Made by a program: the position numbers and the translations under genes
Part shown: positions 1 to 64,000 of the stretch, one piece after another
Position numbering within the stretch: position 1 is the first letter of the stretch
How the letters are laid out: every line of letters begins with the position of its first letter
The notes under the pieces: generated by a model
Told to the model about the DNA's origin: nothing
Database searches by the model: none
What the model saw: the letters and a program-made list of their open reading frames with translations, nothing else
NCBI RefSeq assembly: GCF_017348835.2
Contig: NZ_CP071375.1
Strand: one strand, 5' to 3'
DNA from: Escherichia coli
GTDB taxonomy: Bacteria > Pseudomonadota > Gammaproteobacteria > Enterobacterales > Enterobacteriaceae
Length of the DNA stretch: 64,000 nt

Positions 1-1047
1 CAGATCACCACCATTGGCCGCAGAGTTGATATCATCAATAGTAAAAGGGCCGGGTGGAACAGTAGTCTGATAAACATCGTATCCGTTCTGTTTTACACTC
101 ACTTGTGCGGTGCCACGGGCAATACCATGAATCACCGGAGCGAAACCATGTTGGCTATCGGGCAACATCGCTTCTGTTGAATTTATTTTGAGGCCACGAA
201 AGTTCACACTATCAAAAATATCGCCATCGGTATAACTATCACCTACCGTTAACCGTGAGCGTAAGGGAATAATGTCACGTTCAGCCGACGTATTGATATG
301 CTGCCATTTATTGCTGTCTGATGAATTGCTACTCCCACTGTTATAACTCCACGTTGAGTTATCGCGCAGTCGCCAACTACCAATGTTGATGCCACTCTGT
401 AAATTCAAATATGCATAGTTGGATTTTCCTGCATTATGGTTACTACGATTATTAATAGAATTACCATTAAAACTATAGTTTAGAAGCCCAGCATTTATTC
501 CTTCTTCCCACAGATCAGGAGAAACATAGCCGCGAGCCATTCTGCCAACATAAATTTGCGGAACGGAGAGTGACAAATGTTGCTGACCAACATCAAACTC
601 AGTTGATGCGTCAGCTAAACGATCCTGAAGTGGTGTGCATGCGCTGTTGTCCGGCACATGTTTTTCTGCTGAATGTTCGTTATTGTCTAATAACGCAGAT
701 TTTTTTATGCCAAGACTGACAAGAAGATCTGTACTTAGGCATGGGATGAGATCTGCGTTATTATCATCTGCAATAAAAGTAATATCCCGACTAGTCATAA
801 ATTCGTCGTTCAAATAAATGTCGACCCGATATGTACCAGGTGGTGCCTCGCGTCCCTTAGTAAAGGCGGATAAATCGACAGATTCAGCAAGATCATTGCT
901 TAAAAACCGTGGATTAAAATAATACTCTGCGTCAACGGGAAATACCGCAGTTGCTAAGCTAAGGGCAATGGTAAGCCGTACAAAGCGAGGCAGTAGTAAC
1001 ACCTGATGCATACGATATGCCTTAAATGCGGCACGAAAGGCTGTCAT
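1..1047 (-). CDS. Fimbrial outer-membrane usher, N-terminal ~349 codons; gene continues beyond window start
   Basis: Minus-strand frame from ATG at 1045-1047 is open to position 1 with no stop (absent from ORF track because it runs off the edge). Sits downstream of pilin and chaperone genes in classic chaperone-usher order. Confidence 0.7.
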   Translation of the reverse strand, partial: MTAFRAAFKAYRMHQVLLLPRFVRLTIALSLATAVFPVDAEYYFNPRFLSNDLAESVDLSAFTKGREAPPGTYRVDIYLNDEFMTSRDITFIADDNNADLIPCLSTDLLVSLGIKKSALLDNNEHSAEKHVPDNSACTPLQDRLADASTEFDVGQQHLSLSVPQIYVGRMARGYVSPDLWEEGINAGLLNYSFNGNSINNRSNHNAGKSNYAYLNLQSGINIGSWRLRDNSTWSYNSGSSNSSDSNKWQHINTSAERDIIPLRSRLTVGDSYTDGDIFDSVNFRGLKINSTEAMLPDSQHGFAPVIHGIARGTAQVSVKQNGYDVYQTTVPPGPFTIDDINSAANGGDL

Positions 1048-1088
1048 TATTAATTCCGATTGAGTTTATTATTAATTAGGTCACTGGC

Positions 1089-1808
1089 TTACTGCATGGT
1101 TGCCTTAATACGCGGAGTTAATGCACCGTAATCATTGATCGTCTGAAAACTGATATCCCCGGTTGCAGCATGCGGGATATCCACCGATACTTCACCTTTT
1201 GGCGGCACCATGGTGTTTGGGAGATTGCTATTTCCTGCTTTCATATTTGTTACGGTAATGAAGTAGGGCGTTGGATTAATAAGGGTGAGTTTGCTACCGC
1301 TGCGACGAAACCGAAGCATTGCAGGCGCTTCTTCAGGTGCCATTGCCAGGTTCGTGGGGCGATAAAACATTTTTATGCGGCTAATAATTGCCAGCTGTAA
1401 TGTATTCTCATTCTTCTGGTCTTTTTCCATAGCAGGAATAGCTTTAACATTCACCCAGAACAGGCTTTCACGGTCGCCTGGTAACTGATGATTAGTGGCA
1501 TTGATTATCCGCAGCGTATTCTCTTTTTTACCTTGCATGGAAAAAAGCGGTGGGGTAATGACAAACTGGGTGTCTTTTTGGTCACCTGCATTTTCTATCC
1601 ATGACTGAATGAGATAGACACTGGCAGGATCATTATTCGTGACAGGCAATAAAACCTGTTTCTGGTTTGCCGGATAAATTACCCGCGTCGCACCCAGTGC
1701 GACAGCTGCGTTGGCAACGGTGCTATGGCAAGCAAAGAGCAATAAAAGTAACACTGTCGCCATAAAGGAAATAGAGTAGGGGGTACGCGTAGTTTGCATC
1801 TGATGCAT
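1089..1808 (-). CDS. Periplasmic fimbrial chaperone (FimC/PapD-like)
   Basis: 239-aa ORF with N-terminal signal peptide (hydrophobic run ending in ANA) and chaperone-like sequence; lies between pilin and usher. Confidence 0.8.
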   Translation of the reverse strand: MHQMQTTRTPYSISFMATVLLLLLFACHSTVANAAVALGATRVIYPANQKQVLLPVTNNDPASVYLIQSWIENAGDQKDTQFVITPPLFSMQGKKENTLRIINATNHQLPGDRESLFWVNVKAIPAMEKDQKNENTLQLAIISRIKMFYRPTNLAMAPEEAPAMLRFRRSGSKLTLINPTPYFITVTNMKAGNSNLPNTMVPPKGEVSVDIPHAATGDISFQTINDYGALTPRIKATMQ

Positions 1809-2159
1809 TCTCCATGTGTTAAGAGGATAAGCGGGAAAACCGTTACATCAGACAATCGATAAATGTTGCTAATACATTGGCGAGTCGCCGGGTTTCCAGA
1901 CTTAATGCGTTTGTAATAAATGTTGGTTCTCTTTTAATAGGAAAACCTTGCTACAAAGTAAATATTTTAAATAACAGTAAGTTTAACTACTGTTGTTTAT
2001 TGATAGTTTAGATATTATGTGATTTTTCATAGCGCTCCAAATACAAACCACTCCTCATTAATAATGAGATTCACATTGGTGAATTGCTCGGGTGTGCGTA
2101 GCCATGCCACACACACCCTGTTTCAATTTCAGATGACGTATAGCCACCTTAAGATTGAA

Positions 2160-2723
2160 TTATAGATATTGAACCTTGAAGGTCGCATCTGCGTTTGCAG
2201 TACCAGCTACGGACTGCCCGAGTGCAATATAACGAGCCTGGAACGGCAGTATATTCGTGCCATCAATCAAGTCAGTTTTAGCGCTAAAAGTGGCACCATC
2301 AAGTATTAATACCTCACCCGTACGGTCCAAAATTTGGATACCGACATTTTGGGCAGAGCCTGCCGCTGAACTCTGCAGCGCTAACGTATCGTCATTACTG
2401 GTGACAGTAGTACCCAGGAATGCAACAGCTGCATTACTGGAAACATTGGTATCACAATCATTCAGCTTGATATTGAAGCCAACGGCGGAGCTGAGGTCAC
2501 CCGCTTTAGCCAGGCGAGAAGAACGAACCTGACCCAGCTCAACCGTTTGGTTCATTGATTCTGAATCAATCGCACAAGCGGCATTTACCACTTCACCTTT
2601 AAAATGAATAACACCGCCATTAACAGTGGTCGTTACTGATTCATCACCCTCGCCTGCGCTTACCGCAGCAGACGACATCGCCAACACAGAAACGACAATC
2701 ATACCAACATGTTTGAGTTTCAT
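2160..2723 (-). CDS. Major fimbrial subunit (FimA-like pilin)
   Basis: ORF with signal peptide [23 protein letters not shown], Cys pair and C-terminal FKVQYL pilin motif; GGAG ribosome-binding site upstream of ATG at 2723. Confidence 0.8.
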
Positions 2724-3156
2724 AATTCTCCAAAATTTATATTTAAGTAGCTGAATAAAGAGAGTTAACAATTAAGTCATTCTGTTATTGCTTATAAAAC
2801 AAGAATCATTCTTGATTGGTTGTTGCCCTGAGAATATAGTTTCCAGGATTATTACATTTCACGAAGAACGAGAATATCTTTAAATCACAAGGACACCTAA
2901 TCACAACAAGTTTATTGCTGCACTTGTTGAAGAGAGTATTTGCAAAAATATTTTATGTCGCTAAATAACATAACGATTTCATTATGCATGTTATTTATAA
3001 ACCGTGACTAAACAGAATATTATTGCGAACAAGGGAAGTGTCAGGAAAGGTCAAGGGCTACTAATGGTTTATATGGCTATAAATCATTAGCTATAGTTAA
3101 TGTTTGCCTGGTGTAACTAACACCGAATTGCTCTAAACAGATAAGTGCAGGGTTTA

Positions 3157-3411
3157 TTAAAGCTGACCGACAGACTTTCTTAACCTGGTAATATCTCTCT
3201 TAGGTGACTCTCCAAACATCTGCAAATATTCCCGGCGGAAATGGGATAAGCTTTCGTAACCGACAGCATAGGCTGCTGTGGTGACATCGTAATGTTCATT
3301 CAGCATCGTTCGCCTGACTTCATTGAGACGTAGCCATTTCTGATACCGGAGTGGACTCATTCCCGCAAGCTGCCTGAAGTGTTGATGGAAAGAGGGCGTG
3401 CTCATTTGCAC
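3157..3411 (-). pseudogene. yneL: AraC-family regulator fragment (C-terminal HTH only), yneL-like
   Basis: 84-aa ORF carries only the second AraC helix-turn-helix; the overlapping 3320..3577 ORF in another frame does not look like HTH1, so the gene appears truncated or frameshifted. Confidence 0.45.
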
Positions 3412-4117
3412 GCGGTTTGCCAGCTTGAGTCTTCAACGCTGGGAAGATGCGGCAAACGGCAAATCGGCATACCAGCCAGCCTATATCCGTCATGCACAGG
3501 CCAATTATGAAAGAGGAGAGGCTTAAGTTCTGGAACCCTGAACGAATAACGAGCACCGGAAAATCACTTCGTATCACTCAGATGCTATTTAACATAATAT
3601 ACATTATGCGCACCAATATAAACCAAGGGAGAATCTAGTCGTTGGCGGTCATGATTGTCCTGCTCATTAACAACGACCAAACCCCATATCTTACTCTTAC
3701 TTAATACCGTATTCCCGGCTTAACCGACCGTGCAACCTCAACACATTGGTTTCAACTGCCGTCACCACGTTCTCTGGAAAATCTGTCGGTAATGAAGTCT
3801 TCACGTTATCCAGTGCTGCCGGAATCATTCTGGCAAAGTCACTCAGGATTTCATGCATCTGCACTTCCGGGAATCTCAGCACCTTTGCTGTCGCCAAAAA
3901 ATGTCGCGGATAAATTTTATCGATTGCCGTTTTTTTGCCTTTGGATGCGTTAAGCCCCATTGCCAGTTTGAGATCGCTGATGTGTATTCCCGCGCCACCC
4001 AATACCGGAAATGCTGAAATGATGTCGTAAAATGGCGTGAGTCGATAACTGCCGCCAGCCTGAATAAATACGGAGAAGTTTTTTGCATGGCCATCCGTTG
4101 CGCCAATCAGTTCGCTG

Positions 4118-4547
4118 CATACCGGTCCGACCCCGTACTGCTCACGCAGCTTATCCAGCAGTGGCATTATTTTTTCCAGAGGCGGTCGAACTCCGCCTTC
4201 GCAAAATAAGCGGAAGCCTGGCGAAGGATATCGTTACTGCGGCGCAGTTCACGATTTTCACGTTCCAGCTCTTTCAGACGCTGACGTTCAGCGGTGGTGA
4301 GTCCACCATCACCACTCCCGGTATCCCGCTCATGCTGGCGAACCCAGACACGCAGAGTCTCCGGCGTACAGCCAATCTTTGGGGCAATGGAACAAATTGC
4401 CGCCCACTGTGAGTCATATTCATCCTGACTTTCCAGAACCATACGAATCGCCCGCTGACGGACTTCGGGGGAAAAACGAGTATTTTTAGTCATCCTGTTT
4501 ACCTCTTTCTCAGGGAGTTTAGTCTCCAGGATTTCCGGGGCGGTTCA
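4118..4547 (-). mobile_element. Truncated IS3-family element (IS629/IS1203-like): terminal repeat, complete orfA, first ~20 codons of orfB
   Basis: Bases 4118..4547 match the full copy at 56514..57823 (same end sequence, ending ggggcggttca); identity stops at 4118 inside orfB. Confidence 0.8.
4167..4493 (-). CDS. IS629-like transposase OrfA
   Basis: 108-aa ORF ([19 protein letters not shown]...), identical to the orfA at 57443..57769. Confidence 0.85.
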
Positions 4548-4841
4548 CAACGCTGTCTCGCCCTATTTCTGACAATAAATCAAACGGTTGTCTGGATTTG
4601 GCATGATAACGTTTAACGATCCGGTCACGTACAATCGGGCTATCGGGTAACAAGTTATCGAAGAAGTTAAATACGGCATCAGAGGTGATATTCCCCCTCT
4701 GCAATGGCAGCGAAAGTGACAACGGTCTGGCATAACGGCTGGCTAACCACTCCGGTGCATACTTAAAGGTGTGCGCGCCGTTGGCTAACTTCGTTAACTC
4801 GCCTACCCGCTGGTTGTTCATCCAAGTGACTAGTTTGGGCA

Positions 4842-5108
4842 TTACCACTCCAGATCTTGCTGTTCTGTTGATTCTGGCGAGGCATTTTTCGTGTCGCATA
4901 GCGTCATTGAGAGTTCAAGCGACTGTAAAATCTTAAAAAATGTCGTGAGCGAGGTATTGTCAGGGTTGTTTTCGAAATTGGAAATCGTCGCCTGCTTAAT
5001 GCCGATTTTTTTCGCCAGCTCGCTCTGCGTCCAGCCATTTTGCTGGCGAACCAGTTTCATTGCATTCGCTAATTGCGTTGGGCTATAGATCTTCTGAAAG
5101 CTCATCAT
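4842..5108 (-). CDS. hipB: HipB antitoxin / transcriptional repressor
   Basis: ORF matches HipB (MMSFQKIYSPTQLANAMKLVRQQNGWTQSELAKKIG...); stop overlaps the hipA start by 1 nt as in the known operon. Confidence 0.9.
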   Translation of the reverse strand: MMSFQKIYSPTQLANAMKLVRQQNGWTQSELAKKIGIKQATISNFENNPDNTSLTTFFKILQSLELSMTLCDTKNASPESTEQQDLEW

Positions 5109-5129
5109 GTCATACGTCCACAGCAAATT

Positions 5130-5243
5130 TATCCGCTTAAGGGGATATTATCAGTTTTATCCTTTAGTGAGGATAAAGTCAATCTGGAAACACATCTTAT
5201 CCGCTCTACGGGATAAACGCTGCGATATCCGCGATCGCGGATA
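5130..5243. promoter_or_regulatory. hipBA operator region: four TATCC-N8-GGATA HipB operators
   Basis: TATCC-N8-GGATA palindromes seen at 5130-5147, 5158-5175, 5198-5215 and 5226-5243, directly upstream of hipB. Confidence 0.8.
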
Positions 5244-5318
5244 AAAGGGAGGCTTTAAAAGCCGTTTGAAGTCGGCAATATTAAGCCGCATGCCATCTCG
5301 ACATGCGGCTTATACGGT

Positions 5319-8300
5319 TTACCAGCTATATTTCACTCCCAGCATGCCCTGAGTATCGCTATAGCCTTTATCACCTAGTTGCACACCGACATTCCCCCAC
5401 AGGCTAAGGTTGTTATTTACTTTCGCCTCAACCCCGGTACGTACTTCACCGAGATTACGCGCACCATCACGGCTTACGGTTTGACCATTCATCTTCACGG
5501 CGTAGACTTCGCTATTGTTGATCCAGTTCGCTTCAATGTAAGGCTGGAACTCACGCTGTTTACCATCGTCACGCTGGTGATGGCTATTCAGGTAGGTTTT
5601 CACCCCAAGTCGCGTTTGCACGTTTCCGTCGCCTTCCGTTTCAATGCGCGTTCCGTCTTTCCGGGTATGGTCAGAATCTTTCACACCCATCCAGGTGATT
5701 TGTACCTGTGGCTGGACGTACCAGGTATTCAGCGTCCCTTCGCTGCCACTAAATGTTCCCGCTTCAAAGGTATACCCACCCTCAACAGAGGCCGTCACAC
5801 CGCGAGAATCATAGTCGTCAGCAGAACGGTTATCGGAACTGACACTGTTATCAAACCAGTTATACAGCACCCAACTGTCAACATAAGCGCCGGTCTTATT
5901 CGCATCGTTCTGATACCAGGTCGCGTACAGCCCAGCGCTGTAACCGCTGATGCGCCCATCCGATTTATAACCCACACGATTACTCTGAGTATTACTGTGC
6001 TGATTGGCGTAGCCTGCCATCACGCCAAGATGCCAGCGATCCTGCGCGTTGCTACTCCACTGCGCCAAATCGCCGCCTAGCTGCAATACATAGCGGTTAG
6101 CCTGAGCATTTAGCTGGCCGTCACCGGTCCTGAAACGTTCGTGTCCCCCGACATGACGCATCCACATACTGCTTGCCGAACCCTGAGAAAGCCGTGAATC
6201 TGTATACTGCGGCTCACCCAGACGGTCGTGTAAGCGATGGCTAAACAGCGAGTTGGCTGCGGCAATGTTGCTGATATAGCTTCCGGCCTCCGGGCGATAA
6301 ACTGATGGGCCTTCCGGATCCACAACAGGGGGATTATTGATGGGATCGGGTGTATCCGCTGGCGTTACGCCGTCCCATTTACTGGTCAGATACCAGTTTT
6401 TCTCGTCATTCCCCTTCCCTTTAGCCAGCGTGTAGACGTAAGCCCCAGCTTCGACAGTTCCGGTGGTCAGCGCGAAGTTACCTGCAGAATTACCGCCAAC
6501 CTCAATGAGTTCAATACCGTTGACCGTTTGCGCACCGACGCCGCCAATGTTATCAACCCGAACGCGAGTGTTCCCTTGGGTATCGCCTTTCACGTTCATC
6601 TTATCGGTGGGTGAATTATCGCCGCCCAGCGTCGCGTTGAACGTTATCAGGCCATTGTTTCCGGTATAGTTGCCGTTAACGGTCAGTACATTCCCCGGTT
6701 TTCCTCCTTCACTGTTCATTTGAACCGTGCCGCCATTCTTCAGGTTGCCGCCGATTGTGGTTTTAGCGACACGCAGTGTCCCCCCAGACATAACGTTCAC
6801 ATCACCTGCAGTGGTGACATTTCCCGACATCACACCGCTGTTATGGATATTAATGTGTTGACTTACCGTATTAATGGCAGAGTCGGAACCGAAAGCAATT
6901 TCCCCCCCCCCACGATATCCGTCGTACCCTGATACGCCGAGGAATCGTTGTTAAGAGTCAGGATCCCGGTACCCAGTTTTGTCAAATCACCGCTACCGCT
7001 GATACTGTGCGTCATCGCCCAGCTACGCTCAGTGGAGATGGTGAGCAGGCCATTATTGATAACGGAAGCATCACCCAGGTTTTTCTGCTCGTTGACGCTG
7101 AGCGCGCTGCCTGTATCAATGTTGAATTGCCCCACAAAGCGGCTATTATCGCCATCCAGCTCTACATCTGTCCTGGCGGTTGCGCTCACGATACCCTTCC
7201 CGCTTATGCTATTACGCAGTTCGCCAGTCACGTTTTTTAGCGTTAACAGACCGTCATTGGCAATATTTCCTCTGCCTAACCCCTGCGTATTATCGAGGCT
7301 GACTTCCGCATTTGGGCTAACGCTGGTTAACGCATTGTAGCGTGCATTAAGCCCCTCAATAGCCAGCGTTCCCCCTGTAACATTCAGGTTTCCGCCACCT
7401 GTCAGTTCACCCTGACTGATCCCACCTTTGGACACCGTGGGAACCGTCCTGAACGCCCACCAATGAATATTCTTTGTTATTAATCAGTCCATTATTGGAA
7501 ATATTGACTTTGCCATTACCGAAATATCCATTATAGAGTCTGCGTACCGTGATGACAGAGTCTTGATCCTGCACATTCAGGGTTCCGACACCGGTGGCAT
7601 TGCCACCGATAATCGTATTTTCAGCCGTAATCAGTCCACCCTCGCGAATAGTCGCCTCCCCAGTTCCTTGATTACCAATTTGAAATTCAATTGAGGAATC
7701 GTTATTTTTCATTAGCCACTCGCCACCCTTTTCAACGACAACCTGGCCATTACTGCCCGCCTGATAGCCTAAAATGGCGACGATTGAACTCGTGACGTAA
7801 CCCTTATCCGTAATATTTAATGAGCCTGTACCGTAACTCCCTATTTCGAATAATTCGGTCGTCAAAACCGAGTCCTCTCCCTCAACATTAACCGTCCCGA
7901 CGCCTGCAGCTTGAGTACCTAATCTTAAATAGCCTCCATCGACGTGACCCTTCTGTTTAATATTCAGCGTCCCCGTTCCGGATTGACCCACATTTAAAGG
8001 CCTTGCATTATTTCCGCTATCATACAATCGCCAGGTGCCACCCAAAACATTAACGGTACCCTCCGAATCCTCATTACCGCCAATGACGCTGGTAGTAATA
8101 GTGGTTAAGGAGGCATTACCGCCAGCCAAAATATTAAGCACTCCAGTGCCATACCAGCCAACCAGGTAGGCATCATAAGCAACATCAGTATCAATATTGG
8201 TAATCTGACCATTATCAACTTCCAGACTCGCACCAGACGCTGAACCGCTTAGTGCCAGCAAAACACCCAGCGTCAATCTACTGAATTTCGTTGTCAGTCC

Positions 8301-8414
8301 AGAGGATTTACGCAAATTAACCGTCGATGTTTTACCTGCCCTGCGAGTTAATTCCGAGCAGGCCTGAAATACCTGTAGAGTGCAATTCCATATCACGCGA
8401 TAGATTCTATTCAT
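5319..8414 (-). pseudogene. yneO: AIDA/Ag43-type autotransporter adhesin, frameshifted into three ORFs (yneO-like)
   Basis: ORF 7407..8414 has an extended autotransporter signal peptide (MNRIYRVIWN...), ORF 6863..7435 a Gly/Thr-rich passenger, ORF 5319..6833 a beta-barrel ending in a W terminal residue; all three are in different frames. Confidence 0.8.
6902..6911. repeat. Homopolymeric tract, 10 x C on + strand (G10 on coding strand) at the frame break inside the autotransporter
   Basis: tcccccccccca read directly; both flanking reading frames are open across the tract. Confidence 0.9.
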
Positions 8415-8944
8415 ATAAACGCTCCATATACAAACAATACAGCCACGAAAGAGATGAGTCGTCAGACATTAAAAATGAAACTTATTAAATTGTCAGAGGT
8501 CTGTATTGAGTGTTAGTTGGAGGTGCGAAGGTGTCAATTTGGCTAATTTGCTAATGCTTTCGAATTGATAGATTAAAAATTGCATAGTTCTTATTTTATT
8601 TAAAAATGAACTATGAGTTATTGTTGCTTAATAAGAAAACTGTTTCTTTCAATAGGAAAATTATCATCATCATATTTAACAAAGAATAGCACTAATTGCT
8701 AAAAATCGAAGTTTATTAAACCCCTTTTGCATCCATTAATGTCTTTAGGAATATTCGCTATAAAATAAGGGTTATGCTTAATGCTTTAAGAAAAATAGCA
8801 ATTTTCCCTTGAATATAGTACTGGTGATGGAACGATGAATCTGCAAGCTGGCATTTAACAAGCCAGCTCTAAAAGAAGGGAAATAAGAAAAACTATACTC
8901 AAAAACTAACAGCCACGGTCATCATGATGTGGCTGTCAATGAAA

Positions 8945-10537
8945 CTATAACCCAGGCGCTTTCCATAACGACGTCGTCAGTCCATGATCAACCAGCCCCA
9001 ACTGATCCTGATAAACTGCCTGCCACTTATCGCGTGAATCCTGATAAAGTTCATGCTTTTCCGGGTCTGGTGTGTGCGTCCGTTCCCAGCGAACCAGGCG
9101 TTCTCCGGTTTCTGCCATTGATGAAAAAATTCCGGCACCGACGCCAGCTGCAATGGCACATCCTAATGCAGTGGCTTCTTTGACCACCGGAATATTGACG
9201 GGTAATCCCGAGACATCAGCGAGAATTTGACTCCATAATTTCCCTTTTGAACCTCCGCCAGCAAAAACCAGCGAGGTGGGATGAATATTCGAGAAATCAG
9301 CAATTTGCTGCAAGTTACACGCTGATACAATCGCCGCATTTTCTTCCAGCGCACGGAACAATGTCGCTTTGTTACATTTATCCGGGTCAATGGACAAGTT
9401 AATAAAGGAAGGTGCGGCGTGATACCAGGTTTTAAAGCGCATTCTGTCGGAGAATATCGGCATTACGCCCCACGACCCAGGCGGCACCCGACTGGCCATC
9501 TCTTCCAGCAGCGTATAGGTGTCGATGCCTAAACGTTCGGCAATCAGTTTTTCTTCGGCACAGAAAGCATCGCGGAACCAGCGCATGGTGAATCCGGTAA
9601 AAAAGCTTATAGATTCAGCTTGTACCATGCCAGGAATAACATGAGGATTAACGCGCACGTTCATTTCTGGGTCTGTCACCGGCGCGGCTAAATTTACAAC
9701 TTGCTGCCAGAATGTGCCGCCAAGAACCGCGGTTTGTGCCGGACGCACAACGCCTAACCCCAGGCAACCAAGCTGCACGTCGCCTCCTCCAACGACCACC
9801 GGAGTGCCCACCTTCAGACCGCAGAGTTCCGCCGCTTGTGAACTTACCACGCCCAGCAATGTGCCGGTTTCTTTGACAGGAGAAAGAATATCGGCACGCA
9901 GGCCAGCCATATCCAGCAATGCAGGTTTCCAGTCACGGATGGTTAGATCAAGAAGTCCCGTGGTGCCAGCGTTAGAGGGATCCACCGCAAGTTCGCCGCT
10001 GAGCATATAGGCCAGCCAGTCGCTGATCATGGTGATGGTTGATGCCTGACGGTAAATATCGGAACGATGGTGCGCCAGCCAAAGTAATCTGGGGATGGCA
10101 CTTAAAGCCAGTGTTTGTCCGGTCGCGCGATAAACTTCGTTTTCAAAGGTATTGTTGTGCAGTTCTTTAAGTTCGCTAACTTCACGCGCCGCTCTGGCAT
10201 CCACATTGGCGCAGGCCCAGATCGGTGTTCCTTCATTGTTATATAAAACAATGCCTTCACGCATCGAACATGCCGAAACGGCAGCGATATACTCCGGGGC
10301 TATGCCGGCGTTGTGCAACGCCTGGCGCATACACTCACACGCCAGTTGCCAGTTTTTGTTGAGATCAAATTCCATAGAACCAGGAACGTCCGGTACTGCC
10401 AGATGCCGCCACTCCGCCTGTCCCACTGCTATTTGATTGCCTTCCAGGTCGAATATCACAGCCCGAATACTTCCGGTGCCTGCATCCAGCGCCATCAGGT
10501 AGTACTTTGATTCTGAAGGGGTAAAGAGTCGAACCAT
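8945..10537 (-). CDS. lsrK: Autoinducer-2 kinase
   Basis: 530-aa FGGY carbohydrate kinase ORF; divergent from lsrACDBFG with lsrR between. Confidence 0.9.
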
Positions 10538-10615
10538 TAGATTATCCTCGGCTTATGCGTTCTGTCTGTTCCTCTATACGTTCTCCATCATTCCCGGTAA
10601 TAAGGTCATGCAAAT

Positions 10616-11569
10616 TTAACTACGTAAAATCGCCGCTGCTGTGTCCTGATCGGTAACCAGTGCGTTGATATAACCGCCTTTCATTGCAGCGGCAATTGCT
10701 TCGGCTTTATTTTCTCCCCCTGCCACGCCAACCCGGACGGGTATGGTCTTCAGCGCGCTTAAAGGTAAGCCAATCAGTTCGTTATGTATTTTGATATCCG
10801 TGACAACGTCACCTTTTGCATCAAAAAAGTAGCCTAAAATGTCGCCAACCGCCCCTTTTCGGCCAATCATTAACTGTTCGCCCTGGCTGATATAACCGGA
10901 GCGAATGATTGTCGCGTCGTCTTGTTGACTCACGGCCCCAATGCCGACAATCGCCACATCCGCTGCTTGCGCGGCTAGCAGAACATCTTTGACGCAATTT
11001 TCATTTTTTAGCGTACGGGCAATGTCAGCGGAGGATGCCCGCAACGGAGCCGGAATAATATTCACACTGCACGCCGCGTTAAGCTGCCCGATACCCGTCA
11101 TATAAGAACCGACGCCACCGGAGAGCGTGACCAGGCGAATTTGCTGTGACGAAATAAAACCACTTAAGCGTTGCAGCGTATTCATGGTTGCCTCGCCAAA
11201 ACCAATCGCCAGCATCTGTTGTGGTTGAAGTAAACTCATCAACATATGCGCCGCGCCTATCCCCAGTCGCCCGCCGACATCAGCATCCGCAAGCCCAGGG
11301 ATCACCCGGACATGTTGCAGCGAAAACTGACGACGTAAGTGAGTTTCATATTCCAGACAGCCTTCAAAGCGAGAATTAATCTGTACGCGAATAATGCCGG
11401 ACTGATGCCCTTTCTCCAGTAATCGCGACACTTTCAAACGTGTCAGGCCGAGACGATCGCTGATCTCGCTCTGGGTCAGCCCGTCGTGGTAGTAAAACCA
11501 CGCGATCCGCGCGACCTGTTCTTCTTCACACATTCCCTGTTCTGAAATTGCCGAATCGTTGATTGTCAT
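10616..11569 (-). CDS. lsrR: lsr operon repressor (SorC family)
   Basis: 317-aa ORF with N-terminal HTH and sugar-binding domain; position in lsr locus. Confidence 0.9.
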
Positions 11570-11817
11570 AATTCATTCTTCACTTTGAACATATTTAAAT
11601 CTTTAATGCAATTGTTCAGTTCTTGCGCATTTATATCTGTGATGGCAACCACAGTTTGACTCTACGAGCATGAACAAACGCAACCGTGAAAATCAAAATA
11701 GCATAAATTGTGATCTATTCGTCGGAAATATGTGCAATGCCCACCTAAGGTTATGAACAAATTAAAAGCAGAAATACATTTGTTCAAAACTCACCTGCAA
11801 AACTGAACGGGGGAAAT
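11570..11817. promoter_or_regulatory. Divergent lsrR / lsrA promoter region
   Basis: 248-bp AT-rich intergenic region between divergent lsrR and lsrA; individual binding sites not resolved by eye. Confidence 0.4.
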
Positions 11818-25519: not shown

Positions 25520-25619
25520 CGGGGTATCTCCTTTATGAGTCATGGTATGAAGATACGCAGATTTACTCTTGCTTTAAAATGAATAATATTAAGCCACTTA
25601 TTCACGAATCGAGAATATT

Positions 25620-26501
25620 ATGGATCTGACCCAACTGGAGATGTTCAACGCGGTTGCCGAAGCTGGCAGCATTACGCAGGCTGCAGCAAAAGTGCATCGC
25701 GTGCCGTCGAATCTCACTACCCGTCTACGCCAGCTGGAAACAGAACTGGGGGTAGATCTGTTTATTCGCGAGAATCAGCGTTTACGTCTCTCTCCTGCCG
25801 GGCATAACTTTTTACGCTATAGCCAACAAATTCTCGCGTTAGTGGATGAAGCGCGGAGCGTTGTCGCTGGCGATGAGCCGCAAGGTTTATTTTCTCTGGG
25901 TTCGCTGGAAAGCACCGCAGCAGTTCGCATTCCGGCCACGCTGGCGGAATTCAACCGTCGTTATCCCAAAATTCAGTTTTCACTTTCCACCGGCCCTTCC
26001 GGCACTATGCTGGAAGGTGTGCTGGAGGGAAAACTTAATGCGGCGTTTATTGATGGACCCATTAACCATACTGCCATTGACGGAATACCGGTATACCGCG
26101 AGGAGCTGATGATCGTCACGCCACAAGGTCATGCGCCAGTAATCCGTGCCAGTCAGGTTAATGGCAGTAACATTTATGCCTTCCGCGCCAATTGTTCGTA
26201 TCGTCGCCACTTCGAGAGCTGGTTTCATGCTGACGGTGCCGCTCCGGGAACTATCCATGAGATGGAGTCTTATCACGGAATGTTGGCCTGTGTGATCGCA
26301 GGAGCAGGCATTGCGCTTATTCCGCGCTCTATGCTGGAAAGTATGCCGGGGCATCACCAGGTTGAAGCATGGCCGTTAGCCGAGCAATGGCGTTGGTTAA
26401 CAACCTGGCTGGTCTGGCGTCGTGGTGCGAAAACGCGTCCGCTCGAGGCATTTATTCATCTGCTGGATGTGCCTGACTCGGCAAAACAGGGTTATCAATG
26501 A
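25620..26501 (+). CDS. yneJ: LysR-family transcriptional regulator
   Basis: 293-aa ORF with N-terminal LysR HTH, divergent from sad. Confidence 0.85.
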
Positions 26502-26578
26502 GCTATTTTTGATAGTTCTTGCGGCTAATATGCTCTATATAGTGATGTTCCGATGACTTATGACTATATGGGGCAAAT

Positions 26579-27693
26579 ATGGTTACGCCAGTAAGCATCA
26601 GCAATTACATATCTCTTCCTGAAGATTTTCCCGTACGTAATATTGCACCTCAGGTAAAAGAAGTTTTAAAGGATTTTATTGATGCACTTAGTACAATAAT
26701 ATGTGATGAAGAGTGGCGCACGTCTTTAAACATCAACTCAGCCACAAAAAAGATATTTAATAACCTTGACAACTTATCATATATTCAGAGGACTTCTTTT
26801 CGGGGTAACGACACGCTATACAATGAAAAGGTTCAGTTTAAACTCACTTATCCCGCCAGGAATGGAAGACACAAAGAAAATATTGAATTTCAGGTAGTAA
26901 TAAATTTAAGCCCTATTTATTTAGATAATTTCCGCCATGATGGAGAAATTAATATTTTTTGCGCTCCCAACCCAAAGCCTGTCACTATGGGGCGCGTATT
27001 TCAGACCGGCGTCGAGCGTGTGCTATTTCTGTTTCTGAATGATTTTATTGAACAATTTCCAATGATCAACCTTGGTGTTCCCATCAAAAGAGCGCATACA
27101 CCACATATTGAACCCCTGCCTCCGGATCACCATACCGCTGCAGATTACTTACGCCAGTTTGATTTGCTTGTCCTGAATTTTATCTCTCGCGGTAATTTTG
27201 TCATACTCCCCCGATTATGGAATAACTCTGAGGTTCACAGATGGTTCGTCAATAAAGATCCTAACTTGATCACCGCCATTCTCGACATAGCGGACAGCGA
27301 ATTAAAAGAGGATTTATTGCAAAGCCTGATGGATTCATTAGGTTCTAACAAACATGTACTACCCGAAGTCTGCATCTGCTTTTTATCCCTTTTAGCAGAA
27401 CAAGATTTTCCACATTTTCAGGACTTTTTTTATTTTTCGCCAATATGTTATTGCACTATCACCAATTTATGAATCCCAATGAAAGTGATTTGAATGACGT
27501 GTTAATGCCAGCATCATTAAGTGATGATAAAATTATCAAACATATGGCGCGCAAGACCCTCAAACTTTTTGTAAAAAATGAAACACCGCCAAAAGTTACT
27601 CATGAAGACCTGGTGAAAAACAGGCCTCGCTCCCCTGTCAGACCACCTATACCCGCAACCTCCAAAACGCCAGACATTCCTGATCGTCATTAA
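26579..27693 (+). pseudogene. yneK: yneK-like gene split by a frameshift (ORFs 26579..27472 and 27445..27693)
   Basis: Two consecutive ORFs in different frames (297 + 82 aa); both frames are open across a T-rich stretch at 27381-27436 that includes a T7 run. Confidence 0.55.
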
Positions 27694-27843
27694 ACCGTGA
27701 TGTTTACCATCTCTCTGACGCGTGAAAGAATCAGCGTCAGAGAAACGGAAAACGCGATCCAGATCACAAATGCATTGTATTCACATCATTAACCGTTTTA
27801 AGATCATTTCATCACTTTTTCGCAACTCACCCGATAATCTGTT

Positions 27844-29034
27844 ATGACAACAAACACTGTTTCCCGCAAAGTGGCGTGGCTACGGGTCGTTACGCTGGCA
27901 GTCGCCGCCTTCATCTTCAACACCACCGAATTTGTCCCTGTTGGCCTGCTCTCTGACATTGCGCAAAGTTTTCACATGCAAACCGCTCAGGTCGGCATTA
28001 TGTTGACCATTTACGCATGGGTAGTAGCGCTAATGTCATTGCCTTTTATGTTAATGACCAGTCAGGTTGAACGGCGCAAACTACTGTTCTGCCTGTTTGT
28101 GGTGTTTATTGCCAGCCACGTACTGTCGTTTTTATCGTGGAGCTTTACCGTTCTGGTGATCAGTCGCATTGGTGTGGCTTTTGCACATGCGATTTTCTGG
28201 TCGATTACGGCGTCTCTGGCGATCCGTATGGCTCCGGCCGGGAAGCGAGCACAGGCATTGAGTTTAATTGCCACCGGTACAGCACTGGCAATGGTATTAG
28301 GTTTACCTCTCGGGCGCATTGTGGGGCAGTATTTCGGCTGGCGAATGACCTTCTTCGCGATTGGTATCGGGGCGCTTGTTACCCTTTTGTGCCTGATTAA
28401 GTTACTTCCCTTACTGCCCAGTGAGCATTCCGGTTCATTGAAAAGCCTCCCGCTATTGTTCCGCCGCCCGGCATTGATGAGCATTTATTTGTTAACTGTG
28501 GTGGTTGTCACCGCCCATTACACGGCATACAGCTATATTGAGCCTTTTGTGCAAAACATTGCGGGATTCAGCGCCAACTTTGCCACGGCATTACTGTTAT
28601 TACTCGGTGGTGCGGGCATTATTGGCAGCGTTATTTTCGGTAAACTGGGTAATCAGTATGCGTCTGCGTTGGTAAGTACGGCGATTGCGCTGTTGCTGGT
28701 GTGCCTGGCACTGCTGTTACCTGCGTCGAACAGTGAAATACACCTCGGGGTGCTGAGTATTTTCTGGGGGATCGCGATGATGATCATCGGGCTTGGTATG
28801 CAGGTTAAAGTGCTGTCGCTGGCACCAGATGCTACCGACGTCGCGATGGCGCTATTCTCCGGGATATTTAATATTGGAATCGGGGCGGGTGCGTTGGTAG
28901 GTAATCAGGTGAGTCTGCACTGGTCAATGTCGATGATTGGTTATGTGGGCGCGGTGCCTGCTTTTGCCGCGTTAATATGGTCAATCATTATATTTCGCCG
29001 CTGGCCAGTGACACTCGAAGAACAGACGCAATAG
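27844..29034 (+). CDS. ydeA: MFS L-arabinose/IPTG exporter
   Basis: 396-aa 12-TM MFS ORF. Confidence 0.85.
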
Positions 29035-29037
29035 TTG

Positions 29038-29060
29038 AAAGGCCCATTCGGGCCTTTTTT
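29038..29060. terminator. Bidirectional intrinsic terminator between convergent ydeA and marC
   Basis: aaa-GGCCC-attc-GGGCC-tttttt hairpin with an A-run before and T-run after. Confidence 0.75.
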
Positions 29061-29724
29061 AATGGTACGTTTTAATGATTTCCAGGATGCCGTTAATAAT
29101 AAACTGCACACCCATACATACCAGCAGGAACCCCATCAGGCGGGAGATCGCTTCAATGCCACCCTTGCCCACCAGCCGCATAATTGCGCCAGAGCTGCGT
29201 AGACTTCCCCACAAAATAACCGCCACCAGGAAAAAAATCAGCGGCGGCGCAACCATCAGTACCCAATCAGCAAAGGTTGAACTCTGACGCACTGTGGACG
29301 CCGAGCTAATAATCATCGCTATGGTTCCCGGACCGGCGGTACTTGGCATTGCCAGTGGTACAAAAGCAATATTGGCACTGGGTTCATCTTCCAGCTCTTC
29401 CGACTTGCTTTTCGCCTCCGGTGAATCAATCACTTTCTGTTGCGGAAAGAGCATCCGAAAACCGATAAACGCGACGATTAAGCCGCCTGCAATTCGCAGA
29501 CCGGGAATCGAAATGCCAAATGTATCCATCACCAGTTGCCCGGCGTAATACGCCACCATCATGATGGCAAAGACGTACACCGAGGCCATCAACGACTGAC
29601 GATTACGTTCGGCACTGTTCATGTTGCCTGCCAGGCCAAGAAATAACGCGACAGTTGTTAATGGGTTAGCTAACGGCAGTAACACCACCAGCCCCAGGCC
29701 AATTGCTTTAAACAAATCTAACAT
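29059..29724 (-). CDS. marC: Inner-membrane protein MarC
   Basis: 221-aa membrane ORF divergent from marRAB. Confidence 0.9.
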
Positions 29725-29837
29725 TGGTGGTTGTTATCCTGTGTATCTGGGTTATCAGCGAAAAGTATAAGGGGTAAACAAGGATAAAGTGTCACTCTTT
29801 AGCTAACCTTGCATCGCATTGACCAAAACTTGAACCG

Positions 29838-29935
29838 ATTTAGCAAAACGTGGCATCGGTCAATTCATTCATTTGACTTATACTTGCCTGGGCAATATTA
29901 TCCCCTGCAACTAATTACTTGCCAGGGCAACTAAT
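29838..29935 (+). promoter_or_regulatory. marO: marbox, marRAB promoter (-35 TTGACT 29873-29878, -10 TATTAT 29896-29901) and two MarR operator palindromes
   Basis: Marbox-like gatttagcaaaacgtggcat at 29838-29857; MarR site I TACTTGCCTGGGCAATATTAT over the -10; site II TAATTACTTGCCAGGGCAACTAATG abutting the marR GTG start. Confidence 0.8.
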
Positions 29936-30370
29936 GTGAAAAGTACCAGCGATCTGTTCAATGAAATTATTCCATTGGGTCGCTTAATCCATATGGTTAA
30001 TCAGAAGAAAGATCGTCTGCTTAACGAGTATCTGTCTCCGCTGGATATTACCGCGGCACAGTTTAAGGTGCTCTGCTCTATCCGCTGCGCGGCGTGTATT
30101 ACTCCGGTTGAACTGAAAAAAGTGTTGTCGGTCGACCTGGGAGCACTGACCCGTATGCTGGATCGCCTGGTCTGTAAAGGCTGGGTGGAAAGGTTGCCGA
30201 ACCCGAATGATAAGCGCGGCGTACTGGTAAAACTTACCACCAGCGGCGCGGCAATATGTGAACAATGCCATCAATTAGTTGGCCAGGACCTGCATCAAGA
30301 ATTAACAAAAAACCTGACGGCGGACGAAGTGGCAACACTTGAGCATTTGCTTAATAAAGTCCTGCCGTAA
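29936..30370 (+). CDS. marR: Multiple antibiotic resistance repressor
   Basis: 144-aa ORF starting at GTG; winged-helix MarR sequence. Confidence 0.9.
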   Translation: MKSTSDLFNEIIPLGRLIHMVNQKKDRLLNEYLSPLDITAAQFKVLCSIRCAACITPVELKKVLSVDLGALTRMLDRLVCKGWVERLPNPNDKRGVLVKLTTSGAAICEQCHQLVGQDLHQELTKNLTADEVATLEHLLNKVLP

Positions 30371-30390
30371 ACAAAAAATGAGGTATGACG

Positions 30391-30774
30391 ATGTCCAGAC
30401 GCAATACTGACGCTATTACCATTCATAGCATTTTGGACTGGATCGAGGACAACCTGGAATCGCCACTGTCACTGGAGAAAGTGTCAGAGCGTTCGGGTTA
30501 CTCCAAATGGCACCTGCAACGGATGTTTAAAAAAGAAACCGGTCATTCATTAGGCCAATACATCCGCAGCCGTAAGATGACGGAAATCGCGCAAAAGCTG
30601 AAGGAAAGTAACGAGCCAATACTCTATCTGGCAGAACGATATGGCTTCGAGTCGCAACAAACTCTGACCCGAACCTTCAAAAATTACTTTGATGTTCCGC
30701 CGCATAAATACCGGATGACCAATATGCAGGGCGAATCGCGCTTTTTACATCCATTAAACCATTACAACAGCTAG
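30391..30774 (+). CDS. marA: AraC-family activator of the mar regulon
   Basis: [31 protein letters not shown]... two-HTH AraC protein. Confidence 0.9.
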
Positions 30775-30805
30775 TTGAAAACGTGACAACGTCACTGAGG
30801 CAATT

Positions 30806-31024
30806 ATGAAACCGCTTTTATCCGCAATAGCAGCTGCGCTTATTCTCTTTTCCGCGCAGGGCGTTGCGGAACAAACCCAGCAACCGCTCGTTACTTCCTG
30901 TGGCGATGTGGTGGTTGTTCCCCCATCGCAGGAACAACCACCGTTCGATTTAAATCACATGGGTACAGGCAGTGATAAGTCGGATGCGCTCGGCGTGCCC
31001 TATTATAATCAACACGCTATGTAG
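30806..31024 (+). CDS. marB: Periplasmic protein MarB
   Basis: 72-aa ORF with signal peptide. Confidence 0.85.
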   Translation: MKPLLSAIAAALILFSAQGVAEQTQQPLVTSCGDVVVVPPSQEQPPFDLNHMGTGSDKSDALGVPYYNQHAM

Positions 31025-31031
31025 TTTGTTC

Positions 31032-31055
31032 TGGCCCCGACATCTCGGGGCTTAT
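31032..31055 (+). terminator. Intrinsic terminator after marB
   Basis: GCCCCGA-catc-TCGGGGC hairpin followed by ttatt. Confidence 0.65.
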
Positions 31056-31954
31056 TAACTTCCCACCTTTACCGCTTTACGCCACCGCAAGCCAAATACA
31101 TTGATATACAGCCCGGTCATAATGAGCACCGCACCGAAAAATTGTAGACCCGTTAAGCGTTCATCCAACAATAGTGCCGCACTTGCCAGTCCTACTACGG
31201 GCACCAGTAACGATAACGGTGCAATCCGCCAGGTTTCATAGCGTCCAAGTAGTGTTCCCCAGATCCCATAACCAACAATTGTCGCCACAAACGCCAGATA
31301 CATCAGAGACAAGATGGTGGTCATATCGATAGTAACCAGACTGTGAATCATGGTTGCGGAACCATCGAGAATCAGCGAGGCAACAAAGAAGGGAATGATT
31401 GGGATTAATGCGCTCCAGATTACCAGCGACATCACCGCCGGACGCGTTGAGTGCGACATGATCTTTTTATTGAAGATGTTGCCGCACGCCCAGCTAAATG
31501 CTGCCGCCAGGGTCAACATAAAGCCGAGCATCGCCACATGCTGACCGTTCAGACTATCTTCGATTAACACCAGTACACCAAAAATCGCTAAGGCGATCCC
31601 CGCCAATTGTTTGCCATGCAGTCGCTCACCGAAAGTAAACGCGCCAAGCACGATAGTAAAAAACGCCTGTGCCTGTAACACCAGCGAAGCCAGTCCAGCA
31701 GGCATACCAAAGTTAATGGCGCAGAACAGAAAGGCAAACTGCGCAAAGCTGATGGTTAATCCATACCCCAACAGCAAATTCAGTGGTACTTTCGGTCGTG
31801 CGACAAAAAAGATGGCCGGAAAAGCCACCAGCATAAAGCGCAAACCGGCTAACATCAGCGGTGGCATGTTATGAAGTCCCACTTTGATGACCACAAAATT
31901 TAGCCCCCATACGACCACTACCAGTAGCGCCAACACCCCATCTTTTCGCGACAT
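31055..31954 (-). CDS. eamA: Cysteine/O-acetylserine exporter (DMT family)
   Basis: Polytopic ORF 31055..31975; likely start MSRKDGVLALL. Confidence 0.85.
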   Translation of the reverse strand: MSRKDGVLALLVVVVWGLNFVVIKVGLHNMPPLMLAGLRFMLVAFPAIFFVARPKVPLNLLLGYGLTISFAQFAFLFCAINFGMPAGLASLVLQAQAFFTIVLGAFTFGERLHGKQLAGIALAIFGVLVLIEDSLNGQHVAMLGFMLTLAAAFSWACGNIFNKKIMSHSTRPAVMSLVIWSALIPIIPFFVASLILDGSATMIHSLVTIDMTTILSLMYLAFVATIVGYGIWGTLLGRYETWRIAPLSLLVPVVGLASAALLLDERLTGLQFFGAVLIMTGLYINVFGLRWRKAVKVGS

Positions 31955-32148
31955 TCTACCGCCTCTGAATTTCATCTTTTGTCAGCAATCAACTTAGCTG
32001 AATTTACTTTTCTTTAACAGTTGATTCGTTAGTCGCCGATTACGACGGCATTAATGCGCAAATAAGTCGCTATACTTCGGATTTTTGCCATGCTATTTCT
32101 TTACATCTCTAAAACAAAACATAACGAAACGCACTGCCGGACAGACAA

Positions 32149-33336
32149 ATGAACTTATCCCTACGACACTCTACCAGCGCCCTTCTTGCCTCGTCGTTGT
32201 TATTAACCATCGGACGCGGCGCTACGCTGCCATTTATGACCATTTACTTGAGTCGCCAGTACAGCCTGAGTGTCGATCTAATCGGTTATGCGATGACAAT
32301 TGCGCTCACTATTGGCGTCGTTTTTAGCCTTGGTTTTGGTATCCTGGCGGATAAGTTCGACAAGAAACGCTATATGTTACTGGCAATTACGGCCTTCGCC
32401 AGCGGTTTTATTGCTATTCCCCTGGTGGACAGCGTCACGCTGGTGGTACTTTTTTTCGCACTCATCAACTGCGCCTATTCCGTTTTTGCCACAGTGTTGA
32501 AAGCCTGGTTTGCCGACAATCTTTCATCCACCAGCAAAACGAAGATCTTCTCGATCAACTACACCATGCTCAATATTGGCTGGACCGTCGGCCCGCCACT
32601 CGGCACGCTGTTGGTCATGCAGAGCATCAATCTGCCCTTTTGGCTGGCCGCTATCTGCTCTGCGTTTCCCATGTTTTTCATTCAAATTTGGGTAAAGCGC
32701 AGCGAGAAAATCATCGCCACGGAAACAGGCAGTGTCTGGTCGCCGAAAGTTTTATTACAAGATAAAGCACTGTTGTGGTTTACCTGCTCTGGTTTTCTGG
32801 CTTCCTTTGTTAGCGGCGCATTTGCATCATGCATTTCACAATATGTGATGGTGATTGCTGATGGGGATTTTGCCGAAAAGGTGGTCGCGGTTGTTCTTCC
32901 GGTGAATGCTGCCATGGTGGTTACGTTGCAATATTCCGTGGGCCGCCGACTTAACCCGGCTAACATCCGCGCGCTGATGACAGCAGGCACCCTCTGTTTC
33001 GTCATCGGTCTGGTCGGTTTTATTTTTTCCGGCAACAGCCTGCTATTGTGGGGTATGTCAGCTGCGGTATTTACTGTCGGTGAAATCATTTATGCGCCGG
33101 GCGAGTATATGTTGATTGACCATATTGCGCCGCCAGGAATGAAAGCCAGCTATTTTTCCGCCCAGTCTTTAGGCTGGCTTGGTGCCGCGATTAACCCATT
33201 AGTGAGTGGCGTAGTGCTAACCAGCCTGCCGCCTTCCTCGCTGTTTATCATCTTAGCATTGGTGATCATTGCTGCGTGGGTGCTGATGTTAAAAGGTATT
33301 AACGCCAGACCCCAGAGGCAACCAGCACTCTGTTGA
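32149..33336 (+). CDS. ydeE: MFS transporter
   Basis: 395-aa 12-TM ORF. Confidence 0.85.
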   Translation: MNLSLRHSTSALLASSLLLTIGRGATLPFMTIYLSRQYSLSVDLIGYAMTIALTIGVVFSLGFGILADKFDKKRYMLLAITAFASGFIAIPLVDSVTLVVLFFALINCAYSVFATVLKAWFADNLSSTSKTKIFSINYTMLNIGWTVGPPLGTLLVMQSINLPFWLAAICSAFPMFFIQIWVKRSEKIIATETGSVWSPKVLLQDKALLWFTCSGFLASFVSGAFASCISQYVMVIADGDFAEKVVAVVLPVNAAMVVTLQYSVGRRLNPANIRALMTAGTLCFVIGLVGFIFSGNSLLLWGMSAAVFTVGEIIYAPGEYMLIDHIAPPGMKASYFSAQSLGWLGAAINPLVSGVVLTSLPPSSLFIILALVIIAAWVLMLKGINARPQRQPALC

Positions 33337-33376
33337 CGTTCGTGCCGTTCCACTACTGGCACGGCTTCGCTAATCA

Positions 33377-33772
33377 TTATTCTGAGGCAAAGGCATAGCC
33401 TTCATCTTCCCAGCCGGTTATCCCGCCGAGCATGATTTTAACCGGCTTTCCGAGTCGAGCCAGTTTGAGTGCCGCACGGTCTGCACCGTTACAATGTGGC
33501 CCCGCGCAATACACCACAAATAGCGTATCGTCGGGCCATTCGGCCATTCTTTCTGCGGTCATTTGCTTATGGGGTAAATGGAGAGCGCCTGGGATATGCC
33601 GACGCGCGAAGTCCTCTTCACGTCCAACCACATGAAGTAAAACGAAATCATCGCCAATATAAGCCAGAGAGTCATGAACATCGGCGCAATCTGTTTCGAC
33701 ACTCAAGCGCGCGAGAAAATGCGCCTCAGCAACTTCTGGCTTCGCTGTGGTAAATTCAGTGACATAACGCAT
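33377..33772 (-). CDS. Rhodanese-domain protein (putative sulfurtransferase)
   Basis: 131-aa ORF with a rhodanese active-site Cys loop (VVYCAGPHCNGA). Confidence 0.7.
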   Translation of the reverse strand: MRYVTEFTTAKPEVAEAHFLARLSVETDCADVHDSLAYIGDDFVLLHVVGREEDFARRHIPGALHLPHKQMTAERMAEWPDDTLFVVYCAGPHCNGADRAALKLARLGKPVKIMLGGITGWEDEGYAFASE

Positions 33773-33845
33773 ATTGCTTTGTCCTTTTGGTTTGTTGTGT
33801 TAACAATAATGTAACTAATCTACCTTTCACTGACCGCCTCTCGAT

Positions 33846-34838
33846 ATGCCAGAAATGAGCAAAATGATGACAACGTTACAACGTCCGCTGGTCATTGCAC
33901 TGGCATATGACGGGCTATGTACTTTTGAATTTGGCGTTGCCGTTGAAATATTCGGCCTGCCACGACCGGAACTGGGCGATAATTGGTATCGTTTTGCTGT
34001 TGCTGCGGTAGAACCTGGTGCGCTACAAGCCACCGGGGGGATCCACGTGGTTGCAGATGGTGGACTGGAGTTATTGCCCAACGCCGATATGATTATTATT
34101 CCTGGCTGGCGCGGAATAGATGCCAAAGTGCCGGAGATGCTATGCCAGTCATTGCGCGAGGCACACCAGCGCGGTACTCGCCTGGTATCAATATGCTCTG
34201 GCGTGTTTGTCCTTGCTGCTGCGGGCCTTCTTCATCAGCGAAAAGCAACCACCCACTGGCGCTACACTGAACAACTCCAGCACCGTTACCCTTCAATCAG
34301 CGTAAGTGACAATGTGTTATATCAGGATGAAGGACAAGTGATGACCTCCGCCGGAAGCGCCGCGGGGATCGATCTGTGTTTACATATCGTGCGCAAAGAT
34401 TTTGGTCATGAGATTGCTAATAATGTCGCCCGGCGACTGGTCATTCAGCCACATCGCCAGGGGGATCAACCACAAAATCTGACGCGCCCAATGGCCTCAC
34501 CGCGTGAAAGCCAGACGTTAGGTGCCTTATTCGACTTTTTGCAGCAGAATCTGGCACAAACACATACTGTGTCTTCCCTCGCCGAACGGGTAAATATGAG
34601 TCCGCGCACTTTTTTAAGACGTTTTGAGGCGTTAACTGGCATGACGCCCGCCCGCTGGCTGCTCAATGAGCGCTTAATACGAGTACAGGATTATCTGCAA
34701 AATTCGGTTTTTAACATCGAGAAAATTGCCGAGCTGACGGGTTTTGGCAATTCAGCGTTATTGCGTCATCACTTTCACCAACGTTTTTTATTATCTCCTT
34801 CGCAATATCGCAAAAACAGCCGTTCCCCATCACAATAA
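33846..34838 (+). CDS. GlxA/FtrA-like regulator: DJ-1/PfpI domain fused to AraC HTH
   Basis: 330-aa ORF; N-terminal DJ-1/PfpI-like fold with nucleophile-elbow Cys (ICSGVFVLAAAG), C-terminal AraC double HTH. Divergent from the rhodanese gene. Confidence 0.75.
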   Translation: MPEMSKMMTTLQRPLVIALAYDGLCTFEFGVAVEIFGLPRPELGDNWYRFAVAAVEPGALQATGGIHVVADGGLELLPNADMIIIPGWRGIDAKVPEMLCQSLREAHQRGTRLVSICSGVFVLAAAGLLHQRKATTHWRYTEQLQHRYPSISVSDNVLYQDEGQVMTSAGSAAGIDLCLHIVRKDFGHEIANNVARRLVIQPHRQGDQPQNLTRPMASPRESQTLGALFDFLQQNLAQTHTVSSLAERVNMSPRTFLRRFEALTGMTPARWLLNERLIRVQDYLQNSVFNIEKIAELTGFGNSALLRHHFHQRFLLSPSQYRKNSRSPSQ

Positions 34839-34945
34839 TCGCCTGATTCAGCCTTTGTTTAGATAACCTCTGCTAATATCTTTCTCATTGAGATGAAAAT
34901 TAAGGTAAGCGAGGAAACACACCACACCATAAACGGAGGCAAATA

Positions 34946-35041
34946 ATGCTGGGTAATATGAATGTTTTTATGGCCGTACTGGGAATAATTTTATTTTCTG
35001 GTTTTCTGGCCGCGTATTTCAGCCACAAATGGGATGACTAA
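34946..35041 (+). CDS. mgtS: Small membrane protein MgtS (31 aa)
   Basis: ATG at 34946 after GGAGG; translation MLGNMNVFMAVLGIILFSGFLAAYFSHKWDD; below the ORF-track size cutoff. Confidence 0.85.
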   Translation: MLGNMNVFMAVLGIILFSGFLAAYFSHKWDD

Positions 35042-35068
35042 TGAACGGAGATAATCCCTCACCTAACC

Positions 35069-35107
35069 GGCCCCTTGTTACAGTTGTGTACAAGGGGCCT
35101 GATTTTT
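35069..35107 (+). terminator. Intrinsic terminator after mgtS
   Basis: GGCCCCTTGT-tacagttgtgt-ACAAGGGGCC hairpin followed by tgattttt. Confidence 0.75.
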
Positions 35108-35116
35108 ATGACGGCG

Positions 35117-35218
35117 AAAAAAAACCGCCAGTAAACCGGCGGTGAATGCTTGCATGGATAGATTTGTGTTTTGCTTTTACGCTAACAGGCATTTTCCTGC
35201 ACTGATAACGGATCGTTG
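35117..35218 (-). ncRNA. mgrR: PhoP-dependent small RNA MgrR (approximate ends)
   Basis: Minus-strand terminator (ccgccggtttactggcgg + T8, + coords 35117-35142) about 100 nt downstream of a perfect PhoP box; matches the known mgtS-dgcZ intergenic location of mgrR. 5' end estimated. Confidence 0.55.
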
Positions 35219-35247
35219 ACACAGTAGCATCAGTTTTCTCAATGAAT

Positions 35248-35265
35248 GTTAAACGGAGCTTAAAC
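35248..35265 (-). promoter_or_regulatory. PhoP box (GTTTAA-N5-GTTTAA direct repeat)
   Basis: Minus-strand GTTTAAGCTCCGTTTAAC; overlaps the dgcZ stop codon and lies upstream of the inferred mgrR start. Confidence 0.7.
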
Positions 35266-36150
35266 TCGGTTAATCACATTTTGTTCGTCAATAAACATGC
35301 AGCGATTTCTTCCGGTTTGCTTACCCTCATACATTGCCCGGTCTGCTCTTCCAATGACCACATCCAGAGGCTCTTCAGGAAATGCGCGACTCACACCTGC
35401 TGTCACGGTAATGTTGATATGCCCTTCAGAATGTGTGATGGCATGGTTATCGACTAACTGGCAAATTCTGACACCTGCACGACATGCTTCTTCATCATTA
35501 GCCGCTTTAACAATAATGATAAATTCTTCGCCCCCGTAGCGATAAACCGTTTCGTAATCACGCGTCCAACTGGCTAAGTAAGTTGCCAGGGTGCGTAATA
35601 CTACATCGCCGATTAAATGCCCGTAGGTATCATTAACCAATTTAAATCGGTCAATATCCAACAACATTAAATAAAGATTCAGAGGATCAGTGTTGCGTAA
35701 CTGATGATCAAAGGATTCATCAAGAACCCGACGCCCCGGCAATCCCGTCAAAACATCCATATTGCTACGGATCGTCAGCAAATAAATTTTGTAATCGGTT
35801 AATGCCGCAGTAAAAGAAAGCAACCCCTCCTGAAAGGAGTCGAAATGCGCGTCCTGCCAGTGATTTTCAACAATAGCCAGCATTAATTCCCGACCACAGT
35901 TATGCATATGTTGATGGGCAGAATCCATTAGCCGAACGTAAGGTAATTCATCGTTATCGAGTGGCCCCAGATGATCAATCCACCGACCAAACTGGCACAG
36001 TCCATAAGAATGGTTATCCGTTATTTCTGGCTTACTGGCATCTCTCGCGACCACGCTGTGAAACATACTCACCAGCCACTGGTAGTGGGCATCGATAGCC
36101 TTATTGAGATTTAACAAGATGGCATCAATTTCCGTTGTCTTCTTGATCAT
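35260..36150 (-). CDS. dgcZ: Zinc-sensing diguanylate cyclase
   Basis: ORF with N-terminal CZB domain and C-terminal GGEEF; start MIKKTTEIDAIL. Confidence 0.9.
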   Translation of the reverse strand: MIKKTTEIDAILLNLNKAIDAHYQWLVSMFHSVVARDASKPEITDNHSYGLCQFGRWIDHLGPLDNDELPYVRLMDSAHQHMHNCGRELMLAIVENHWQDAHFDSFQEGLLSFTAALTDYKIYLLTIRSNMDVLTGLPGRRVLDESFDHQLRNTDPLNLYLMLLDIDRFKLVNDTYGHLIGDVVLRTLATYLASWTRDYETVYRYGGEEFIIIVKAANDEEACRAGVRICQLVDNHAITHSEGHINITVTAGVSRAFPEEPLDVVIGRADRAMYEGKQTGRNRCMFIDEQNVINRV

Positions 36151-36404
36151 TGCCACTCCTTTTTCACAGTTCCTTGTGCGCGCTATTCTAACGAGAGAAA
36201 AGCAAAATTACGTCAATATTTTCATAGAAATCCGAAGTTATGAGTCATCTCTGAGATAACATTGTGATTTAAAACAAAATCAGCGGATAAAAAAGTGTTT
36301 AATTCTGTAAATTACCTCTGCATTATCGTAAATAAAAGGATGACAAATAGCATAACCCAATACCCTAATGGCCCAGTAGTTCAGGCCATCAGGCTAATTT
36401 ATTT

Positions 36405-36797
36405 TTATTTCTGCAAATGAGTGACCCGAACGACGGCCGGCGCGCTTTTCTTATCGAGACTGCCGCTAATGTTGATCATCTGGTCCGGCTGAACTTCTCG
36501 TCCATCAAAGACGGCCGCAGGAATCACGACATTAATTTCACCGCTCTTATCGCGAAAAACGTAACGGTCCTCTCCTTTGTGAGAAATCAAATTACCGCGT
36601 AGTGAAACCGAAGCGCCATCGTGCATGGTTTTTGCGAAATCAACGGTCATTTTTTTTGCATCATCGGTTCCGCGATAGCCATCTTCTATTGCATGAGGCG
36701 GCGGTGGCGCTGCATCCTGTTTTAAACCGCCCTGGTCATCTGCCAACGCATAAGGCATGACAAGAAAACTTGCTAATACAATGGCCTGAAATTTCAT
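36405..36797 (-). CDS. ydeI: Periplasmic OB-fold (BOF/YgiW family) stress protein
   Basis: 130-aa ORF with signal peptide. Confidence 0.85.
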
Positions 36798-37072
36798 ACT
36801 GACTCCTTAATTGCGTTTGGTTTGACTTATTAAGTCTGGTTGCTATTTTTATAATTGCCAAATAAGAATACTGCCAATTGTTATAAGGCATTTAAAATCA
36901 GCCAACTAGCTGTCAAATATACAGAGAATTTAACTCACTAAAGTTAAGAAGATTGAAGAGTCTTAAACATATTTTCAGAATAATCGGATTTATAAATTTG
37001 AATATTATTATAATGGAAGAGCATACAGAAAAAGCAAATCACCTTTACATATAATAGCGTGGACAAAAAACA

Positions 37073-37591
37073 GTGAACATTAATAAAGATAAAATTGTAC
37101 AACTCGCAGATACCGACACTATTGAAAACCTGACATCCGCGTTGAGTCAAAGACTTATCGCGGATCAATTACGCTTAACTACCGCCGAATCATGCACCGG
37201 CGGTAAGTTGGCTAGCGCCCTGTGTGCAGCTGAAGATACACCCAAATTTTACGGTGCAGGCTTTGTTACTTTCACCGATCAGGCAAAGATGAAAATCCTC
37301 AGCATAAGCCAGCAATCTCTTGAACGATATTCTGCGGTGAGTGAGAAAGTGGCAGCAGAAATGGCAACCGGTGCCATAGAGCGTGCGGATGCTGATGTCA
37401 GTATTGCCATTACCGGCTACGGCGGACCGGAGGGCGGTGAAGATGGTACGCCAGCGGGCACCGTCTGGTTCGCGTGGCATATTAAAGGCCAGAACTACAC
37501 TGCGGTTATGCATTTTGCTGGCGACTGCGAAACGGTATTAGCTTTAGCGGTGAGGTTTTCCCTCGCCCAGCTGCTGCAATTACTGCTATAA
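37073..37591 (+). CDS. ydeJ: CinA C-terminal-domain / PncC-like protein
   Basis: 172-aa ORF. Confidence 0.8.
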   Translation: MNINKDKIVQLADTDTIENLTSALSQRLIADQLRLTTAESCTGGKLASALCAAEDTPKFYGAGFVTFTDQAKMKILSISQQSLERYSAVSEKVAAEMATGAIERADADVSIAITGYGGPEGGEDGTPAGTVWFAWHIKGQNYTAVMHFAGDCETVLALAVRFSLAQLLQLLL

Positions 37592-37635
37592 CCAGGCTGG
37601 CCTGGCGATATCTCCAGGACAGCCATTGGTGGTGT

Positions 37636-39681
37636 TTATACGTTCAAGCCACGATGTTGCAGCATCGGCATAATCTGAGGTGCCTTACCGCGCCATTGTC
37701 GATACAGGCGTTCCAGATCTTCGCTGTTACCTCTGGAAAGGATCGCCTCGCGAAAACGCAGCCCATTTTCACGCGTTAGTCCGCCCTGCTCAACAAACCA
37801 CTGATAACCATCATCGGCCAACATTTGCGTCCACAGATAAGCGTAATAACCTGCGGCATATCCGCCACCAAAAATATGGGCGAAATAACTGCTGCGATAG
37901 CGTGGCGGTATAGCAGGAAGATCCATATTTTCCGCCACCAGCGCCCGCAATTCGAAATCATCGACATCCTGCATTGCTTCGTTTTCTTCCAGGCAATGCC
38001 AGCGCATATCGAGAAGTGCGGCGCTAAGCAGTTCGCTCATCTCATACCCTTTGTTGAACAGGCTGGCATTACGCATTTTCTGTTGCAGTTCGTCAGGCAT
38101 TGCTGCCCCGCTCTGATAATGCCGGGCGTAGCGAGCGAATACCTGCGGATGCGTTGCCCAGTGTTCGTTGATTTGCGAAGGAAATTCGACAAAATCACGC
38201 GGCGTGTTGGTGCCGGAAAGCGTGGCATAACGCTGGCGGGCAAAAAGGCCGTGCAGCGTATGACCAAATTCATGGAATAAGGTTATGACATCATCCCAGA
38301 GTAACAACGTAGGCTCACCGGCAGCAGGTTTCTGATAATTGCAGACGTTATAAATTACCGGATGCGTTTCATTAAGCGTTGATTGCTCAACAAAATTGCC
38401 CATCCATGCACCGCCGCTTTTTGAATCACGGGCGAAGAAATCACCGTAAAATAACGCCAGCCCCACGCCATTATGATCAAAAATTTCCCACACCCGAACG
38501 TCAGGATGGTAGACAGGAATATCAAAACGTTCGACAAACTTAATACCGAAGAGCTGATTCGCGGTCCAGAATACACCTTCATTCAACACCGTGTTTAATT
38601 CAAAATATGGCTTGAGCTGCGCCTCATCAAGATCAAATTTCTCCCGCCGTACCTGTTCGGCATAAAATGCCCAGTCCCACGGCTGCGCGCTAAACCCGCC
38701 TTGCTGCTTATCGATAACCGCCTGTATGGAGGCTAATTCATCGCTCGCACGTTGACGCGCCGCTGGAACAATTTCCCGCATAAAGTTAAGTGCTGCTTCA
38801 GGTGTTTTTGCCATCTGATCGGCGATTTTCCATGCGGCATAATGAGGAAAACCAAGTAATGTCGCCTGTTGTGCACGGATCTCCACCAGACGTTGAATGA
38901 TAGCGCGGGTATCATTGGCATCATTTTTTTCCGCTCGCGTCCAGCCCGCAATAAACAGTTTTTCACGCGTCGCACGATCGCGCATTTCGGCAAGCGCCGG
39001 TTGTTGGGTGGTATTCAGCAGCGGAATCAGCCATTTGTTATCCAGACCTTTCTCGCGAGCCGCCTCTGCCGCCAGCGCAATCTCTTGCTCACTCATTCCT
39101 GCCAGCTGCGCGATATCGTTCACAACCAGACCGCCGGATTTATTTGCTGCCAGTAATCGCTGGTTAAACTGGCTGGTCAGGGTCGCAGCTTCTGTATTCA
39201 GTACTTTTAATTTTGCTTTATCAGCTTGAGCAAGTTTGGCTCCGGCAAGGACAAAACGTTGATGAATCACCTCCACCAGGCGGATGGATTCACTATCAAG
39301 CCCCAGGGATTCACGGCGCTGCCAGACAGCATCTACCCGCGCGAATAATTCACCGTTCAGATAGATATCATTAGCAAGTTCCGCCAGTTCAGCGGAAAAC
39401 TGTTCATCAAGACGCTGTAATTCATCATTGGTATGCGCCGCAGTCATCGCAAAAAAGACGCTGGTAACGCGGGTAAGTAATTCTCCGCTTTGTTCCAGTG
39501 CCAGAATAGTATTGTTGAAATCAGGCGTTTGCGGGTTAAGCGCGATGGCAGCAATTTCTGCCCGCTTTTGCTGCATTCCCTCATCGAATGCCGGGCGATA
39601 GTGATGATTGGCAATTTGATCAAAATGAGGAGCCAGATACGGCAATGTGCTTTGCACAAGGAAAGGATTCATTGTTGTCAT
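37636..39681 (-). CDS. dcp: Dipeptidyl carboxypeptidase II (M3 family zinc peptidase)
   Basis: ORF 37636..39747 with HEFGH zinc motif; likely start MTTMNPFLVQ. Confidence 0.9.
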   Translation of the reverse strand: MTTMNPFLVQSTLPYLAPHFDQIANHHYRPAFDEGMQQKRAEIAAIALNPQTPDFNNTILALEQSGELLTRVTSVFFAMTAAHTNDELQRLDEQFSAELAELANDIYLNGELFARVDAVWQRRESLGLDSESIRLVEVIHQRFVLAGAKLAQADKAKLKVLNTEAATLTSQFNQRLLAANKSGGLVVNDIAQLAGMSEQEIALAAEAAREKGLDNKWLIPLLNTTQQPALAEMRDRATREKLFIAGWTRAEKNDANDTRAIIQRLVEIRAQQATLLGFPHYAAWKIADQMAKTPEAALNFMREIVPAARQRASDELASIQAVIDKQQGGFSAQPWDWAFYAEQVRREKFDLDEAQLKPYFELNTVLNEGVFWTANQLFGIKFVERFDIPVYHPDVRVWEIFDHNGVGLALFYGDFFARDSKSGGAWMGNFVEQSTLNETHPVIYNVCNYQKPAAGEPTLLLWDDVITLFHEFGHTLHGLFARQRYATLSGTNTPRDFVEFPSQINEHWATHPQVFARYARHYQSGAAMPDELQQKMRNASLFNKGYEMSELLSAALLDMRWHCLEENEAMQDVDDFELRALVAENMDLPAIPPRYRSSYFAHIFGGGYAAGYYAYLWTQMLADDGYQWFVEQGGLTRENGLRFREAILSRGNSEDLERLYRQWRGKAPQIMPMLQHRGLNV

Positions 39682-39817
39682 TTTCTTCTCCTGAACGCGA
39701 GGTGTTCCATAGCGTAGGCTTACTGATAACGGAGTGCAATCTTGCAAACCAGTATTACCCGCTCTTAAGCATCACGTGCTATGTTATTGACACACAAAAG
39801 CGTTGAGGAACAGTGAG

Positions 39818-40564
39818 ATGATCGTTTTAGTAACTGGAGCAACGGCAGGTTTTGGTGAATGCATTACTCGTCGTTTTATTCAACAAGGGCATAAAGTTAT
39901 CGCCACTGGCCGTCGCCAGGAACGGTTGCAGGAGTTAAAAGACGAACTGGGAGATAATCTGTATATCGCCCAACTGGACGTTCGCAACCGCGCCGCTATT
40001 GAAGAGATGCTGGCATCGCTCCCTGCCGAGTGGAGCAATATTGATATCCTGGTAAATAATGCTGGCCTGGCGTTGGGCATGGAGCCTGCGCATAAAGCCA
40101 GCGTTGAAGACTGGGAAACGATGATTGATACCAACAATAAAGGCCTGGTATATATGACGCGCGCCGTCTTACCGGGTATGGTTGAACGTAATCATGGTCA
40201 TATTATTAACATTGGCTCAACGGCAGGTAGCTGGCCGTATGCCGGTGGTAACGTTTACGGTGCGACGAAAGCGTTTGTTCGTCAGTTTAGCCTGAATCTG
40301 CGTACGGATCTGCATGGTACGGCGGTGCGCGTCACCGACATCGAACCGGGTCTGGTGGGTGGCACCGAGTTTTCCAATGTCCGCTTTAAAGGCGATGACG
40401 GTAAAGCGGAAAAAACCTATCAAAATACCGTTGCATTGACGCCGGAAGATGTCAGCGAAGCCGTCTGGTGGGTGTCAACGCTGCCTGCTCACGTCAATAT
40501 CAATACCCTGGAAATGATGCCAGTTACCCAAAGCTATGCCGGGCTGAATGTCCACCGTCAGTAA
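39818..40564 (+). CDS. ydfG: NADP-dependent 3-hydroxy acid dehydrogenase (SDR family)
   Basis: SDR ORF with TGATAGFG Rossmann motif; start MIVLVTGA. Confidence 0.9.
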   Translation: MIVLVTGATAGFGECITRRFIQQGHKVIATGRRQERLQELKDELGDNLYIAQLDVRNRAAIEEMLASLPAEWSNIDILVNNAGLALGMEPAHKASVEDWETMIDTNNKGLVYMTRAVLPGMVERNHGHIINIGSTAGSWPYAGGNVYGATKAFVRQFSLNLRTDLHGTAVRVTDIEPGLVGGTEFSNVRFKGDDGKAEKTYQNTVALTPEDVSEAVWWVSTLPAHVNINTLEMMPVTQSYAGLNVHRQ

Positions 40565-40652
40565 TTTTTATACCCGGCGTAACTGCCGGGTTATTGCTTG
40601 TCATAAAAAAGTGGTAGACTCATGCAGTTAACTCACTCACAAGCAAGAACGA

Positions 40653-41339
40653 ATGACCGTCGAAACGCAACTTAATCCCACACAGCCTGTCAATCAGCAG
40701 ATTTATCGTATCCTTCGTCGCGACATTGTCCATTGCCTGATTGCTCCAGGCACACCGTTGTCGGAAAAAGAAGTTTCTGTTCGTTTCAATGTGTCACGCC
40801 AGCCGGTTCGTGAAGCCTTTATTAAACTGGCGGAAAATGGTCTGATTCAAATTCGTCCGCAGCGTGGCAGCTACGTCAACAAAATTTCCATGGCCCAGGT
40901 GCGCAACGGCAGTTTTATCCGTCAGGCCATTGAGTGCGCGGTGGCGCGTCGGGCGGCGAGCATGATTACCGAAAGCCAGTGCTACCAACTGGAACAAAAT
41001 CTTCACCAGCAACGCATTGCCATTGAGCGCAAGCAACTGGATGATTTTTTTGAACTTGATGACAACTTCCATCAACTCCTGACGCAGATTGCCGACTGTC
41101 AACTGGCGTGGGATACCATTGAGAACCTGAAAGCGACCGTTGATCGCGTGCGCTATATGAGTTTCGACCATGTTTCTCCACCAGAAATGCTGTTACGCCA
41201 GCATCTTGATATTTTCTCTGCCCTGCAAAAACGTGATGGCGATGCGGTAGAACGTGCAATGACGCAACATTTGCAGGAAATCAGCGAATCCGTGCGCCAG
41301 ATCCGCCAGGAAAACAGCGACTGGTTTAGCGAAGAGTAA
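40653..41339 (+). CDS. ydfH: GntR/FadR-family transcriptional regulator
   Basis: 228-aa ORF with N-terminal GntR HTH. Confidence 0.85.
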
Positions 41340-41515
41340 TTCATTTCCTCTCATCCCATCCGGGGTGAGAGTCTTTTCCCCCACCTTATGGCTCATGCAT
41401 GCATCAAAAAAGATGTGAGCTTGATCAAAAACAAAAAATATTTCACTCGACAGGAGTATTTATATTGCGCCCGTTACGTGGGCTTCGACTGTAAATCAGA
41501 AAGGAGAAAACACCT

Positions 41516-41719
41516 ATGACGACCTACGATCGTAACCGTAACGCAATCACCACTGGCAGCCGTGTTATGGTTAGCGGCACCGGTCACACTGGCAAGATCC
41601 TGTCGATTGATACTGAAGGTCTGACCGCTGAGCAAATCCGCCGCGGAAAAACCGTAGTTGTTGAAGGTTGTGAAGAGAAACTGGCACCTCTGGACCTGAT
41701 TCGTCTCGGCATGAACTAA
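41516..41719 (+). CDS. ydfZ: Small protein YdfZ
   Basis: 67-aa ORF with ribosome-binding site. Confidence 0.8.
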
Positions 41720-41726
41720 GCGTGTG

Positions 41727-41757
41727 AATGCCGCCGATGGCGGCATTGCTTTTTTTA
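41727..41757 (+). terminator. Intrinsic terminator after ydfZ
   Basis: AATGCCGCC-gatg-GCGGCATT hairpin followed by gc + T7. Confidence 0.8.
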
Positions 41758-43215
41758 CTTCACGGAATATTTCGCCGCGGTCGCTTTCGCGCCATGCGCT
41801 AATAAAGACAAGTACGCTTCCGTCACTTTTGCAGTAAACAAGCTATTGTCTGGCAAATCATCACCAAAGATTGCCTTAATCGCCAGCAATGACTGGACGC
41901 GCGCTTTACCTTCGGCACTACTTTGTACAGCCTTCTGAATAACAGGTAACAGTGGGTCACTGATTTCAATCGGATTTCCCTGTTCATCAACACCACCGAC
42001 ATAACGCATCCAACCCGCGACGCCCAGCGCCAGCAGATCGAACTTGCTGTCATGCGCCAGATGCCAGCGAACAGAATCCAACATCCGCTGTGGCAATTTC
42101 TGGCTGCCATCCATCGCAATCTGCCAGGTTCGATGGCGTAACGCCGGGTTGCTATAGCGTGCAATTAATCGGTTAGCGTAATCTTGCAAATCAACGCCCT
42201 TCACTTTCAGCGTCGGCGCTTGTTCCTGCAACATCAAGCCATACGCCGCATGACGATAATGTTCATCTTCCATACAGTCATTAATGTGCTGATATCCGCT
42301 AAGATAACCCAGATACGCCAGGAATGAATGACTGCCGTTGAGCATGCGCAACTTCATCTCTTCATAAGGCAGTACATCGCTAACCAGTTCTGCTCCCGCT
42401 TTTTCCCATTCCGGACGTCCGGCAACAAAATTATCTTCTATTACCCACTGGCGGAAAGGTTCACAGGCAACGCCAGCAGGATCGCGCACACCGGTAAGTT
42501 GTTCGATTTTCGCCAGCGTATCCTCTGTCACTGCGGGCACAATACGGTCCACCATTGTTGATGGGAAAGTCACGTTATCTTCGATCCATTGTGCCAGTTT
42601 TACATCAACGGCTTGTGCGTAAGAAGTGACAACGTCACGCGCAACATGACCGTTTTCTGGCATGTTGTCACATGACATGACGGTAAATGCGGGAAGTCCT
42701 GCCGCTTTACGGCGAGCCAGCGCCTCAACAATCACCCCTGTTGCTGTTTTCGGCTGGTGGGGATTTTGCACGTCGGCAGCGACCATCGGGTGATCGAGCA
42801 TTAACTGTCCGGTCGCCGGAGAGTGGAAATACCCTTTTTCGGTGATTGTCAGAGAGACAATCGCGATTTGTGGTTCACACATCGCAGCCAACACGGTTTC
42901 TAAGCCATCTATCTGTACGTGCAAGGCTTTTTTAACGACGCCAACGACGCGAGCCGTCCACGCATCGGCCGACATTTCCGCAACGGTATAAAGATTATCT
43001 TGCTGTTGTAAATCGGCAATTTGCTGTTCGCCACCGATTATGTTGACCTCATAATATCCCCAGTCACTGAAATGTTCTGTAGCAAGAATATCGGCATACA
43101 CGCCCTGATGCGCACGGTGAAATGCACCAAAGCCTAAATGAACAATTCTTGGGGCCAGGTTATTACGATCATAAACAGGGAGCGTCGCTTTTGCTGATAA
43201 CAAATTATTTCCCAT
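41755..43215 (-). CDS. ydfI: Mannitol-dehydrogenase-family oxidoreductase
   Basis: 486-aa ORF. Confidence 0.85.
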
Positions 43216-43304
43216 AACTATTCCTTAAATATAAATATGGCAAGCTACATGTTTTGTTATATGAATAAAAAATCCCCTCTCCGGTAAGAGAAGGGATTGA
43301 GGAT

Positions 43305-44588
43305 TTACAGACTTCTGGAAGGTTGCGCAGCTCTTACAACACGCGGTTGATCTTCCGCGGCGTCTTCCAGCGCACTTAAATCACGGTCTTTCACTTCTGG
43401 CATTTTCAGCGCAGAGATTAAACCAATCACTGAATATGCCATGATCATAATGGCGATCGGATACCAGGATTCCGTCATGGTGCAGAAAATACCCGCCAGG
43501 ATAGGACCAAAACCGGAAGCGATAAGACCACCAATTTCTTTAGAAATAGCCATCCGGGTAAAGCGGTTTTTACAGCCGAACATTTCTGCCATGGTAATGT
43601 TTTCCAGAGCAAATAATCCCAGCACCGCACAGTTATGAATCACAATCAGTGCAACCATAATGGTGCTCGGGGCATAGCTTTTATCTACGATGATAGAAAG
43701 CATTGGCCATGCCAGCACAATCGCAGAGGTATTCATAATAATATACGGGATCCGGCGACCAATTTTATCGGATAACCAACCAAGGAACGGAATGGTCATA
43801 AAGCCGAGAATCGAACTGATCATCAATGCATCTGTTGGAATTGCTTTGTTAAACAATAACGTCTGTACTAAATAGCCTGCAAGGAAAGTCTGAATTAAAC
43901 CGGAGTTACCCGCCTGACCAAAACGCAGCCCTGTTGCCAGCCAGAAGGATTTGCTCTGGAACATGCTACCAGCAGGTGCAGGTTTTGCTGTCGGTTGGTT
44001 GCTGTCGTTAACCTTCTCAAAGACCGGGCTTTCTTTCAGATTCATACGCAACCAGATAGCAAAGACCATCACGACAACGCTCGCCAGGAACGGTATACGC
44101 CATCCCCACGCCAGCAGTTCCTCTTTACTGAGAATGAAGAACATAAAGGCCCAGATTGCCGTTGCGCTTAAGGTTCCGCAGTTAGTTCCCATAGCCACAA
44201 ATGAGGAGATAATTCCGCGCTTACCTTTTGGCGCATATTCCGCCAGCATCGTACCGGCACCGGAAATTTCCGCACCCGCACCCAACCCCTGAATAATACG
44301 CAGCGTCACCAGCAAGATGGGGGCAAAAACACCAATCTGTGCATAGGTCGGTAACACTCCAATTAAGGTGGTACAGATCCCCATCATGGTGATGGTAATA
44401 AAGAGCACTTTTTTACGCCCTATTCTGTCGCCCATTTTGCCGAAAATAAATGCTCCGACAATACGCGCCACATAACCTGCACCGCAGGTTCCCATTGCCA
44501 AAATTAACGCCATTGCCGTTGATGATTCAGGAAAAAATATTTCATGAAACACTAACGCAGCGCCGAGCGAATATAACTGGAAATCCAT
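43305..44588 (-). CDS. ydfJ: MFS metabolite:H+ symporter, probably N-terminally truncated at the prophage junction
   Basis: 427-aa ORF begins inside the first transmembrane region; the conserved GDRIGRK motif is close to the N-terminus. Confidence 0.7.
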   Translation of the reverse strand: MDFQLYSLGAALVFHEIFFPESSTAMALILAMGTCGAGYVARIVGAFIFGKMGDRIGRKKVLFITITMMGICTTLIGVLPTYAQIGVFAPILLVTLRIIQGLGAGAEISGAGTMLAEYAPKGKRGIISSFVAMGTNCGTLSATAIWAFMFFILSKEELLAWGWRIPFLASVVVMVFAIWLRMNLKESPVFEKVNDSNQPTAKPAPAGSMFQSKSFWLATGLRFGQAGNSGLIQTFLAGYLVQTLLFNKAIPTDALMISSILGFMTIPFLGWLSDKIGRRIPYIIMNTSAIVLAWPMLSIIVDKSYAPSTIMVALIVIHNCAVLGLFALENITMAEMFGCKNRFTRMAISKEIGGLIASGFGPILAGIFCTMTESWYPIAIMIMAYSVIGLISALKMPEVKDRDLSALEDAAEDQPRVVRAAQPSRSL

Positions 44589-45192
44589 AATTCACAGGTG
44601 TTTTTTCCCATCCTGTGGTTTCCTTGGCGTTTTCTAGGTTTTTTCAGATAGTTGCATTTTTTAAAAAGCATCCTAAGTTCGATCTCAGTGTCTATCTGGG
44701 GCCTATTTCTGTCCCATATATGCCCCAAAAAAAACTCCCCAACAGATAAGTAGTTTTTTCATGGATTTATGCGTAAAATCAAGAACGGCTGGAAATCATT
44801 CAATACTCACACTATCGAAAAATTTACCAGCCAACCGCAGCACGTTCTTGCATAAGGCGTGTCTGCGGTTTTTCAACTATTCAGATACATCACTCCCATC
44901 ACATTCATTCCTCCGCATCAAAGGCATATAGGCTATATCACCTTGATATTTTTATTTTTCAGATAAAAACTGTTATCTATGTATACTTTTAAACCCAATC
45001 CGTGTAGAGTCTCTGCATAAGATAGTTTGCAGTTGCCGCTTCAGCTTGCGCCATAAATCGCCTGATTTTTGCTGCCACCTGTTAGCATTCCTGTATACCT
45101 GAAACGACAATGTTTATCTACGAACTTTAAGAACACCCAAGATAAAAATTGTCAACTATATCATATATAACACATTACTAATTCGAGGCTAT

Positions 45193-45306
45193 ATGAACAG
45201 CATACTGATAATCACATCTCTCCTTATCATATTCAGCATTTTTAGTCATGCCCTAATAAAATTAGGGATTGGCATATCCAATAACCCAGACAAAACCGAT
45301 GTATAA
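45193..45306 (+). CDS. Hypothetical small hydrophobic protein (37 aa)
   Basis: [37 protein letters not shown]; one predicted TM helix; weak ribosome-binding site. Confidence 0.3.
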
Positions 45307-45374
45307 GTCAACATATCCTGAATCAGACATACAATATCGCAATGAAAATCAATAATATTTTAAGGAATATCTTC

Positions 45375-45608
45375 ATGAAATCAAAAGACACCCTAAAGTG
45401 GTTCCCTGCGCAGCTTCCTGAAGTAAGAATTATCCTAGGGGATGCTGTAGTGGAAGTAGCAAAACAGGGAAGACCTATCAATACCAGAACATTGCTTGAT
45501 TACATTGAAGGAAACATAAAGAAAAAATCATGGCTGGATAACAAAGAATTATTACAAACAGCGATATCAGTTCTTAAAGACAACCAAAATTTAAATGGTA
45601 AAATGTAA
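45375..45608 (+). CDS. ydfK: Prophage cold-shock-associated small protein
   Basis: ORF starting MKSKDTLKWFPAQLPEVRIILGD after AAGGAA. Confidence 0.75.
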   Translation: MKSKDTLKWFPAQLPEVRIILGDAVVEVAKQGRPINTRTLLDYIEGNIKKKSWLDNKELLQTAISVLKDNQNLNGKM

Positions 45609-45924
45609 TATAATAAACTTACTTTTTTATCATTTTTCCACTTTAACAACATTTTGCTCCACTTTTCCACGACCAAACAACTTGAAATCTGGTTAAAATA
45701 ACACGCAACACTATTCTTCTTCCTTGAGTCCGCCCGGAACTCGAAAAACAAACCGAGTTAAAGCCATTTTTCACAAAATCGATTTTGGGTCTCACCAAAA
45801 TTACGGGGTTGCATACGCATTCGTTTATTTTCGAACGTGTACATACAAATATGCACAAAAATAATCAAAATTATTTTCTGAGATGCATTATGATATGAAC
45901 ACCAATTTCGTATAGAGTCTCACT

Positions 45925-46515
45925 ATGTCTCGAATTTTTGCTTACTGTCGGATATCAACGCTGGATCAGACCACCGAAAATCAACGCCGGGAAATCGAAA
46001 GTGCAGGTTTTAAAATCAAACCTCAGCAAATAATCGAAGAACACATTAGCGGCTCAGCAGCAACCAGTGAGCGTCCTGGTTTTAACCGGTTGCTTGCTCG
46101 CCTGAAATGTGGTGATCAATTGATTGTGACAAAACTGGATCGCCTTGGTTGTAATGCAATGGATATCAGGAAAACAGTGGAACAACTGACCGAAACAGGT
46201 ATCAGAGTGCATTGCTTAGCATTGGGGGGCATTGACCTGACCAGTCCAACAGGAAAAATGACGATGCAAGTAATTTCAGCAGTCGCTGAATTTGAACGAG
46301 ACCTTTTACTTGAACGCACTCATTCCGGGATAGTAAGAGCCCGGGGCGCAGGGAAACGTTTTGGTCGACCACCTGTGTTAAATGAAGAACAGAAACAGGT
46401 GGTATTCGAACGAATTAAGTCAGGTGTAAGTATAAGTGCCATTGCCCGGGAATTCAAAACCTCGCGGCAAACCATTTTAAGAGCCAAAGCAAAACTTCAG
46501 ACACCTGACATATAA
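45925..46515 (+). CDS. pinQ: Serine recombinase (DNA invertase/resolvase family)
   Basis: 196-aa ORF with N-terminal catalytic motif YCRISTLDQ and C-terminal HTH. Confidence 0.8.
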
Positions 46516-46612
46516 AAAATAATCTCGGTGTGAGATGCTTTACGTCTTCCAAGCCACCTTCCTTGCCGTAAATGGAAAGATACATCTAATTATAGAATTT
46601 ATATGTTTTACC

Positions 46613-47188
46613 CTACGGCAGTGCTGGCCATTCAATATCCTGTGCAGTTGACGTATCAACACGGTTCAGCAATACCCGATACTTTTTCCATGCTTCCAGC
46701 AACGAGATTTCTTCCTCCGTTGCAATTTCCAGATCTGCAGCATCCTGAAGCGGCGCAATATGCTCACTGGCTACCTGCATCAGGCTGTTTTTTGTTTCTT
46801 CCGCCTCCCGGATCCGGAACAGTTTTTCTGCTTCCGTATCCTTCACCCAGGCTGTGCCGTTCCACTTCTGATATTCCCCTCCCGGCGATAACCAGGTAAC
46901 ATTTTCCGGTAACGGACCGAGTTCAGAAATAAATAACGCGTCGCCGGAAGCCACGTCATAAACCGTTTTACCCCGATGATCTTCAACGAGATGCCACGAT
47001 GCCTCATCACTGTTGAAAACAGCCACGAAGCCTGCCGGAATATCTGGCGGTGCAATATCGATACTGTTTGCTGGCAGACCTGTATGAGGCGGAATATATG
47101 CGTCACCTTCACCAATAAATTCATTAGTTCCGGCCAGCAGATTATAAATTTTTATGGTCCGTGGTTGTTCACTCATTCTGAATGCCAT
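46613..47188 (-). CDS. tfaQ: Tail fibre assembly protein
   Basis: 191-aa Tfa-like ORF directly downstream of the tail-fibre C-terminus. Confidence 0.8.
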
Positions 47189-48741
47189 TATGCAAGCCTC
47201 ACAATATAGTTAAATGCGATGTTTTTGACGGTGTTTTCCGCGTTACCAGCAGCGTTAACGGTGATGGTATGTCCATGTGAACCAATCGCAACGGAGTGCG
47301 TATGAGCACCAATACCGACAGTATGTGCGTGTGCACCTGCGCTTGCAGCAGTACCCGATACAGAGTGCGTATGAGCGCCTGCAGAAGAAGTGTTAACACT
47401 GTATTTAGAGTAATCAGGTGATCCACTTCCCGGAGCACCACTGGAACCACCTGAAACAAATGTCATCGAATGGGTATGTGCACCGGCTGAAGCAGCCGTA
47501 CCGCTAACACTATGGGTATGCGCACCAGTGTTATTCGTGGATTTAGTGCCGTAATCAAACGACGATGTGGTTTTCGTCCCCAAATCCGTACTGGATACGC
47601 TGGCGCTGTGGGTGTGTGATTTAATGCCGTCCTGTTCCTGAGACAATACGGCTCGATCACTGGCGGGCTTGCCCTTAATCGTCCAGCCACGCATATCCCC
47701 TTTCGTTTTCATCCAGTCTTTGACAATCTGCACCCAGGTGGTGAACGGGCTGTACGCTGTCCAGATGTGAAAGGTCACACTGTCAGGTGGCTCAATCTCT
47801 TCACCGGATGACGAAAACCAGAGAATGCCATCACGGGTCCAGATCCCGGTCTTTTCGCAGATATAACGGGCATCAGTAAAGTCCAGCTCCTGCTGGCGGA
47901 TGACGCAGGCATTATGCTCGCAGAGATAAAACACGCTGGAGGGGTCATCCGGCGTCCATTTGAGGCCAAACGGCGTCTCTTTGTCGCCAAATTTAAGATA
48001 CTGCTCCTCCCCGCAGTGCGGGCAGGCAACATGAAAACGCATAAAATGCGGGGATTCACTGGCTGCACGCTCAATCTGGCAGGTGCCTCTCACTTTGGGC
48101 GTGGAGCCACGGATGGACTTTGGCCAGACCGAGCCTTCAATACGTTTGTCGCCAAGGAACGTCGGAGAGCCTTCCTGTTCAATATCCTCATCAAAGGCAG
48201 CAAGTTCATCATAACCCGCCACATCCACCGACTTTTCACGGTAGTTTTTTGCCGCTTTACCGCCCAGGCACCAGAAGCCACGACCATTGGAAAAACGCTT
48301 CATAGTGAGCGTGTTATCCCGGTGCTTTTTGCCATACCACGGAGCCAGCGCCAGCAGCGACGGAATATCGCGGATGGTCGGCTCAACGTGGGTTTTCATA
48401 AAGTTCTCGGCATCACCATCCGTCGGCAACCAGATAAGTGTGTTGCGCTGCTTATGCTCTATAAAGTAGACATAAACACCCAGCAGCATTTTGGAATAAC
48501 CGACACGGGCAGACTTCACCACATTCACCTCACGGATGTAGTCGCTGCCCATCGCATTCATGATGGCCCGCTGAAAGGGCAGTGTTTCCCAGCGCCCTTC
48601 CTGGTATGCGGATTCTTTCGGGAGATAGTAATTAGCATCCGCCCATTCAACGGCGGTCTGTGGCTCCGGCCTGAACAGTGAGCGAAGCCCGGCGCGGACA
48701 AAATGCCGCAGCCTGTTAACCTGACTGTTCGATATATTCAC
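47188..48741 (-). pseudogene. stfQ: In-frame fusion: lambda gpA-like large terminase N-terminal ~350 aa (47694..48741) joined to a side tail fibre C-terminus (47188..47693)
   Basis: ORF starts [23 protein letters not shown]... (lambda A) to ...[10 protein letters not shown], then switches to His-rich tail-fibre sequence ([20 protein letters not shown]...). Confidence 0.8.
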
Positions 48742-49261
48742 TCAGCAACCCCGGTATCAGTTCATCCAGCGCGGCTGCTTTGTTCATGGCTTTGATGATA
48801 TCCCGTTTCAGGAAATCAACATGTCGGTTTTCCAGTTCCGGAAAACGCCGCTGCACCGACAGGGGGATCCCGTCGAGAATACTGGCAATTTCACCTGCGA
48901 TCCGCGACAGCACGAAAGTACAGAATGCGGTTTCCACCACTTCAGCGGAGTCTCTGGCATTTTTCAGTTCCTGTGCGTCGGCCTGCGCACGCGTAAGTCG
49001 ATGGCGTTCGTACTCAATAGTCCCTGGCTGGAGATCTGTCTCGCTGGCCTGCCGCAGTTCTTCAACTTCCCGGCGCAGCTTTTCGTTCTCAATTTCAGCA
49101 TCCCTTTCGGCATACCATCTTATAACGGCGGCAGAGTCATAAAGCACCTCATTACCCTTGCCACCGCCTCGCAGAACGGGCATTCCCTGTTCCTGCCAGT
49201 TCTGAATGGTACGGATACTCGCACCGAAAATGTCAGCCAGCTGCTTTTTGTTGACTTCCAT
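48716..49261 (-). CDS. nohA: Terminase small subunit (lambda Nu1 homologue)
   Basis: 181-aa [45 protein letters not shown]...; overlaps the A start as in lambda. Confidence 0.9.
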
Positions 49262-49450
49262 TGTTCATTCCACGGACAAAAACAGAGAAAGGAAACGACA
49301 GAGGCCAAAAAGCCCGTTTTCAGCACCTGTCGTTTCCTTTCTTTTCAGAGGGTATTTTAAATAAAAACATTAAGTTATGACGAAGAAGAACGGAAACGCC
49401 TTAAACCGGAAAATTTTCATAAATAGCGAAAACCCGCGAGGTCGCCGCCC
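49262..49450 (-). other. Lambda-type cos site: cosN 12-nt cohesive end at 49439..49450, cosB region between cosN and nohA
   Basis: Minus strand reads CCGACAGGTTACG-GGGCGGCGACCT-CGCGGGTTTTCGCTATTTATGAAAATTTTCCGGTTTAAGG, the lambda end junction, then a lambda-like region up to the Nu1 start. Confidence 0.85.
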
Positions 49451-49649
49451 CGTAACCTGTCGGATCACCGGAAAGGACCCGTAAAGTGATAATGATTATC
49501 ATCTACATATCACAACGTGCGTGGAGGCCATCAAACCACGTCAAATAATCAATTATGACGCAGGTATCGTATTAATTGATCTGCATCAACTTAACGTAAA
49601 AACAACTTCAGACAATACAAATCAGCGACACTGAATACAGGGCAACCTC

Positions 49650-49844
49650 ATGTCAACGAAGAACAGAACCCGCAGAACAACAACCCGCAACATCCGCTTT
49701 CCTAACCAAATGATTGAACAAATTAACATCGCTCTTGATCAAAAAGGGTCCGGGAATTTCTCAGCCTGGGTCATTGAAGCCTGCCGCCGGAGACTAACGT
49801 CAGAAAAGAGAGCATATACATCAATCCAGAGTGATGATGGATGA
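49650..49844 (+). CDS. Small prophage protein, YlcI/YnfO-like
   Basis: 64-aa basic ORF immediately beyond cos. Confidence 0.5.
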   Translation: MSTKNRTRRTTTRNIRFPNQMIEQINIALDQKGSGNFSAWVIEACRRRLTSEKRAYTSIQSDDG

Positions 49845-50094
49845 ACATCCCGGTTTCTTTACCTTCCCTCCCTCCCCGCACAGAACTGGCGAGCGTGAGG
49901 GACCAATATGTGAGCCATAAATGCCTTATCTTCAGAAATGCAGTTGGTATCCGAACAGGACGATATTGTAAATTCACCTAAATACGAGGCATTGCTGTAG
50001 TTGAATTGCAGTACTGTATTAGCCTGACAGTGACAGAATACGATATTGACTCTGTCACTTGTGAAATGGTCAGAATGGTTAGCAGTTATGGTGA

Positions 50095-50301
50095 TCAGTC
50101 AACCAACAGGGAATAATCCTTCGTATTCTTATCGTGCTTTACTAACGCGGCCTCAATTGCCCTGAATGCTTCCAGAGATACTTGATGTTCTATACATGCA
50201 ATTACAACATCCGGGTAACCCATCGAAATGGTGCTATTAAGCATAGTTTTTACACGAACCTGCTCCTGGGAGGGGGCATCAATGTATTGATCTTTATGCA
50301 T
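50095..50301 (-). CDS. Hypothetical prophage protein
   Basis: 68-aa ORF; function unknown. Confidence 0.4.
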
Positions 50302-50596
50302 TTTGTCGCTCCATTCGTTTGCTCTTCACTTGCGGCTAAAAATATAACGTCAAATCACTCAGCATGAAAGAGTGAAAGTTTCAGCGCGTTTCCCTTACAT
50401 AATCTGTCGTTTGTATTCTCTTCAGGCATACCGGAAAGACTAGGTATTGTCACACAACCAATACCATCGACAATCGAGATTTATATCTATTCGGTAATGT
50501 TTAAATATAACAAAACCCCGTAAAAACGAGGTTTATGGGTAATTTGTATTGTTGAATAGCATCTGATGAGAAATTGATGCTAATACTATAAACATG

Positions 50597-50770
50597 CTAG
50601 ATTAAATCAATCTTGATATCATAGCTTTCAAGACCAGTCATTTTTTCCCGTGCAGTAAACTGGATACTGGTAACTTCTTTCCCGGTCTTTTTCTTAAGCT
50701 CAATGATTTTTTTTGTTATATATTCAGAAATATCTGCTTCTGTTTTTGTTTTTAACTCTTCAATGTTCAT
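50597..50770 (-). CDS. gnsB: GnsA/GnsB-family protein
   Basis: 57-aa ORF MNIEELKTKTEADISEYITKKIIELKKKTGKEV...ESYDIKIDLI; GAGG ribosome-binding site. Confidence 0.7.
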   Translation of the reverse strand: MNIEELKTKTEADISEYITKKIIELKKKTGKEVTSIQFTAREKMTGLESYDIKIDLI

Positions 50771-50942
50771 CATTTCCTCTTTTAGTCTGTTATGACTGTC
50801 CTGGTACACAGTAGTGTCAATTATATGGAGCAAACGTATAAAAGATAAGATGAAACATCGCAATAATCAACATACGACGGTCTAAATTTCACACAAACAG
50901 ATAAAAATGATTATCATTTATTATCAATGCATTAGAATCAAA

Positions 50943-51173
50943 TCAATTCAAGAGTCTCATTGCTGCTTCCAGAATTTCTTCTGAAGTTACATGTCGATCC
51001 GCTGCTACATAAATGACTTTATGATCTCCGGTCAGAGATGGAAACCCTGCAGCCATTACAGTGAGGTGTGTTGTTTCGCCATTTGGATATTCACGCATGA
51101 TGGTGTTAACTCCGGTCATCACTGGCACTACCATTGCTGGTTCAGAGTTAAAAAAAACTATTATTTTTTTCAT
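50943..51173 (-). CDS. Small prophage protein (YnfN-like); start codon uncertain
   Basis: ORF 50943..51212 with several possible in-frame starts. Confidence 0.4.
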   Translation of the reverse strand: MKKIIVFFNSEPAMVVPVMTGVNTIMREYPNGETTHLTVMAAGFPSLTGDHKVIYVAADRHVTSEEILEAAMRLLN

Positions 51174-51444
51174 AATGTTACCGTAATATGTGAGTATCCA
51201 TCGACTAGACACTAAGCAAAAAAGCTCCCGAAGGAGCCTTCATTTTCACTTTCTTAAATCTAACGACAGATGGCTAACATTTAAGTATTGTGAAATATTA
51301 TCAAATGTAATCATCATTGATTTACAAAAGATACATTTTGCCCCGAAAGGATTTCTGTCAGAAACATCAAAAGATGATGTTCTATACTGAGAACCATGGC
51401 AACACGGGCATCTAAAGTGAATATGGTTTGTAATATTTTCTACC

Positions 51445-51657
51445 TCAAAGTGCCACTACATGAACAGCTGCAGGGCCTTTAGGTCCGTTCTCAATACCAA
51501 ATTCGACTTCCTGATTCTCAGTTAACGTTTTGAAATCGTTGCTCTGAATAGCTGAGAAATGCACAAACACATCTTTGCTACCATCTTTCGGCGTGATGAA
51601 ACCAAAACCTTTTTCAGGGTTAAACCATTTCACTAAACCAGTCATTTTGTTAGACAT
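51445..51657 (-). CDS. cspI: Cold-shock protein
   Basis: 70-aa cold-shock-domain ORF ([21 protein letters not shown]...). Confidence 0.9.
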
Positions 51658-52020
51658 CATTATTACCTTTTGAAGAAGTTAGCCCTTGGGCAGAATGGTC
51701 CGAAAAAAAATATCAGAGAGAAAAACCAACAAGGAAATCTCAAGAGGTACAAATAATAAAATTATAACAATGACTGCTTCAGATAATTTTGTAACAAACC
51801 AGAACACCATTAACGCATGATTAACCAACCATAGCAAGGATTACTTTTGTAAAGAAAAACACACGAATGAAACAATAGCTTTATTTATTAATAAAACGTG
51901 TCATTCTGTCTAATGACCTTTTATCTTACCCTTAAGATTTCAAGGATTTTGACTCATGGAAGAGTCCTTTTTATTTAAATTTCACATTCAGCGCTAAAAA
52001 TAATCCGATTTAATATTAAT

Positions 52021-53050
<1,030 letters not shown>

Positions 53051-53163
53051 GGATATTTATCAGGATTTATCGGCTTCAAATCCCCGGATATGTTAAATCT
53101 TACCTCACCAGTGATGGGCACTGGCGGGAGGAGGATGTCAATCTGATAAACACAGAGGTGACT

Positions 53164-53424
53164 ATGGATTACACAAATCTACCAAAACAAACTTTTGCTG
53201 ATTTAATCGCACTCAGGCAAGCAGTCGTAGCTCTAATCAACTTGTTGCCGGAGAAGGAAAAGGAATTAGTTAAAGCGCTTCTTAACAGAACTGCCGCCGA
53301 TTTTTCATCATATCCACTGACAGATGACCTTGCGGACCTTCCTGAATTAATTGCAGCGTCCGCCATTAAGCTTACTGAAGAGATTTACCCTCCTCAAAAA
53401 TCTTCACAAAATTCCTGCGAGTAA
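53164..53424 (+). CDS. Hypothetical acidic protein on the opposite strand inside the lysis cassette
   Basis: 86-aa ORF from ATG at 53164, preceded by AGAGG at 53153-53157; helical acidic sequence; no homologue recognised. Confidence 0.4.
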   Translation: MDYTNLPKQTFADLIALRQAVVALINLLPEKEKELVKALLNRTAADFSSYPLTDDLADLPELIAASAIKLTEEIYPPQKSSQNSCE

Positions 53425-53923
53425 CTTCAATGCAATAATCGTAAAACGCCGCAAACTGCTCATCGCGGCGTTTTTTTTCATCTTCAGAAGGAATCAGCAC
53501 CGACAATTTTTTATTCAGATCAGCGACGCTGCCCTCCAGTTTTTCAATGGGCGATTCAATATCATCTTTTTCTGACCGCAATGCCGTCGGTGGCGTCTTC
53601 AGAGAACCAGTAATTCTTCCCGGTAGCTTTCCTTTGTAGGTTATCCACACATTCTGCGCCTCTAAAATTATGGGGCGCTTTTCCGGCGACTGCTCATCCC
53701 CTTCACATAACCCGGCAGCAACATCCAGGAAGACCTGTCTGATGCTCATTCTGGCTGCTGCCTCATAAAACTCCAGCGCGGCACCTTCAACACGGTCCAG
53801 CGAGATGTCCAGGTCAAAAATTTCACCGTCAAAGCGTTCTTTGTCCTGTAATGCTAAAGTTACCGTAACTTTATTCTCAAAATTGCGGATCCCTTTCACA
53901 ATCAGTTCATAGTTTTGAGTCAT
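53372..53923 (-). CDS. Prophage protein between holin and endolysin (YdfR-like position)
   Basis: 183-aa ORF; same position as K-12 ydfR, but that gene is recalled as shorter. Confidence 0.5.
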   Translation of the reverse strand: MTQNYELIVKGIRNFENKVTVTLALQDKERFDGEIFDLDISLDRVEGAALEFYEAAARMSIRQVFLDVAAGLCEGDEQSPEKRPIILEAQNVWITYKGKLPGRITGSLKTPPTALRSEKDDIESPIEKLEGSVADLNKKLSVLIPSEDEKKRRDEQFAAFYDYCIEVTRRNFVKIFEEGKSLQ

Positions 53924-53927
53924 TGAA

Positions 53928-54143
53928 TTACTCTCCTCTCGCAGCCTTACGCCTGTCTTCTTTAATCTTGAAATAAAGATTTGTCAGATACGTCAGCAGG
54001 CCAAAAACCAGGCTACCCAGCACACCGATTGCAGCCCACTGTGACGGAGTTACTTTATCGAGTAACTGCAATGCCCAGAAACCAGCATTACCCGCCGATG
54101 TGCCATAGGCAACACCTGTTGTTAACTTATCCATTGATTTCAT
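53928..54143 (-). CDS. essQ: Holin (phage-21 S-type pinholin-like)
   Basis: [71 protein letters not shown]; two TM helices and a charged C-terminus. Confidence 0.85.
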
Positions 54144-54363
54144 ATCCTCACCCCGATGTACACGGATGGTGCAATATGTTTGAAAAGATCGGAGTCTACG
54201 GGGTAGTTTTGACAGCACACGTTGTTCTCAACGGCGCTAAAGAAACATACACATTAAAAATGTGAGTAATTATTTTTTAAAGAAAGTCATATATAAAATA
54301 ATAATACGAGAAATGTTTTCATATTTAGTGTACTGTATACGGCCATTTATACAGGAAAAGCCT

Positions 54364-54534
54364 ATGTCAGAACGTAAAGACTCAAAATCACGCCGTAATT
54401 ATCTCGTTAAATGTTCCTGCCCAAACTGCACCCAAGAGTCAGAACACAGTTTTTCAAGAGTACAAAAAGGTGCCCTTTTGATCTGCCCTCATTGCAACAA
54501 AGTATTCCAGACAAATCTTAAAGCTGTAGCCTGA
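54364..54534 (+). CDS. Small zinc-ribbon protein (56 aa, two CxxC pairs)
   Basis: MSERKDSKSRRNYLVKCSCPNCTQESEHSFSRVQKGALLICPHCNKVFQTNLKAVA; ribosome-binding site AGGAAAAG. Confidence 0.55.
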   Translation: MSERKDSKSRRNYLVKCSCPNCTQESEHSFSRVQKGALLICPHCNKVFQTNLKAVA

Positions 54535-54593
54535 TTGATTTTATTAGTAACAAGTATTTTTTATATTTTAATAATATATTTAAAGCAGATAAT

Positions 54594-54617
54594 AAAAAAC
54601 CCGCCTGAGCGGGTTTG
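54594..54617. terminator. Bidirectional intrinsic terminator
   Basis: A-run + CCCGC-ctga-GCGGG + ttt. Confidence 0.7.
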
Positions 54618-54897
54618 AGATTGTGGTGCTTTTTGTGGGAGTCATCCACTTACGCACTTTGTTTTGCCATGCCAGCAGTTAGCTTCTGCTGTAAAACTAT
54701 TCATGCAGCAAACCTGCACTTCACCACAATGGTTAGCATACTTTTCCTGATTAAGATTTTGCCAAATATGCTGGCCATTGTTTCATGTATTGGACCTCCT
54801 TAATTTTCATTAAAGAGATCCAATATTCACTACTCTGTCCGTATCTCTACTCAGGCATCAGCCTTCTTCGTTATCGTATACAGACGAGCGATGAATT

Positions 54898-55113
54898 TTA
54901 ATCAGTAATGATGACATTTGCTGCTGCAGGACCTTTAGCACCACTCTCTATAGAGAAGGTAACCTTTTGACCTTCAAATAAGGTTCGATAATTATCATTC
55001 TGAATCGCAGAAAAATGCACAAACACATCTTTACTACCATCAACAGGAGAAATAAAGCCGAAACCTTTATCAGCGTTAAACCATTTTACTAAACCAGTCA
55101 TTTTATTTGACAT
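54898..55113 (-). CDS. cspB: Cold-shock protein
   Basis: 71-aa cold-shock-domain ORF. Confidence 0.9.
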
Positions 55114-55411
55114 TCTACATTCCTTAACTTGAGCCTTTCGGCATAAATGGTTTGCATAACAGAAACGACTTCGTACTTAATTGGAGAGACTCAAAGAAGG
55201 AATAAGTGAATAACACCTGAAATGAGAACTGCTTTAGTAAACTACTTCGTATATCGTCTGTTCTTCAAACCGACGCAGTCATTAACTCATAGTTGAACAT
55301 ATGAAGCAATGTTTATTTTAGACATCCAGCCACCTTCAACCCTATCAAAAAAGTAGTTTTCTCCAGGAACGTGTGTATGGTGCACCAGGTTATCAGTATT
55401 AAGGAGTTTTT

Positions 55412-55625
55412 CTGTCCCCTAAAATGACAGGAATTGTCAAAAACTTTGACTACAAAAGCAGCAAAGGTCTTATATTCCCATCCGATGGCGTATCGATGCC
55501 CAGCTTCACGTTTCAGCTCTCAATCTTCGAGATGCAGAAGAAATTACCACAGGATTACGCGTGGAATTTTGCCGGATAAATGGTTCGCGTGGACCTTCAA
55601 CTGCCAATGTTTATCCCGGGATGAG
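55412..55625 (+). pseudogene. cspF: cspF/cspH-like cold-shock gene with a frameshift
   Basis: N-terminal MTGIVKNFD...PSDG is in one frame; the rest ([42 protein letters not shown]) is in another frame that runs on to 55950. Confidence 0.45.
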
Positions 55626-55656
55626 ATTCAATATCTCTATTGCCCCATTTAAAGCA

Positions 55657-55690
55657 CAAAAACCCGCTTATAAGCGGGTTTTCTACTTTT
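55657..55690 (+). terminator. Intrinsic terminator
   Basis: aaaaa-CCCGC-ttataa-GCGGG-tttt. Confidence 0.7.
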
Positions 55691-55788
55691 TTCTAAACGT
55701 CGGATACACAAAGCCCATCGTTGAGAAAATCTTATCCATGTTTTTTGAAAAATGCAAACATCATGTCGCCATCTTCAGCAAAAATCAT

Positions 55789-56513
55789 TTATCTCGTCAC
55801 CTTCCTCAATTGCGCTTCCGCGTATGCTTCTTCCTGCCAGCACTTTGTTACCAGTTTACCAATGACGTCAGCATACCCCTTATACCACTGATAATCGGTC
55901 AGGTCTGGTACCAGCTTCTGGACATGACGTCGTGCCAGCGTGGTCGGTAAACGACTAAACCGGTTTCCATTACAACGCCCACAAATCTTATATACCGGTA
56001 CGCCATGAAACCGGGTTCTTTTTTCATCCAGAACAATCCCTTTACCCTTACACCCTCTGCACGCTGTGCTGACTTCGCCCTTACCATGGCAATGCTGACA
56101 TAGTTCCTTTACCCATTCTTCCTTGATTACAGATTCCCCGCGTCTGTAGTGTTTCACCACTTCGCGCAATACATTATAAAATCCCGTACCTGAACAATGC
56201 TCACAGCGAGCCTTACTTGCCGCAGACCTAGAGTAATCAGCAAAGGCAAAATTCACGAGGTAAGGAATAATCTGTAACCGGATTTCTTCACTCAATTTGT
56301 TCAATGTCGGGTTATCCAGTGCCATCGCGTAATTTAGCAGGCCTTCAATCGCAAACTGAGGGTCCTGAACACCAACTTTTGCCAGAAATAAGGCCAACCC
56401 AAGTGGTGCTTTCGACTGCACCATCCCCTGCGCTGCCATTACATCCGTAATTGTTAAACAACCGGTGCCTGTCGCTGGAGCGTCATCGCTCAATTTTGGA
56501 GATTTTGGGGAGT
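55789..56513 (-). CDS. quuQ: Late-gene antiterminator Q-like protein with four CxxCxGxG zinc motifs; 5' end removed by IS629
   Basis: 234-aa ORF starts at TTG 20 bp from the IS end; frame is open right up to the IS boundary at 56514. Sits upstream of the cold-shock morons and lysis genes. Confidence 0.6.
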
Positions 56514-56555
56514 TGAACCGCCCCGGGTTTCCTGGAGAGTGTTTTATCTGTGAAC

Positions 56556-57443
56556 TCAGGCTGCCAGATCATTATTTCCGATGGAAGCATAATAAGCTTT
56601 TTCTGCTTCTGCCGGAGGAATATGGCCCAGCCTTTCCAGCAATCGTCGATTGTTATACCAGTCCACCCACGTTAGTGTGGCCAGTTCCACTTCTGTCCGG
56701 TTTTTCCAGCTCTTACGGTGTATTACCTCCGCTTTGTAAAGACCATTGATGCTCTCAGCCATCGCGTTGTCATACGAGTCGCCAGTACTCCCTGTTGATG
56801 CCAGTAATCCGGCTTCCTTAAGCCGCTGCGTGTAGGCCAGCGATACATACTGAGAACCTTTATCACTGTGATGGATTGTGCCGGACGGCCGACGGGCCCA
56901 CAACGCCTGCTCCAGTGCATCCAGCACGAATGTTGTTTCCATGGATGATGAGACCTGCCATCCCACGATGTATCCGGCGAACACATCAATGATGAACGCC
57001 ACATAAACGAAGCCCTGCCATGTGCTTACCCAGGTAAAATCAGCCACCCACAACTGGTCTGGACGTTCTGCCACGAACTGACGGTTTACGCGGTCGCATG
57101 CGGCAACGGCTTTCCGGCTGACGGTAGTGCGGACCTTTTTACCCCGGAGAACACCGGCAAGTCCCATAACTGCCATGAGACGTGCCACAGTGCATCTGGC
57201 CACTCTGATACCTTCCCGTAACAACTGACGCCAGACTTTACGCACACCGTATACCTGGTGATTTTCATCGTATACGCGCTGTATCTCTTTCTTCAGCCAG
57301 TCATCGTGCTGCGCACGGGCACTGCGTTTATCCGGATGATGTCGCTGTTGCTGACAATGGTAATACGTTGACGGGGCAATATGCAGTTCGCTGCATACCG
57401 GTCCGACCCCGTACTGCTCACGCAGCTTATCCAGCAGTGGCAT
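56556..57443 (-). CDS. IS629-like transposase OrfB (DDE); expected to be made as an OrfAB fusion by -1 frameshift
   Basis: 295-aa ORF; A-rich slippery stretch (GGAAAAAATAATG) at the orfA/orfB overlap. Confidence 0.9.
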   Translation of the reverse strand: MPLLDKLREQYGVGPVCSELHIAPSTYYHCQQQRHHPDKRSARAQHDDWLKKEIQRVYDENHQVYGVRKVWRQLLREGIRVARCTVARLMAVMGLAGVLRGKKVRTTVSRKAVAACDRVNRQFVAERPDQLWVADFTWVSTWQGFVYVAFIIDVFAGYIVGWQVSSSMETTFVLDALEQALWARRPSGTIHHSDKGSQYVSLAYTQRLKEAGLLASTGSTGDSYDNAMAESINGLYKAEVIHRKSWKNRTEVELATLTWVDWYNNRRLLERLGHIPPAEAEKAYYASIGNNDLAA

Positions 57444-57769
57444 TATTTTTTCCAGAGGCGGTCGAACTCCGCCTTCGCAAAATAAGCGGAAGCCTGGCGA
57501 AGGATATCGTTACTGCGGCGCAGTTCACGATTTTCACGTTCCAGCTCTTTCAGACGCTGACGTTCAGCGGTGGTGAGTCCACCATCACCACTCCCGGTAT
57601 CCCGCTCATGCTGGCGAACCCAGACACGCAGAGTCTCCGGCGTACAGCCAATCTTTGGGGCAATGGAACAAATTGCCGCCCACTGTGAGTCATATTCATC
57701 CTGACTTTCCAGAACCATACGAATCGCCCGCTGACGGACTTCGGGGGAAAAACGAGTATTTTTAGTCAT
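57443..57769 (-). CDS. IS629-like transposase OrfA
   Basis: 108-aa ORF identical to 4167..4493. Confidence 0.9.
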
Positions 57770-57874
57770 CCTGTTTACCTCTTTCTCAGGGAGTTTAGTC
57801 TCCAGGATTTCCGGGGCGGTTCATTAAAGATTTTTTTGTGCATGCCGATAGTGCTTTTTTAAAAGGAGAAATCT

Positions 57875-58207
57875 ATGTCTGTCACAATTCAGGGAAATAC
57901 CTCAACCGTTATTTCAAACAACTCCGCCCCGGAAGGAACATCAGAAATAGCCAAAATCACAAGACAAATTCAGGTGCTGACTGAAAAGCTTGGGAAAATC
58001 TCATCGGAAGAGGGGATGACGACACAGCAGAAAAAAGAAATGGCTGCATTGGTACAGAAGCAAATTGAAAGCCTCAGGGCTCAACTGGAGCAGTTGTTAA
58101 GGCAGCAGGCAGAGAAAAAGAATGAAGACGCGACAGTTCAGCCTGATAAAAAAGAAGAGAAAAAAGACGATACAAATACCGCTGGCACCATTGATATTTA
58201 CGTCTAA
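57875..58207 (+). CDS. flxA: Prophage protein FlxA
   Basis: 110-aa ORF MSVTIQGNTSTVISNNSAPEGTSEIAKITRQIQVLTEKLG... with ribosome-binding site. Confidence 0.7.
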   Translation: MSVTIQGNTSTVISNNSAPEGTSEIAKITRQIQVLTEKLGKISSEEGMTTQQKKEMAALVQKQIESLRAQLEQLLRQQAEKKNEDATVQPDKKEEKKDDTNTAGTIDIYV

Positions 58208-58221
58208 GTGACAGCCGTATT

Positions 58222-58245
58222 GTGGCCCTCATCGGGCCACTTTTC
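58222..58245 (+). terminator. Intrinsic terminator after flxA
   Basis: GTGGCCC-tcatc-GGGCCAC-ttttc. Confidence 0.75.
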
Positions 58246-58643
58246 GCCATCAGCCTTTTCTTTAAAGACATATTATCTTTGTATCATTTCTGATAGTTAA
58301 CATTACAAGATATAAGTAATGGACGCACTCCCAATTAGTCTATTTAAATCGCCACGAGTTTAACTGACAACCCATGATCAATTATGAATTGCAACTATTT
58401 CTGTAGTCACTTTTGTGGGGACAGTCCACAAAACTGCCAACTTCCGCTTCTTGCTCTTAGCGGACATTAGCATAGGCTATTTACCATAACGCCTCATTAC
58501 GCGCACCGCCCAGACTGACTCAGCGCGTTTCTGGCATATCCCCGGTAAAACAAGTAACAAACCACCCGAAAATGAACACCAGAAACGCGACTTAAGAATC
58601 TACCCTATGAATGGATATGCACTCAACCGAATCGATCTTGGTT

Positions 58644-59985
58644 TCAATCTTTTTTATCGGGATCAGGCTTCTTTTTAGGTAACTTCGGGGGCTTAACTTG
58701 CTGATGACTTTGCGTTCGGCGCGTAAGCCAGGGATGGTCAGCTTTAGGTTTAACATAGTATTTTGAGCGTAAATCAATACGGGCATTATCCACTCGTTCA
58801 TGGACACTCTTTTCATCATCCAGTGGTATAGGCTCCGGGCCATCAACATACTTTTCCCAGCCCAGCGCTTTCCCGTCATACAGAACGTTAATTTCACCGT
58901 CAAAGTTCTCGCATACAGTAACAACCGAATGCCTAAGTCGATATCCCCGGCCCTCACTGCGTACCTGAAACGCACTGCTTTTGTACTGGAAAGTGAGATT
59001 TTTAGACAGAACGCGCTTCGCCTGTAGGCTGAAGATATAACCCAGTTCCTCTTCAGAATGGTGCACATCAAGATGAGCATTATCAGTAGTACGAGGCGAC
59101 GTAGCGAACCGGTTGTTATAGGCTTCAATAAAGGTCGGCAACCATGCATTTGCTGTTTCAATATCACTGATATTCTGAAGCCGCATTTCTTTGACCAGCC
59201 TGTCCTGTAGTGTCTGATTGGCGCGCTCTACCCGCCCTTTTGCCTGCGGGCTGTTGGCATGGATTGGCTCGATGCCCAGTGTCTTTATCGCACGAGTGAA
59301 CTGGGTCAGCTCACCTTCCCGCTCTGGGTTATTTACCCTGAATATACTGTGTCTATCAGAGTAGAGAGCGAGCGGTACGCCATGATCATTAAGGTAACCC
59401 CGGAGGGTTTCCATGTAAGCCCGGGTTGTTTCAGCAGGCACAAAACGCAACGCCATCAACGCACTGGTGGCATCATCAATGAAAACGATCAGTGTACATC
59501 TGGGGCCTCGATTTTCAAACCAGTCATGAGGTGAGCCATCAATCTGGATCAGTTCACCGTAAGATGGTCGTCGCATGCGGCGTTGATATATACGGGCAAT
59601 TTTACGACGGCGTTCACGCCATACCCCCCTCTTCTATCATCCACTTTCTGAGAGTTTCAACGGATAAAGATAAACCGTGTATCTCGCGCAATTTTTCGCA
59701 CGCAAACGTAGGTCCAAAATCAGCGTAACGGCCTTTGAGGAGTGAAATTACTGTTGCTCTGAATTCAGTAGAAAAGGAATTATTAGGACGCTTTCCACGT
59801 CGGTGGGAAACCAGACCAGAAGGCCCTTCATTTCTATACCGTTGCACCAGACGTTTAACCTGCCGAATAGAAATGCCAATGCGTGCCGCAGCTTGTTCCT
59901 GAGTAATATGTCGATTAATTGACTCCTGAATAATCTGAAGTCGGTGGAGTTCCTTATGACTCATCGTAACAGTTTCTTTGGTCAT
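58644..59985 (-). pseudogene. HTH + DDE (integrase-core) transposase split into two frames (IS481/ISNCY-like)
   Basis: N-terminal HTH ORF 59614..59985 and DDE ORF 58644..59576 are in different frames; a C7 run sits at the junction (59625-59631). Confidence 0.6.
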
Positions 59986-60319
59986 GAAAAATCCCCCAGA
60001 GAATTGTCTGGGGACATTTTAGAATGGTTCAAAGGGGACATTACAGCTTGGTGTTAACAATAGCCTGCTTCTCCTTGCCTTTCGGCACGTAAGAGGCTAA
60101 CCTACATGTGTCTGGCATGAAATTGGCCTCAGATTAATGTTAAGCGTCTTGCAGGACGCGTAATGTTAACTGGGGCTTTTCTCTACCTGCCGTTGGTGTT
60201 CGTGCCCGAGGCAGATAGCCTCAAGCACCCGCAGTCATTCTACTTAACTAAGATTTCCCCGCAAACCGTTTTTGTCCAGCACAGTAAATATCCAACTAAA
60301 CCAATGGAGTTCGCTGTAT

Positions 60320-60499
60320 TTACCGCCAGTATTCAATGCACATGACCGCCATGAACACCCCTAAAAAAAGGGCATTTATATATCCAAATATTAATATCAA
60401 AACATCAACTTTTTCCATATACCTTGCTGTGAAGATGATGGGCATACATGATGCGAACAACCAGAACGCAACAAACAAAAACTGCAATGCGTTTTTCAT
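60320..60499 (-). CDS. Hypothetical small membrane protein (59 aa, two predicted TM helices)
   Basis: ATG at 60499 four nt after a perfect AGGAGG; MKNALQFLFVAFWLFASCMPIIFTARYMEKVDVLILIFGYINALFLGVFMAVMCIEYWR. Confidence 0.5.
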   Translation of the reverse strand: MKNALQFLFVAFWLFASCMPIIFTARYMEKVDVLILIFGYINALFLGVFMAVMCIEYWR

Positions 60500-61651
60500 T
60501 ATTCCTCCTACAATCAATGTGCAATTACATTTAAACACACCTCAATTTGGCCGGACATATAAATATCTAAACCAGAAAAAATCACTTACATAGCGTTACA
60601 AACTCTTTAGTCTAAAGGTTCATCGTAAAACATTCCCCATACTTATCAGTCCGTTCCGCGCCAGGTAGCTCATTGCCTTATCTGGCAACCTGTAATCAGG
60701 TTTCCGCTTTTTCAGTTGGCTGGTCGTTTAACCGACATAGTTAACCCATTAATCTAGTTGCCGGATGTTGGTGGATTTTCGCGTTTTAGTTGTTCATAAA
60801 AGTGCACAGCTTTAACCAATTCTTCTGATGTAACCGGGACTGGTGAGGCAGTGAATAAGGCCTGAATTTGATAGTTCGGCCTGTCGTTACAATCCTCTTT
60901 TTTCGGTACATATTTCCAGTCACCAGACCACTACTTCCCCTGAAAGTCCGTAACGCCTTTTTTCACGTAGCGATATCGCCATGTCACTGGTTTTGCTTGC
61001 CCCGCCGTTTCATGCCCTTCCTGATAATTAATCTCGCTCATTCATCGCCCCACTCATCACAATATGCTTCGACCGGAGTTTTTCCCGCTTCATAGTCATC
61101 ACGCTAGGATTCGACATCAGCAGCACTTCCACCGCGTAACTCACCATAGTCCATTAATAGTTCATCCCGCTCTTCAAAACTGATGTTATATTTAGCTGAA
61201 CAAAAATCAGCCACTTTGTTCTTCCTCATCGTCTTTTATTTCGTGGTATGAGTAATTGCAGTAGTTAAAGAAAATTTCTTATGCTCCGTCATGAATTTCA
61301 TCAGGTGTTGCGTCATCGTCCACTTCGAATACATCCTCAAAATCTCCACCAGCTATTCCCGTTTCAATAATAATTTTGAACTTTCGCATTTCACTACCGC
61401 CCTTTCGGGCGGCCTCCTGATGTTCTGAGGGTGCAGAAATCCATCCGGTTAAGGATTAAGTTTTATTTACAGAACTGAATTTAATTATTCAGATATACGT
61501 ATCTGTAACCTTACGAATCTACTCACTGGATGCCTCTTTCATAAAAATAATCCAGTGGGTTTTATCGTTTTTTCCCTGTTCGTTGACAGATAACAGGCTT
61601 TCTATCTGTCAGTGCCAGAATCTGGCTTACCGGTATTTGCGTTTCATTCCA

Positions 61652-62008
61652 TTAAAAAATCAGAACGCCGTGCGGCCTCAACACCCGAAAAGCTTCTTTA
61701 AATCTCTGTCGCAAATCATCACGCCAGGCATCTTTATTCAGCCGTCCATATTTCTTTCCCATCCAGGCGTTATCACCAACACGCTCAAGATGCGGAGGGT
61801 CTAATACAACCATCGAAAAAGATGCGTCTGCAAATGATAATGCACGAAAATCTGCGATAATGTCAGGGCTGATAATCAAGCGTCTCCCATTGCGTAATGT
61901 GTATCCTTCTTTTCTGATATCGCTAAATATCGCCCGTTCGTCAGACTTATCGAACCAGAACATGCGGCTGCCACAGCACATATCAAGAATGGTTGCCGGT
62001 GCACTCAC
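61652..62008 (-). pseudogene. DNA methyltransferase fragment (motif I, DPPH motif IV; C-terminus missing)
   Basis: 118-aa ORF from GTG: DMCCGSRMF, VVLDPPHL, RVLRPHGVLIF, then stops abruptly. Confidence 0.5.
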
Positions 62009-62535
62009 TGCGCCACGTCCTGAAAATTACCCTGATAGAAAGCCAGTATGCGCTGCATAACTTCGCTCTTCCGGCACTCGCGACAGATTATGTTTAGGCG
62101 ACTGTCGTAGCGACGTATTTCTCCGTCAGGTGATGACCAGATAAGGTCCGGATCAACCACAGCAGGTTTCTTCACCTTTGCCCTCGAGAGTTTTTTGCGG
62201 GCGTTTTGCCAGTCCTTACGCGCCTGTTCAGAGGGGAATAACCCGTATCTGATATCCCAAAAAATGAAACCGCACCGGAAGCTGAACCATCTGTAGAGCG
62301 TGAGGGGCCGTTCTATTTCCTCTTCGCAGATAAGGACGGAGAAAAATACGGTCGCGCAAACAAACTTTCTGGTCTGGATAAGGCACTGGCTGCTGGCGCC
62401 ACTGAAATCACAAAAGAAGAATATTTTGCCCGAAAAAATGGCACATACACGGGCTTACCGCAAAATGTAGATACCGCTGAAGATTCAGAACAACCAGAGC
62501 CGATAAAAGTTACCGCTGACGAAGTAAACAAAATT

Positions 62536-63615
62536 ATGCAGGCAGCCAATATCAGCCAGCCTGACGCCGATAAGTTGCTTGCTGCATCACGTGGTGAATT
62601 TGTTGAAGGGATTAGTGACCCGAATGATCCGAAATGGGTTAAGGGGATCCAGACCCGCGATTCTGTGAACCAGAACCAGCATGAATCGGAACGGAACTAC
62701 CAAAAAGCGGAACAAAACAGCCCAAATGCGTTACAAAACGAGCCAGAAACGAAACAGCCTGAATCAGTGGCGCAACAGGAAGTGGAAAAAGTCTGCACCG
62801 CCTGCGGTCAGACCGGCGGCGGCAACTGCCCTGATTGTGGCGCGGTGATGGGCGACGCAACATACCAAGAAACATTCGATGAAGAGTATCAGGTTGAAGT
62901 TCAGGAAGATGATCCGGAGGAAATGGAAGGCGCTGAACATCCACACAAGGAGAACGCTGGCGGCAATCAGCATCACGATAGCGATAATGAAACTGGCGAG
63001 ACGGCAGATCACTCAATTAAGGTGAACGGTCATCACGAAATCACATCCACCAGCAGGACGTGTGACCATCTAATGATCGACCTTGAAACCATGGGAAAAA
63101 ATCCTGATGCCCCGATCATCTCAATAGGTGCAATATTTTTCGATCCGCAAACCGGAGATATGGGACCGGAATTTAGTAAGACTATCGATCTGGAAACTGC
63201 TGGCGGAGTCATTGATCGGGACACCATTAAATGGTGGCTTAAGCAATCACGCGAAGCGCAATCGGCCATTATGACCGATGAAATCCCGTTAGATGATGCA
63301 CTGTTACAATTGCGGGAATTTATCGACGAAAACTCCGGTGAATTTTTTGTTCAGGTTTGGGGAAATGGAGCCAACTTCGACAACACGATTTTGCGCCGTT
63401 CATACGAACGGCAGGGGATCCCCTGCCCGTGGCGTTACTACAACGATCGCGATGTACGCACAATCGTTGAGCTGGGGAAAGCCATAGACTTCGATGCCAG
63501 AACGGCTATTCCATTCGAAGGTGAGCGCCATAATGCACTTGATGACGCCCGTTACCAGGCAAAATACGTTTCAGTTATCTGGCAAAAACTGATCCCGAGT
63601 CAGGCTGATTCTTAA
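62536..63615 (+). CDS. Prophage protein with zinc ribbon and C-terminal DEDD (DnaQ-like) 3'-5' exonuclease domain
   Basis: 359-aa [19 protein letters not shown] zinc ribbon; exonuclease motifs [25 protein letters not shown]. The frame is open upstream to 62242 without a start codon. Confidence 0.7.
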
Positions 63616-63687
63616 TGTTCAACTGTCGCCGGTTGTGACTGGTATTCTGCAACCGGCGCTCGTCTGATGTAAGAGATAAAGAAATCG

Positions 63688-63939
63688 ATGAGCGAAGTAA
63701 TCATGATTGTCTCTCCCGGCAAATGGGTATCCGAAGAGCAGTTAATTGCGCTGAAAGGAATAAAAAAAGGTACGTTAAAAAAGGCCCGGGAAAAATCGTT
63801 TATGGAAGGAAGGGAATATAAGCATGTCGCTCATGACGGTATGCCATGGGATAACAGTCCATGCTTTTACAACCTGGAAGAAATTGATCGCTGGATTGAG
63901 CGCCAGGCATCAGCAAGACCAAGACGTCATCTTACTTGA
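63688..63939 (+). CDS. Excisionase-like small DNA-binding protein
   Basis: 83-aa basic ORF immediately upstream of the integrase start. Confidence 0.5.
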   Translation: MSEVIMIVSPGKWVSEEQLIALKGIKKGTLKKAREKSFMEGREYKHVAHDGMPWDNSPCFYNLEEIDRWIERQASARPRRHLT

Positions 63940-63974
63940 CTAAAAGCCACACTAACTAATGAGAGAAGTTGAAA

Positions 63975-64000
63975 TGAAATATCCGACAGGCGTGGAAAAC
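63975..64000 (+). CDS. Start of a tyrosine integrase gene (IntR-like N-terminus MKYPTGVEN...), truncated by window end
   Basis: ATG at 63975 followed by MKYPTGVEN, resembling the N-terminus of Rac-type integrases; only 9 codons are in the window. Confidence 0.4.

Follow-up and report, generated by a model that had tools for sequence, protein, structure and literature searches.

Which sequence upstream of the small RNA gene mgrR would PhoP use to activate it, and does the convergent gene mgtS carry a PhoP box of its own? We addressed these questions in a 64,000-nucleotide stretch of the Escherichia coli contig NZ_CP071375.1, referred to here as the window, in which a preliminary description had pointed to a perfect direct repeat at the dgcZ stop codon as the PhoP box of mgrR. 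Low Mg2+ leads PhoQ to phosphorylate PhoP. Much about the locus is established: earlier publications cover mgrR, mgtS and mgtT, the dependence of these genes on PhoP, their convergent arrangement and an RNase III-dependent site where the 3' ends overlap. The sole new point, a minor refinement, is that the PhoP site conserved across relatives lies one half-site (11 bp) downstream of the flagged repeat.

The identity of the locus is, in our view, practically certain. Sequence comparison shows the 601 nt at 34800..35400 to be 100% identical to those of E. coli strain PE164, and 5416 of 5426 complete E. coli genomes contain matches of at least 95% to this interval, with ftrA, mgtS, mgtT and dgcZ as the annotated genes. 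The counterpart interval of K-12 MG1655 is annotated with mgtS (b4599), mgtT (b4775), the ncRNA gene mgrR (b4698, 1622817..1622914, minus strand) and dgcZ, so that the region can be called the E. coli mgtS-mgtT / mgrR locus. Both mgrR and yneM/mgtS are direct PhoP targets (PMC3536696), and their convergent, PhoQP-dependent transcription has been published. Likewise, PhoP dependence has been published for an mgrR-lacZ fusion and for MgrR on northern blots, loss of MgrR in a phoP deletion has already been reported for K-12, and accumulation of MgrR that depends on PhoP/PhoQ and Hfq has been published for K-12 and Salmonella.

The minus-strand small RNA had been proposed to be mgrR, and the mapping agrees: K-12 b4698 falls at 35117..35214 (minus strand; 98 nt, +1 = G35214), and the Rfam family RF01407 (STnc560 Hfq binding RNA, STnc560 being the Salmonella name for MgrR) matches with its full-length model at 35035..35248 on the same strand, scoring 281.9 bits against a gathering score of 55 (E = 1.8e-64). 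Alignment to the K-12 mgrR locus, suggested in the preliminary description as a check, gives 97 of 98 identical nucleotides, with mgtS/mgtT and dgcZ flanking the gene as in K-12; the single difference is at nt +4 (C here, U in K-12; window position 35211). The transcript had been placed at 35117-35225, of which the 3' end at 35117 holds, but the start is at G35214 according to the K-12 mapping.

The 98-nt RNA folds at -25.9 kcal/mol (z -2.9) into a 5' hairpin (nt 5-35), an unpaired A-rich stretch followed by the seed, and a terminator hairpin with U8, which by fold and terminator scan together is an Hfq-type architecture ending in an intrinsic terminator with a U-tail. Enzymatic probing of MgrR yielded the same structure, with a target-pairing region at U55-A68 (PMC6239178) that corresponds here to the seed UAUCCAUGCAAGCA (nt 55-68; 35147..35160, minus strand). 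The single-stranded, (ARN)5-like stretch occupies nt 36-54 (35161..35179, minus strand); this A-rich stretch of MgrR has been described as an Hfq distal-face motif, and the U-tail has been given a role in Hfq binding (PMC6239178). The strong minus-strand terminator reported earlier, a stem followed by T8, was recovered at 35143..35117, with a stem at 35143..35124 of 8 pairs (6 of them G-C) and the T8 run at 35124..35117.

Published targets repressed by MgrR in K-12 are eptB, ygdQ and pitA. A full-length duplex of MgrR with eptB gave a 90-nt pairing that was no better than that of shuffles and is meaningless. When the search was confined to the single-stranded region of MgrR, the published site was recovered, with nt 54-69 pairing to K-12 eptB at -7..+9 across the AUG at -17.6 kcal/mol, an energy equalled by 134 of 1000 shuffled seeds (13%); the pairing thus agrees with the published one but does not prove it. 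RNA polymerase would start at G35214 and stop at the hairpin and U8 (35143..35117) to give the 98-nt MgrR, which, as published for K-12, would be held by Hfq via its U-tail and A-rich stretch and would pair through nt 55-68 across the start codons of targets such as eptB, resulting in repression.

How good a PhoP box is the flagged repeat? The sequence GTTTAAGCTCCGTTTAA lies at 35249-35265 on the minus strand, and direct reading of both strands over 34700-35500 confirms a perfect hexamer-N5-hexamer direct repeat, as had been claimed: the minus strand at 35265..35248 reads GTTTAA-GCTCC-GTTTAA-C. The last dgcZ codon (GTT) together with the stop codon TAA (35262..35260) makes up its first hexamer; the dgcZ (ydeH) coding sequence itself spans 35260..36150 on the minus strand, as shown by the ORF and by the RefSeq entry for the identical sequence in PE164. 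A search of the whole 64-kb window for GTTTAAN5GTTTAA gave this single exact match, with 0.02 expected from shuffles. Elsewhere in the window, a second gene with a diguanylate-cyclase domain is found at 21225..22643, which the annotation of the near-identical PE164 record gives as a pseudogene with an internal stop.

The generic E. coli PhoP box is (T/G)GTTTA-N5-(T/G)GTTTA, two direct hexamers with a 5-nt spacer and at most two mismatches. Moved by one base into this register, the flagged repeat reads AGTTTA-agctc-CGTTTA (35250..35266, minus strand), which with +1 at 35214 is -52..-36, ending 23 nt from the -10 element. This is the position at which the mgrR PhoP site is recorded in the literature, by "consensus motif identification (Moon and Gottesman, 2009)" (PMC8313858), and the flagged repeat is therefore a rediscovery of the recorded site. 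In this register the match is 10/12 rather than perfect, because the first position of each hexamer is A or C instead of T or G. A full-text literature search with five box strings returned no match. We refer to the upstream hexamer AGTTTA (-52..-47; 35266..35261, minus strand), which falls on the dgcZ Val codon and stop, as HS1, to CGTTTA (-41..-36) as HS2, and to a further hexamer downstream, CATTGA (-30..-25), as HS3.

Motif resemblance as such says little in this window. With the relaxed pattern KGTTTA-N5-KGTTTA and up to two mismatches, 31 matches were counted against 19.8 expected, so that position and conservation have to carry the argument and not the motif match alone. It could accordingly be asked whether the flagged repeat is a chance juxtaposition, mgrR being either constitutive or transcribed by read-through from dgcZ. 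The abundance of relaxed matches and a perfect consensus match within hipA coding sequence (2998..3014) fit such a reading, and the terminator scan found no terminator between the dgcZ stop and the mgrR +1, which makes read-through into mgrR plausible. However, chance would yield the exact repeat just 0.02 times per window, PhoP dependence has been published both for mgrR-lacZ and for MgrR itself, and HS2 is invariant in the 77 distinct promoters, from more than 25 genera, among the matches listed. Altogether, chance is a very improbable explanation.

The perfect consensus in hipA, TGTTTAGTCACGGTTTA at 2998..3014 (minus strand), was rejected as a regulatory site: the hipA coding sequence around it is interrupted by an IS3-family element, and a match in such a coding remnant is most likely due to chance. 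By comparison with the near-identical PE164 annotation, the split hipA covers 2206..4841, with the element at approximately 3280..4492 and an ALIL pseudoknot at 4096..4212. At 46647..60230, the window contains Rfam matches typical of a Qin-like defective prophage, comprising IS009 (46647..46845), two cspA-type thermoregulator leaders (51399..51815 and 54882..55274), a second ALIL pseudoknot (57372..57488) that differs in position and orientation from PE164, and the sok antitoxin RNA (60059..60230). Given the placement of this second ALIL element, the window does not simply represent strain PE164.

Which of the half-sites have been kept during evolution? One genome per species was scanned for the MgrR seed followed by a T-run, and about 30 chance matches in unrelated taxa were removed by requiring a terminator. 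At least about 90 genuine homologs were obtained from more than 25 genera of Enterobacteriaceae, which include Escherichia, Salmonella, Citrobacter, Enterobacter, Klebsiella, Raoultella, Kluyvera, Kosakonia, Leclercia and Atlantibacter. In the window, the extended -10 element of mgrR, read from the sequence at 35221..35229 (minus strand), consists of TG at 35229..35228 and TACTGT at 35226..35221 (-12..-7); among the matches listed, 78 of the 90 homologs carry TGnTAnnnT in the same place. The 77 distinct promoters among the matches listed were anchored on TGnTAnnnT, and since a regular expression sets this anchor, the -10 positions are invariant by construction.

In the information-content profile of these 77 distinct promoters (among the matches listed), conservation starts abruptly at -42, and a block YYGTTTA-RC.TT-YRTTGA at -42..-25 is followed by a spacer fixed at 12 nt. 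Positions G-40, T-39, T-38, A-36, T-28 and T-27 are invariant in this set. Scored against KGTTTA, again for the 77 promoters among the matches listed, HS2 has a mean of 5.29/6 matches and HS3 of 3.62/6, with HS1 at the background value of 2.22/6 and other registers at 1.2-2.9/6. HS3 shows, in the same promoters among the matches listed, two invariant T's, a G and an A at 84-88%, and the fixed 12-nt distance. The layout does not hinge on the TG anchor: NGTTNA-N5-NNTTNA exactly 12 nt from NAnnnT was found in 78 of 90 distinct upstream regions among the matches listed and in none of 1800 shuffles.

The conserved box in E. coli is thus CGTTTA-acatt-CATTGA (HS2 and HS3; -41..-25; 35239..35255, minus strand), 12 nt from the -10, and the pair that has been evolutionarily kept, -41..-36 plus -30..-25, does not overlap the dgcZ stop. 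The box proposed over the stop codon therefore stands as the site recorded in the literature (cited in PMC8313858), but not as the conserved one. Among the matches listed, HS1 scores at least 5/6 only in E. coli and E. whittamii. The E. albertii promoter contains an extra 11-bp unit and no good HS1, with HS2 and HS3 kept, and in a species representative labelled E. coli (L027) HS1 is AGTTTT, which removes the dgcZ stop codon. Moreover, the same-strand gene upstream of mgrR varies by genus (dgcZ, dcp, a ~120-aa gene or a ~366-aa gene) and the conserved block is unchanged. As HS1 is under coding constraint from the dgcZ Val-stop, its presence needs no regulatory explanation.

Conservation favours HS2 and HS3 as a putative ancestral core, and this pair is probably the core PhoP site in E. 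coli mgrR as well. HS1 would then most likely be a third half-site in phase with these two and specific to the lineage, with an accessory role or there by coincidence, but outside the core. A point against this register is that HS2 and HS3 match the generic consensus at only 8/12, compared with 10/12 for HS1 and HS2; under the limit of two mismatches the flagged box and the mgtS box described below (each 10/12) qualify as PhoP boxes and the conserved mgrR pair does not. HS3 was also considered as a sigma-70 -35 element and discarded, as TTGAGA at -28..-23 leaves a spacer of only 10 bp to the -10. The promoter scan detected no sigma-70 -35/-10 promoter in 34700..35500, in keeping with activator-dependent promoters. 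As sequence and conservation suggest, PhoP~P would bind a direct-repeat box in place of a -35 element, with 12 nt between the end of the box and the -10 downstream, and for mgrR this minus-strand box would be CGTTTA-N5-CATTGA (35255..35239).

Could the working site in E. coli nonetheless be the recorded -52..-36 box, situated two helical turns upstream of the -10 as in rstA and ompX, and HS3 be kept for another reason? HS1 and HS2 form the best consensus match in the promoter at 10/12, the exact repeat is unique in the window, and the site is on record from Moon and Gottesman (2009), as cited in PMC8313858. Direct boxes at 21-23 nt are functional (PMC3335776), and the flagged register is for that reason mechanistically possible. 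We nevertheless consider it unlikely: HS1 is at background in homologs and falls short of 5/6 outside E. coli and E. whittamii among the matches listed, it has no good counterpart in E. albertii or L027, and it is explained by the dgcZ coding constraint. HS3, on the other hand, has the invariant T's, the conserved G and A and the fixed distance described above for the matches listed, and its spacing to the -10 prevents it from being a -35 element.

A further possibility, doubtful but a little easier to entertain, is that all three in-phase half-sites (AGTTTA, CGTTTA and CATTGA) are used, creating overlapping boxes at 12 and 23 nt with a higher PhoP~P occupancy than in relatives. The hexamers are phased at exactly 11 bp, K-12 mgtA also has a third in-phase hexamer upstream (GGGTAA), addition of a second upstream box increased the output of the phoP promoter (Zwir et al. 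2012, PMC3335776), and MgrR has been reported to be induced already at moderately low Mg2+ (PMC6239178). However, a PhoP dimer binds two half-sites, so that three half-sites do not amount to two complete, non-overlapping boxes, and dgcZ coding sequence alone explains HS1. We put forward only tentatively that the recorded -52..-36 box is a lineage-specific by-product of the dgcZ Val-stop, that the ancestral box is -41..-25, and that the resulting three-half-site array raises PhoP~P occupancy. If true, such an array could account for the induction of mgrR at only moderately low Mg2+.

The preliminary description did not assign a PhoP box to mgtS by eye, and we can now propose one. The mgtS (yneM) coding sequence at 34946..35041 (plus strand) is an ORF for 31 aa with the product MLGNMNVFMAVLGIILFSGFLAAYFSHKWDD, annotated as MgtS in PE164 and K-12 and identical to that of K-12. 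Upstream lies the proposed box GATTCAgccttTGTTTA, GATTCA-gcctt-TGTTTA (34845..34861, plus strand; 10/12), with a weak distal and a perfect proximal half-site, and 12 nt 3' of it a -10 hexamer TAATAT (34874..34879, plus strand) can be read from the sequence, which would place the transcription start at about 34886-34887. The layout RRTTCA-N5-TGTTTA, 12 nt, TAnnAT is present in 33 of 48 distinct mgtS upstream regions among the matches listed, against 7 of 1920 shuffles, and most of the other regions among the matches listed show a single-base deviation from it. Mean scores over the 48 upstream regions among the matches listed are 5.5/6 for the proximal and 3.6/6 for the distal half-site, and the T, A and final T of the -10 are conserved in the anchored alignment of the matches listed. 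Among the matches listed, the mgtS promoters of the Kluyvera group do not fit the 12-nt layout.

Convergence of mgtS with mgrR was observed in 49 of 93 homologous loci among the matches listed. Read in this manner, the mgrR and mgtS promoters would be mirror images, with the strong half-site distal in mgrR and proximal in mgtS, and the plus-strand box GATTCA-N5-TGTTTA (34845..34861) would drive mgtS-mgtT. The strain differs from K-12 in having ftrA and a rhodanese-like gene upstream of mgtS; these two genes occupy 33377..34838, between ydeE and mgtS, and are present in 381 of 5426 complete E. coli genomes, about 93% being without them. The K-12 homology breakpoint (~34846) abuts the distal half-site of the proposed mgtS box, which is GATTCA here and AATTCA in K-12.

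Taken as a whole, the region is very probably made up of two convergent PhoP-activated transcription units whose boxes share a 12-nt spacing to the -10. For annotation of the PhoP regulon this is a correction of detail: the top-scoring, recorded motif match of mgrR lies one half-site away from the box that shows conservation and canonical placement, and mgtS too would have a canonical box, although just one of its half-sites is obvious. In the assignment of response-regulator sites, conservation and the spacing from the -10 should count for more than the score of the motif.

At the other end of the operon, mgtT (34 aa; 35041..35145, plus strand; RefSeq annotation for PE164, K-12 b4775, and ORF) begins in the stop codon of mgtS (TAATG), and its co-transcription with mgtS and PhoQP dependence have been published. 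A separate mgtS terminator had been described here, and folding does reveal a strong hairpin at 35069..35099 with a U-run at 35103..35107 (35069..35107 in total, plus strand): a 13-pair stem is followed by UGAUUUUUAU, and the 115-nt region has a z-score of -3.9. The terminator scanner does not list this hairpin. It is located, however, inside the annotated mgtT ORF (codons 10-23), which the earlier reading had missed, and complete mgtT consequently needs read-through of the hairpin. Transcripts that read through would continue into mgrR in antisense orientation; the final 29 nt of mgtT (35117..35145) lie opposite the MgrR terminator and U-tail. In K-12, an RNase III-dependent site at 1622816 ('intergenic yneM-mgrR') has been attributed to sense/antisense overlap (PMC5371410); the position equals window 35116, one base past the MgrR 3' end and within the mgtT/mgrR antisense overlap, and antisense read-through into mgrR is consistent with it. 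In five Kluyvera loci, a gap of only ~10 nt separates the end of the mgtS coding sequence from the 3' end of mgrR (~80 nt in E. coli), too short for either an mgtT-like ORF or a separate terminator for mgtS.

For the majority of genera, as seen at four example loci and others, the start of the mgrR promoter lies within ~4-35 nt of a stop codon that ends a same-strand gene. The upstream genes are dgcZ, dcp, one for a ~120-aa protein ending in ...GLMRYLQINT... and one for a ~366-aa protein ending in ...LKALVEKL. In this respect mgrR behaves as a portable module parked at gene 3' ends. Enterobacteriaceae bacterium RIT691 has two mgrR-like copies, at 1399..1451 and 2992..3045 of its locus, ~1.6 kb apart; one is preceded by the conserved PhoP box and -10, and the other, with unrelated upstream sequence and no box, may be a paralog under different control. 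In a contig labelled 'MAG: Caldithrix sp.', the mgtS-mgrR region is identical to that of E. coli K-12, K-12-specific bases included, and is probably E. coli contamination of the metagenome bin.

How does the locus compare with known systems? It agrees with K-12 mgrR (b4698; Moon & Gottesman 2009) in position, 98-nt length, promoter, seed, A-rich stretch and terminator. MicL and DapZ are small RNAs transcribed from a promoter of their own, located at the 3' end of the preceding gene, whose terminator they share. Similarly, the mgrR promoter is within a few nt of, or overlaps, a same-strand stop codon, with no terminator between. Unlike for MicL and DapZ, however, the gene upstream is not the same in every genus, whereas the mgrR module stays constant, which indicates that MgrR is an independent gene and not a derivative of the 3' UTR of one mRNA.

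Among PhoP promoters, architecture I has a direct box 12 nt upstream of the -10 (mgtA, phoP, slyB, pmrD), and architecture III a direct box 21-23 nt upstream (rstA, ompX), both distances being functional (Zwir et al. 2012, PMC3335776). As controls, K-12 phoP (12/12), mgtA (12/12) and mgrB (10/12) each showed a box, exactly 12 nt and a -10-like hexamer. With architecture I, the conserved mgrR box and the proposed mgtS box share a single direct box at 12 nt and the lack of a -35 element; the distance is found for 35255..35239 and 34845..34861 and not for the flagged box (23 nt), and both mgrR half-sites are conserved in orthologous promoters (5.29/6 and 3.62/6, among the matches listed). They differ from it in that one half-site is degenerate, the proximal CATTGA in mgrR and the distal GATTCA in mgtS, and in the additional in-phase half-site one turn upstream in E. 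coli mgrR. The flagged box resembles architecture III in its direct orientation and distance class (23 nt). In contrast to architecture III, the space between this box and the -10 of mgrR holds a further conserved half-site, so that the promoter fits architecture I as well, and the upstream half-site of the flagged box lacks conservation in orthologous mgrR promoters.

Follow-up and report, generated by a model that had tools for sequence, protein, structure and literature searches.

Identity and genomic context of ynfT

The window (the whole 64,000-nt stretch of Escherichia coli DNA analyzed here) carries, near the left end of the Qin prophage, a single copy of an ATG-initiated open reading frame of 37 amino acids on the plus strand, located upstream of ydfK (Table 1). 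The mechanical ORF list contains this frame, with exactly the protein reported in the initial annotation. The frame corresponds to ynfT, a gene of E. coli catalogued before, whose product is a small single-pass membrane protein (the membrane location is predicted). The frame had been described as unlisted, which holds for the ORF track consulted at that time but not beyond it, because RefSeq annotates the same bases as "ynfT: YnaM/YnfT family protein" (WP_120795384.1; positions 3294–3407 of the matching record, L001). The K-12 counterpart is ynfT (b4748, YP_009518787.1) at NC_000913.3 1632890–1633003. Since the gene has been annotated, named and experimentally detected before, nothing in it is new as a discovery.

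The 751-bp region around the frame was 100% identical to that of E. coli PE164 and had matches in 2809 records (2808 genomes). The strain of the window is not K-12, to which the window is 98.6% identical over 4.6 kb. The deduced protein matched the Pfam family PF23676 "YnaM" with 96.2 bits (cutoff 27) over residues 1–37 of 37 and the NCBIfam model NF041477 with 63.9 bits (cutoff 35), and it is identical to the sequence in Table 1 of PMC6001520. A scan of PHROGs returned phrog_35882 as the single match, for which no function is assigned there. With the full-length HMM match above the cutoff, the same CDS and the same synteny, YnfT belongs to the YnaM/YnfT family.

The gene is placed between the truncated MFS transporter gene ydfJ (43305–44588, minus strand) on one side and ydfK on the other, with pinQ (45925–46515) and tfaQ (46613–47188, minus strand) farther inside the prophage. 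The left boundary of Qin maps to approximately 44579, and the cassette with ynfT begins about 600 nt inside it, which bears out the earlier placement near a prophage end.

Table 1. Features of the ynfT locus in window coordinates.
Feature	Position	Strand	Basis
Upstream region common to Qin and Rac; the ynfT promoter must lie within it	44831..45192	+	Alignment of the copies
Shine-Dalgarno GAGG, 4 nt 5' of the ATG	45185..45188	+	Sequence; conserved in 2H10 and 118970_sal3
ynfT CDS, 37 codons and stop	45193..45306	+	ORF list, RefSeq, K-12 b4748, HMMs, selection, published SPA tag
Predicted transmembrane helix, codons 2–29; sequence varies by subgroup, hydrophobicity kept	45196..45279	+	AlphaFold2, hydropathy, alignment
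Conserved helix end and tail, codons 20–37	45250..45303	+	Family alignments
ynfT-ydfK spacer, 68 nt	45307..45374	+	Spacing of 69–75 nt kept in 24/26 loci
ydfK, cold shock protein YdfK, 77 aa	45375..45608	+	RefSeq and K-12 annotation; SD supports the start

Translation and purifying selection

The product of ynfT was detected by VanOrsdel et al. (2018) with a chromosomal C-terminal SPA tag and immunoblotting; the gene was provisionally named ynfQ at that time, and the identical YnaM was listed as well (PMC6001520). Both YnfT and YnaM were also positive in tetracycline-inhibited ribosome profiling (PMC6001520). The SPA-tagged protein was found in LB cultures, expressed from the cryptic prophage, and, tagged at the native locus, it was readily and abundantly seen in growing as well as in stationary cells (PMC6001520; bioRxiv 10.1101/511675). 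According to Weaver et al., YnaM-SPA exceeds the majority of newly found small proteins in abundance, and YnaM had no start-codon peak in profiling with retapamulin or Onc112 (bioRxiv 10.1101/511675). The translation signal that the initial annotation had suggested looking for is thus present in published tagging and profiling data, and its guess of a small prophage protein of the type revealed by such methods was correct, this protein being YnfT.

The frame was also intact in every relative examined, as the initial annotation had expected of a real gene. An ATG-initiated ORF of 37–39 codons was retained in all 39 viral-contig loci found in a motif-based scan and in 5 of 5 loci from species-representative genomes, and a CDS was called in 59 of 59 sampled E. 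coli records covering ynfT (the sample included 60 records spaced evenly down a ranking of 2806). An ORF of the same length is present in the lambdoid phages mEp460 (100% identical) and 2H10 (95.5%) and in the Salmonella phage 118970_sal3 (78.7%). Comparison with the latter copy revealed 15 synonymous and 8 non-synonymous changes, with 15 of the 23 differences at third codon positions. The resulting omega was 0.078 for ynfT and 0.079 for ydfK. Within and between the subgroups of the family (21 distinct nucleotide haplotypes), dN/dS of ynfT varied from 0.07 to 0.28, and all five other frames of the region contain stops.

These values decide against the reading of ynfT as a chance or decaying frame in AT-rich DNA of a cryptic prophage, translated without function. 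Such a reading would fit the very short length of the ORF, its location in a defective prophage, its occurrence in three genera only and the fact that the gene was still uncharacterized in the 2024 y-ome survey (PMC11551758). A frame of this kind would not be expected to keep dN/dS at the above level, with the differences biased to third positions, to stay open in all copies including the complete phage genomes of mEp460 and 2H10, to preserve its Shine-Dalgarno sequence, or to maintain a C-terminal motif at 38–46% overall identity (see below). Because of the substitution pattern, a chance ORF is effectively refuted, and its probability is close to negligible. Judged by the same pattern, ynfT is a real gene under purifying selection.

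The ribosome-binding site had been called weak, and this is only partly right, as the site is moderate rather than weak and is conserved in the Salmonella phage. The calculated energy of the anti-SD duplex was −5.9 kcal/mol for ynfT and −6.1 kcal/mol for ydfK, compared to a median of −3.5 kcal/mol for the long ORFs of the window. Ranked against random positions, the pairing at ynfT is in the top 7%, and no structure is present in the start region.

Protein anatomy and the conserved motif

AlphaFold2 with a family alignment of 17 variants as the input predicted one helix at residues 2–29 and a coil tail at residues 30–37 (mean pLDDT 85), and the mean Kyte-Doolittle hydropathy of residues 4–22 was 2.5. 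The description of the protein as one transmembrane helix with a polar tail is therefore confirmed at the level of prediction. All positive charges of YnfT are located C-terminal to the helix, and, since these are the only ones, the tail probably faces the cytoplasm according to the positive-inside rule.

Twelve positions are invariant in 17 of 17 distinct variants (M1, A20, K23, G25, I26, G27, S29, N30, N31, P32, D33, and D36), and all of them except M1 are in the C-terminal half, whereas the helix sequence drifts. The motif K-x-GIG-x-SNNPD-[KR]-x-D is kept in all four subgroups despite an overall identity down to 38–46%. An invariant motif next to a drifting helix indicates that the selected part of the protein consists of the membrane-proximal helix end and the tail, and codons 20–37 are presumed to form its functional surface.

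A profile search against 1.84 billion cluster representatives gave only 24 hits, most of them fragments, with two divergent full-length homologs of 38 aa. In tblastn against a phage collection, the match was limited to residues 23–37 with the helix masked by the low-complexity filter, and a DNA search was used instead. A sequence search of the PDB with YnfT gave no match.

The small size, the single hydrophobic helix and the prophage location are typical of type I toxins, and YnfT might, in principle, be a toxin-antitoxin-like peptide damaging the inner membrane and held in check by an antisense RNA. Like YnfT, the members of this group (PepG1, Hok, Ldr, Ibs, TisB) are hydrophobic and short, and they are frequently encoded in prophages or other mobile DNA. 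A weak match of YnfT to the model of the type I toxin PepG1 (E 0.055) and a promoter-like site on the opposite strand at 45384–45357 point in the same direction. The PepG1 score of 13.1 bits is, however, far under the 70-bit cutoff, and the region contains 7 promoter-like sites where 6.3 are expected by chance. The Rfam scan of the ynfT-ydfK region gave sub-threshold hits only, with no antitoxin RNA at threshold, and neither an inverted repeat between or around the two genes nor a leader structure was present at the locus. Moreover, the native protein is abundant in both growing and stationary cells, unlike the tightly repressed type I toxins, and its polar, acidic tail is the most conserved part of the molecule. 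A toxin function is, therefore, very unlikely.

Prophage-edge cassette and its distribution

In the phages mEp460 and 2H10, the gene order is int-attP-[ynfT-ydfK]-pin-tfa-stf (tail fiber), and in the Salmonella phage 118970_sal3 it is int-[ynfT-ydfK]-tfa-tail, without an annotated pin. Being inserted between attP and the tail-fiber genes, the cassette comes to lie at the prophage edge after integration. Its GC content is 31–36% across 44950–45850, compared to 46–54% in the tail-fiber genes and ydfJ. The neighbors of ynfT vary and include ydfK, an UmuD-like ORF (assigned by eye), an Acyl_transf_3 gene and a pair of ORFs of 398 and 90 aa. Variable neighbors in an accessory slot flanked by conserved phage modules and a distinct base composition are features of a moron, and, on these sequence features, ynfT belongs to an AT-rich accessory ("moron"-type) cassette which temperate phages of the lambdoid and related types carry in Escherichia, Salmonella and Citrobacter.

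A 251-bp query detected the cassette in 2805 of the 5426 complete genomes of E. coli. The host range is narrow: among approximately 100,000 species-representative genomes, the motif had 2 hits in E. coli, 3 in Citrobacter and none elsewhere, and subgroup B of the family is carried by phages and prophages of Salmonella. For subgroups A (E. coli) and B (Salmonella), 24 of the 26 viral-contig loci have ydfK at +69 to +75 nt from ynfT, and the other two, L036 and L037, lack it. In contrast, ydfK was never nearby in subgroups C (Citrobacter) and D, where ynfT either faces a convergent tail-fiber-assembly gene or UmuD-like ORF or adjoins the Acyl_transf_3 gene. The Citrobacter-type copies are likewise located at a prophage edge, beside tail-fiber or baseplate genes. 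On the other side, no YnfT-like ORF accompanies the distant homologs of ydfK from Enterobacter, Limnobaculum and some E. coli. Each of the two genes thus occurs without the other, and ynfT and ydfK are separable. The constant feature of ynfT is the accessory slot beside the tail-fiber genes at the prophage edge.

Several of these loci have further peculiarities. In L036 and L037 (approximately 1886–4057), the Salmonella-type ynfT is preceded by the 398-aa and 90-aa ORFs, which resemble a toxin/immunity pair by layout only, and a convergent tail-fiber assembly gene is at +42 nt. In L006 (5001–6780), a Citrobacter-type homolog sits at the prophage-chromosome junction, with ruvA, ruvC, aspS and an isochorismatase gene on the host side; its neighbor on the other side, an Acyl_transf_3 gene, may be a conversion gene that modifies the O-antigen. 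Four of the loci with distant ydfK homologs (Pfam PF27475 "YnaE"; L056, L057, L059 and L060, from E. coli and Limnobaculum) lack ynfT, and the homolog is divergent there beside a gene for a small zinc-ribbon protein of the YnfU family (PF23499); YnfU is another small protein of Qin. YnfU and ydfK may represent a second recurrent small-protein pairing. The Enterobacter homologs (L053–L055) have neither ynfT nor YnfU as a neighbor.

Probable co-transcription with ydfK and a possible cold-shock connection

The start of ydfK at 45375 is 69 nt after the ynfT stop. The mechanical ORF for ydfK is longer (45342–45608, plus strand, 88 aa), with the Shine-Dalgarno pairing favoring the 77-aa version (−6.1 vs. 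+0.4 kcal/mol). The protein weakly resembles the YcgZ family of regulatory proteins, with a score under the cutoff (E 0.011), and a PDB sequence search with YdfK gave two non-significant matches only (E 0.32 and 1). No terminator was found in the spacer between the two genes or after ydfK, and the spacer showed no significant structure (fold of −8.3 kcal/mol, z = 0.29 vs. shuffles).

Candidate promoter elements of ynfT are TTCAGA-18-TATACT at 44958–44987 and TTGTCA at 45149–45154, and the last approximately 60 nt upstream of the gene are conserved in the Salmonella phage. Another promoter-like site, not conserved in the Salmonella phage, is located in the spacer at 45308–45335; it could give ydfK a transcript of its own, and the operon is, therefore, only putative. 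The "constitutive promoters" that gSELEX attributed to ydfK and ynaE were considered and rejected, as they map inside ydfJ or beside pinQ and not upstream of ynfT. A search for the cold box (TGACGTACAGA, up to 2 mismatches) gave no match near the ynfT locus, and its matches overall were at the chance level. On the opposite strand upstream of ynfT (44836–44973, minus), exactly at the start of the module common to Qin and Rac, there is a weak, sub-threshold Rfam match to CssrB (Shigella sRNA B), scoring 24.4 bits where the gathering score is 76 (E 0.019).

In published RNA-seq data, ynfT and ydfK were upregulated 5.7 and 5.3 times, respectively, together with cspB, cspG, cspI, ymcE, deaD and rhlE (PMC13058169), and the YdfK and YnaE proteins appear upon refrigeration (PMC5594050). 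The conserved spacing without a terminator and the joint induction make it probable that ynfT is co-transcribed with ydfK in the E. coli and Salmonella versions. Since ynfT occurs without ydfK and ydfK without ynfT, any link to cold shock is not intrinsic to the family.

The same arrangement, with ynfT immediately 5' of ydfK at a constant distance, no terminator and co-induction of both genes, could be taken for a cis-acting leader, i.e., an upstream ORF controlling ydfK, with the peptide itself having no role. Long leaders with a regulatory function are a known feature of cold-shock genes, which would be in favor of this possibility. A leader ORF, however, does not account for the strong purifying selection on the amino-acid sequence and the invariant tail motif, nor for the stable accumulation of the peptide. 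Besides, in the Citrobacter type and in L036/L037, neither ydfK nor any other co-directional gene comes next, the next gene being convergent. The distant ydfK homologs lack such an ORF, and the unstructured spacer has nothing to couple the two genes. Control of ydfK as the sole function of ynfT is highly improbable.

The Rac paralog YnaM and the duplicated module

The Rac prophage of K-12 encodes YnaM (b4744), whose 37-aa sequence is identical to that of YnfT. Its arrangement is similar as well: ynaM is upstream of the ydfK paralog ynaE, near a Pin invertase and a tail-fiber assembly gene, at the prophage edge. The difference is in the prophage and its insertion site, which is ttcA for Rac and ydfJ for Qin. 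The K-12 genes ynfT and ynaM differ by three nucleotides, all of them synonymous and third-position. The module common to Rac and Qin corresponds to 44831–47299 of the window with 98.8% identity, and the two K-12 copies of this 2.4-kb module (L046, L047) had 19 differing positions from −360 to +1900 relative to the ynfT ATG.

Such near-identity makes short-read variants and ribosome footprints in ynfT, ydfK and pinQ prone to cross-mapping. Moreover, around the start codon, the Qin and Rac copies of K-12 do not differ at any position between −53 and +23, and initiation footprints cannot be mapped uniquely there. A likely technical reason for the missing start-codon peak of YnaM may thus be a mapping artifact of the identical start regions, and, as a general caveat for ribosome profiling in K-12, pipelines accepting only unique mapping will miss ynfT. 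The ydfK and pinQ "mutations" described in phage-resistant K-12 mutants were considered as a hint of a role in phage resistance and rejected, as the authors of that work see no link (PMC12844343). These "mutations" were likely caused by cross-mapping between the paralogs of the Rac/Qin module.

Proposed role of YnfT

Several small proteins of E. coli might serve as models for YnfT. AcrZ, MgrB, MgtS and SgrT have fewer than 50 residues, mostly consist of a single hydrophobic helix, and bind a larger membrane protein; they are chromosomally encoded and stress-regulated, and their partners are known. YnfT shares their size and layout, and it was detected with the same type of tagging. It differs in being phage-borne and restricted to three genera. 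By this analogy, the most likely role of YnfT is to act on a larger protein as its membrane-anchored partner, expressed from the prophage.

A phage-borne parallel, and the closest one in function, is gp15 of HK97, a moron-encoded small inner-membrane protein which is expressed from the prophage and blocks phage genome entry (PMC3594210). Both gp15 (YebO-related) and YnfT are small single-pass proteins (the membrane location of YnfT is predicted), are encoded by accessory inserts near tail genes and are expressed from the prophage. The position is different, with gp15 being inside the tail operon and ynfT at the att-proximal edge. No similarity of YnfT to gp15/YebO was detected, the Pfam scan at E ≤ 1 having returned PF23676 alone, and the resemblance may concern a possible mode of action and not family membership. 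None of the PADLOC defense models matched at the locus. Judged by the Pfam, PHROGs and PADLOC scans, gp15 and the small regulators above are analogs of YnfT and not homologs.

Taken as a whole, the best explanation, which we consider very probable, is that ynfT is a genuine translated moron-type gene for a putatively anchored peptide whose tail would bind a partner, with a probable benefit to the lysogen. Of this explanation, the existence of the gene, its translation (in published work), its family membership, the purifying selection and the genomic context are shown, and the membrane location and topology, the operon with ydfK and the binding of a partner with its consequences are inferred. 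The gene is expressed from the silent, cryptic Qin prophage, and, in such a scheme, its level would rise with the cold-shock regulon through co-transcription with ydfK. The variable hydrophobic helix (residues 2–29) would serve only as the inner-membrane anchor, while the invariant motif K23-x-G-I-G-x-S-N-N-P-D33-x-x-D36, probably on the cytoplasmic side, would bind a larger partner protein and alter its activity. The likeliest beneficiary would be the lysogen, for example, through blocking of genome entry by a superinfecting phage or through adjustment of a membrane function in the cold. The leads to this role are the invariant C-terminal motif, the constant position at the prophage edge by the tail-fiber genes and the separability from ydfK.

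A more specific proposal treats YnfT as a protective factor, whose SNNPD tail would block the entry of rival phages or retune a host inner-membrane protein, and which would be turned on together with the cold-shock regulon through the pairing with ydfK in E. coli and Salmonella. This version is rather unlikely as it stands. If true, it would provide a function for a cassette that about half of the complete E. coli genomes contain, and it would be a first case of a protein of fewer than 40 residues mediating temperature-conditioned superinfection exclusion.

Apparent deletion scar farther inside Qin

Farther inside Qin, the window has a 517-aa ORF at 47188–48741 (minus strand), in which the N-terminus of a Noh-like terminase large subunit is fused to tail-fiber C-terminal GAHTHS repeats. 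The RefSeq name of this ORF in strain PE164 is "phage terminase large subunit family protein". In K-12, the counterpart region is divided between stfQ and nohA; the window diverges from it from approximately 47376 to 48733. The fused ORF is apparently a deletion scar of the cryptic prophage.

Follow-up and report, generated by a model that had tools for sequence, protein, structure and literature searches.

Genes named pin in the lambdoid prophages of Escherichia coli are annotated as DNA invertases. In a 64-kb stretch of E. coli DNA (hereafter, the window), we find that the pinQ gene of the Qin prophage (45925..46515, + strand), which encodes a 196-amino-acid small serine recombinase of the TnpR/plasmid-resolvase family, belongs to the res-dependent resolvases that act in Tn3-family transposition (TnpR) and in plasmid multimer resolution, and not to the fibre invertases of the Gin/Hin/Cin/Pin type. 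A worn three-part res array lies directly upstream of the gene, no partner site is present in the window, and residues that are otherwise invariant among relatives have been replaced. The composite picture, in which a resolvase-family protein lacks a local substrate and is expected to catalyse poorly or not at all, is in our judgment probable.

The gene itself is well known, and it is reinterpreted here as a resolvase derivative. Both pinQ and pinR are annotated as invertases, roughly half of all complete E. coli genomes carry a res-pinQ unit, and PinQ was recently proposed as the founding member of recombinase-activated anti-phage defence. If our account is true, then the invertase annotation of pinQ and pinR is misleading, searches for gix-like sites in fibre genes are pointless for the PinQ/PinR clade, and the published mechanism of inversion in trans is called into question. 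PinQ would also be a natural case of a serine recombinase drifting to a non-catalytic DNA-binding role.

Family affiliation of PinQ and the res array upstream of its gene

PinQ is composed of an N-terminal catalytic domain (Pfam Resolvase, 1.7e-35) and a C-terminal helix-turn-helix domain (HTH_7, 3.8e-11), an architecture that it shares with the Tn3/gamma-delta TnpR proteins and the plasmid resolvases, which likewise are small serine recombinases. Searches of the PDB with PinQ return Gin at 104 bits and the gamma-delta and Tn3 resolvases at 81-82 bits, so a choice between the two groups cannot be made from sequence alone, and the low identity to gamma-delta and Tn3 resolvases places PinQ in a different resolvase subfamily. 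Members of the Din family of invertases are approximately 60-70% identical to one another, and PinQ, which is 38% identical to PinE of the e14 prophage over 183 amino acids, falls outside this range.

Relatives of PinQ are encoded in 1,650 plasmid records, and homologues that are 63-85% identical occur on plasmids and beside Tn3-family transposases. One homologue (79.6% identical) is divergent from a Tn3 transposase gene (Pfam DDE_Tnp_Tn3, 6e-150) across a 160-bp spacer, and another (74.6%) adjoins parA/parG on an Erwinia amylovora plasmid. Among 80 loci from different species that carry homologues 63-80% identical to PinQ, a Tn3-family transposase is adjacent in 22. Qin itself has neither a transposase nor a plasmid partition locus beside pinQ.

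The DNA upstream of these genes also has the organization of a resolvase system. A total of 74 distinct upstream regions align, and each arrangement includes a site I (28 bp), a site II (34 bp), a TATAAT element and a site III (~24 bp) located directly upstream of the recombinase gene. The length relations among the subsites match those of Tn3 res, whose site I spacer exceeds that of site III by 3 bp and whose site II is longer by 9 bp (PMC9943657). As in the Tn3/gamma-delta TnpR/res systems, the recombinase gene is directly preceded by three dimer-binding subsites (about 28, 34 and 24 bp), which overlap its promoter.

In Qin this array occupies positions 45811-45915. The homologue of the crossover site, site I (45811..45838, + strand), reads GCATACGCATTCGTTTATTTTCGAACGT where the family consensus is nTGTCCGAAACCGAnCGGTTTCGGACAn, and it scores -2.7 on a position weight matrix (PWM) for which the family minimum is 17.8 and the family median is 35.9; random segments of the window average -50 on the same matrix, with a 99.9th percentile of -9. 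Site II (45851..45884, + strand, 34 bp; ATGCACAAAAATAATCAAAATTATTTTCTGAGAT) is eroded as well, with a score of 12.2 (family minimum 15.7, median 40.5; 27.2 for the copy in phage 2H10). Site III (45893..45915, + strand; ATATGAACACCAATTTCGTATAG) scores 18.5, where the family minimum is 19.7 and the median is 31.4. All three subsites exceed the 99.9th percentile of random segments, which identifies the array as a three-part res, and all three fall below the family minima, with site I the worst, so none reaches the quality at which a family site is likely to be functional. Between sites II and III, TATGAT (45889..45894, + strand) stands at the position of the conserved TATAAT of the family. This element was not called in a simple promoter scan, although by analogy with tnpR and res it may be the -10 box of the pinQ promoter.

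We found no second res or partner site in the 64 kb. The best match to the site I PWM scores 11.4, and shuffled sequence reaches 15.9. With one eroded res in the window and no second copy, PinQ is left without a local recombination substrate. The Qin locus thereby differs from the Tn3 and plasmid resolvase systems, since it has no transposase or plasmid backbone, only one res, and subsites that lie below the family range.

PinQ and the Din invertases (Gin of Mu, Cin of P1, Hin of Salmonella and PinE of e14) have the same fold and size, and they are alike phage-borne and encoded next to tail-fibre and tfa genes. Moreover, site I of the PinQ family shares the inner AAACC...GGTTT motif with gix, hix and pix. 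However, the spacer within this motif is 4 bp in the PinQ family and 2 bp in Din sites, and the pinQ locus lacks the paired 26-bp sites and the second fibre arm of Din systems. Furthermore, pinQ and tfa are convergent, whereas Din invertase genes point away from the variable end of the fibre, and pinQ has accessory sites II and III where the Din invertases rely on a Fis enhancer.

A sequence-only reading of this locus had reported that no AAACC-NN-GGTTT site lies between pinQ and tfaQ or in the fibre gene, and our searches agree. When as many as two mismatches are allowed, the window holds 35 matches where 33.7 are expected, and none of the 35 falls within 45304-48383, an interval that covers pinQ, tfaQ, the spacer between them and the fibre tip. 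Likewise, the window has no match to the 26-bp gix/hix-like consensus TTCTCNNAAACCNNGGTTTNNGAGAA at three or fewer mismatches, and pixL and pixR of e14 differ from this consensus by one and two mismatches, respectively (manual count). Inverted repeats within 44600-49300 are short and imperfect only (at most 25 nt at 70-93%), while the e14 pix pair (21 nt, 95%) was readily detected in e14 as a positive control. The window thus offers no invertible substrate for the recombinase, as the earlier reading also had it. A search for gix-like sites is nevertheless the wrong test for PinQ, because the site of its cognate type lies upstream of pinQ, single and eroded. For a resolvase-type gene that has its own worn upstream site and is missing a catalytic arginine, the absence of invertase crossover sites from the fibre genes is expected and is no sign of a lost switch.

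Just upstream of res is a perfect palindrome, CAAAATCGATTTTG (45774-45787), that overlaps a dyad of the form ATTTTGG-N6-CCAAAAT, the whole feature spanning 45774..45801. The palindrome is unique in the window, and in its counterpart in phage 2H10, AAAAATCGATTTTT, the outer pair is altered on both sides such that the symmetry is preserved. We considered whether the palindrome and the nearby CAAAAT repeats might constitute a new type of crossover site, and set this aside because the palindrome is unique, lies outside the family-conserved res, and has a poor half-site score.

Altered residues in PinQ and its predicted activity

The same sequence-only reading had called pinQ intact. Its open reading frame is indeed uninterrupted, but codon 76 specifies cysteine where 79 of 79 relatives have arginine. 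Specifically, C76 (46150-46152, TGT), Q35 (46027-46029) and K61 (46105-46107) replace R, R and E residues that are present in all 79 relatives and that map to R71, R32 and E56 of gamma-delta resolvase. PinE also has arginine at the position of C76. Of the catalytic set defined for Tn3 resolvase (Y6, R8, S10, D36, R68 and R71), PinQ has Y7, R9, S11 and R73; E39 takes the place of D36 throughout the family of PinQ, and the substitution of C76 for R71 leaves the set incomplete. The residues of the regulatory (R, or 2-3') interface, R2, R32, K54 and E56, correspond to R3, R35, R59 and E61 in the family and to R3, Q35, R59 and K61 in the PinQ of the window, which therefore departs from the interface of res-dependent resolvases. 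The K-12 protein, which differs from that of the window at 3 of 196 residues, additionally carries Q3 and so has lost the equivalent of Arg2. The same three changes are present in a second phage lineage (P0009), where the gene is also located beside tfa and its product is 84% identical to PinQ. The IncF homologue has the same recognition helix, RQTILR.

Substitutions at two of these positions have been characterized in resolvases. The R71A and R71K mutations abolish recombination and slow cleavage by approximately 1000-fold or more, DNA binding is not abolished, and R71 mutants of Tn3 resolvase were described as 'not inert' (PMC2794168). An R2A/E56K resolvase mutant blocks resolution (PMC9943657). 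We predict accordingly that PinQ can still bind DNA but resolves poorly or not at all. We infer that catalysis has been lost, that DNA binding has been retained, and, because the res array overlaps the promoter, that the protein is autoregulatory.

Our proposed explanation is that a lambdoid lineage including Rac, Qin, 2H10, Tritos and Kati carries a resolvase-derived gene as an accessory at the end of the late operon, which would make the place of pinQ beside stf and tfa incidental. The cognate site of the family is the three-part res that lies directly upstream and overlaps the promoter of the gene. In the Qin array, all subsites have drifted under the family range, the crossover site most of all, and the phage clade has fixed the Arg-to-Cys change at the Arg71 position together with Arg-to-Gln and Glu-to-Lys changes at regulatory-interface positions.

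Some function is probably retained by PinQ, given an intact open reading frame, the wide presence of the gene, and a dN/dS ratio that is relaxed yet below 1. When coverage of at least 80% is required, res and pinQ are present in 2,751 of 5,426 complete E. coli genomes, and dN/dS is 0.40 between the two phage lineages but 0.15 when the IncF plasmid copy is the comparison. Instead of decay, the wear on res could mark a change of specificity, although PinQ and the IncF homologue have identical recognition helices.

Perhaps PinQ and PinR are domesticated pseudo-resolvases that have kept binding and dimerisation, have lost catalysis (R71C) and the ability to assemble synaptosomes (R32Q, E56K), and serve as a regulator or decoy, a proposal that we advance only tentatively. 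A protein of this kind could bind the res relic to shut down its own promoter, and upon induction it could also sit on sites that belong to other serine recombinases. Its presence at the pix sites of PinE might bias the orientation of the e14 P segment and so produce the T2 phenotype described below without catalysis by PinQ, and its presence at the res sites of IncF plasmids or Tn3-family transposons might interfere with their resolution.

Proposed inversion of the e14 P segment and possible resolution at other res sites

In the available text of their report, Kirigo et al. (2025; NAR 53:gkaf1041, PMC12529663) treat PinQ as an enzyme that actively inverts the P segment of e14. The K-12 gene that they studied corresponds to the pinQ of the window, and both its prophage and its neighbouring genes are shared. 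By this account, PinQ binds the pix sites of e14 and inverts the P segment in trans, and the inversion creates a chimeric StfE2 that blocks adsorption of T2. According to the same text, T2 survivors that overproduce PinQ carry a 1797-bp inversion, inversion reaches 88% with pCA24N-pinQ compared to 26-30% in controls, deletion of pinQ lowers P-segment inversion, the effect is gone in strains deleted for stfP, stfE or e14, and T2 induces pinQ/pinR transcripts 14-fold (PMC12529663). These overproduction data suggest recombinase activity, and the earlier proposal that PinQ could act on another prophage in trans has a published counterpart in this work. The AAACC core common to pix half-sites and to site I of the family (TTCTCCCAAACC vs TGTCCGAAACC) is also consistent with such action.

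Several observations nevertheless make it rather unlikely that PinQ inverts the P segment itself. In a pinE single mutant, where pinQ and pinR are still present, the P segment is locked, and the strain list in the available text includes no overproduction of PinQ in a pinE-deleted background (PMC12529663). The first of these points leaves the in-trans mechanism unsettled, and the second means that direct catalysis by PinQ is not shown by the experiments described there. PinQ is devoid of the catalytic Arg71 equivalent, and the K-12 protein used in the experiments lacks the Arg2 equivalent as well. The pix half-sites score -3.7 on the family half-site PWM, compared to a family median of 16.8, and the AAACC-GGTTT spacing in pix is 2 bp and not the 4 bp of the family; this resemblance is too weak for family-like pix half-sites to explain action in trans on e14, an idea that we rejected.

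The extent and the distribution of the inversion raise further doubt. A recombinase acting alone should push the orientation toward approximately 50:50. PinE gives 49%, and the value of 88% suggests selection or an indirect effect. Moreover, an e14-type P segment with pinE (at least 80% coverage) occurs in 170 of 5,426 genomes, versus 2,751 for res with pinQ, and the window has no pix site. The available text of the report makes no mention of the resolvase affiliation of PinQ, of the upstream res, or of Cys76 (PMC12529663).

It is more doubtful still that res-pinQ continues to work as a resolvase, whether on directly repeated res, as in phage genome dimers, or together with related res on resident IncF plasmids or Tn3-family transposons; we consider the two possibilities, taken jointly, improbable. 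The homology of the three subsites can still be recognised and their spacing is correct, plasmid homologues have the DNA-binding helix in conserved form, and a pinQ-type gene is kept in complete phage genomes. Furthermore, one prophage copy (L094) bears a site II junction from recombination with an IncF-type copy, indicating that the two pools meet. However, the position of this junction, in site II instead of the centre of site I, makes the exchange look homologous and not site-specific. The equivalent of Arg71 and two of the four regulatory-interface residues have been replaced, including a change of the E56K type known to block resolution, the crossover site is the most eroded subsite (-2.7), and the window has only one res.

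Gene order around pinQ and in related phages

The left neighbour of the pin module is ydfK (45375..45608, + strand), which codes for the cold-shock protein YdfK according to the RefSeq annotation of strain PE164, whose sequence is 100% identical. Phages 2H10, Tritos and Kati, as well as Rac, have this gene at the same place, to the left of pin. On the other side, and convergent with pinQ, is tfaQ (46613..47188, - strand), coding for a tail-fibre assembly protein (Pfam Caudo_TAP, 1e-42), followed by a fibre tip (47188..47697, - strand). The claim that a single tfa and a single fibre tip adjoin pinQ holds on both Pfam and open reading frame evidence, and a tblastn search of the 64-kb window with PinE, StfP and TfaE reveals no further recombinase, fibre or tfa gene.

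This one-armed arrangement is native to the lineage. The order J-lom-stf-tfa-(pin, convergent)-ydfK is identical in the complete genomes of phages 2H10, Tritos and Kati, which combine it with a full-length stf and whose pin genes are 98.5-99.5% identical to pinQ. Because these deposited lambdoid phages share the layout of Qin, no arm was lost there. The notion that PinQ is a Gin/Hin-type invertase retained by a two-armed invertible segment, whose other arm and crossover sites disappeared as Qin decayed, draws on the 'pin' name, on a location beside stf and tfa that resembles those in e14, Mu and P1, and on the heavily deleted state of Qin, but it is extremely improbable and already contradicted by the convergent order in complete phages, by the e14 arrangement (invertase gene divergent from the fibre arm and pixR 55 bp upstream of pinE, where pinQ is convergent with tfaQ), by an identity to PinE of just 38%, and by the resolvase res, not a pix site, upstream of pinQ. 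We also considered the homologue in Erwinia phage LS-2018a (62% identical) as part of a possible two-armed fibre locus, which was rejected when no inverted fibre arms were found. That gene follows a terminase-like open reading frame (read from its translation) and has its own res with TTTAGTAC half-sites.

The fibre tip belongs to a chimeric open reading frame of 517 amino acids (47188-48741), an in-frame fusion of 348 amino acids of the terminase protein gpA to 169 amino acids of Stf. Codons 349-517 of this frame correspond to the final 169 residues of the 1117-residue Stf, are 87% identical to residues 948-1117 of the 2H10 protein, and include a Phage_fiber repeat match; the match to stf-bearing prophages stops at window position 47697. 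The remainder (47698..48741, - strand) is the 5' part of the terminase large-subunit gene A (amino acids 1-348; Pfam GpA_ATPase, 1.7e-50, amino acids 47-285), which is annotated in PE164 as 'phage terminase large subunit family protein'. It is followed by nohA (48716..49261, - strand), identified by annotation and Pfam (Phage_Nu1, 2.4e-101) as the gene for a Nu1-type small terminase subunit. The fusion was made by a deletion in which the genes lying between A and the 3' end of stf were lost, and the internal deletion of K-12 Qin differs from that of the Qin in the window.

Finally, the last 111 nt at the 3' end of tfaQ (46613-46724) mark a mosaic boundary that travels with pin, and in the Rac prophage of E. 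coli B just this fragment of tfa remains, beside pinR. As a candidate site-specific junction, the boundary at 46724 was rejected because no dyad or repeat is present there, and homologous exchange in the conserved C-terminus of Tfa is the simpler explanation.

The Qin locus and its fibre layout

The window covers the left end of Qin, a cryptic prophage of E. coli, and matches strain PE164 at 100% identity across 2.5 kb. Its genes run in the order ydfI, ydfJ' (cut off by the prophage), ynfT, ydfK (45375-45608, + strand), pinQ (45925-46515, +), tfaQ (46613-47188, -), a 517-aa chimeric ORF (47188-48741, -) and nohA (48716-49261, -). As the sequence-only reading held, pinQ is a full-length ORF with one tfa gene and one fibre tip beside it. 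The 64-kb window contains neither another recombinase gene nor a further fibre or tfa gene. That reading was also right that gix/hix-like crossover sites are missing. With two mismatches or fewer, AAACC-NN-GGTTT occurs 35 times versus 33.7 expected, and not once within 45304-48383, which spans pinQ, tfaQ and the fibre tip; the 26-bp Din-type consensus has no match with three mismatches or fewer. Inverted repeats around the pinQ locus are short and imperfect, and the same tool found the e14 pix pair at once as a positive control.

A tblastn search places PinQ in eleven deposited phage records, with 2H10, Tritos, mEp460_ev081, HannyBb, Kati and Turner among them; the identity is 98.5-99.5%. Inspection of 2H10, Tritos and Kati shows J-(lom)-stf-tfa followed by pin, in convergent orientation to tfa, and then by ydfK and the integrase region; all three genomes encode a full-length Stf, and none has a second fibre arm. 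Because the same one-armed order accompanies a full-length Stf, Qin has lost no arm, and nothing suggests that the phage lineage ever carried a second one. The idea that Qin is a fibre switch with a missing arm thus fails, since its layout is native to these phages. In e14, by contrast, the invertase gene points away from the variable fibre end, and pixR lies 55 bp upstream of pinE. No gix site was ever there to find, and the original puzzle of an invertase gene lacking crossover sites is therefore an ordinary one.

In another Qin copy, from strain EC6563 (L004, 8309-9471), an IS3 element sits in the 97-bp pinQ/tfa spacer.

An eroded res array upstream of pinQ

To define res, we aligned the 145-bp upstream regions of 74 distinct homologues. 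The alignment reveals a strongly conserved three-part array. Site I (nTGTCCGAAACCGAnCGGTTTCGGACAn) is a 12-4-12 dyad of 28 bp, site II (nTGTnCGAAAGTAAGTGAAATTnATTTCGGACAT) spans 34 bp and site III (ATTCGTACATCCnTTTCGGACGG) about 24 bp; a conserved TATAAT lies between sites II and III, and the ATG comes about 15 nt after site III. Scored column by column with a position weight matrix (PWM), the Qin homologue of site I (45811-45838) reaches -2.7 (family minimum 17.8, median 35.9), that of site II (45851-45884) 12.2 (minimum 15.7, median 40.5) and that of site III (45893-45915) 18.5 (minimum 19.7, median 31.4). Segments drawn at random from the window score about -50 to -62 on average, and their 99.9th percentiles are -9 to -17. 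The Qin subsites score far above such segments, and so their homology to the family res is not in doubt; they also score below the family minima, which places all three outside the family range, with crossover site I the worst. The res of phage 2H10 is less eroded (3.1, 27.2 and 23.8). The window contains no second family-grade site I (top PWM score 11.4; shuffled sequence reaches up to 15.9).

A recombinant res/recombinase occurs in an E. coli prophage (L094, 4841-5591; protein P0008). Its site I and the left half of its site II resemble 2H10 and are of the phage type; the right half of site II and what follows, as far as the N-terminal half of the gene with Arg76, are of the IncF plasmid type. 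Sequence exchange therefore takes place between phage and plasmid copies.

Two further sequence elements were observed. The sole 13-mer of the 64 kb in the family half-site range is CTGACCGAAACAG (46186-46198, +, within pinQ), which scores 13.5 against a random 99.9th percentile of 3.7; it is a lone half-site lacking a dyad partner, and the match may be due to chance. In the element at 45774-45801, 10-37 bp upstream of site I, CAAAATCGATTTTG forms a perfect 14-bp palindrome overlapping a 7-6-7 dyad (ATTTTGG...CCAAAAT) and occurs nowhere else in the window. Its counterpart in phage 2H10 is AAAAATCGATTTTT, in which both outer positions changed together and symmetry was kept. This palindrome is not a family half-site.

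PinQ as a member of a resolvase family and its reported action on e14

PinQ is 38% identical to PinE, and among solved structures it matches Gin at 104 bits and gamma-delta and Tn3 resolvase at 81-82 bits, and thus sequence alone does not settle the family. Genomic context does, and the family is that of the resolvases. Relatives occur on 1,650 plasmid records (159 at 80-90% identity, 1,355 at 60-80%). A Klebsiella plasmid encodes a 79.6% identical homologue that is divergent from a Tn3-family transposase of 997 aa (DDE_Tnp_Tn3, 6e-150), with 160 bp between them, and on an Erwinia amylovora plasmid parA/parG adjoin a 74.6% identical homologue. With one genome scanned per species, a Tn3-family transposase adjoins the gene at 22 of 80 loci (63-81% identical).

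Erwinia oleae (L014, about 1864-2068) has a pair of divergently oriented PinQ homologues, at 73% and 79% identity to PinQ, with 204 bp between their starts; their res arrays mirror each other and seem to have a single central site I in common.

Compared with 79 relatives, PinQ departs at eight of the positions whose conservation is 95% or more: I10, Q35, A45, T47, K61, C76, I103 and T109. A HMMER alignment to gamma-delta resolvase equates C76 with R71, Q35 with R32 and K61 with E56. R71 is one of six Tn3 resolvase residues whose mutation abolishes recombination, slowing cleavage by a factor of about 1000 or more but preserving the binding of site I (PMC2794168). The regulatory interface comprises R2, R32, K54 and E56, and R2A/E56K blocks resolution to <0.1% (PMC9943657). 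Codon 76 is TGT in pinQ versus CGT in the IncF homologue. C76 is found in all lambdoid copies examined, and a second phage-borne lineage (P0009; only 84% identical, adjoining tfa) shares Q35, K61 and C76. The changes therefore date far back and have reached fixation in the phage clade. PinQ and the IncF homologue have the same recognition helix, RQTILR. Values of dN/dS (0.40 between the two phage lineages, 0.15 for PinQ versus the IncF copy) indicate constraint that is relaxed yet persisting.

We propose that the phage lineage captured the res-pinQ cassette as a resolvase module, and that its location beside stf and tfa is incidental. Judging from the mutational data on Tn3 and gamma-delta resolvase, PinQ is predicted to retain DNA binding, to be a poor or dead recombinase, and probably to repress its own promoter, located between sites II and III. 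It would have no substrate in the window.

The sequence-only reading had allowed that pinQ could act in trans on another prophage, which agrees with a published claim for the e14 P segment. According to Kirigo et al. (NAR 2025, PMC12529663), overproducing PinQ increases inversion from about 30% to 88% and gives protection against T2. However, the paper also states that a strain mutated in pinE alone stays locked in a single orientation despite the presence of pinQ and pinR, and its strain list does not include overproduction of PinQ in a strain deleted for pinE; the paper therefore does not demonstrate that PinQ itself catalyses the inversion. PinQ carries Cys76, that of K-12 also carries Gln3, and the pix half-sites only weakly resemble family half-sites, and thus we consider it unlikely that PinQ inverts the P segment directly. 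An e14-specific role also cannot explain the wide retention of pinQ, because an e14-type P segment with pinE occurs in 170 of 5,426 complete genomes, whereas res plus pinQ occurs in 2,751 (at least 80% coverage).

The pinQ gene, both protein families and a function for PinQ were already known. In the literature searched, the assignment of pinQ and pinR to the resolvase family with an eroded res, the native one-armed layout, and the fixation of R71C-, R32Q- and E56K-type changes in the phage clade appear to be new. The resolvase reading raises a testable question about the recently published mechanism.

The terminase-fibre chimera and the tfa boundary

The 517-aa ORF is an in-frame gpA terminase/Stf chimera with its junction at about 47697. 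Its residues 1-348 correspond to the ATPase portion of gpA (Pfam, 1.7e-50), and residues 349-517 to the final 169 aa of a side tail fibre, 87% identical to 2H10 Stf residues 948-1117. K-12 Qin carries another deletion, in which a 320-aa stfQ abuts nohA; the terminase-to-fibre-tip region was therefore lost with different end-points among Qin lineages. A recurrent mosaic boundary is contained in tfa: the last 111 nt of tfaQ (window 46613-46724; 8314-8424 in L003, the Rac prophage of E. coli B) travel together with pin and ydfK, and E. coli B Rac keeps only this 3' fragment of tfa beside pinR, followed by an unrelated fibre module.

Finally, a His-rich region of GAHTHS-type repeats in the fibre tip (47376-47495) does not align to K-12 stfQ (L093), although its flanks are 98.8% identical, which suggests polymorphism in repeat number or sequence.

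Follow-up and report, generated by a model that had tools for sequence, protein, structure and literature searches.

A rare allele of prophage Qin in Escherichia coli: a lambda-type cos and an intact Nu1 homologue beside a terminase–tail fibre chimera

We analysed a 64,000-nt stretch of Escherichia coli DNA (the window) in which a lambda-type cos site and a Nu1 gene adjoin an open reading frame that begins as the large terminase gene A and ends as a tail-fibre gene. The locus is the known defective prophage Qin in a rare allele; it represents ordinary prophage decay, and is no working mobile element. Very probably, this remnant of the Qin late operon is a passive relic with a dead chimera, from which no Qin transducing particles would result; it was most probably left by a two-step deletion at short microhomologies. 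The architecture is already known, Qin and DLP12 of strain K-12 having been annotated with related layouts.

The packaging remnant of Qin

Gene names used here are those of the PGAP annotation of E. coli strain PE164, mapped to window coordinates; window and PE164 are 100% identical over 3.2 kb in the packaging region. Gene order and flanks identify the locus as the cryptic lambdoid prophage Qin, integrated between ydfJ (43305-44588, beside the left boundary) and rspB and collinear with K-12 Qin. According to the PE164 annotation and to this collinearity, the gene set and order are those of Qin, ynfT-ydfK-pinQ-tfaQ-stf'-nohA-cos-ynfO...gnsB-ynfN-cspI-rzpQ-rrrQ-ess-cspB-cspF-Q. A Qin-type attachment core of 11 nt flanks the element: its left copy coincides with the annotated K-12 Qin boundary, and a second copy lies about 15 nt past the window end, next to rspB and 38 bp downstream of the stop codon of int. 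This core, one of two 11-mers found, is the longest word that the ydfJ-side boundary shares with the 400 bp following int in PE164. The Qin element is here 19.4 kb long, about 40% of the lambda genome. No replication or immunity genes are annotated in it, and the stretch from Q to xis consists only of IS elements and pseudogenes. The features outside the cos region are:

44580..44590, + strand: left attachment core of Qin, GAAATCCATAA
45925..46515, + strand: pinQ (PGAP name), serine recombinase ORF of 196 aa, convergent with tfaQ
46613..47188, − strand: tfaQ, tail-fibre assembly protein of 191 aa, intact by ORF and annotation
47188-48741, − strand: chimeric ORF A'::Stf', 517 aa, with a GTG start as in lambda A; lambda A codons 1-349 followed by the last 168 codons of an stf gene
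47188..47693, − strand: stf-derived 3' part of the chimera, 168 codons, aligning to lambda stf (orf-314) from nt 21368
47694..47697, − strand: deletion junction, a 4-nt microhomology GATA common to lambda A (GGGGATA/CGG) and stf (CCTGATA/TGCG)
47694..48741, − strand: gene A-derived 5' part, codons 1-349 plus 1 nt, by lambda alignment
62401..63967, + strand: excisionase (62401-62652) and tyrosine integrase (62687-63967) of Qin, both annotated as intact by PGAP in PE164

PinQ shows 38% identity to PinE of prophage e14, and its matches to the NCBIfam serine-recombinase models fall below their cut-offs. Over 715 bp, tfaQ shows 94% DNA identity to lambda tfa, the proteins being collinear with few substitutions, and its ATG overlaps the TAA stop of the chimera (TAATG).

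The cos region and the adjoining small subunit gene are made up of the following elements:

48716..49261, − strand: nohA (PGAP name), Nu1 homologue (terminase small subunit), 181 aa, intact
49286..49398, − strand: cosB region (R3/I1/R2/R1), by lambda alignment and exact R-element matches
49286-49297, − strand: cosB R1, exact CGTTTCCKTTCT
49331-49342, + strand: cosB R2 (inverted), exact CGTTTCCKTTCT
49387-49398, − strand: cosB R3, exact CGTTTCCKTTCT
49439..49450, − strand: cosN, exact 12-nt cohesive-end sequence GGGCGGCGACCT, present only once in the window
49451..49638, − strand: equivalent of the lambda right end upstream of cosN, including the cosQ region, about lambda 48316 to 48502, with no mismatch

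The complete lambda-type arrangement is thus found, with the cosN 12-mer, cosB (R3/I1/R2/R1) and cosQ upstream. The three R elements keep the order and orientation that they have in lambda, with I1 between R3 and R2, a pattern matched in none of 100 shuffles. Identity to lambda is unbroken from a point some 187 bp ahead of cosN as far as lambda nt 134, hence across cosQ, cosN, R3, I1 and R2, and the sole differences within cos, G135A and a 1-nt deletion (delA138), both lie in the R2-R1 spacer. The Nu1 homologue has its full 181 aa with three substitutions with respect to lambda Nu1 (K48R, A75T and L132I), and, as in lambda, nohA and the start of A share 26 nt.

Downstream of this start, the A-derived part differs from lambda A codons 1-349 by three amino-acid changes, another 15 codons being changed synonymously, and identity to lambda across nt 1-1758 is 98.4%. 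At 47694, which corresponds to lambda nt 1758, homology ends both with lambda and with the best matches listed among the 192 matching phage records. Alignment of 47188..48741 to lambda A and to stf maps the junction as lambda nt 1758 joined to nt 21368, and the reading frame runs unbroken across 47693/47694 to the fibre C-terminus. The stf 3' end is 100% identical to those of two other Qin alleles (L017 and L004). An earlier note on this DNA had described a perfect lambda cos junction, an adjoining intact Nu1 homologue and, beside them, a translatable chimera in which about 350 terminase codons continue into a tail-fibre C-terminus near 47693/47694; all of this is borne out, the last point to the nucleotide, and cos proves to be intact by sequence outside the 12-nt core as well.

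With respect to domain content, Pfam GpA_ATPase matches residues 47-285 of the chimera (E 2e-50), and GpA_nuclease matches residues 322-349 only, which are positions 2-33 of a 294-position model. The A-derived part hence keeps the Nu1-binding N-terminus, the complete ATPase domain and 28 residues of the nuclease domain, and lacks the C-terminal prohead-binding end; of the ATPase, endonuclease and prohead-binding end that a functional large subunit combines, lambda residues 350-641 are absent. The Stf-derived part holds His-box (GAHTHS) repeats and the C-terminal tip, and yields only weak Phage_fiber repeats in Pfam. As only the last 168 residues are left, the N-terminal attachment region and the collar that precede the receptor-binding tip are missing, and no Pfam match to the collar (PF07484) was found in the chimera, unlike in the K-12 StfQ clusters. 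PGAP labels the chimera a "phage terminase large subunit family protein", and does not flag the fusion.

Origin of the junction

The deletion is equivalent to lambda 1759-21367, and has taken away the rest of A, then W, B, C, Nu3, D, E, FI, FII, Z, U, V, G, T, H, M, L, K, I, J and lom, and the 5' part of stf. The earlier note had attributed the loss of the rest of A and of all head and tail genes to one deletion. That a large internal deletion occurred is confirmed; tfaQ and the stf tip remain, however, and a single event is unproven and, in view of a sister allele, probably wrong.

The exact window junction is present in two of the 5,426 complete genomes (PE164 and F2_81). Among the 48 genomes that cover a junction probe, these two do so in one piece and the rest with a 200-bp insertion. 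The sister allele (L006), carried by about 46 genomes, shares this A breakpoint but has an additional 201 bp (67 codons) of stf, and its junction lies at an 8-nt microhomology, GGGATACG, as compared to the 4 nt (GATA) at the window junction. In view of this sister allele, we consider that the window allele probably arose in two steps. We propose that microhomology-mediated illegitimate deletion removed about 19.6 kb (lambda coordinates) from a lambda-type left arm. A deletion of about 19.4 kb between the copies of GGGATACG in gene A and stf would have generated the A349::Stf sister allele, from which a second, in-frame deletion of 201 bp between GATA repeats would have produced the window allele. 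The order of the two deletions is our inference.

A less probable course, although one that retains some weight, is a single deletion of about 19.6 kb in a fuller Qin, which would have linked A nt 1758 with stf at GATA in one event unconnected with the sister allele. It would account for the fact that the window stf 3' end, tfaQ and pinQ are identical to those of alleles L004 and L017 and not to those of the sister, and that no intermediate combining the sister junction with a window-type stf 3' end was found among the best-matching complete genomes. Moreover, the non-random endpoints of deletions here (see below) make the reuse of an A site conceivable. Nevertheless, the A breakpoints of both alleles coincide within 2 nt out of about 20 kb, and the 8-nt microhomology of the sister explains the use of that A site better than the 4 nt of the window junction. 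The window A' is also nearest to the sister A', with 8 mismatches in 1048 positions versus 14-29 for other alleles. Flanks are readily exchanged at this locus: as conversion patches differ between the two junction-bearing genomes, exchange took place after the junction had formed.

The earlier note had also pointed out that the fusion is in frame. We find no evident meaning in this: the locus has many other alleles formed by independent deletions, some in frame and some out of frame, the latter being common. A is destroyed at many different positions, and fusions in frame are not over-represented among the alleles. The chimeric ORF is intact in both carriers and the sister ORF in at least two genomes, which is compatible with a recent origin and also with some constraint.

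Comparison of the alleles at this locus brought to light a deletion hot spot in stf, TA/ACCGCG, precise to the nucleotide (GGGTA/ACCGCGCTG; protein ...GRV/TALTDNT). The natural site reads AAAGGTCGGGTAACCGCGCTGACAG, and the stf sequence just downstream ACCGCGCTGACAGAC. At least 17 independent deletions, joined to 17 different partner sites, have their right-hand end at this position to within one nucleotide; the left ends lie in Nu1, A, B, V, H, a protease gene, portal genes, lom and other genes, and nearly all finish in TA. The window (GATA) and sister (GGGATACG) junctions also centre on TA, and share one A endpoint. Late-region deletions in Qin-type prophages could on these grounds be driven by site-directed breakage and rejoining at TA-centred sites and not by random decay, an idea that we regard as improbable. 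Candidate agents would be the adjacent serine recombinase PinQ, acting on TA-core quasi-sites, or a fixed DNA end made by a nuclease, and the A::Stf chimera would then be one product of an active mechanism of prophage dismantling or tail-fibre shuffling.

Several explanations for the hot spot were considered and rejected. A search for Din-type invertase crossover sites, based on AAACCnnGGTTT as in the recovered e14 pix sites, gave nothing above chance in K-12 Qin; no inverted repeat linking stf to the pinQ side was found, and neither the window nor a natural stf locus contains the hot-spot site a second time. An AAG PAM lies 6 nt upstream of the hot spot, and type I-E CRISPR self-targeting was discarded when a repeat-spacer-repeat probe revealed no array with a matching spacer in 5,426 genomes, the best full-length matches (about 88% identical) being unrelated spacers. 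As single-stranded DNA, the site does not fold better than shuffled sequence does (z from -0.5 to -1.1), which speaks against a hairpin or cruciform, and the Qin att core is unrelated to the hot spot, which speaks against a secondary integrase site. The left partners seemed to share a half-site motif (G at -4 and -7), but this signal stems from a first-codon-position bias of the in-frame sample and is not counted here. With regard to selection for in-frame fusions, metagenome and viral contigs, sampled at the DNA level and hence unbiased for reading frame, yielded four new hot-spot alleles within genes, three of them out of frame; in complete genomes, 4/6 are in frame (binomial p about 0.1). 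Nor did helper-embedded satellites offer a link to the hot spot: of the 14 integration sites given for them in PMC10111431, none lies in stf.

Packaging capacity of the remnant

The chimera would be unable to cut cos or to package DNA, because it has the ATPase domain only, deprived of the nuclease and of the portal-binding end, and fused to a collar-less fibre tip. The outcome of the two deletions would hence be a passive relic, with Nu1 intact, cos intact as far as its sequence indicates, and a large subunit predicted to be non-functional. A resident or infecting lambda-type phage could supply terminase in trans, and this would be expected to nick the Qin cos. Such nicking would break the chromosome and stimulate recombination, and any packaging that it set off would at most run in one direction, into the ydfJ side; particles transducing Qin itself would not be formed. 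Recombinants between lambda and DLP12 cluster at cos, and cos cutting in both lambda and DLP12 has been suggested as the cause (PMC3945230).

The earlier note had gone further, proposing that the element could in principle be packaged by a helper phage. Qin would then be a cosmid-like or satellite-like element transferred by a lambdoid helper via cos and Nu1, a reading that we deem highly unlikely. It is true that cos and Nu1 are intact by sequence, that int, xis and both att cores are intact in the strain, so that excision is conceivable, and that three further lambda-type cos regions in the same genome could belong to helpers. Lambda packaging, however, starts at cosN and proceeds through Nu1 and A, so from this cos it would leave Qin towards ydfJ and the chromosome beyond, with about 14.5 of the 19.4 kb lying in the other direction. 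Lambda maturation also needs a second cos one genome length away, and an exact search of the window revealed no second cosN in the 49.4 kb downstream. An excised circle would, at about 40% of lambda, remain below the packaging minimum of about 75-78%, and no replication or immunity genes for making concatemers are annotated. Finally, no capsid-size-redirection or helper-interference genes were detected, the packaging-region proteins giving no relevant match in PADLOC and NCBIfam.

Slightly less credible still is that the remnant has been domesticated, Nu1 and the nuclease-less terminase fragment acting as a dominant-negative decoy that poisons the terminase of incoming lambda-type phages and so interferes with packaging. 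Residues 1-48 of the terminase large subunit are the Nu1-interaction region, and the chimera keeps them together with the whole ATPase domain, its ORF being undamaged in both carriers and Nu1 likewise intact. Against this, the allele is as rare as 2/5,426 genomes, other alleles wreck A at many points and in any frame, and no defence-family match was found for the chimera. Nor is there any promoter signal above chance: in a scan of 45.8-53.2 kb, promoter and terminator counts were at chance level, and a terminator-like hairpin (50534-50513) lies upstream on the coding strand. That the junction is an assembly or sequencing artefact can be set aside, because two complete genomes of separate origin (China and Australia), sequenced independently and 28 SNPs apart in the surrounding 6.2 kb, share it exactly.

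Significance and relation to known systems

Correctly read, the remnant is a case of ordinary lambdoid prophage decay in E. coli, and the finding itself matters little. Its practical value is one of caution, as the PGAP name hides the chimera. Lambda-type cos regions are present in 4,594 of the 5,426 genomes, at a median of two places per genome; such sequence-intact sites, found in most E. coli chromosomes, could be hot spots of breakage and recombination whenever a lambda-type terminase is expressed. The allelic series at the Qin locus is a natural record of prophage erosion, with dozens of independent deletions, many of which create chimeric ORFs, and the precise stf hot spot deserves a mechanistic explanation.

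Cos-type phage satellites (PICIs) and cosmids carry a cos recognised by a helper terminase, and Qin shares with PICIs its own integrase, excisionase and att sites. It differs from them in having no replication module and no genes that manipulate a helper or redirect its packaging or capsid size, in a size (19.4 kb) incompatible with lambda heads, and in a cos that points outward, in situ packaging leaving the element. The gene ymfN of prophage e14 ("chimeric replication protein/phage terminase") is likewise a translatable chimera that an internal deletion created in a defective prophage, one of its parts being a terminase fragment, although prophage, partner genes and terminase family are different.

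Closer is DLP12 of K-12 (cos-nohD-aaaD'-tfaD'), where a lambda-type cos, an intact Nu1 homologue and a 5' A fragment likewise abut a tail-fibre module after one large deletion. Its A fragment is, however, of 103 codons and joined inside tfa instead of stf (lambda 1-1018 joined to 22119), and the remnant is annotated as the pseudogene aaaD, with no long chimeric ORF. The layout of cos, Nu1, A' and tail-fibre module is hence annotated in K-12, as is the Qin locus itself, A' surviving there only in DLP12. K-12 Qin (pinQ-tfaQ-stfQ-nohA-cos-ynfO...) occupies the same ydfJ/rspB site among the same flanking prophage genes, and likewise has cos and nohA on one side and the stf tip, tfaQ and pinQ on the other, the head and tail genes being deleted internally. 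The K-12 deletion, by contrast, fuses codon 3 of A in frame with a point 150 codons further upstream in stf and leaves no A fragment; the nohA C-terminus is altered, the stf tip is of a different sequence type, and intQ is a pseudogene, whereas both int and xis are intact in the window strain.

The A::Stf chimera in the Qin prophage

This region corresponds to the cryptic prophage Qin. Over the 3.2 kb surrounding the chimera it shows 100% identity to E. coli PE164, which was isolated from a pig in China. Its genes are collinear with those of K-12 Qin: between ydfJ and rspB lie ynfT-ydfK-pinQ-tfaQ-chimera-nohA-cos-ynfO-like and, further on, gnsB-ynfN-cspI-rzpQ-rrrQ'-essD-cspB-cspF'-Q-IS3-ISEsa1'-pseudogenes-xis-int. 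The features referred to below are:

47188-48741, minus strand: chimera ORF, 517 aa; its GTG start overlaps the Nu1 stop, as in lambda
48716-49261, minus strand: Nu1 homologue (nohA), 181 aa; 3 residues differ from lambda Nu1
49286-49297 (minus), 49331-49342 (plus), 49387-49398 (minus): cosB R elements, exact matches to CGTTTCCKTTCT (n=3)
49439-49450, minus strand: cosN, GGGCGGCGACCT, single occurrence in the window
62401-63967: xis and int, annotated intact; K-12 intQ is a pseudogene

The att core is an 11-nt sequence, GAAATCCATAA, present as a direct repeat; one copy is found at 44580-44590 and the second 38 bp past int, about 15 nt outside the window end. These repeats delimit a 19.4-kb element which, having kept int, xis and the att core, may still be excisable. 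No repressor or replication genes are found in the annotation of this Qin. Beside the Q antiterminator gene ydfT, at approximately 56564-58698, there are an IS3-family element and a truncated ISEsa1 transposase gene, after which frameshifted pseudogenes run on; this run of pseudogenes past Q indicates that the Qin early region is gone. A frameshift leaves the lysozyme gene rrrQ as two ORFs that overlap (52515-52790 and 52619-53050); PGAP labels it 'frameshifted'.

The earlier note had described a cosN beside an intact Nu1 gene, which is exact to the nucleotide, and an in-frame fusion of A to a tail-fibre gene near 47693/47694, which is borne out by alignment to lambda A and stf. Codons 1-349 of the chimera correspond to lambda gene A, with 3 amino-acid and 15 synonymous codon differences. 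Homology ends at 47694 (lambda nt 1758) in all best-matching phage records listed (192 matched); below this position the frame is kept into the last 168 codons of the side-tail-fibre gene, equivalent to lambda stf from nt 21368, and the stop overlaps the start codon of an intact tfa gene. The junction carries a 4-nt microhomology, GATA (47694-47697).

According to Pfam, the GpA_ATPase domain is complete (residues 47-285), 28 residues of the nuclease domain remain and the fibre part contains no Collar domain. In lambda gpA, Nu1 is bound by residues 1-48 and the prohead by the final ~30 residues; the C-terminal half contains the endonuclease. Given this layout and the truncated nuclease domain, the chimera should be unable to cut cos or to dock on proheads. 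Of a fibre, it retains the tip and nothing else. It matches none of the known defence families, and promoter and terminator scans gave counts no better than chance.

The cos site and the proposed packaging by a helper phage

Three exact CGTTTCCKTTCT matches occur in the window sequence versus none in 100 shuffles. In the alignment, identity to lambda is unbroken over a stretch that begins some 187 bp upstream of cosN, takes in the cosQ region and ends at lambda nt 134; the only cos differences are G135A and the loss of A138, both in the R2-R1 spacer. As the cos sequence is intact, a lambda-type terminase given in trans would be expected to recognise it. Recombinants between lambda and the K-12 prophage DLP12 concentrate at cos, which De Paepe et al. 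ascribe to cos cutting (PMC3945230). Lambda-type cos regions are present in 4,594 of the 5,426 genomes (median 2 places per genome, 4 in PE164), so that a chromosomal cos beside Nu1 is commonplace. Nu1 residues 1-55, an N-terminal helix-turn-helix, match the PADLOC model 'mad1' (E 9e-12), probably through a generic MerR-like HTH resemblance and not a defence function.

Lambda packaging starts at cosN and moves across Nu1 and then A; it can mature only at another cos of the same orientation, roughly a genome length further on. Here packaging would proceed from the chimera through tfaQ, pinQ and ydfJ into the chromosome, away from ~14.5 of the 19.4 kb of Qin, and a second cosN is absent from the 49.4 kb downstream. 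An excised Qin monomer would have about 40% of lambda length and, judging from its gene content, could not replicate. The outward direction, the missing second cosN and the short, non-replicating monomer together make packaging of the element by a helper, as the earlier note had proposed, implausible. The note's observations stand and its interpretation is supported in part.

Origin of the junction and the stf hot spot

The distribution of the junction was determined with a 100-nt probe across it against 5,426 complete genomes. It matched in one piece in only two, PE164 and F2_81, the latter from an Australian pig, and in about 46 others as two pieces some 200 bp apart. In the latter, the sister allele (e.g., loci L006 and L039), A breaks at lambda nt 1760 with an 8-nt microhomology, GGGATACG, and the stf endpoint is located 67 codons upstream of that in the window, giving an in-frame ORF of 601 aa. 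Deleting the 201 bp between its two GATA repeats recreates the window junction. We consider it likely, from these comparisons, that the window allele arose in two steps, via the sister allele: the A breakpoints lie within 2 nt of each other, the microhomology is longer at the sister junction, and the window A fragment is nearest to that of the sister (8 mismatches in 1048 versus 14-29 for other alleles). Against this, the window shares its stf tip, tfaQ and pinQ in identical form with loci L004 and L017, not with the sister allele. Between the two junction carriers, PE164 and F2_81 (compared as the window and locus L038), SNP clusters are limited to tfaQ (46872-47164, 9 SNPs) and nohA-cosB (48968-49378, 12 SNPs), and the 1.3 kb around the junction are identical. 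The clusters resemble patches acquired by gene conversion from other lambdoid prophages, and their confinement to the flanks of an identical junction shows that gene conversion exchanges the flanks once a junction has formed.

One stf position, ...AAAGGTCGGGTA/ACCGCGCTGACAG... (protein ...SKGRV/TALTDNT...), serves within 1 nt as right-hand deletion endpoint for at least 17 different left partners, mostly at the Qin locus and also at other sites. It is missing from the window, lost in the window's own deletion. Its occurrences are:

L014:6220-6245: natural site, GGGTA/ACCGCGCTGACAG
L002 (K-12 stfQ start), L004, L008, L010-L013, L015-L017, L031, L040, L047, L049: junction copies
Left partners, lambda-type genes: A codon 3, A codon 82, Nu1, B (2 sites), V, lom stop codon
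Left partners, rest: tape measure, ClpP protease (3 sites), another portal (2), another TerL, an Ash-family gene, a TAGT gene, one further

Almost every left partner ends in TA. This dinucleotide is natural in 6 of the 7 undeleted partner sites recovered (lambda B has TG), and therefore represents a 2-nt microhomology. Searches on the hot spot found no Din-type site, no second copy of it, no hairpin and no matching I-E CRISPR spacer, and the Qin att core is unrelated in sequence. Invertase-driven exchange at tail-fibre segment boundaries has been proposed in the literature (reference 74 of PMC3945230); PinQ is only 38% identical to PinE. A candidate second endpoint, /YPTAYGN (DNA GGA/TATCC), lies 21 codons downstream in the protein-search matches P0091 and P0101; its two partners there, major capsid protein E and a DUF977 protein, are unrelated. 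Of everything described here, the stf hot spot alone merits follow-up.

Comparison with other Qin alleles and K-12 prophages

Dozens of independent deletion alleles are found at the Qin locus of other strains (L003-L006, L008, L010, L011, L014, L016, L017), with two distinct head-module types at the same site.

Deletion alleles at the Qin site
A(1-3)::Stf: K-12 Qin
Nu1(1-172)::Stf: other strains
Full A-W-B(1-144)::Stf: other strains
A'-D-E-FI-FII-Z-U-V::Stf: other strains
A(411 codons)-E'-FI'-stf': other strains
A(~495 codons), then 1.8 kb of stf out of frame: other strains
DUF1441 TerS / GpA TerL head module ending in portal::Stf, ClpP-protease::Stf or tape-measure::Stf

Many alleles yield chimeric ORFs (portal::Stf, V::Stf, tape-measure::Stf, ClpP::Stf, Nu1::Stf, holin::J), which PGAP labels by the N-terminal partner with no flag. 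In-frame enrichment was not found among complete-genome alleles (4 of 6 in frame, p ~0.1), and of the new alleles from DNA-level samples, most are out of frame. In the protein match P0089, the chromosomal dehydrogenase RspB (ADH_N domain) is fused to the stf tip, which implies that some strains have undergone a rearrangement or deletion across all of Qin.

K-12 Qin carries the same module as the window with a different deletion. Its 'stfQ' (L002:6886-7848) fuses the first three lambda A codons (GTG AAT ATA) in frame to the hot-spot position. This deletion falls at lambda nt 719, 17 nt short of the Nu1 stop (736), and presumably explains why its nohA (L002:7799-8368) has 189 aa versus 181 aa. 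As the window and K-12 alleles each contain sequence missing from the other, neither can be derived from the other. In K-12 DLP12, cos-nohD-A' (lambda 1-1018) runs into tfa, with the fusion point at lambda 22119; what is left of A is annotated as pseudogene aaaD. The e14 gene ymfN is annotated as 'chimeric replication protein/phage terminase'. Given these parallels, the window carries a rare allele of a familiar element, whose architecture and mode of origin are familiar too: an ordinary prophage remnant of a kind already known.

Follow-up and report, generated by a model that had tools for sequence, protein, structure and literature searches.

Introduction

The structure 2XGF is reportedly that of the gp37 long tail fibre's receptor-binding tip in bacteriophage T4, which Bartual et al. 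are said to have described in 2010, and Tetart et al., in 1996 and 1998, reportedly described 'His box' recombination and duplication in the adhesins of T-even phages, in experiments that were carried out with lytic phages under host-range selection. Our literature search for the term 'His box' found no paper using the name. In the T4 needle, His-X-His (HxH) motifs contributed by three chains jointly coordinate one ion each, and the needle holds seven iron ions in this way (as cited in PMC6957217 and PMC11705849). His929 and His931 of gp37, together with residues of the tip, are essential (PMC6957217, PMC11705849), and mutagenesis of the tip indicates that its subdomain contacts LPS and OmpC (PMC6957217). 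Both the C-terminus of T4 g37 and g38 have a lambda-type origin, exchanges take place at conserved motifs of adhesins (PMC3157838), and recombination between lambda and Qin in the stf-tfa region has been put at ~2e-6 (PMC3945230). In the prophage e14, StfE2, once activated by PinQ, is reported to cover an outer-membrane receptor and to prevent phages from adsorbing (Kirigo et al. 2025, PMC12529663); the P-segment system of e14 depends on a pair of inverted repeats of 16 bp and on two stf/tfa sets in opposed orientation (PMC12529663). Earlier work has already described the metal-binding HxH motifs of gp37/Stf-type tips, together with their modular exchange and the stf-tfa remnant of Qin.

Here we analyse a tip module within a window of 64,000 nucleotides of Escherichia coli DNA (contig NZ_CP071375.1), to which all positions refer. 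We propose that 47188-47697, on the minus strand, is very probably the remnant of a gp37/Stf-type needle with an exchangeable loop, carried in a TerL'-'Stf chimera of the cryptic Qin prophage.

Results

The minus-strand ORF at 47188-48741 (517 aa, GTG start) ends in a segment of 169 residues (aa 349-517 plus the stop; 47188-47697, minus strand) that comprises the distal part of a collar, a complete needle and the tip. It contains seven HxH motifs, into which all 14 of its histidines are paired. In coding order, and all on the minus strand, these are HxH 1, KSHTHS (His376/378; 47605-47622); HxH 2, GAHTHS (His408/410; 47509-47526); HxH 3, GAHTHS (His422/424; 47467-47484); HxH 4, GAHTHS (His457/459; 47362-47379); HxH 5, GAHAHT (His471/473; 47320-47337); HxH 6, GAHTHS (His480/482; 47293-47310); and HxH 7, GSHGHT (His489/491; 47266-47283). 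Successive motifs are 32, 14, 35, 14, 9 and 9 residues apart and are placed either side of a 29-aa non-repeat loop, which is hypervariable (aa 426-454; 47380-47466, minus strand; delimited by alignment to 2XGF), and a 20-aa unit ending in (T/A)H(S/T) is present twice, at aa 406-425 and aa 455-474. The initial annotation had described reiterated His-rich units here, and at the protein level we agree: 100,000 residue shuffles gave a mean of 1.08 motifs, and P = 5e-5 for seven or more. The interval it gave, 47230-47560, encloses six of the motifs and leaves HxH 1 outside, and the feature belongs to the minus strand. Nor does the word 'tandem' suit motifs that are unevenly spaced and interrupted by a loop.

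A search of the whole protein against Pfam recovered the 14-aa 'Phage tail fibre repeat' (PF03335, Phage_fiber) with a score of 30.2 bits, above the gathering cutoff of 20 (E = 3.4e-7). The tip segment is skewed in composition to G, A, S, T and H, as might be expected if it were low-complexity sequence that had arisen by chance, or a generic histidine tract for binding metal or nickel with no tie to fibre architecture. That account can be given practically no weight and is already refuted by the shuffling result, by full-length homology to a solved fibre tip, by 554 homologous phage records annotated as tail fibres, and by the fibre chaperone gene that lies directly downstream.

The homology extends from end to end. 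In a phmmer search against the PDB, chain positions 74-242 of 2XGF aligned with query positions 1-168 (E = 2.2e-54) at ~64% identity, with all seven HxH motifs in register and in the same order and spacing. In T4 numbering, which we checked against H929/H931 of PMC6957217, HxH 1 to HxH 7 correspond to gp37 His883/885, His915/917, His929/931, His966/968, His980/982, His989/991 and His998/1000. The phage records recovered by tblastn include T4 gp37 and lambda Stf, the latter matching the full query at 64% identity. Homology thus bears out the earlier proposal that HxH repeats bind metal in fibre tips. A match of 64% identity to a crystal structure already fixes the predicted fold of the tip as that of the gp37 needle, and we infer from it that the tip in the window binds metal and forms a trimer, although the bound metal could be other than iron. 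The loop at aa 426-454 is, on the same alignment, the putative counterpart of the T4 subdomain that contacts LPS and OmpC. Upstream of the needle, the collar domain PF07484 had no match in the chimeric ORF in Pfam, and where a fibre shaft and a complete collar would stand N-terminal to the needle, terminase sequence precedes ...D/MRGW (the slash marks the join). With the collar lacking its first part, the remnant might be unable to fold even if it is expressed.

Comparison of motif number among relatives, a check that had been suggested at the outset, shows that it varies: 84 cluster representatives with a complete needle, which amount to 67 unique needle sequences with the window's own included, have between 5 and 8 HxH motifs. 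Spacing among these 84 is quantised, being 9 aa in 155 cases and 14 aa in 85 cases. Among E. coli genomes, 4,527 have a tip region. When the 67 unique needles are aligned (again counting the window's own), the histidines of HxH 1 are 100% identical, those of HxH 2 are conserved in 99% and those of HxH 3 in 62-63%; across all histidine columns conservation is 62-100%. Mean identity across relatives is 0.27 in the loop as against 0.92 in its flanks.

The units had also been said to be encoded by near-repeated DNA, and here the initial annotation went too far. Tandem Repeats Finder detected no DNA tandem array at a score of at least 30 in 47100-47800, and hence none of the head-to-tail DNA copies of at least ~70% identity that would make a tandem repeat. 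The two 20-aa units share 39 of 60 nt (65%) and use the same codon at 6 of their 19 identical residues. Repeated k-mers were not above a protein-preserving synonymous-codon shuffle, with a fraction of 0.15-0.39 of shuffles reaching the observed count. A DNA repeat search did find a 20-nt repeat family of four copies with 70-100% identity, and exact direct repeats reach 14 nt at most. One 20-nt direct repeat has its upstream copy, in the coding direction, at 47360-47379, with the 14-nt exact core GCTCATACGCACTC, and its downstream copy, 90% identical, at 47291-47310 (both minus strand). An E. coli allele (L005) shows an exact 69-nt deletion between these two copies; that the change is probably a deletion and not a duplication we infer on the sole basis that T4 and most relatives have the longer form. 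We considered whether recent amplification of a DNA tandem array could account for the repeats, which would make them a slippage-prone contingency locus with rapid change of copy number, as the four-copy family, this natural deletion joining two repeat copies and the range of motif numbers among relatives might suggest. The lack of a detectable array, the low DNA and codon identity between units and the k-mer counts within the synonymous null all argue against it, as does the fact that 9 of 10 members of the chimera's cluster share one motif arrangement. Moreover, T4 gp37 has the same seven motifs in register, which indicates that the repeats are ancient and that what is maintained is the protein sequence. 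We regard a recent array as very unlikely and largely refuted. Because the repeats are short (at most 14 nt exact, with the long units 65% identical), exchange between them would have to use short-homology or relaxed recombination, or slippage.

We next consider the loop between the motifs. When the window is compared with six other prophage tips, the conserved DNA blocks that flank the central cassette end on its left at 47507-47549, and in 4 of the 6 at 47507-47513, the 3' end of HxH 2; on its right they end at 47322-47376, and in 4 of the 6 at 47340-47352, just upstream of HxH 5 in the coding direction. One relative, P0126, has the identical TerL/Stf junction and another cassette in place of the window's, with HxH 2 at one end and a 12-residue stretch of HxH 5 at the other. 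The cassette of the window itself recurs in the full-length stfR of strain NT1F10, at 97.6% DNA identity. These alignments indicate that the hypervariable receptor loop is swapped as a cassette whose DNA boundaries lie at His-box codons. Together with the variable motif number, the 69-nt deletion and the P0126 cassette, they support in outline the initial view of the region as a likely site of recombinational host-range change; that view implied a working fibre gene, however, and any such effect would fall on another phage recombining with the remnant.

The ORF itself, labelled 'phage terminase large subunit family protein' in RefSeq, combines the N-terminal part of a TerL of the lambda gpA type with the side-tail-fibre tip. 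In the terminase-derived part (~aa 1-348; 47698-48741, minus strand) the ATPase domain is intact (PF05876, GpA_ATPase, over aa 47-285, E = 1.7e-50, Pfam) and the nuclease domain is deleted, with only positions 2-33 of the 294 of the nuclease model left (17.3 bits, below the cutoff of 22.5); a lambda-type large terminase (gpA) would have the ATPase and a complete C-terminal nuclease domain. Intact prophage terL genes match this part at 97-99%, and the match stops at 47694. A three-way alignment of the window with terL of L004 and stfR of L003, together with BLAST breakpoints, places the deletion junction at a microhomology of 4 nt (GATA in the coding strand; 47694-47697, minus strand) that is common to terL (...AAA GGG GAT A/CG) and stf (...CCT GAT AT/G CGT). 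The first 349 codons of terL are thereby joined to the last 169 codons of stf, and the fusion is in frame (...KTKGD/MRGW...). What the initial annotation called a tail-fibre tip is such a tip by homology; the locus has no intact fibre gene, and the 169-aa remnant is fused to a truncated terminase. We note that many fibre tips in the databases are joined to fragments of other phage genes, among them Nu1, DUF1441, capsid E and minor tail Z.

Genes for head or tail are absent from the locus, which is the Qin prophage at ydfJ. The chimeric ORF overlaps nohA and tfaQ in lambda-like fashion. The former (48716-49261, minus strand) is an intact small terminase subunit gene of the Nu1 type (181 aa; PF07471, E = 2.4e-101); the latter (46613-47188, minus strand), whose start overlaps the stop of the chimeric ORF, encodes a chaperone for tail-fibre assembly that belongs to the lambda Tfa / T4 gp38 class, as both its annotation and PF02413 (Caudo_TAP, E = 9.8e-43) show, and so a dedicated chaperone gene stands directly downstream of the tip. 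In a blastn comparison the Qin of K-12 is 98.9% identical to the window from 45000 (ydfK, tfaQ and into the tip) to 47376 in HxH 4, and then diverges. Its own deletion, unlike that in the window, joins the 3' end of nohA to mid-stf and is out of frame, and the two deletions are independent events. Derivation of the window allele from the K-12 Qin allele, or the reverse, was considered and rejected, as each keeps sequence that is missing in the other.

How widely is the chimera kept, and could it be of use to the host? Its 90% cluster has 10 members, of which 8 are full-length (517 or 533 aa), and the remaining 2, one of them a partial record, are shorter at the N-terminus only. At least 80% of the 2.9-kb region is present in 117 complete genomes (~2% of the complete E. 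coli genomes). Such persistence, the retained lambda-like overlaps with nohA and tfaQ, the exchange of the P0126 cassette after the fusion, the joining of many other database tips to phage gene fragments and the precedent of StfE2 and PinQ (PMC12529663) are consistent with the TerL'-'Stf chimera, with tfaQ and pinQ, being kept as an expressed and useful host protein, for example a fibre-tip decoy that would cover an outer-membrane receptor and exclude phages. We nevertheless think this quite unlikely. By expectation 1/3 of random deletions are in frame, and a search based on the tip guarantees a tip in each match, which is an ascertainment bias. Some remnants have lost histidines by substitution (P0124 has H to P and P0006 has H to N), the collar is partly missing, and the independent junction in K-12 Qin is out of frame. 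Promoter-like sites were not enriched either, although the scan of 46400-49700 for promoters and terminators, which was no different from shuffles, is uninformative on expression. The alternative is neutral debris. The chimera is probably without function, an argument made from its context and one to be set beside the intact ORF of most of the 10 cluster members.

Lastly, the serine invertase gene pinQ (45925-46515, plus strand; Pfam Resolvase and HTH_7) begs the question of whether diversity of the tip is made not by His-box recombination but by the adjacent PinQ acting at stf crossover sites, as in the switched segments of the Mu G, P1 C or e14 P type. The gene lies 100 bp past tfaQ, and it has been hypothesised in print that invertases drive the exchange of fibre genes (cited in PMC3945230). 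Scans of the window, however, found near the tip module neither sites of the hix/gix-type consensus nor the e14 pix-type repeat TTGGTTTGGGAGAAGG at up to 3 mismatches, and the inverted repeats in 45300-49400 are only short, chance-like pairs, none of which flank the module. There is one tip-tfa set with no second, inverted one, so that of the parts of an invertase-switched segment pinQ is present, and the crossover sites and the second set are absent. Furthermore, the cassette boundaries lie inside the needle at the His boxes and not at a constant/variable invertase junction, and PinQ has been reported to act in trans on e14 (PMC12529663). We consider switching by PinQ at this locus extremely improbable.

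Discussion

We have found that a complete fibre-tip cassette is concealed beneath the annotation of a terminase. If the tip follows 2XGF, each chain would run outward along the fibre axis through HxH 1-3, form the receptor loop at aa 426-454 and then run back through HxH 4-7. In the trimer each HxH would give two histidines per chain, so that six would coordinate one metal octahedrally on the three-fold axis; with six histidines per ion and seven motifs, seven ions would be stacked (iron in T4). Coordination on the axis would mean that the motifs staple the three chains together and do not bind the receptor. Folding would require the chaperone encoded by tfaQ. Given that the motifs are conserved and the loop is not, the His-box codons and their flanks could act as short homology islands, by way of which the central loop would be exchanged as a cassette, and the needle could become longer or shorter as units are gained or lost, 9 or 14 residues at a time. 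In the window, an illegitimate deletion at the 4-nt microhomology removed everything between terL codon 349 and the last 169 codons of stf, leaving the in-frame TerL'-'Stf chimera in Qin, inserted in ydfJ.

The present role of the remnant is most likely passive, as a donor or recipient of tip cassettes in recombination with other prophages and infecting phages. The natural variants at this locus show His-box codons marking both unit indels and cassette boundaries, and they suggest that dead prophages go on exchanging tip cassettes. Such exchange bears on the prediction of the receptor specificities that therapeutic or temperate phages could gain from host chromosomes.

It is instructive to compare the locus with the systems it most resembles. 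With the PinQ-StfE2 system of e14 it shares a pinQ of the same family that stands, in a cryptic prophage, next to a module of fibre tip and tfa; the 16-bp inverted repeats and opposed stf/tfa sets of e14 are absent from the window. Lambda Stf/Tfa, StfR/TfaR of Rac and StfQ'/TfaQ of K-12 Qin are the same module with the same gene order, stf-tfa-(pin), but K-12 Qin and Rac have other central cassettes and needles of 186 aa and 173 aa, as against 169 aa in the window, and the lambda-type needle has 8 HxH motifs. The tip differs from that of T4 gp37 in being joined to a terminase fragment, with no fibre shaft and without the first part of the collar, and in the sequence of its central receptor loop (29 residues in the window, 32 in T4), so that its receptor need not be OmpC or LPS. 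The C-terminus (26 residues), on the other hand, is identical or nearly so to that of T4, and in both cases a chaperone gene lies directly downstream (gp38 in T4, tfaQ in the window). Finally, while the events at this locus are reconstructed by comparing prophage remnants, unlike those in the T-even adhesins, the two resemble each other: in both, short conserved motifs border hypervariable segments, and the changes in unit number and the swaps of cassettes among relatives of the window tip end at just such conserved motifs.

Results

The His-rich segment forms the end of an ORF of 517 codons with a GTG start (47188-48741, minus strand). Nearby lie tfaQ (46613-47188, minus; a match to Caudo_TAP in Pfam, E = 9.8e-43), pinQ (45925-46515, plus), which encodes a resolvase-type invertase, and nohA (48716-49261, minus), which encodes a Nu1 small terminase (E = 2.4e-101). 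When complete E. coli genomes were searched with megablast, strain PE164 gave an essentially identical match to 46500-49400, and its counterpart is the cryptic prophage Qin, inserted at ydfJ with the gene order ydfJ', ynfT, ydfK, pinQ, tfaQ, chimeric ORF and nohA, followed by genes for lysis and cold shock; the PE164 Qin region has no head or tail genes. In the same search, 117 complete genomes carry at least 80% of this 2.9-kb region. The 517-aa protein of the window is WP_241098365.1 and that of PE164 is WP_269441489.1, which differ at residue 91 (V versus A), so the window stems from a close relative of PE164 and not from that strain. Just upstream of nohA there is a 26-nt inverted repeat (49286-49342; 85% complementary, 5-nt loop), which might be part of a cos region or a terminator, and a terminator-like hairpin was called nearby at 49302-49315 (minus strand).

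In this ORF, which RefSeq names just 'phage terminase large subunit family protein', 349 codons of a lambda-type large terminase gene (terL) run in frame into the last 169 codons of the tail-fibre gene stf. By Pfam, residues 47-285 form a terminase ATPase domain of the gpA type (E = 1.7e-50), only the first 33 of the 294 positions of the nuclease domain are left, and PF03335, the 14-residue 'Phage tail fibre repeat', scores 30.2 bits (cutoff 20). BLAST matches to intact terL genes end at 47694 and those to intact stf begin at 47697, and a three-way alignment of the window, L004 (an intact terL) and L003 (a full-length stfR) resolves the junction to a 4-nt GATA microhomology (47694-47697): terL reads ...AAAGGGGATA followed by CGGGA, stf reads ...CCTGATAT followed by GCGTGG, and the window reads ...AAAGGGGATATGCGTGG. 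A single illegitimate deletion has thus taken out all that lay from terL codon 349 to the final 169 codons of stf. The loss would amount to some 19-20 kb in lambda terms, an estimate from the lambda map and from the lambda match at 21371-21970. The product is not a working fibre, since it lacks the shaft and the beginning of the collar, and the tip gene here is a dead chimeric remnant.

Many E. coli ORFs have the same fibre tip fused to a piece of another phage gene, whether DUF1441, Nu1, major capsid protein E or minor tail Z, or at other terL junctions; among them are the database proteins P0005, P0009, P0044, P0052, P0050, P0055, P0042, P0037, P0045 and P0112. As judged from these sequences, in a sample whose ascertainment bias is uncontrolled, the fusions point to repeated independent internal prophage deletions, all keeping the tip/tfa/pin end.

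Seven His-X-His (HxH) motifs, numbered here in the coding direction, lie in the last 169 residues of the ORF (47188-47697), and all 14 histidines are paired; shuffled residues yield 1.08 motifs on average (P(≥7) = 5e-5). The initial annotation had placed tandem GAHTHS-type repeats at 47230-47560. Repeats are thus real at the protein level, with just six of the seven inside that interval (motif 1 is at 47605-47622), but "tandem" does not describe them, as their spacings of 32, 14, 35, 14, 9 and 9 residues flank both sides of a non-repeat loop; a 20-residue unit ending in (T/A)H(S/T) is present in two copies.

From MRGW onward, the 168 terminal residues match PDB 2XGF, the receptor-binding tip of T4 gp37, from end to end (E = 2.2e-54; chain 74-242, residues 858-1026). 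The seven motifs are in register with T4 His883/885, 915/917, 929/931, 966/968, 980/982, 989/991 and 998/1000, a numbering checked against H929/H931 of PMC6957217. A tblastn search gave the tip module in 554 phage records, T4 gp37 and lambda Stf among them.

We found little support for the proposal that these repeats are encoded by near-repeated DNA. TRF reported no tandem array in the tip DNA, and a repeat search returned one 20-nt family only (four copies, 70-100% identity). The two 20-residue units are 65% identical as DNA, and of their 19 identical residues 6 have the same codon. No exact repeat exceeds 14 nt, and repeated k-mers are not above synonymous-codon shuffles of the same protein (0.15-0.39 of shuffles reach the observed counts). 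So weak a repetition rules out recent DNA amplification and argues that the repeats are old and maintained at the protein level. A terminator-like hairpin called within the tip-coding sequence (47561-47578, minus strand) is probably a chance match, the count of such calls being equal to the shuffle expectation.

A protein search found 624 relatives at E ≤ 1e-10, for which 120 cluster representatives were listed; 84 of these have a complete needle (the receptor-binding end), giving 67 unique needles, the window's own included. Comparison of repeat number among related prophages, which the initial annotation had suggested, gave 5-8 HxH motifs in needles of 140-206 aa (the 84 complete needles). 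In the complete needles among the representatives listed, the distance from one motif to the next is quantised, at 9 aa (155 cases) or 14 aa (85 cases), a spacing of 32 versus 42 aa reflects one versus two copies of a 10-residue unit, and only the loop-spanning spacing is free (33-70 aa). Across the 67 unique needles, conservation is 62-100% in the His columns and 92% in the flanks, and only 27% in the loop. Substitutions that destroy a motif occur in some remnants (GAHTPS in P0124, aligned to 47362-47379; GANTHS in P0006, aligned to 47293-47310) and are consistent with relaxed constraint on orphaned tips.

Three observations tie change in the tip to the DNA encoding the HxH motifs. First, L005, an E. 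coli contig, lacks exactly 69 nt of the window. The end-points of this deletion are 20-nt direct repeats (47360-47379 and 47291-47310) with a 14-nt exact core, GCTCATACGCACTC, and it removes 23 residues and two motifs. Second, against six other prophage tips, a left conserved block (93-96% identity) extends to a point within 47507-47549 (47507-47513, at the 3' end of motif 2, for four of these tips), and a right block (94-99%) starts at 47322-47376 (47340-47352, immediately ahead of motif 5, for four of these tips); between the blocks the DNA is unalignable and HxH motifs are still present in the protein. With K-12 Qin the right-hand block is 98.9% identical by blastn as far as 47376, inside motif 4. 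Third, the 90% cluster of the chimera has ten members, nine with the window's cassette (the variable central part), and P0126 (533 aa) has the identical TerL-Stf junction and a different cassette, bounded by GAHTHS at motif 2 and by a 12-residue stretch at motif 5. An illegitimate junction at 4 nt has very little chance of forming twice, so the gene was dead by the time its cassette was exchanged.

Discussion

Our findings agree with published work that places exchanges in fibre adhesins at conserved motifs (PMC3157838), and in experiments lambda picks up K-12 Qin stf-tfa DNA at ~2e-6 per phage, chiefly via Red-beta (PMC3945230). The suggestion that the tip is where recombination changes host range is supported as regards the recombination, although the gene in which we see it is a dead remnant. 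Could that remnant instead be expressed and useful, for example in masking a receptor as reported for StfE2? Our analysis makes this very improbable. The fusion is in frame, but this is expected in one third of cases and the K-12 junction is out of frame; and while eight of the ten members of the cluster keep their full length (two fall short, at the N-terminus only), the region is present in those 117 genomes, and the chimera gained a new cassette after fusion, the search was conditioned on the presence of the tip.

The proposal that the motifs are a metal-binding scaffold of fibre tips fares well, given their alignment with the T4 histidines. The T4 needle holds seven irons along its length; many residues of the tip surface are essential, as are the histidines that bind the iron (PMC6957217); PMC11705849 gives the same account and notes HxH conservation in lambda. 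By homology, we infer metal binding and trimerisation of the tip. The chain would run outward through motifs 1-3, form the receptor loop (aa 426-454) and return through motifs 4-7, and on the axis each HxH, contributed by three chains, would make up one octahedral His6 metal site. In this role the motifs would be structural staples and the loop the specificity determinant, with TfaQ a putative folding chaperone of the tip.

We also considered an invertase-switched segment and rejected it: pinQ is adjacent, but there is a single tip/tfa set, the window contains no hix/gix-type or e14 pix-type crossover site, and no inverted repeats flank the tip module. PinQ is an orphan invertase here, with no invertible segment in the window. 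It has been reported to act in trans, inverting the e14 P segment and blocking T2 adsorption (PMC12529663, 2025).

Both the HxH scaffold and its role as a recombination site are known biology, and the C-terminus of T4 g37, together with g38, derives from lambda-type sequences (PMC3157838). Closer to hand, K-12 MG1655 Qin (L002 4689-5700, against window 47188-49261) joins the 3' end of nohA out of frame to mid-stf, keeps ~150 more stf codons than the window and no terL, and carries a different tip cassette. The two deletions are independent and neither allele can be derived from the other, so the same prophage at the same site has either decayed separately in two lineages or been partially replaced by recombination.

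What the first reader, a model, noticed from the sequence alone, without database searches (positions are those of the whole stretch)
53164..53424. Unassigned 86-aa ORF on the opposite strand inside the lysis cassette
It has a well-spaced AGAGG ribosome-binding site and protein-like composition (acidic, helical, no low-complexity runs). It lies between the endolysin start and the holin-proximal gene and overlaps that gene's 3' end on the other strand. I do not recognise a homologue. Opposite-strand genes in lysis cassettes are usually morons or lysis modulators.
Basis: seen in the sequence. Interest (0 to 1): 0.45.

Follow-up and report, generated by a model that had tools for sequence, protein, structure and literature searches.

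The report
Small antisense accessory gene in lysis cassette
The 86-codon reading frame is most likely a real but uncharacterised small prophage gene, and it sits in a swap-in slot inside the lysis genes where related phages carry at least seven unrelated small genes behind the same upstream sequence.

Summary
The ORF is exactly as described: ATG 53164, TAA 53422-53424, AGAGG five bases upstream. It lies between a frameshifted endolysin and a 183-aa YdfR-family gene, whose 3' end it overlaps by 53 nt.

Length alone means nothing here, but comparison supports a gene.
- Three clades (41-57% identity; E. coli and Fels-1-like contigs) keep the frame, start position and Shine-Dalgarno site.
- The antisense frame with coinciding third positions is also open. 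Codon usage, dN/dS (0.25-0.28 vs 0.35-0.50) and substitution scores all favour the plus frame.
- It is already catalogued without function (PHROG 2572; RefSeq WP_001306174.1). Pfam, NCBIfam, PADLOC, PDB and fold searches gave no relatives.

The gene looks like a moron.
- It is absent from K-12 Qin and AT-rich.
- A hairpin plus T-run follows it, inside the convergent gene.
- An ~85-nt leader with a lac-like promoter motif (TTTATC-N17-TATGTT) precedes it.
- In other prophages the same leader fronts at least seven ORF families with no detectable mutual similarity; variants without a plus ORF lack it.

Promoter activity, expression and function are untested. My working guess is a prophage-expressed small binding protein used in phage or host conflict. 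Interest is moderate.

The parts
53164..53424 (+). 86-aa ORF, the finding itself: PHROG 2572, identical to RefSeq WP_001306174.1. Acidic, with three predicted helices.
   Evidence: Conserved in three clades. The plus frame is favoured over the antisense frame.
53154..53158 (+). Shine-Dalgarno site AGAGG (extended AGAGGTGA), five bases before the ATG.
   Evidence: The other two clades have TAAGGA six bases before their ATG or GTG. Every other cargo family in the slot also has a GAGG/AAGG-type purine-rich site, one family a weaker one, 6-8 nt before its ATG.
53053..53126 (+). Conserved leader shared by all plus-ORF-bearing variants of the slot. It starts 2 nt after the endolysin start codon.
   Evidence: The first 21 nt are present in all variants. 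The rest is present only where a plus-strand ORF follows. One exception is L093, which keeps the TATGTT box but has no ORF.
53066..53094 (+). Promoter-like motif TTTATC-N17-TATGTT. This is inferred, not shown.
   Evidence: Kept in all three clades of this family and in six other cargo families. It is replaced or lost in variants without a plus ORF. It falls below the threshold of the consensus scan. From my own knowledge, the -10 hexamer equals that of the wild-type lac promoter.
53108..53124 (+). Leader hairpin CCAGTG-ATGGG-CACTGG, which would lie near the 5' end of the presumed transcript.
   Evidence: The sequence is conserved across cargo families but shows no compensatory change, so a structural role is unproven.
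53443..53478 (+). Hairpin AAAACGCCGC-N12-GCGGCGTTTT followed by more T. This terminator-like element lies 18 nt after the stop, inside the coding region of the convergent gene.
   Evidence: (-15.4 kcal/mol, z -3.2). Present in all three clades. One arm is missing from the homologous 297-aa YdfR variant that has no plus ORF. Only one compensatory pair was found, which is not significant.
53372..53923 (-). Convergent late gene of 183 aa. It has a YdfR-family N-terminal domain (residues 1-113) and a C-terminal tail, and its last 53 nt overlap the ORF.
   Evidence: The tail is homologous to a free-standing 73-aa gene in L053/L061 and to the C-terminus of a 243-aa gene in L065.
53061..53717 (.). 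Segment with no counterpart in K-12 Qin, which has 92 nt in its place. It holds the leader, the ORF, the hairpin and the 3' two thirds of the 183-aa gene.
   Evidence: homology breaks at 53060 and 53718.
52515..53050 (-). SAR-type endolysin (rrrQ-like). In this window it is broken by a 2-bp insertion at 52715-52716.
53928..54143 (-). Class II holin (essQ-like, 71 aa), the first gene of the cassette.

Best explanation
The ORF is a real protein-coding accessory gene of the moron type. It sits in a hypervariable slot of the lysis cassette of lambdoid prophages.

Shown:
- The ORF, its ribosome-binding site and its start position are conserved in three clades. The codon-level signal favours the plus strand.
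- The unit is missing from close relatives.
- It is preceded by a leader that is shared with at least six other ORF families showing no detectable similarity to it. Variants without a plus ORF lack that leader.
- It is followed by a hairpin plus T-run inside the convergent late gene.

Inferred:
- The leader holds a weak sigma-70 promoter, TTTATC-N17-TATGTT.
- This promoter drives a roughly 380-nt monocistronic transcript that ends at the hairpin.
- The transcript is made mainly while the prophage is repressed. During lytic growth, antiterminated late transcription runs through the unit in the opposite direction and would interfere with it.
- The product is an 86-aa acidic, helical, probably cytoplasmic protein without enzyme motifs, so it most likely acts by binding another protein.

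Speculative:
- Unrelated cargoes are swapped behind one leader. By analogy with other variable phage loci, the targets are therefore likely to belong to phage-phage or phage-host conflict, such as exclusion of superinfecting phages or inhibition of a host factor.
For: Gene reality:
- Full-length PHROG 2572 match.
- Annotated by NCBI's annotation pipeline.
- Exhaustive phmmer found distant relatives of 89-93 aa that are encoded in the same orientation and with the same overlap.
- The Shine-Dalgarno site and the start codon are conserved in position.
- The codon-usage log-likelihood favours the plus frame by +5 to +17 in every clade. True genes with an open antisense frame always scored above 0.
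- Between clades, dN/dS is 0.25-0.28 in the plus frame against 0.35-0.50 in the antisense frame, and BLOSUM sums are higher for the plus frame.
- Differences by codon position follow pos2 < pos1 < pos3.
- The antisense peptide has no PHROG family.
- The ORF is intact in 45 of 47 loci, similar to its neighbours. The loci were selected through the ORF, so this figure is biased.

Moron anatomy:
- Absent from K-12 Qin.
- 43% G+C against 50% for the window's long ORFs.
- Hairpin plus T8 located 18 nt after the stop, with one arm missing in the homologous variant that has no plus ORF.

Slot:
- The leader fronts PHROGs 2572, 2411, 1853-like, 18136, 25324 and 21218, plus a 210-aa ORF. Each ORF starts 103-132 nt from the leader's start and has its own ribosome-binding site.
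- Variants without a plus ORF lack the TATGTT box and the leader hairpin.
- The leader is present in 1441 of 5426 complete E. coli genomes.
- The unit is carried by plaque-forming phages: 2H10, PhiR63_1, the PhiR12 series and PhiR5_1.
Against: - There are no expression data of any kind.
- The promoter motif matches only 7 of 12 consensus positions and was not called by the scan.
- Among close variants dN/dS is 0.3-0.8, and it is no lower in the plus frame than in the antisense frame.
- Eight of 54 sequences (the window plus 53 loci) carry ATG->ACG at the start; one has a frameshift and one is interrupted.
- AlphaFold2 confidence is only moderate (pLDDT 66.5, pTM 0.38). It is not much better than the antisense control (59.6, 0.27).
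- Covariation in both hairpins is weak or absent.
- Only about half of the cargo families show a clear terminator.
- No homology or fold match points to any function. The proposed conflict role rests on analogy alone.
Confidence: 0.55

Rival explanations
1. Lysis modulator. The protein tunes lysis timing by binding the holin, the SAR endolysin or the YdfR-family protein. Alternatively, its convergent transcription lowers endolysin expression.
For: All observed positions of this family and of the slot lie in or beside a lysis cassette.
- Between the YdfR-like gene and the endolysin.
- After Rz and a 73-aa gene.
- Upstream of a holin in a different cassette.

Helix 1 is fairly hydrophobic, with a Kyte-Doolittle maximum of 1.6-1.9. 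The promoter-like motif abuts the endolysin start codon.
Against: - It is on the strand opposite to the late operon, so it cannot be co-expressed from the late promoter.
- It has no similarity to any known holin, antiholin or lysis regulator.
- D13, R18 and Q19 are invariant inside helix 1, which argues against a membrane span.
- The other cargo families in the slot are unrelated and less hydrophobic. That is unexpected for one shared lysis function.
- K-12 Qin, Fels-1 and many other cassettes lack it.
Confidence: 0.15
2. Cis-antisense RNA. The functional product is the plus-strand transcript itself. It pairs with the late mRNA across the 3' end of the YdfR-like gene, and the ORF is secondary.
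For: - Convergent 53-59-nt overlap with the late gene is kept in all three clades.
- The hairpin lies inside the late gene.
- The leader is conserved more strongly than the cargo.
Against: - The ORF, its start and its Shine-Dalgarno site are conserved down to 41% identity, with dN/dS about 0.27.
- Every cargo family brings its own ribosome-binding site and an ORF of 79-210 aa.
- No Rfam family matches here.
- An antisense effect could still exist alongside the protein.
Confidence: 0.1
3. No function. The ORF is a chance or decaying frame, either a shadow of a minus-strand gene or a remnant carried along by recombination between conserved flanks.
For: - The antisense frame is open as well.
- Shadow ORFs of this size are common.
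- Constraint among close variants is weak.
- The start codon is lost in a sub-lineage.
- The distribution is narrow: about 6% of E. coli genomes and no hit in one genome per species.
- AlphaFold2 does not separate the two frames well.
Against: - All frame-specific tests favour the plus strand in all clades.
- The antisense ORF has no conserved start or ribosome-binding site, and its ends vary: 59-115 aa.
- The plus ORF keeps its length (86-93 aa), start and Shine-Dalgarno site through near-saturated synonymous divergence (dS 1.2-1.6).
Confidence: 0.15

Closest known systems
Lambda bor, the classic moron next to the lysis genes (from my own knowledge: Barondess and Beckwith; Hendrix's moron concept)
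   Same: A small gene beside or within the lysis region. It is transcribed opposite to the late operon, is presumed to have its own promoter, and is absent from some related phages. In L053/L061 the family sits after Rz and a 73-aa gene, in the region where bor lies in lambda.
   Different: Bor is a lipoprotein with a signal peptide and a known phenotype (serum resistance). This protein has no signal peptide or lipobox and no sequence similarity to Bor. Its expression in lysogens is not shown.
Hotspots of variable cargo between conserved flanks in P2-like phages and P4-like satellites (Rousset et al. 2022, PMC9122126, listed; I read only its abstract)
   Same: Conserved flanks enclose interchangeable, mutually unrelated cargo at a fixed position in a temperate phage genome.
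   Different: As far as I know, those hotspots carry larger, often multi-gene anti-phage systems. Here each cargo is a single ORF of 79-210 aa, none matches PADLOC, and no defence phenotype is known.
PHROG 2572 / RefSeq WP_001306174.1 and WP_071528021.1 (hypothetical proteins)
   Same: The window protein is a full-length member (E 1.2e-53) and is identical to the annotated RefSeq protein.
   Different: These entries carry no function, so membership adds only that the ORF is already catalogued.
T4 RIII, a small cytoplasmic lysis-inhibition cofactor (from my own knowledge)
   Same: A small (about 80 aa), helical, soluble protein associated with a lysis system.
   Different: There is no sequence or fold match in these searches. 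RIII is expressed with the phage programme, whereas this ORF is antisense to the late operon. The resemblance is only in size and predicted class.

Membership tests
Moron (autonomous accessory transcription unit in a prophage) | Extra gene lying between two genes that are adjacent in related phages | tested here: met
   K-12 Qin has ydfR overlapping rrrQ, with 92 nt where the window has 657 nt. In the viral contigs carrying the motif, 29 loci have no plus ORF in the slot; the examples examined show a short YdfR gene next to the endolysin.
Moron (autonomous accessory transcription unit in a prophage) | Own promoter | tested here: inconclusive
   TTTATC-N17-TATGTT is conserved in front of seven cargo families and lost where no plus ORF follows. 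It is below the threshold of the consensus scan, and its activity is untested.
Moron (autonomous accessory transcription unit in a prophage) | Own terminator | tested here: inconclusive
   A 10-bp hairpin plus T-run lies 18 nt after the stop (z -3.2). One arm is absent in the homologous variant without the ORF. The T-run is weak in two clades and there is only one compensatory pair.
Moron (autonomous accessory transcription unit in a prophage) | Base composition different from the neighbouring phage genes | tested here: met
   The ORF is 34-43% G+C in the three clades, against 50% for the window's long ORFs.
Moron (autonomous accessory transcription unit in a prophage) | Expressed from the repressed prophage | not testable with these tools
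   No transcript or ribosome data are available here, and no paper in the held library names the protein.
PHROG 2572 | Full-length match to the family profile | tested here: met
   Residues 1-86 match profile positions 1-86 at E 1.2e-53. The distant clades match at 3.5e-27 and 8.5e-40.
Known lysis regulators (antiholins, T4 RI/RIII, P1 LydB and the like) | Encoded on the late strand and co-expressed with the holin | tested here: not met
   The ORF is on the strand opposite to the holin, the YdfR-like gene, the endolysin and Rz.
Known lysis regulators (antiholins, T4 RI/RIII, P1 LydB and the like) | Sequence or fold similarity to a characterised regulator | tested here: not met
   No lysis-category PHROG, NCBIfam or Pfam family matches. 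No fold match was found.
Pfam DUF1823 (the GenBank label of the homologue in the PhiR12 and PhiR5_1 phage records) | Significant match to PF08853 | tested here: not met
   The independent E-value is 0.24 over 39 residues. The label in the phage records is not supported.
Known anti-phage defence proteins (PADLOC-DB 2.0) | Match to a defence-system profile | tested here: not met
   No family matches at E <= 0.1 for this protein, its two distant clades or the neighbouring genes. The other cargo families have no match below E 0.005.

The most novel reading that the evidence does not exclude
The finding is one cargo of a previously undescribed hypervariable antisense slot in the lysis cassettes of E. 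coli and Salmonella lambdoid prophages.

In this reading, one conserved promoter-leader, present in about a quarter of complete E. coli genomes, drives whichever of at least seven unrelated small proteins has been swapped in. These proteins form a reservoir of prophage-expressed effectors for phage-phage or phage-host conflict, such as superinfection exclusion, anti-defence or host takeover.
Probability: 0.3. Interest if true: 0.7.

Novelty: new member of a known kind. Interest (0 to 1): 0.5.

Why it matters
Taken alone, the ORF is one more hypothetical prophage protein that is already in the databases.

What adds value is its setting. A short conserved leader abuts the endolysin start codon and occurs in 1441 of 5426 complete E. 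coli genomes. It is followed by interchangeable small ORFs with no detectable mutual similarity, all of unknown function, on the strand opposite to the late operon.

In phages, loci with fixed flanks and swapped cargo have repeatedly turned out to hold defence or counter-defence genes.

If the leader is an active promoter in lysogens, this slot offers a compact set of candidates: seven families, each a single ORF of about 80-210 aa. They could be tested by simple expression and phage-challenge assays. It would also show that the interior of a lysis cassette, usually seen as a tight late operon, can host lysogen-expressed genes.

Tried and rejected
- **Antisense shadow.** The minus-strand frame 53169-53366 (65 aa) has third codon positions that coincide with those of the plus ORF, and it is open in all clades. 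I tested it as the true gene. It was rejected on codon usage, dN/dS, BLOSUM sums, lack of a conserved start or ribosome-binding site, and lack of a PHROG family. dN/dS among close variants and AlphaFold2 did not discriminate.
- **Remnant of a longer YdfR gene.** The 297-aa variant (PHROG 1085, L067) fills the slot. By eye, its C-terminal ~110 aa show no similarity to the antisense translation of the window's region. This was not tested by a formal alignment.
- **Homology and function searches that gave nothing.** NCBIfam, Pfam (best hits ABATE 0.093 and DUF1823 0.24), PADLOC, PDB sequences (best hit AcrIIC4 at E 0.33, which is noise), Foldseek against PDB, BFVD and AFDB50 (58, 59, 95; only self-hits), and Rfam at the locus (34).
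- **One genome per species.** The scan found no relative.
- **A 975-aa eukaryote-like repeat protein (P0019).** It matched in the exhaustive search. This is a repeated short helical motif and was dismissed as compositional.
- **Functional pairing with the C-terminal tail of the convergent gene.** Considered unlikely, because the same tail and hairpin also follow an unrelated 210-aa cargo, and the tail exists without any plus ORF in the 297-aa variant.
- **Common ancestry of the cargo families.** hhalign probabilities are below 1%. A shared 'LLP' motif at residues 26-29 in three families remains unexplained.
- **Covariation support for the two hairpins.** One compensatory pair in the terminator hairpin, which is not significant; none in the leader hairpin.
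- **Literature.** No paper in the held library names the protein, its accessions or its PHROG. General searches on morons and hotspots gave nothing on this slot.

Full report
**What is in the sequence**

The window carries a Qin-like lambdoid prophage of E. coli. Its lysis cassette is on the minus strand and contains, in order:
- holin, 53928-54143;
- a 183-aa YdfR-family gene, 53372-53923;
- a SAR-type endolysin, 52515-53050;
- Rz/Rz1, 52021-52518.

The plus-strand ORF runs from the ATG at 53164 to the TAA at 53422-53424, 86 codons. AGAGG lies at 53154-53158, five bases upstream. The ORF overlaps the last 53 nt of the 183-aa gene.

Length alone is not evidence. The same 6 kb holds several unannotated ORFs of 86-129 aa. 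In addition, 11% of 66-codon windows in the window's long ORFs have an open antisense frame.

**It is already catalogued, without function**
- The protein matches PHROG 2572 over its full length (E 1.2e-53).
- In a genome identical over 53050-53560, NCBI's annotation pipeline annotates it as hypothetical protein WP_001306174.1. A 93% DNA variant is WP_071528021.1.
- The exact sequence occurs on at least 1000 contigs.
- It is found in 352 of 5426 complete E. coli genomes.
- Eight deposited phage records (seven distinct phages) carry it, including plaque-forming phages: 2H10, PhiR63_1, the PhiR12 series and PhiR5_1.
- NCBIfam, Pfam and PADLOC give nothing significant. The 'DUF1823' label in the PhiR12 and PhiR5_1 records is not supported (E 0.24).

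**Distant relatives**

A word-indexed search found only near-identical E. coli proteins and one Salmonella fragment. An exhaustive phmmer search of 1.84 billion representatives added two diverged relatives: P0020 (93 aa, 57% identity over the matched stretch) and P0021 (89 aa, 41%).

I recovered their genomic settings.
- **P0021 type.** It occupies the same place as in the window. It lies between a YdfR-like gene (243 aa in L065) and a nearly identical endolysin, in a few E. coli genomes.
- **P0020 type.** It lies after Rz and a free-standing 73-aa gene, before the small terminase subunit. The contig's terminase is 97.6% identical to that of Salmonella phage Fels-1. Fels-1 of strain LT2 itself lacks the module.

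In all three clades the ORF is on the strand opposite to the late genes. It overlaps the 3' end of the convergent gene by 53-59 nt. It starts at the same aligned position and has a Shine-Dalgarno site: AGAGGTGA in the window, TAAGGA in the others.

**Which strand is coding?**

The minus-strand frame 53169-53366 is also open in all clades. Its third codon positions coincide with those of the plus ORF, so three-base periodicity cannot decide. I therefore used tests that depend on the frame.

| Test | Plus frame | Antisense frame |
|---|---|---|
| Codon-usage log-likelihood (model from the window's long ORFs) | favoured by +5 to +17 in all four test sequences (three clades) | – |
| dN/dS between clades | 0.25-0.28 | 0.35-0.50 |
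| BLOSUM62 sums (three clade pairs) | 161 / 144 / 177 | 142 / 82 / 140 |
| G+C at codon positions 1 and 2 (window) | 0.55 and 0.35, as in real genes (0.57 and 0.41) | reversed |
| Conserved start and ribosome-binding site | yes | no; length varies 59-115 aa |
| PHROG family | 2572 | none |

- As a calibration, real-gene windows with an open antisense frame always scored above 0 on the codon-usage test (mean 19.8, minimum 2.5).
- Differences by plus-frame codon position follow pos2 < pos1 < pos3: 18-20, 21-30 and 32-36.

Two tests did not discriminate.
- Among close variants, dN/dS is 0.3-0.8 and is no lower in the plus frame.
- AlphaFold2 gives pLDDT 66.5 and pTM 0.38 for the plus product, with three helices at residues 8-26, 30-48 and 56-74. 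An antisense control with an equivalent alignment gives 59.6 and 0.27.

There are signs of decay. ATG has become ACG in 8 of 54 sequences (the window plus 53 loci), one locus has a frameshift and one is interrupted. Overall intactness is 45 of 47, similar to the neighbouring genes, but those loci were selected through the ORF itself.

My reading is that this is a real, fast-evolving, moderately constrained protein gene.

**Anatomy of the unit**

Homology with K-12 Qin stops at 53060 and resumes at 53718. K-12 has 92 nt in place of these 657 nt, and there ydfR (103 aa) overlaps rrrQ.

The ORF is AT-rich: 43% G+C in the window and 34-39% in the other clades, against 50%.

Eighteen bases after the stop lies the hairpin AAAACGCCGC-N12-GCGGCGTTTT, followed by more T (53443-53478; -15.4 kcal/mol, z -3.2). 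It sits inside the codons of the convergent gene.
- It is present in all three clades.
- L056 has GCCACC/GGTGGC, one compensatory pair that also changes the amino acids of the overlapping gene.
- The covariation is not significant, and the T-run is weak in the two distant clades.
- A homologous 297-aa YdfR variant has no plus ORF and lacks exactly one arm of the hairpin, a 15-nt gap.

**The slot**

The sequence just upstream of the ORF is conserved even in the Fels-1-like context, where no endolysin is adjacent. Scanning viral contigs for its first 21 nt returned more than 120 loci. One hundred of them had enough flanking sequence to examine.

The plus strand then carries one of at least seven ORF families. 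Each starts 103-132 nt after the leader's start and has its own purine-rich Shine-Dalgarno-like site:

| Family | Length (aa) | Loci |
|---|---|---|
| PHROG 2411 | 90 | about 36 |
| PHROG 2572 (this finding) | 86-93 | 6 |
| PHROG 1853-like | 104-105 | 12 |
| PHROG 18136 | 91 | 5 |
| PHROG 25324 | 98 | 1 |
| PHROG 21218 | 79 | 1, plus a truncated copy in L069 |
| ORF without a PHROG | 210 | 4 |

- All families are of unknown function and have no significant PADLOC or NCBIfam match.
- Profile comparisons of the three families tested (PHROGs 2411, 1853-like and 18136) against PHROG 2572 found no relationship.
- All ORF-bearing variants share an ~85-nt leader. It contains TTTATC-N17-TATGTT (window 53066-53094) and then a hairpin-forming stretch, CCAGTG-N5-CACTGG in most families and a different hairpin in the PHROG 2411 type.
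- Variants without a plus ORF keep only the first 21 nt and lose the TATGTT box and the hairpin. These are 29 loci with no ORF in the slot (the examples examined have a short YdfR gene next to the endolysin) and 6 with the 297-aa YdfR. One locus, L093, keeps the box without an ORF and looks like a deletion.
- The first 47 nt of the leader occur in 1441 of 5426 complete E. coli genomes, and the full leader in 408.
- Clear terminator-like hairpins follow the stop in about half of the families.
- In L069 the same leader and cargo sit upstream of a different lysis cassette (two holins and an M15 peptidase). A textbook terminator lies inside the convergent gene.

**How it most likely works**

Shown: a conserved ORF with its own ribosome-binding site; presence or absence among relatives; a shared leader tied to the presence of a plus ORF; and a hairpin with a T-run.

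Inferred:
- The leader is a weak sigma-70 promoter. From my own knowledge, its -10 hexamer equals that of the wild-type lac promoter. The consensus scan did not call it.
- It gives a monocistronic transcript of about 380 nt ending at the hairpin.
- The unit is active mainly in the repressed prophage, because antiterminated late transcription would collide with it during lytic growth.
- The protein is small, acidic (pI 4.6) and helical, has no enzyme motif and has no clear membrane span. It would therefore act by binding a partner.

Speculative: swapping unrelated cargoes behind one leader resembles known conflict loci, so the target may be a competing phage or a host factor.

**Rivals**
- **Lysis modulator.** Supported only by location. 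It is contradicted by the strand and by the lack of similarity to any known regulator.
- **Cis-antisense RNA.** The convergent overlap fits, but the ORF and ribosome-binding-site conservation in seven families argues that proteins are made.
- **Non-functional frame.** Weak recent constraint and the start-codon loss fit, but all frame tests and the deep conservation argue against it.

**Comparison with known systems**

The closest analogue is lambda bor, a small gene beside the lysis genes that is transcribed against the late operon. The P2/P4 hotspots with fixed flanks and variable cargo (PMC9122126) are the closest analogue for the slot.

The ORF is a member of PHROG 2572. It meets two of the five moron criteria I could list (presence or absence among relatives, and composition). 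Two are inconclusive (promoter, terminator) and one could not be tested (expression).

It is not a member of DUF1823, of any PADLOC family, or of any known class of lysis regulator.

**Verdict**

The gene itself is a new, uncharacterised member of a known kind (a moron) and is already in the databases.

The slot around it is the more interesting result. I found no description of it in the literature I could search.

Noticed in passing
window 53053-53126, and loci L068-L189: The leader upstream of the ORF is shared by at least seven plus-strand ORF families with no detectable mutual similarity, in lysis cassettes of other prophages. These are PHROGs 2411, 2572, 1853-like, 18136, 25324 and 21218, plus a 210-aa ORF. 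Variants without a plus ORF lack its TATGTT box and hairpin. The first 47 nt of the leader are in 1441 of 5426 complete E. coli genomes.
   Followed up: yes
window 52715-52716: The endolysin gene carries a 2-bp insertion (TA) relative to the intact rrrQ of a closely related genome (L001). This splits it into two ORFs, 52619-53050 and 52515-52790, so this copy of the prophage probably cannot lyse its host.
   Followed up: partly
window 53372-53923 (minus): The 183-aa gene is a mosaic. Its first ~69 residues are shared with K-12 YdfR and its first 113 residues match the YdfR profile. K-12 YdfR residues 1-72 were reported to bind the catalytic half of RNase E and possibly RNA (PMC13232886). The gene also has a 70-residue tail that exists as a free-standing 73-aa gene after Rz in Fels-1-like contigs. 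NCBI's annotation pipeline flags the gene as an incomplete YdfR pseudogene in an identical genome.
   Followed up: partly
L067 (E. coli ST131 strain 2822), L068, L065, and K-12 L003: YdfR-family genes come in at least five lengths: 103, 114, 183, 243 and 297 aa. They share an N-terminus and have different 3' parts. Recombination breakpoints cluster at a few positions (window 53475, 53508, 53531, 53587). The family is in 2378 of 5426 genomes.
   Followed up: partly
residues 26-29 of three cargo families (window protein: L27-L28-P29): PHROG 2572, PHROG 18136 and the PHROG 1853-like family all have 'LLP' at nearly the same distance from the N-terminus, after a hydrophobic helix. hhalign sees no homology. 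A remote common origin and chance have not been told apart.
   Followed up: partly
window 51399-51815 and 54882-55274 (minus): Two full-length matches to the cspA thermoregulator RNA family (RF01766; 110 and 159 bits) lie upstream of the prophage cold-shock genes cspI and cspB, which flank the lysis cassette.
   Followed up: no
L190 (E. coli B derivative NEBExpress, Rac-like prophage): This laboratory B strain carries the sister cargo PHROG 2411 (WP_000370546.1) behind the same leader, between a 114-aa YdfR gene and rrrQ. If BL21 carries the same locus, its public expression data could test the shared promoter.
   Followed up: no
L017-L023, L025 and L052 (viral contigs): A sub-lineage has ACG instead of the ATG start, leaving only the in-frame GTG that lies inside the ribosome-binding site. 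L052 also has a frameshift. The same sub-lineage has a 21-nt deletion in the tail of the convergent gene.
   Followed up: partly

Follow-up and report, generated by a model that had tools for sequence, protein, structure and literature searches.

ynfU of the Qin prophage: a small gene for a predicted zinc-ribbon protein and its association with cold-shock genes

Locus and gene identity

The window, i.e., the whole stretch of 64,000 nucleotides of Escherichia coli DNA that was analysed, contains in its list of open reading frames a plus-strand frame of 56 codons plus stop, which begins with ATG at 54364 and ends with TGA at 54532-54534. Its translation reads MSERKDSKSRRNYLVKCSCPNCTQESEHSFSRVQKGALLICPHCNKVFQTNLKAVA. 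The features of the region are as follows:

53928-54143, minus strand: essQ/essD, holin of the P21 type, the divergent neighbour upstream of ynfU (PF04971, E=4.4e-34; annotation)
54300-54352, plus strand: conserved upstream block with the -10-like hexamer TACTGT at 54331-54336 (alignment of 20 loci)
54353-54356, plus strand: Shine-Dalgarno sequence AGGA, 7 nt before the ATG
54364-54534, plus strand: coding sequence of ynfU, 56 amino acids
54597-54616, both strands: GC-rich hairpin of 8 bp, 62 nt past the ynfU stop
54619-54776, minus strand: conserved structured element between the common hairpin and the cspB stop, a neighbour of ynfU and not a part of it
54898-55113, minus strand: cspB, the convergent neighbour of ynfU (CSD, E=9.8e-32)

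In an earlier note, made from the letters alone, a basic 56-residue protein with two CxxC pairs had been placed between the holin and cspB, against the direction of the late operon and behind a good ribosome-binding site. Each of these points was borne out: the flanks were confirmed by the PF04971 and CSD matches, the gene lies on the strand opposite to Q, cspB, holin and lysozyme, the cysteines form two CPxC knuckles in a protein of approximately 6.4 kDa with a calculated pI of 9.4, and the AGGA before the start codon is conserved across genera. A true 56-codon gene had been singled out by the sequence-only reader.

The frame is, with near certainty, ynfU (b4776 of K-12). The two products are identical in 55 of 56 residues (98%), the sole substitution being D6 here for N6 in K-12. 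In MG1655, b4776 occupies 1,640,805-1,640,975 within Qin, between essQ and cspB, and the 757-nt interval from essQ to cspB is 99% identical to that of K-12; orthology is thereby found in sequence and in synteny. The protein scores 107.7 bits against Pfam PF23499 (cut-off 27, E=2.5e-31) and 79.8 bits against NCBIfam NF038384 (cut-off 36). With both model cut-offs exceeded, the CPxC knuckles and the SEHS(F) motif present and orthology established, every property of the YnfU family that was tested was found. By megablast of positions 54200-54700, the locus was recovered from 1,652 of 5,426 complete E. coli genomes (approximately 30%), and all matches carry the RefSeq label "ynfU: putative zinc-binding protein YnfU". 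An Rfam scan of the ynfU region returned no family, its sole match being the cspA thermoregulator (RF01766) on cspB, which spans 54882-55274 as a full match with 158.8 bits.

The locus is therefore already known: the gene is annotated as ynfU, its zinc-knuckle motif and its expression have been public since 2019, and Pfam and NCBIfam each contain a curated model. Overall it is very probably best explained as the known accessory gene ynfU of the Qin cryptic prophage.

The prophage in the window is decaying (52518-53050, 55412-55614 and 55789-57443), with ynfU, cspB and the holin gene intact. Compared with the Qin prophage of K-12, the lysozyme gene rrrQ is frameshifted (recovered as two overlapping tblastn pieces), as is cspF, and the Q antiterminator gene ydfT is interrupted by an IS element: it is without its first approximately seven codons and abuts the open reading frame of an IS3-family transposase (rve/HTH_21, 56556-57443). 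An intact DUF1327 protein of 183 amino acids is encoded at 53372-53923 on the minus strand, at the place where K-12 has ydfR (103 amino acids); in strain H7 the counterpart of the DUF1327 gene is annotated as frameshifted.

Upstream region and candidate promoter

When the upstream regions of 20 loci from approximately 12 genera were aligned, the last 70 nt or so before the gene proved to be conserved, and everything beyond was unalignable. The common block ends with GTGTA(T/C)(G/T)GT, followed at intervals by CAGGAA, which is kept in these 20 loci, and by the ATG. Positions G54330, T54331, A54332, G54335 and T54336 are invariant. The hexamer TACTGT (54331-54336) is a candidate -10 element, from which a leader of approximately 20 nt would result; the corresponding -35 region is poor. 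The promoter proposed by a consensus scan (TTTAAA-18-AATAAT, 54276-54305) was rejected because its sequence is not conserved between genera.

The octamer GAAATGTT lies upstream of ynfU at 54310-54317 and matches one half of the E. coli Zur box consensus. A Zur box was nevertheless rejected at this place, since there is a half-site only and other genera read GAGCTATTT.

Downstream hairpin and structured element

The hairpin downstream of ynfU has the sequence AAACCCGC-CTGA-GCGGGTTT. A 61-nt piece containing it folds on the plus strand with -21.4 kcal/mol (z=-3.6 relative to shuffled sequences), and the fold on the minus strand has z=-5.5. A consensus terminator scan accepts the hairpin on the minus strand only, where the tail TTTTTTATTAT (UUUUUUAUUAU) provides a strong U-tract; the tail on the plus strand, TTTGAGATT (UUUGAGAUU), is weak. 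A CCCGC/GCGGG stem with variable loops is found 62-110 nt past the ynfU stop in Escherichia, Citrobacter, Raoultella, Klebsiella and Superficieibacter. At the Klebsiella loci the next gene is co-directional and no convergent cspB is present; the hairpin is kept all the same, and the eight plus-strand bases behind the stem include four to five T. Given this persistence in Klebsiella, where cspB is missing, the hairpin is probably to be assigned to ynfU. For E. coli, the most likely reading is an intrinsic terminator used in both directions, by ynfU on the plus strand and by the cspB transcript on the minus strand. Of the strong terminator that had been claimed as ynfU's own, the hairpin is real and conserved with the gene; its good U-tract lies on the strand of cspB in E. 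coli, and the terminator is probably shared rather than exclusive to ynfU.

A second palindromic hairpin, AAAACCCGCTTATAAGCGGGTTTT, is located after cspF at 55659-55682. It has A/T runs on either side, shares the AAACCCGC/GCGGGTTT core of the ynfU hairpin and is probably a bidirectional terminator as well, possibly the tR' of the late operon.

The element at 54619-54776, approximately 150 nt in length, is conserved in Escherichia, Enterobacter, Kosakonia and Kluyvera as well as in phage PHB10. With RNAalifold, five helices with 31 pairs were obtained, seven of the pairs with compensatory changes (for example, GUGAUG/CAUCAC to GUGGUG/CACCAC); 94.9% of the cells are paired, as against 20-57% when the partners are slid. 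The same stretch can be read as a cysteine-rich peptide, RCDEMQDCCMNSLKAEANCL, and in PHB10 a product of 41 amino acids is annotated. This minus-strand frame between ynfU and cspB was rejected as coding: the substitutions show no codon-position bias (509/531/587), conservation continues beyond the stop codon, and neither the window nor K-12 has an in-frame start. Since the element ends at the hairpin and a U-run, it looks like a structured 3'UTR of cspB or an sRNA derived from that 3'UTR. No Rfam family covers it, and NC_000913.3 has no ncRNA annotation at this place.

On the minus strand, a strong Shine-Dalgarno sequence GGAGG (54795-54799) stands 8 nt before an ATG (54784-54786), giving a frame of 11 codons, MKQWPAYLAKS (54751-54799), of which PAYL matches the N-terminal part of the 41-residue frame of PHB10. 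This short frame could be what is left of a gene that used to be longer, or else a small upstream open reading frame inside the structured element.

Conservation and predicted fold of YnfU

The two knuckles of YnfU are C19-P-N-C22 and C41-P-H-C44; a further cysteine, C17, precedes the first. An alignment of 36 diverse homologues was used, including distant members of 30-42% identity. Residues C19, P20, C22, L39, C41 and C44 are invariant in it, and S26-E27-H28-S29, K35, P42 and F48 are conserved to at least 90%. Loss of the cysteines in homologues had been named beforehand as the result that would speak against the zinc ribbon, and the ligand cysteines are retained throughout the 36 sequences. 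Since Atlantibacter and every distant member have another residue in place of C17, this cysteine is not a zinc ligand. The median dN/dS of orthologues relative to ynfU of the window is 0.095, and the protein is, judged by these substitutions, under strong purifying selection. The Pfam match (E=2.5e-31), a dN/dS of approximately 0.1 and four invariant ligand cysteines together place ynfU far beyond chance as a coding sequence.

A word-indexed protein search gave 49 clusters, all of them enterobacterial, and an exhaustive profile search over 1.84 billion representatives gave only 43 proteins at E<=0.001, by which the YnfU family is very narrow.

A first AF2 model of YnfU was poor (pLDDT 61). The model calculated from a widened alignment reaches a mean pLDDT of 73.5 (block means for residues 11-50: 78-84), and in it the strands 14-18/25-29 and 38-40/47-49 bracket the two CPxC turns. 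Four short beta-strands around two knuckles, as modelled, are the layout of a zinc ribbon, and the four cysteines are predicted to hold one structural Zn2+ as Zn(Cys)4; the literature searched contains no report of Zn2+ binding by YnfU. The structure and profile matches in the PDB are all weak and to generic ribbons: PA0128, LysW, the NZF of Vps36, L37Ae, S27, a ribosome-bound zinc-finger protein of Methanosarcina, and Tim15. A Foldseek search against the PDB gave nothing at E<1. None of these matches is significant, and none suffices for the transfer of a function. The zinc ribbon proposed earlier thus agrees with the knuckle-at-turn geometry of the model and with nearest folds that are zinc ribbons throughout, at weak scores, zinc binding itself being a prediction.

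Genomic neighbourhood across species and phages

The neighbourhood of ynfU was surveyed at 62 loci from species-representative genomes by tblastn with Qin proteins. The following counts were obtained:

CSD gene within 1 kb of ynfU: 45 of 62 loci
Convergent cspB-like gene within 1 kb downstream of ynfU, the most frequent partner: 30 of 62 loci
ynfN or ynfQ (YmcF-like) just upstream of ynfU: 24 of 62 loci
At least one gene of the cold-shock cluster within 1 kb of ynfU: 49 of 62 loci
Qin-type holin, lysozyme or Q within 5 kb of ynfU: 5 of 62 loci

At the remaining 13 loci, no gene of the cold-shock cluster comes within 1 kb of ynfU. A second lineage of Enterobacter lacks an adjacent csp gene, as do the most distant members; at one distant locus, CSD and YmcF-like genes lie 2 kb off. 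By gene calls and Pfam labels, the chromosomal surroundings are ordinary ones and differ from genus to genus:

Kluyvera: thrS-infC-rplT, followed by ynfN-like, YmcF-like, YnfU, CSD and CSD genes, and then pfkB
Raoultella: ynfU adjoins LysR/acetolactate (bud) genes
Enterobacter: ynfU adjoins pmrD
Lelliottia: ynfU lies between an ABC transporter (livF) and pgsA/uvrC, with a YnaE homologue
Klebsiella: ynfU adjoins a PTS operon

Of 50,697 phage records, no more than 8 contain a gene for YnfU. Three Qin-like isolates (HannyBb, 2H10 and Tritos) have an identical YnfU; in HannyBb, the one of them inspected for its flanks, the entire Qin arrangement is present. In Klebsiella phage ST13-OXA48phi12.4, ynfU is divergent from the holin gene; in phage PHB10, ynfN-ynfU-cspB-cspF stands beside the integrase gene and umuDC, with no lysis genes near it. 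In the Enterobacteriaceae, ynfU sits in a small mobile cold-shock block (ynfN, ynfQ/YmcF-like, cspB-like and cspF-like genes), which occurs on chromosomes, at several sites unrelated to one another, as well as in Qin-like phages. The neighbour counts and the phage contexts show that the stable unit is ynfU with the cold-shock genes and not ynfU with the holin.

In the window, the gene order of Qin is gnsB-ynfN-(ynfR)-ynfQ-cspI-[Rz-lysozyme-DUF1327/ydfR-holin]-ynfU-cspB-cspF (50600-55614). This order minus the lysis cassette equals that of chromosomal cold-shock islands of Citrobacter and Kluyvera (compared at locus L016, 3500-5534, locus L087, 4403-6204, and locus L003, 805-5260). From this resemblance in gene order, such islands may be relics of the cargo of Qin-like prophages. 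The genes cspB and cspI form direct repeats flanking ynfU and the lysis genes, and recombination between them could delete the block. Approximately 9 kb from ynfU, at 45375-45605 on the plus strand, there is a small gene of the YnaE/YdfK-type cold-shock family, the product of which is 62% identical to the Lelliottia YnaE, encoded there directly upstream of ynfU.

Expression and published record

ynfU was found in 2019 through ribosome profiling of stalled initiation complexes (Weaver et al., 10.1101/511675). Tagged with SPA on the chromosome, YnfU exceeded all other newly found small proteins in abundance in MG1655 grown in LB at 37 C, the only temperature used, and was detected in the uninduced strain in both exponential and stationary phase (10.1101/511675). 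That work had already remarked on the pair of CPXC zinc knuckles and on PA0128 as a moderate match in threading (10.1101/511675). The gene was independently recovered by PIRT-seq (PMC12350097). Absence of expression had been set down beforehand as a ground for discarding the gene; the tagged protein (10.1101/511675) and the PIRT-seq result (PMC12350097) both speak for its expression. Later papers merely repeat the possible metal binding or list YnfU as uncharacterised, and no function of YnfU is reported in the literature searched. Of the neighbours of ynfU, YnfR and ynfQ have been reported to be cold-induced.

Discussion

The following arrangement is proposed. ynfU would be transcribed autonomously, from a promoter of its own to a terminator held in common with the convergent cspB, and would be read antisense to the late/lysis transcript and independently of it. 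The product would act as a small adaptor that binds a negatively charged partner through the invariant SEHSF-R-VQKG face and the basic N-terminal tail; RNA or the ribosome would be the most likely partner, a host protein a less likely one. The physiological setting would be that of the Csp RNA chaperones, i.e., cold or translational stress. That YnfU binds RNA or the ribosome as a basic zinc-ribbon adaptor within a mobile cold-shock cargo block is put forward tentatively. The comparative analysis has brought out the linkage to cold-shock genes, tight and repeatedly relocated, which for YnfU, an abundant E. coli orphan, is the first clue to a function. The gene itself offers nothing new as a discovery, and the clue is a modest but testable one.

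A role in cold shock has to contend with the abundance of YnfU at 37 C in LB, which is unlike the behaviour of the cold-induced CspB or YnfR; in view of this abundance, co-location need not mean co-regulation. The csp linkage, which weakens in the most distant members of the family, could also reflect the shared descent of one island rather than functional coupling. The wider proposal, in which YnfU would be a working part of a mobile cold-shock module (an RNA- or ribosome-binding zinc-ribbon factor beside CspB and CspF) and Qin-like lambdoid phages would have seeded the chromosomal csp islands, is regarded as rather doubtful. The islands match the late-region cargo of Qin (gnsB-ynfN-ynfQ-cspI and ynfU-cspB-cspF) with the lysis cassette removed.

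Ranked after binding of RNA or the ribosome, and on the unlikely side, is the explanation that YnfU is a protein-binding regulator, i.e., a host-modulating moron product that benefits the lysogen and does not bind nucleic acid. A small bacterial zinc-ribbon protein that inhibits or redirects a host enzyme is known in YacG, which acts on gyrase. The small size of YnfU, its single zinc module and invariant surface patch, and the classic moron position of its gene between Q and S fit this explanation, as do its expression in the lysogen (10.1101/511675) and the expectation that most small proteins bind larger ones (Weaver et al., 10.1101/511675). The location of most ynfU copies on the chromosome, outside prophages, argues in the other direction, and the strong basic charge and recurrent csp neighbours point slightly more to RNA. 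Moreover, none of the PADLOC defence/anti-defence models matched YnfU, and the PHROG search with YnfU returned no family above noise; on the same two results a defence or anti-defence role was rejected.

Three further explanations are improbable on account of the strand of ynfU, the selection at the level of the protein, the persistence of the gene at sites from which lysis genes are missing and the fact that no Zur box is conserved. The first of these makes YnfU a part of the lysis or late programme of the phage, for example a holin modulator or a late-gene regulator. In Qin, in the HannyBb-like phages and in ST13-OXA48phi12.4, the gene is indeed immediately upstream of and divergent from the holin gene, but it is on the strand opposite to the late operon, has a Qin-type holin, lysozyme or Q within 5 kb at just five of the 62 species loci, is encoded in so few of the phage records (8 of 50,697), is expressed in uninduced K-12 (10.1101/511675) and has remained intact while the prophage of the window decays (Q truncated by an IS element, lysozyme frameshifted). 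A role in lysis is accordingly considered very unlikely.

Equally hard to sustain is the explanation that transcription itself, or an antisense RNA, is the main function and the peptide secondary, with convergent transcription from the ynfU promoter blocking or silencing late read-through into the holin gene in the lysogen. The place of ynfU directly before the holin gene and its antisense orientation relative to the Q-dependent late transcript would suit such a function, as would a hairpin that probably works in both directions; the strong purifying selection on the protein (dN/dS of approximately 0.1), with its invariant ligands, and the persistence of ynfU at chromosomal sites where there is no holin to protect are difficult to reconcile with it. 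Least probable of all is a function in zinc homeostasis, as a zinc store or chaperone under Zur control, for which the "zinc-binding" annotation and the resemblance of GAAATGTT to half a Zur box could be cited, since only the half-site exists and is replaced by GAGCTATTT in other genera, a lone Cys4 site in a ribbon is typically structural, and no zinc-uptake genes are near ynfU at the loci examined.

Comparison with known systems

YnfU can be set beside three families with two CxxC pairs. The DNL-type zinc finger (PF05180; Tim15/Zim17/Hep1, PDB 2e2z), an Hsp70 escort, is the top profile match in the PDB (E=0.009) and has in common with YnfU the pattern C-x2-C-x2-S-x-H-x2-S...KG-x2-LI-x-CP-x-C. 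Membership in zf-DNL was rejected at 13.4 bits against a cut-off of 27; YnfU reads NKVFQTNL after C44 and contains no D-N-L. The N-terminal ribbon of PhnA/YjdM (PF08274; P. aeruginosa PA0128, PDB 2akl) is a CxxC...CxxC ribbon of similar size, and PA0128 is the top Foldseek match to YnfU (39% identity over 38 columns, E=1). Here, too, membership was rejected, as PF08274 scores 22.4 bits on YnfU, under its cut-off of 30.8 (profile E=0.39); the C-terminal domain of PhnA is absent from YnfU. YmcF/YnfQ (PF23641), cold-shock-associated and encoded next door, resembles YnfU in small size, in the four-cysteine pattern CxxC...CxxC and in neighbourhood; that the two are paralogues was rejected on an hhalign probability of 2.7% over seven aligned columns.

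The textbook morons of lambdoid phages are bor, lom and stx. ynfU is like them in being additional to the phage genes proper, placed between Q (ydfT) and the holin gene, in being dispensable as judged by its presence in 8 of 50,697 phage records, and in its expression from a repressed prophage (10.1101/511675); its conserved flanks may hold regulatory signals of its own. The description of ynfU as moron-like, given in the earlier note, holds for its prophage position and may hold for its autonomy; it does not hold for the distribution of the gene, which is mostly chromosomal and found among cold-shock genes rather than lysis genes. Unlike the lambdoid morons between Q and S, ynfU is antisense to the late operon, belongs to a cold-shock cargo of several genes and occurs mostly outside prophages.
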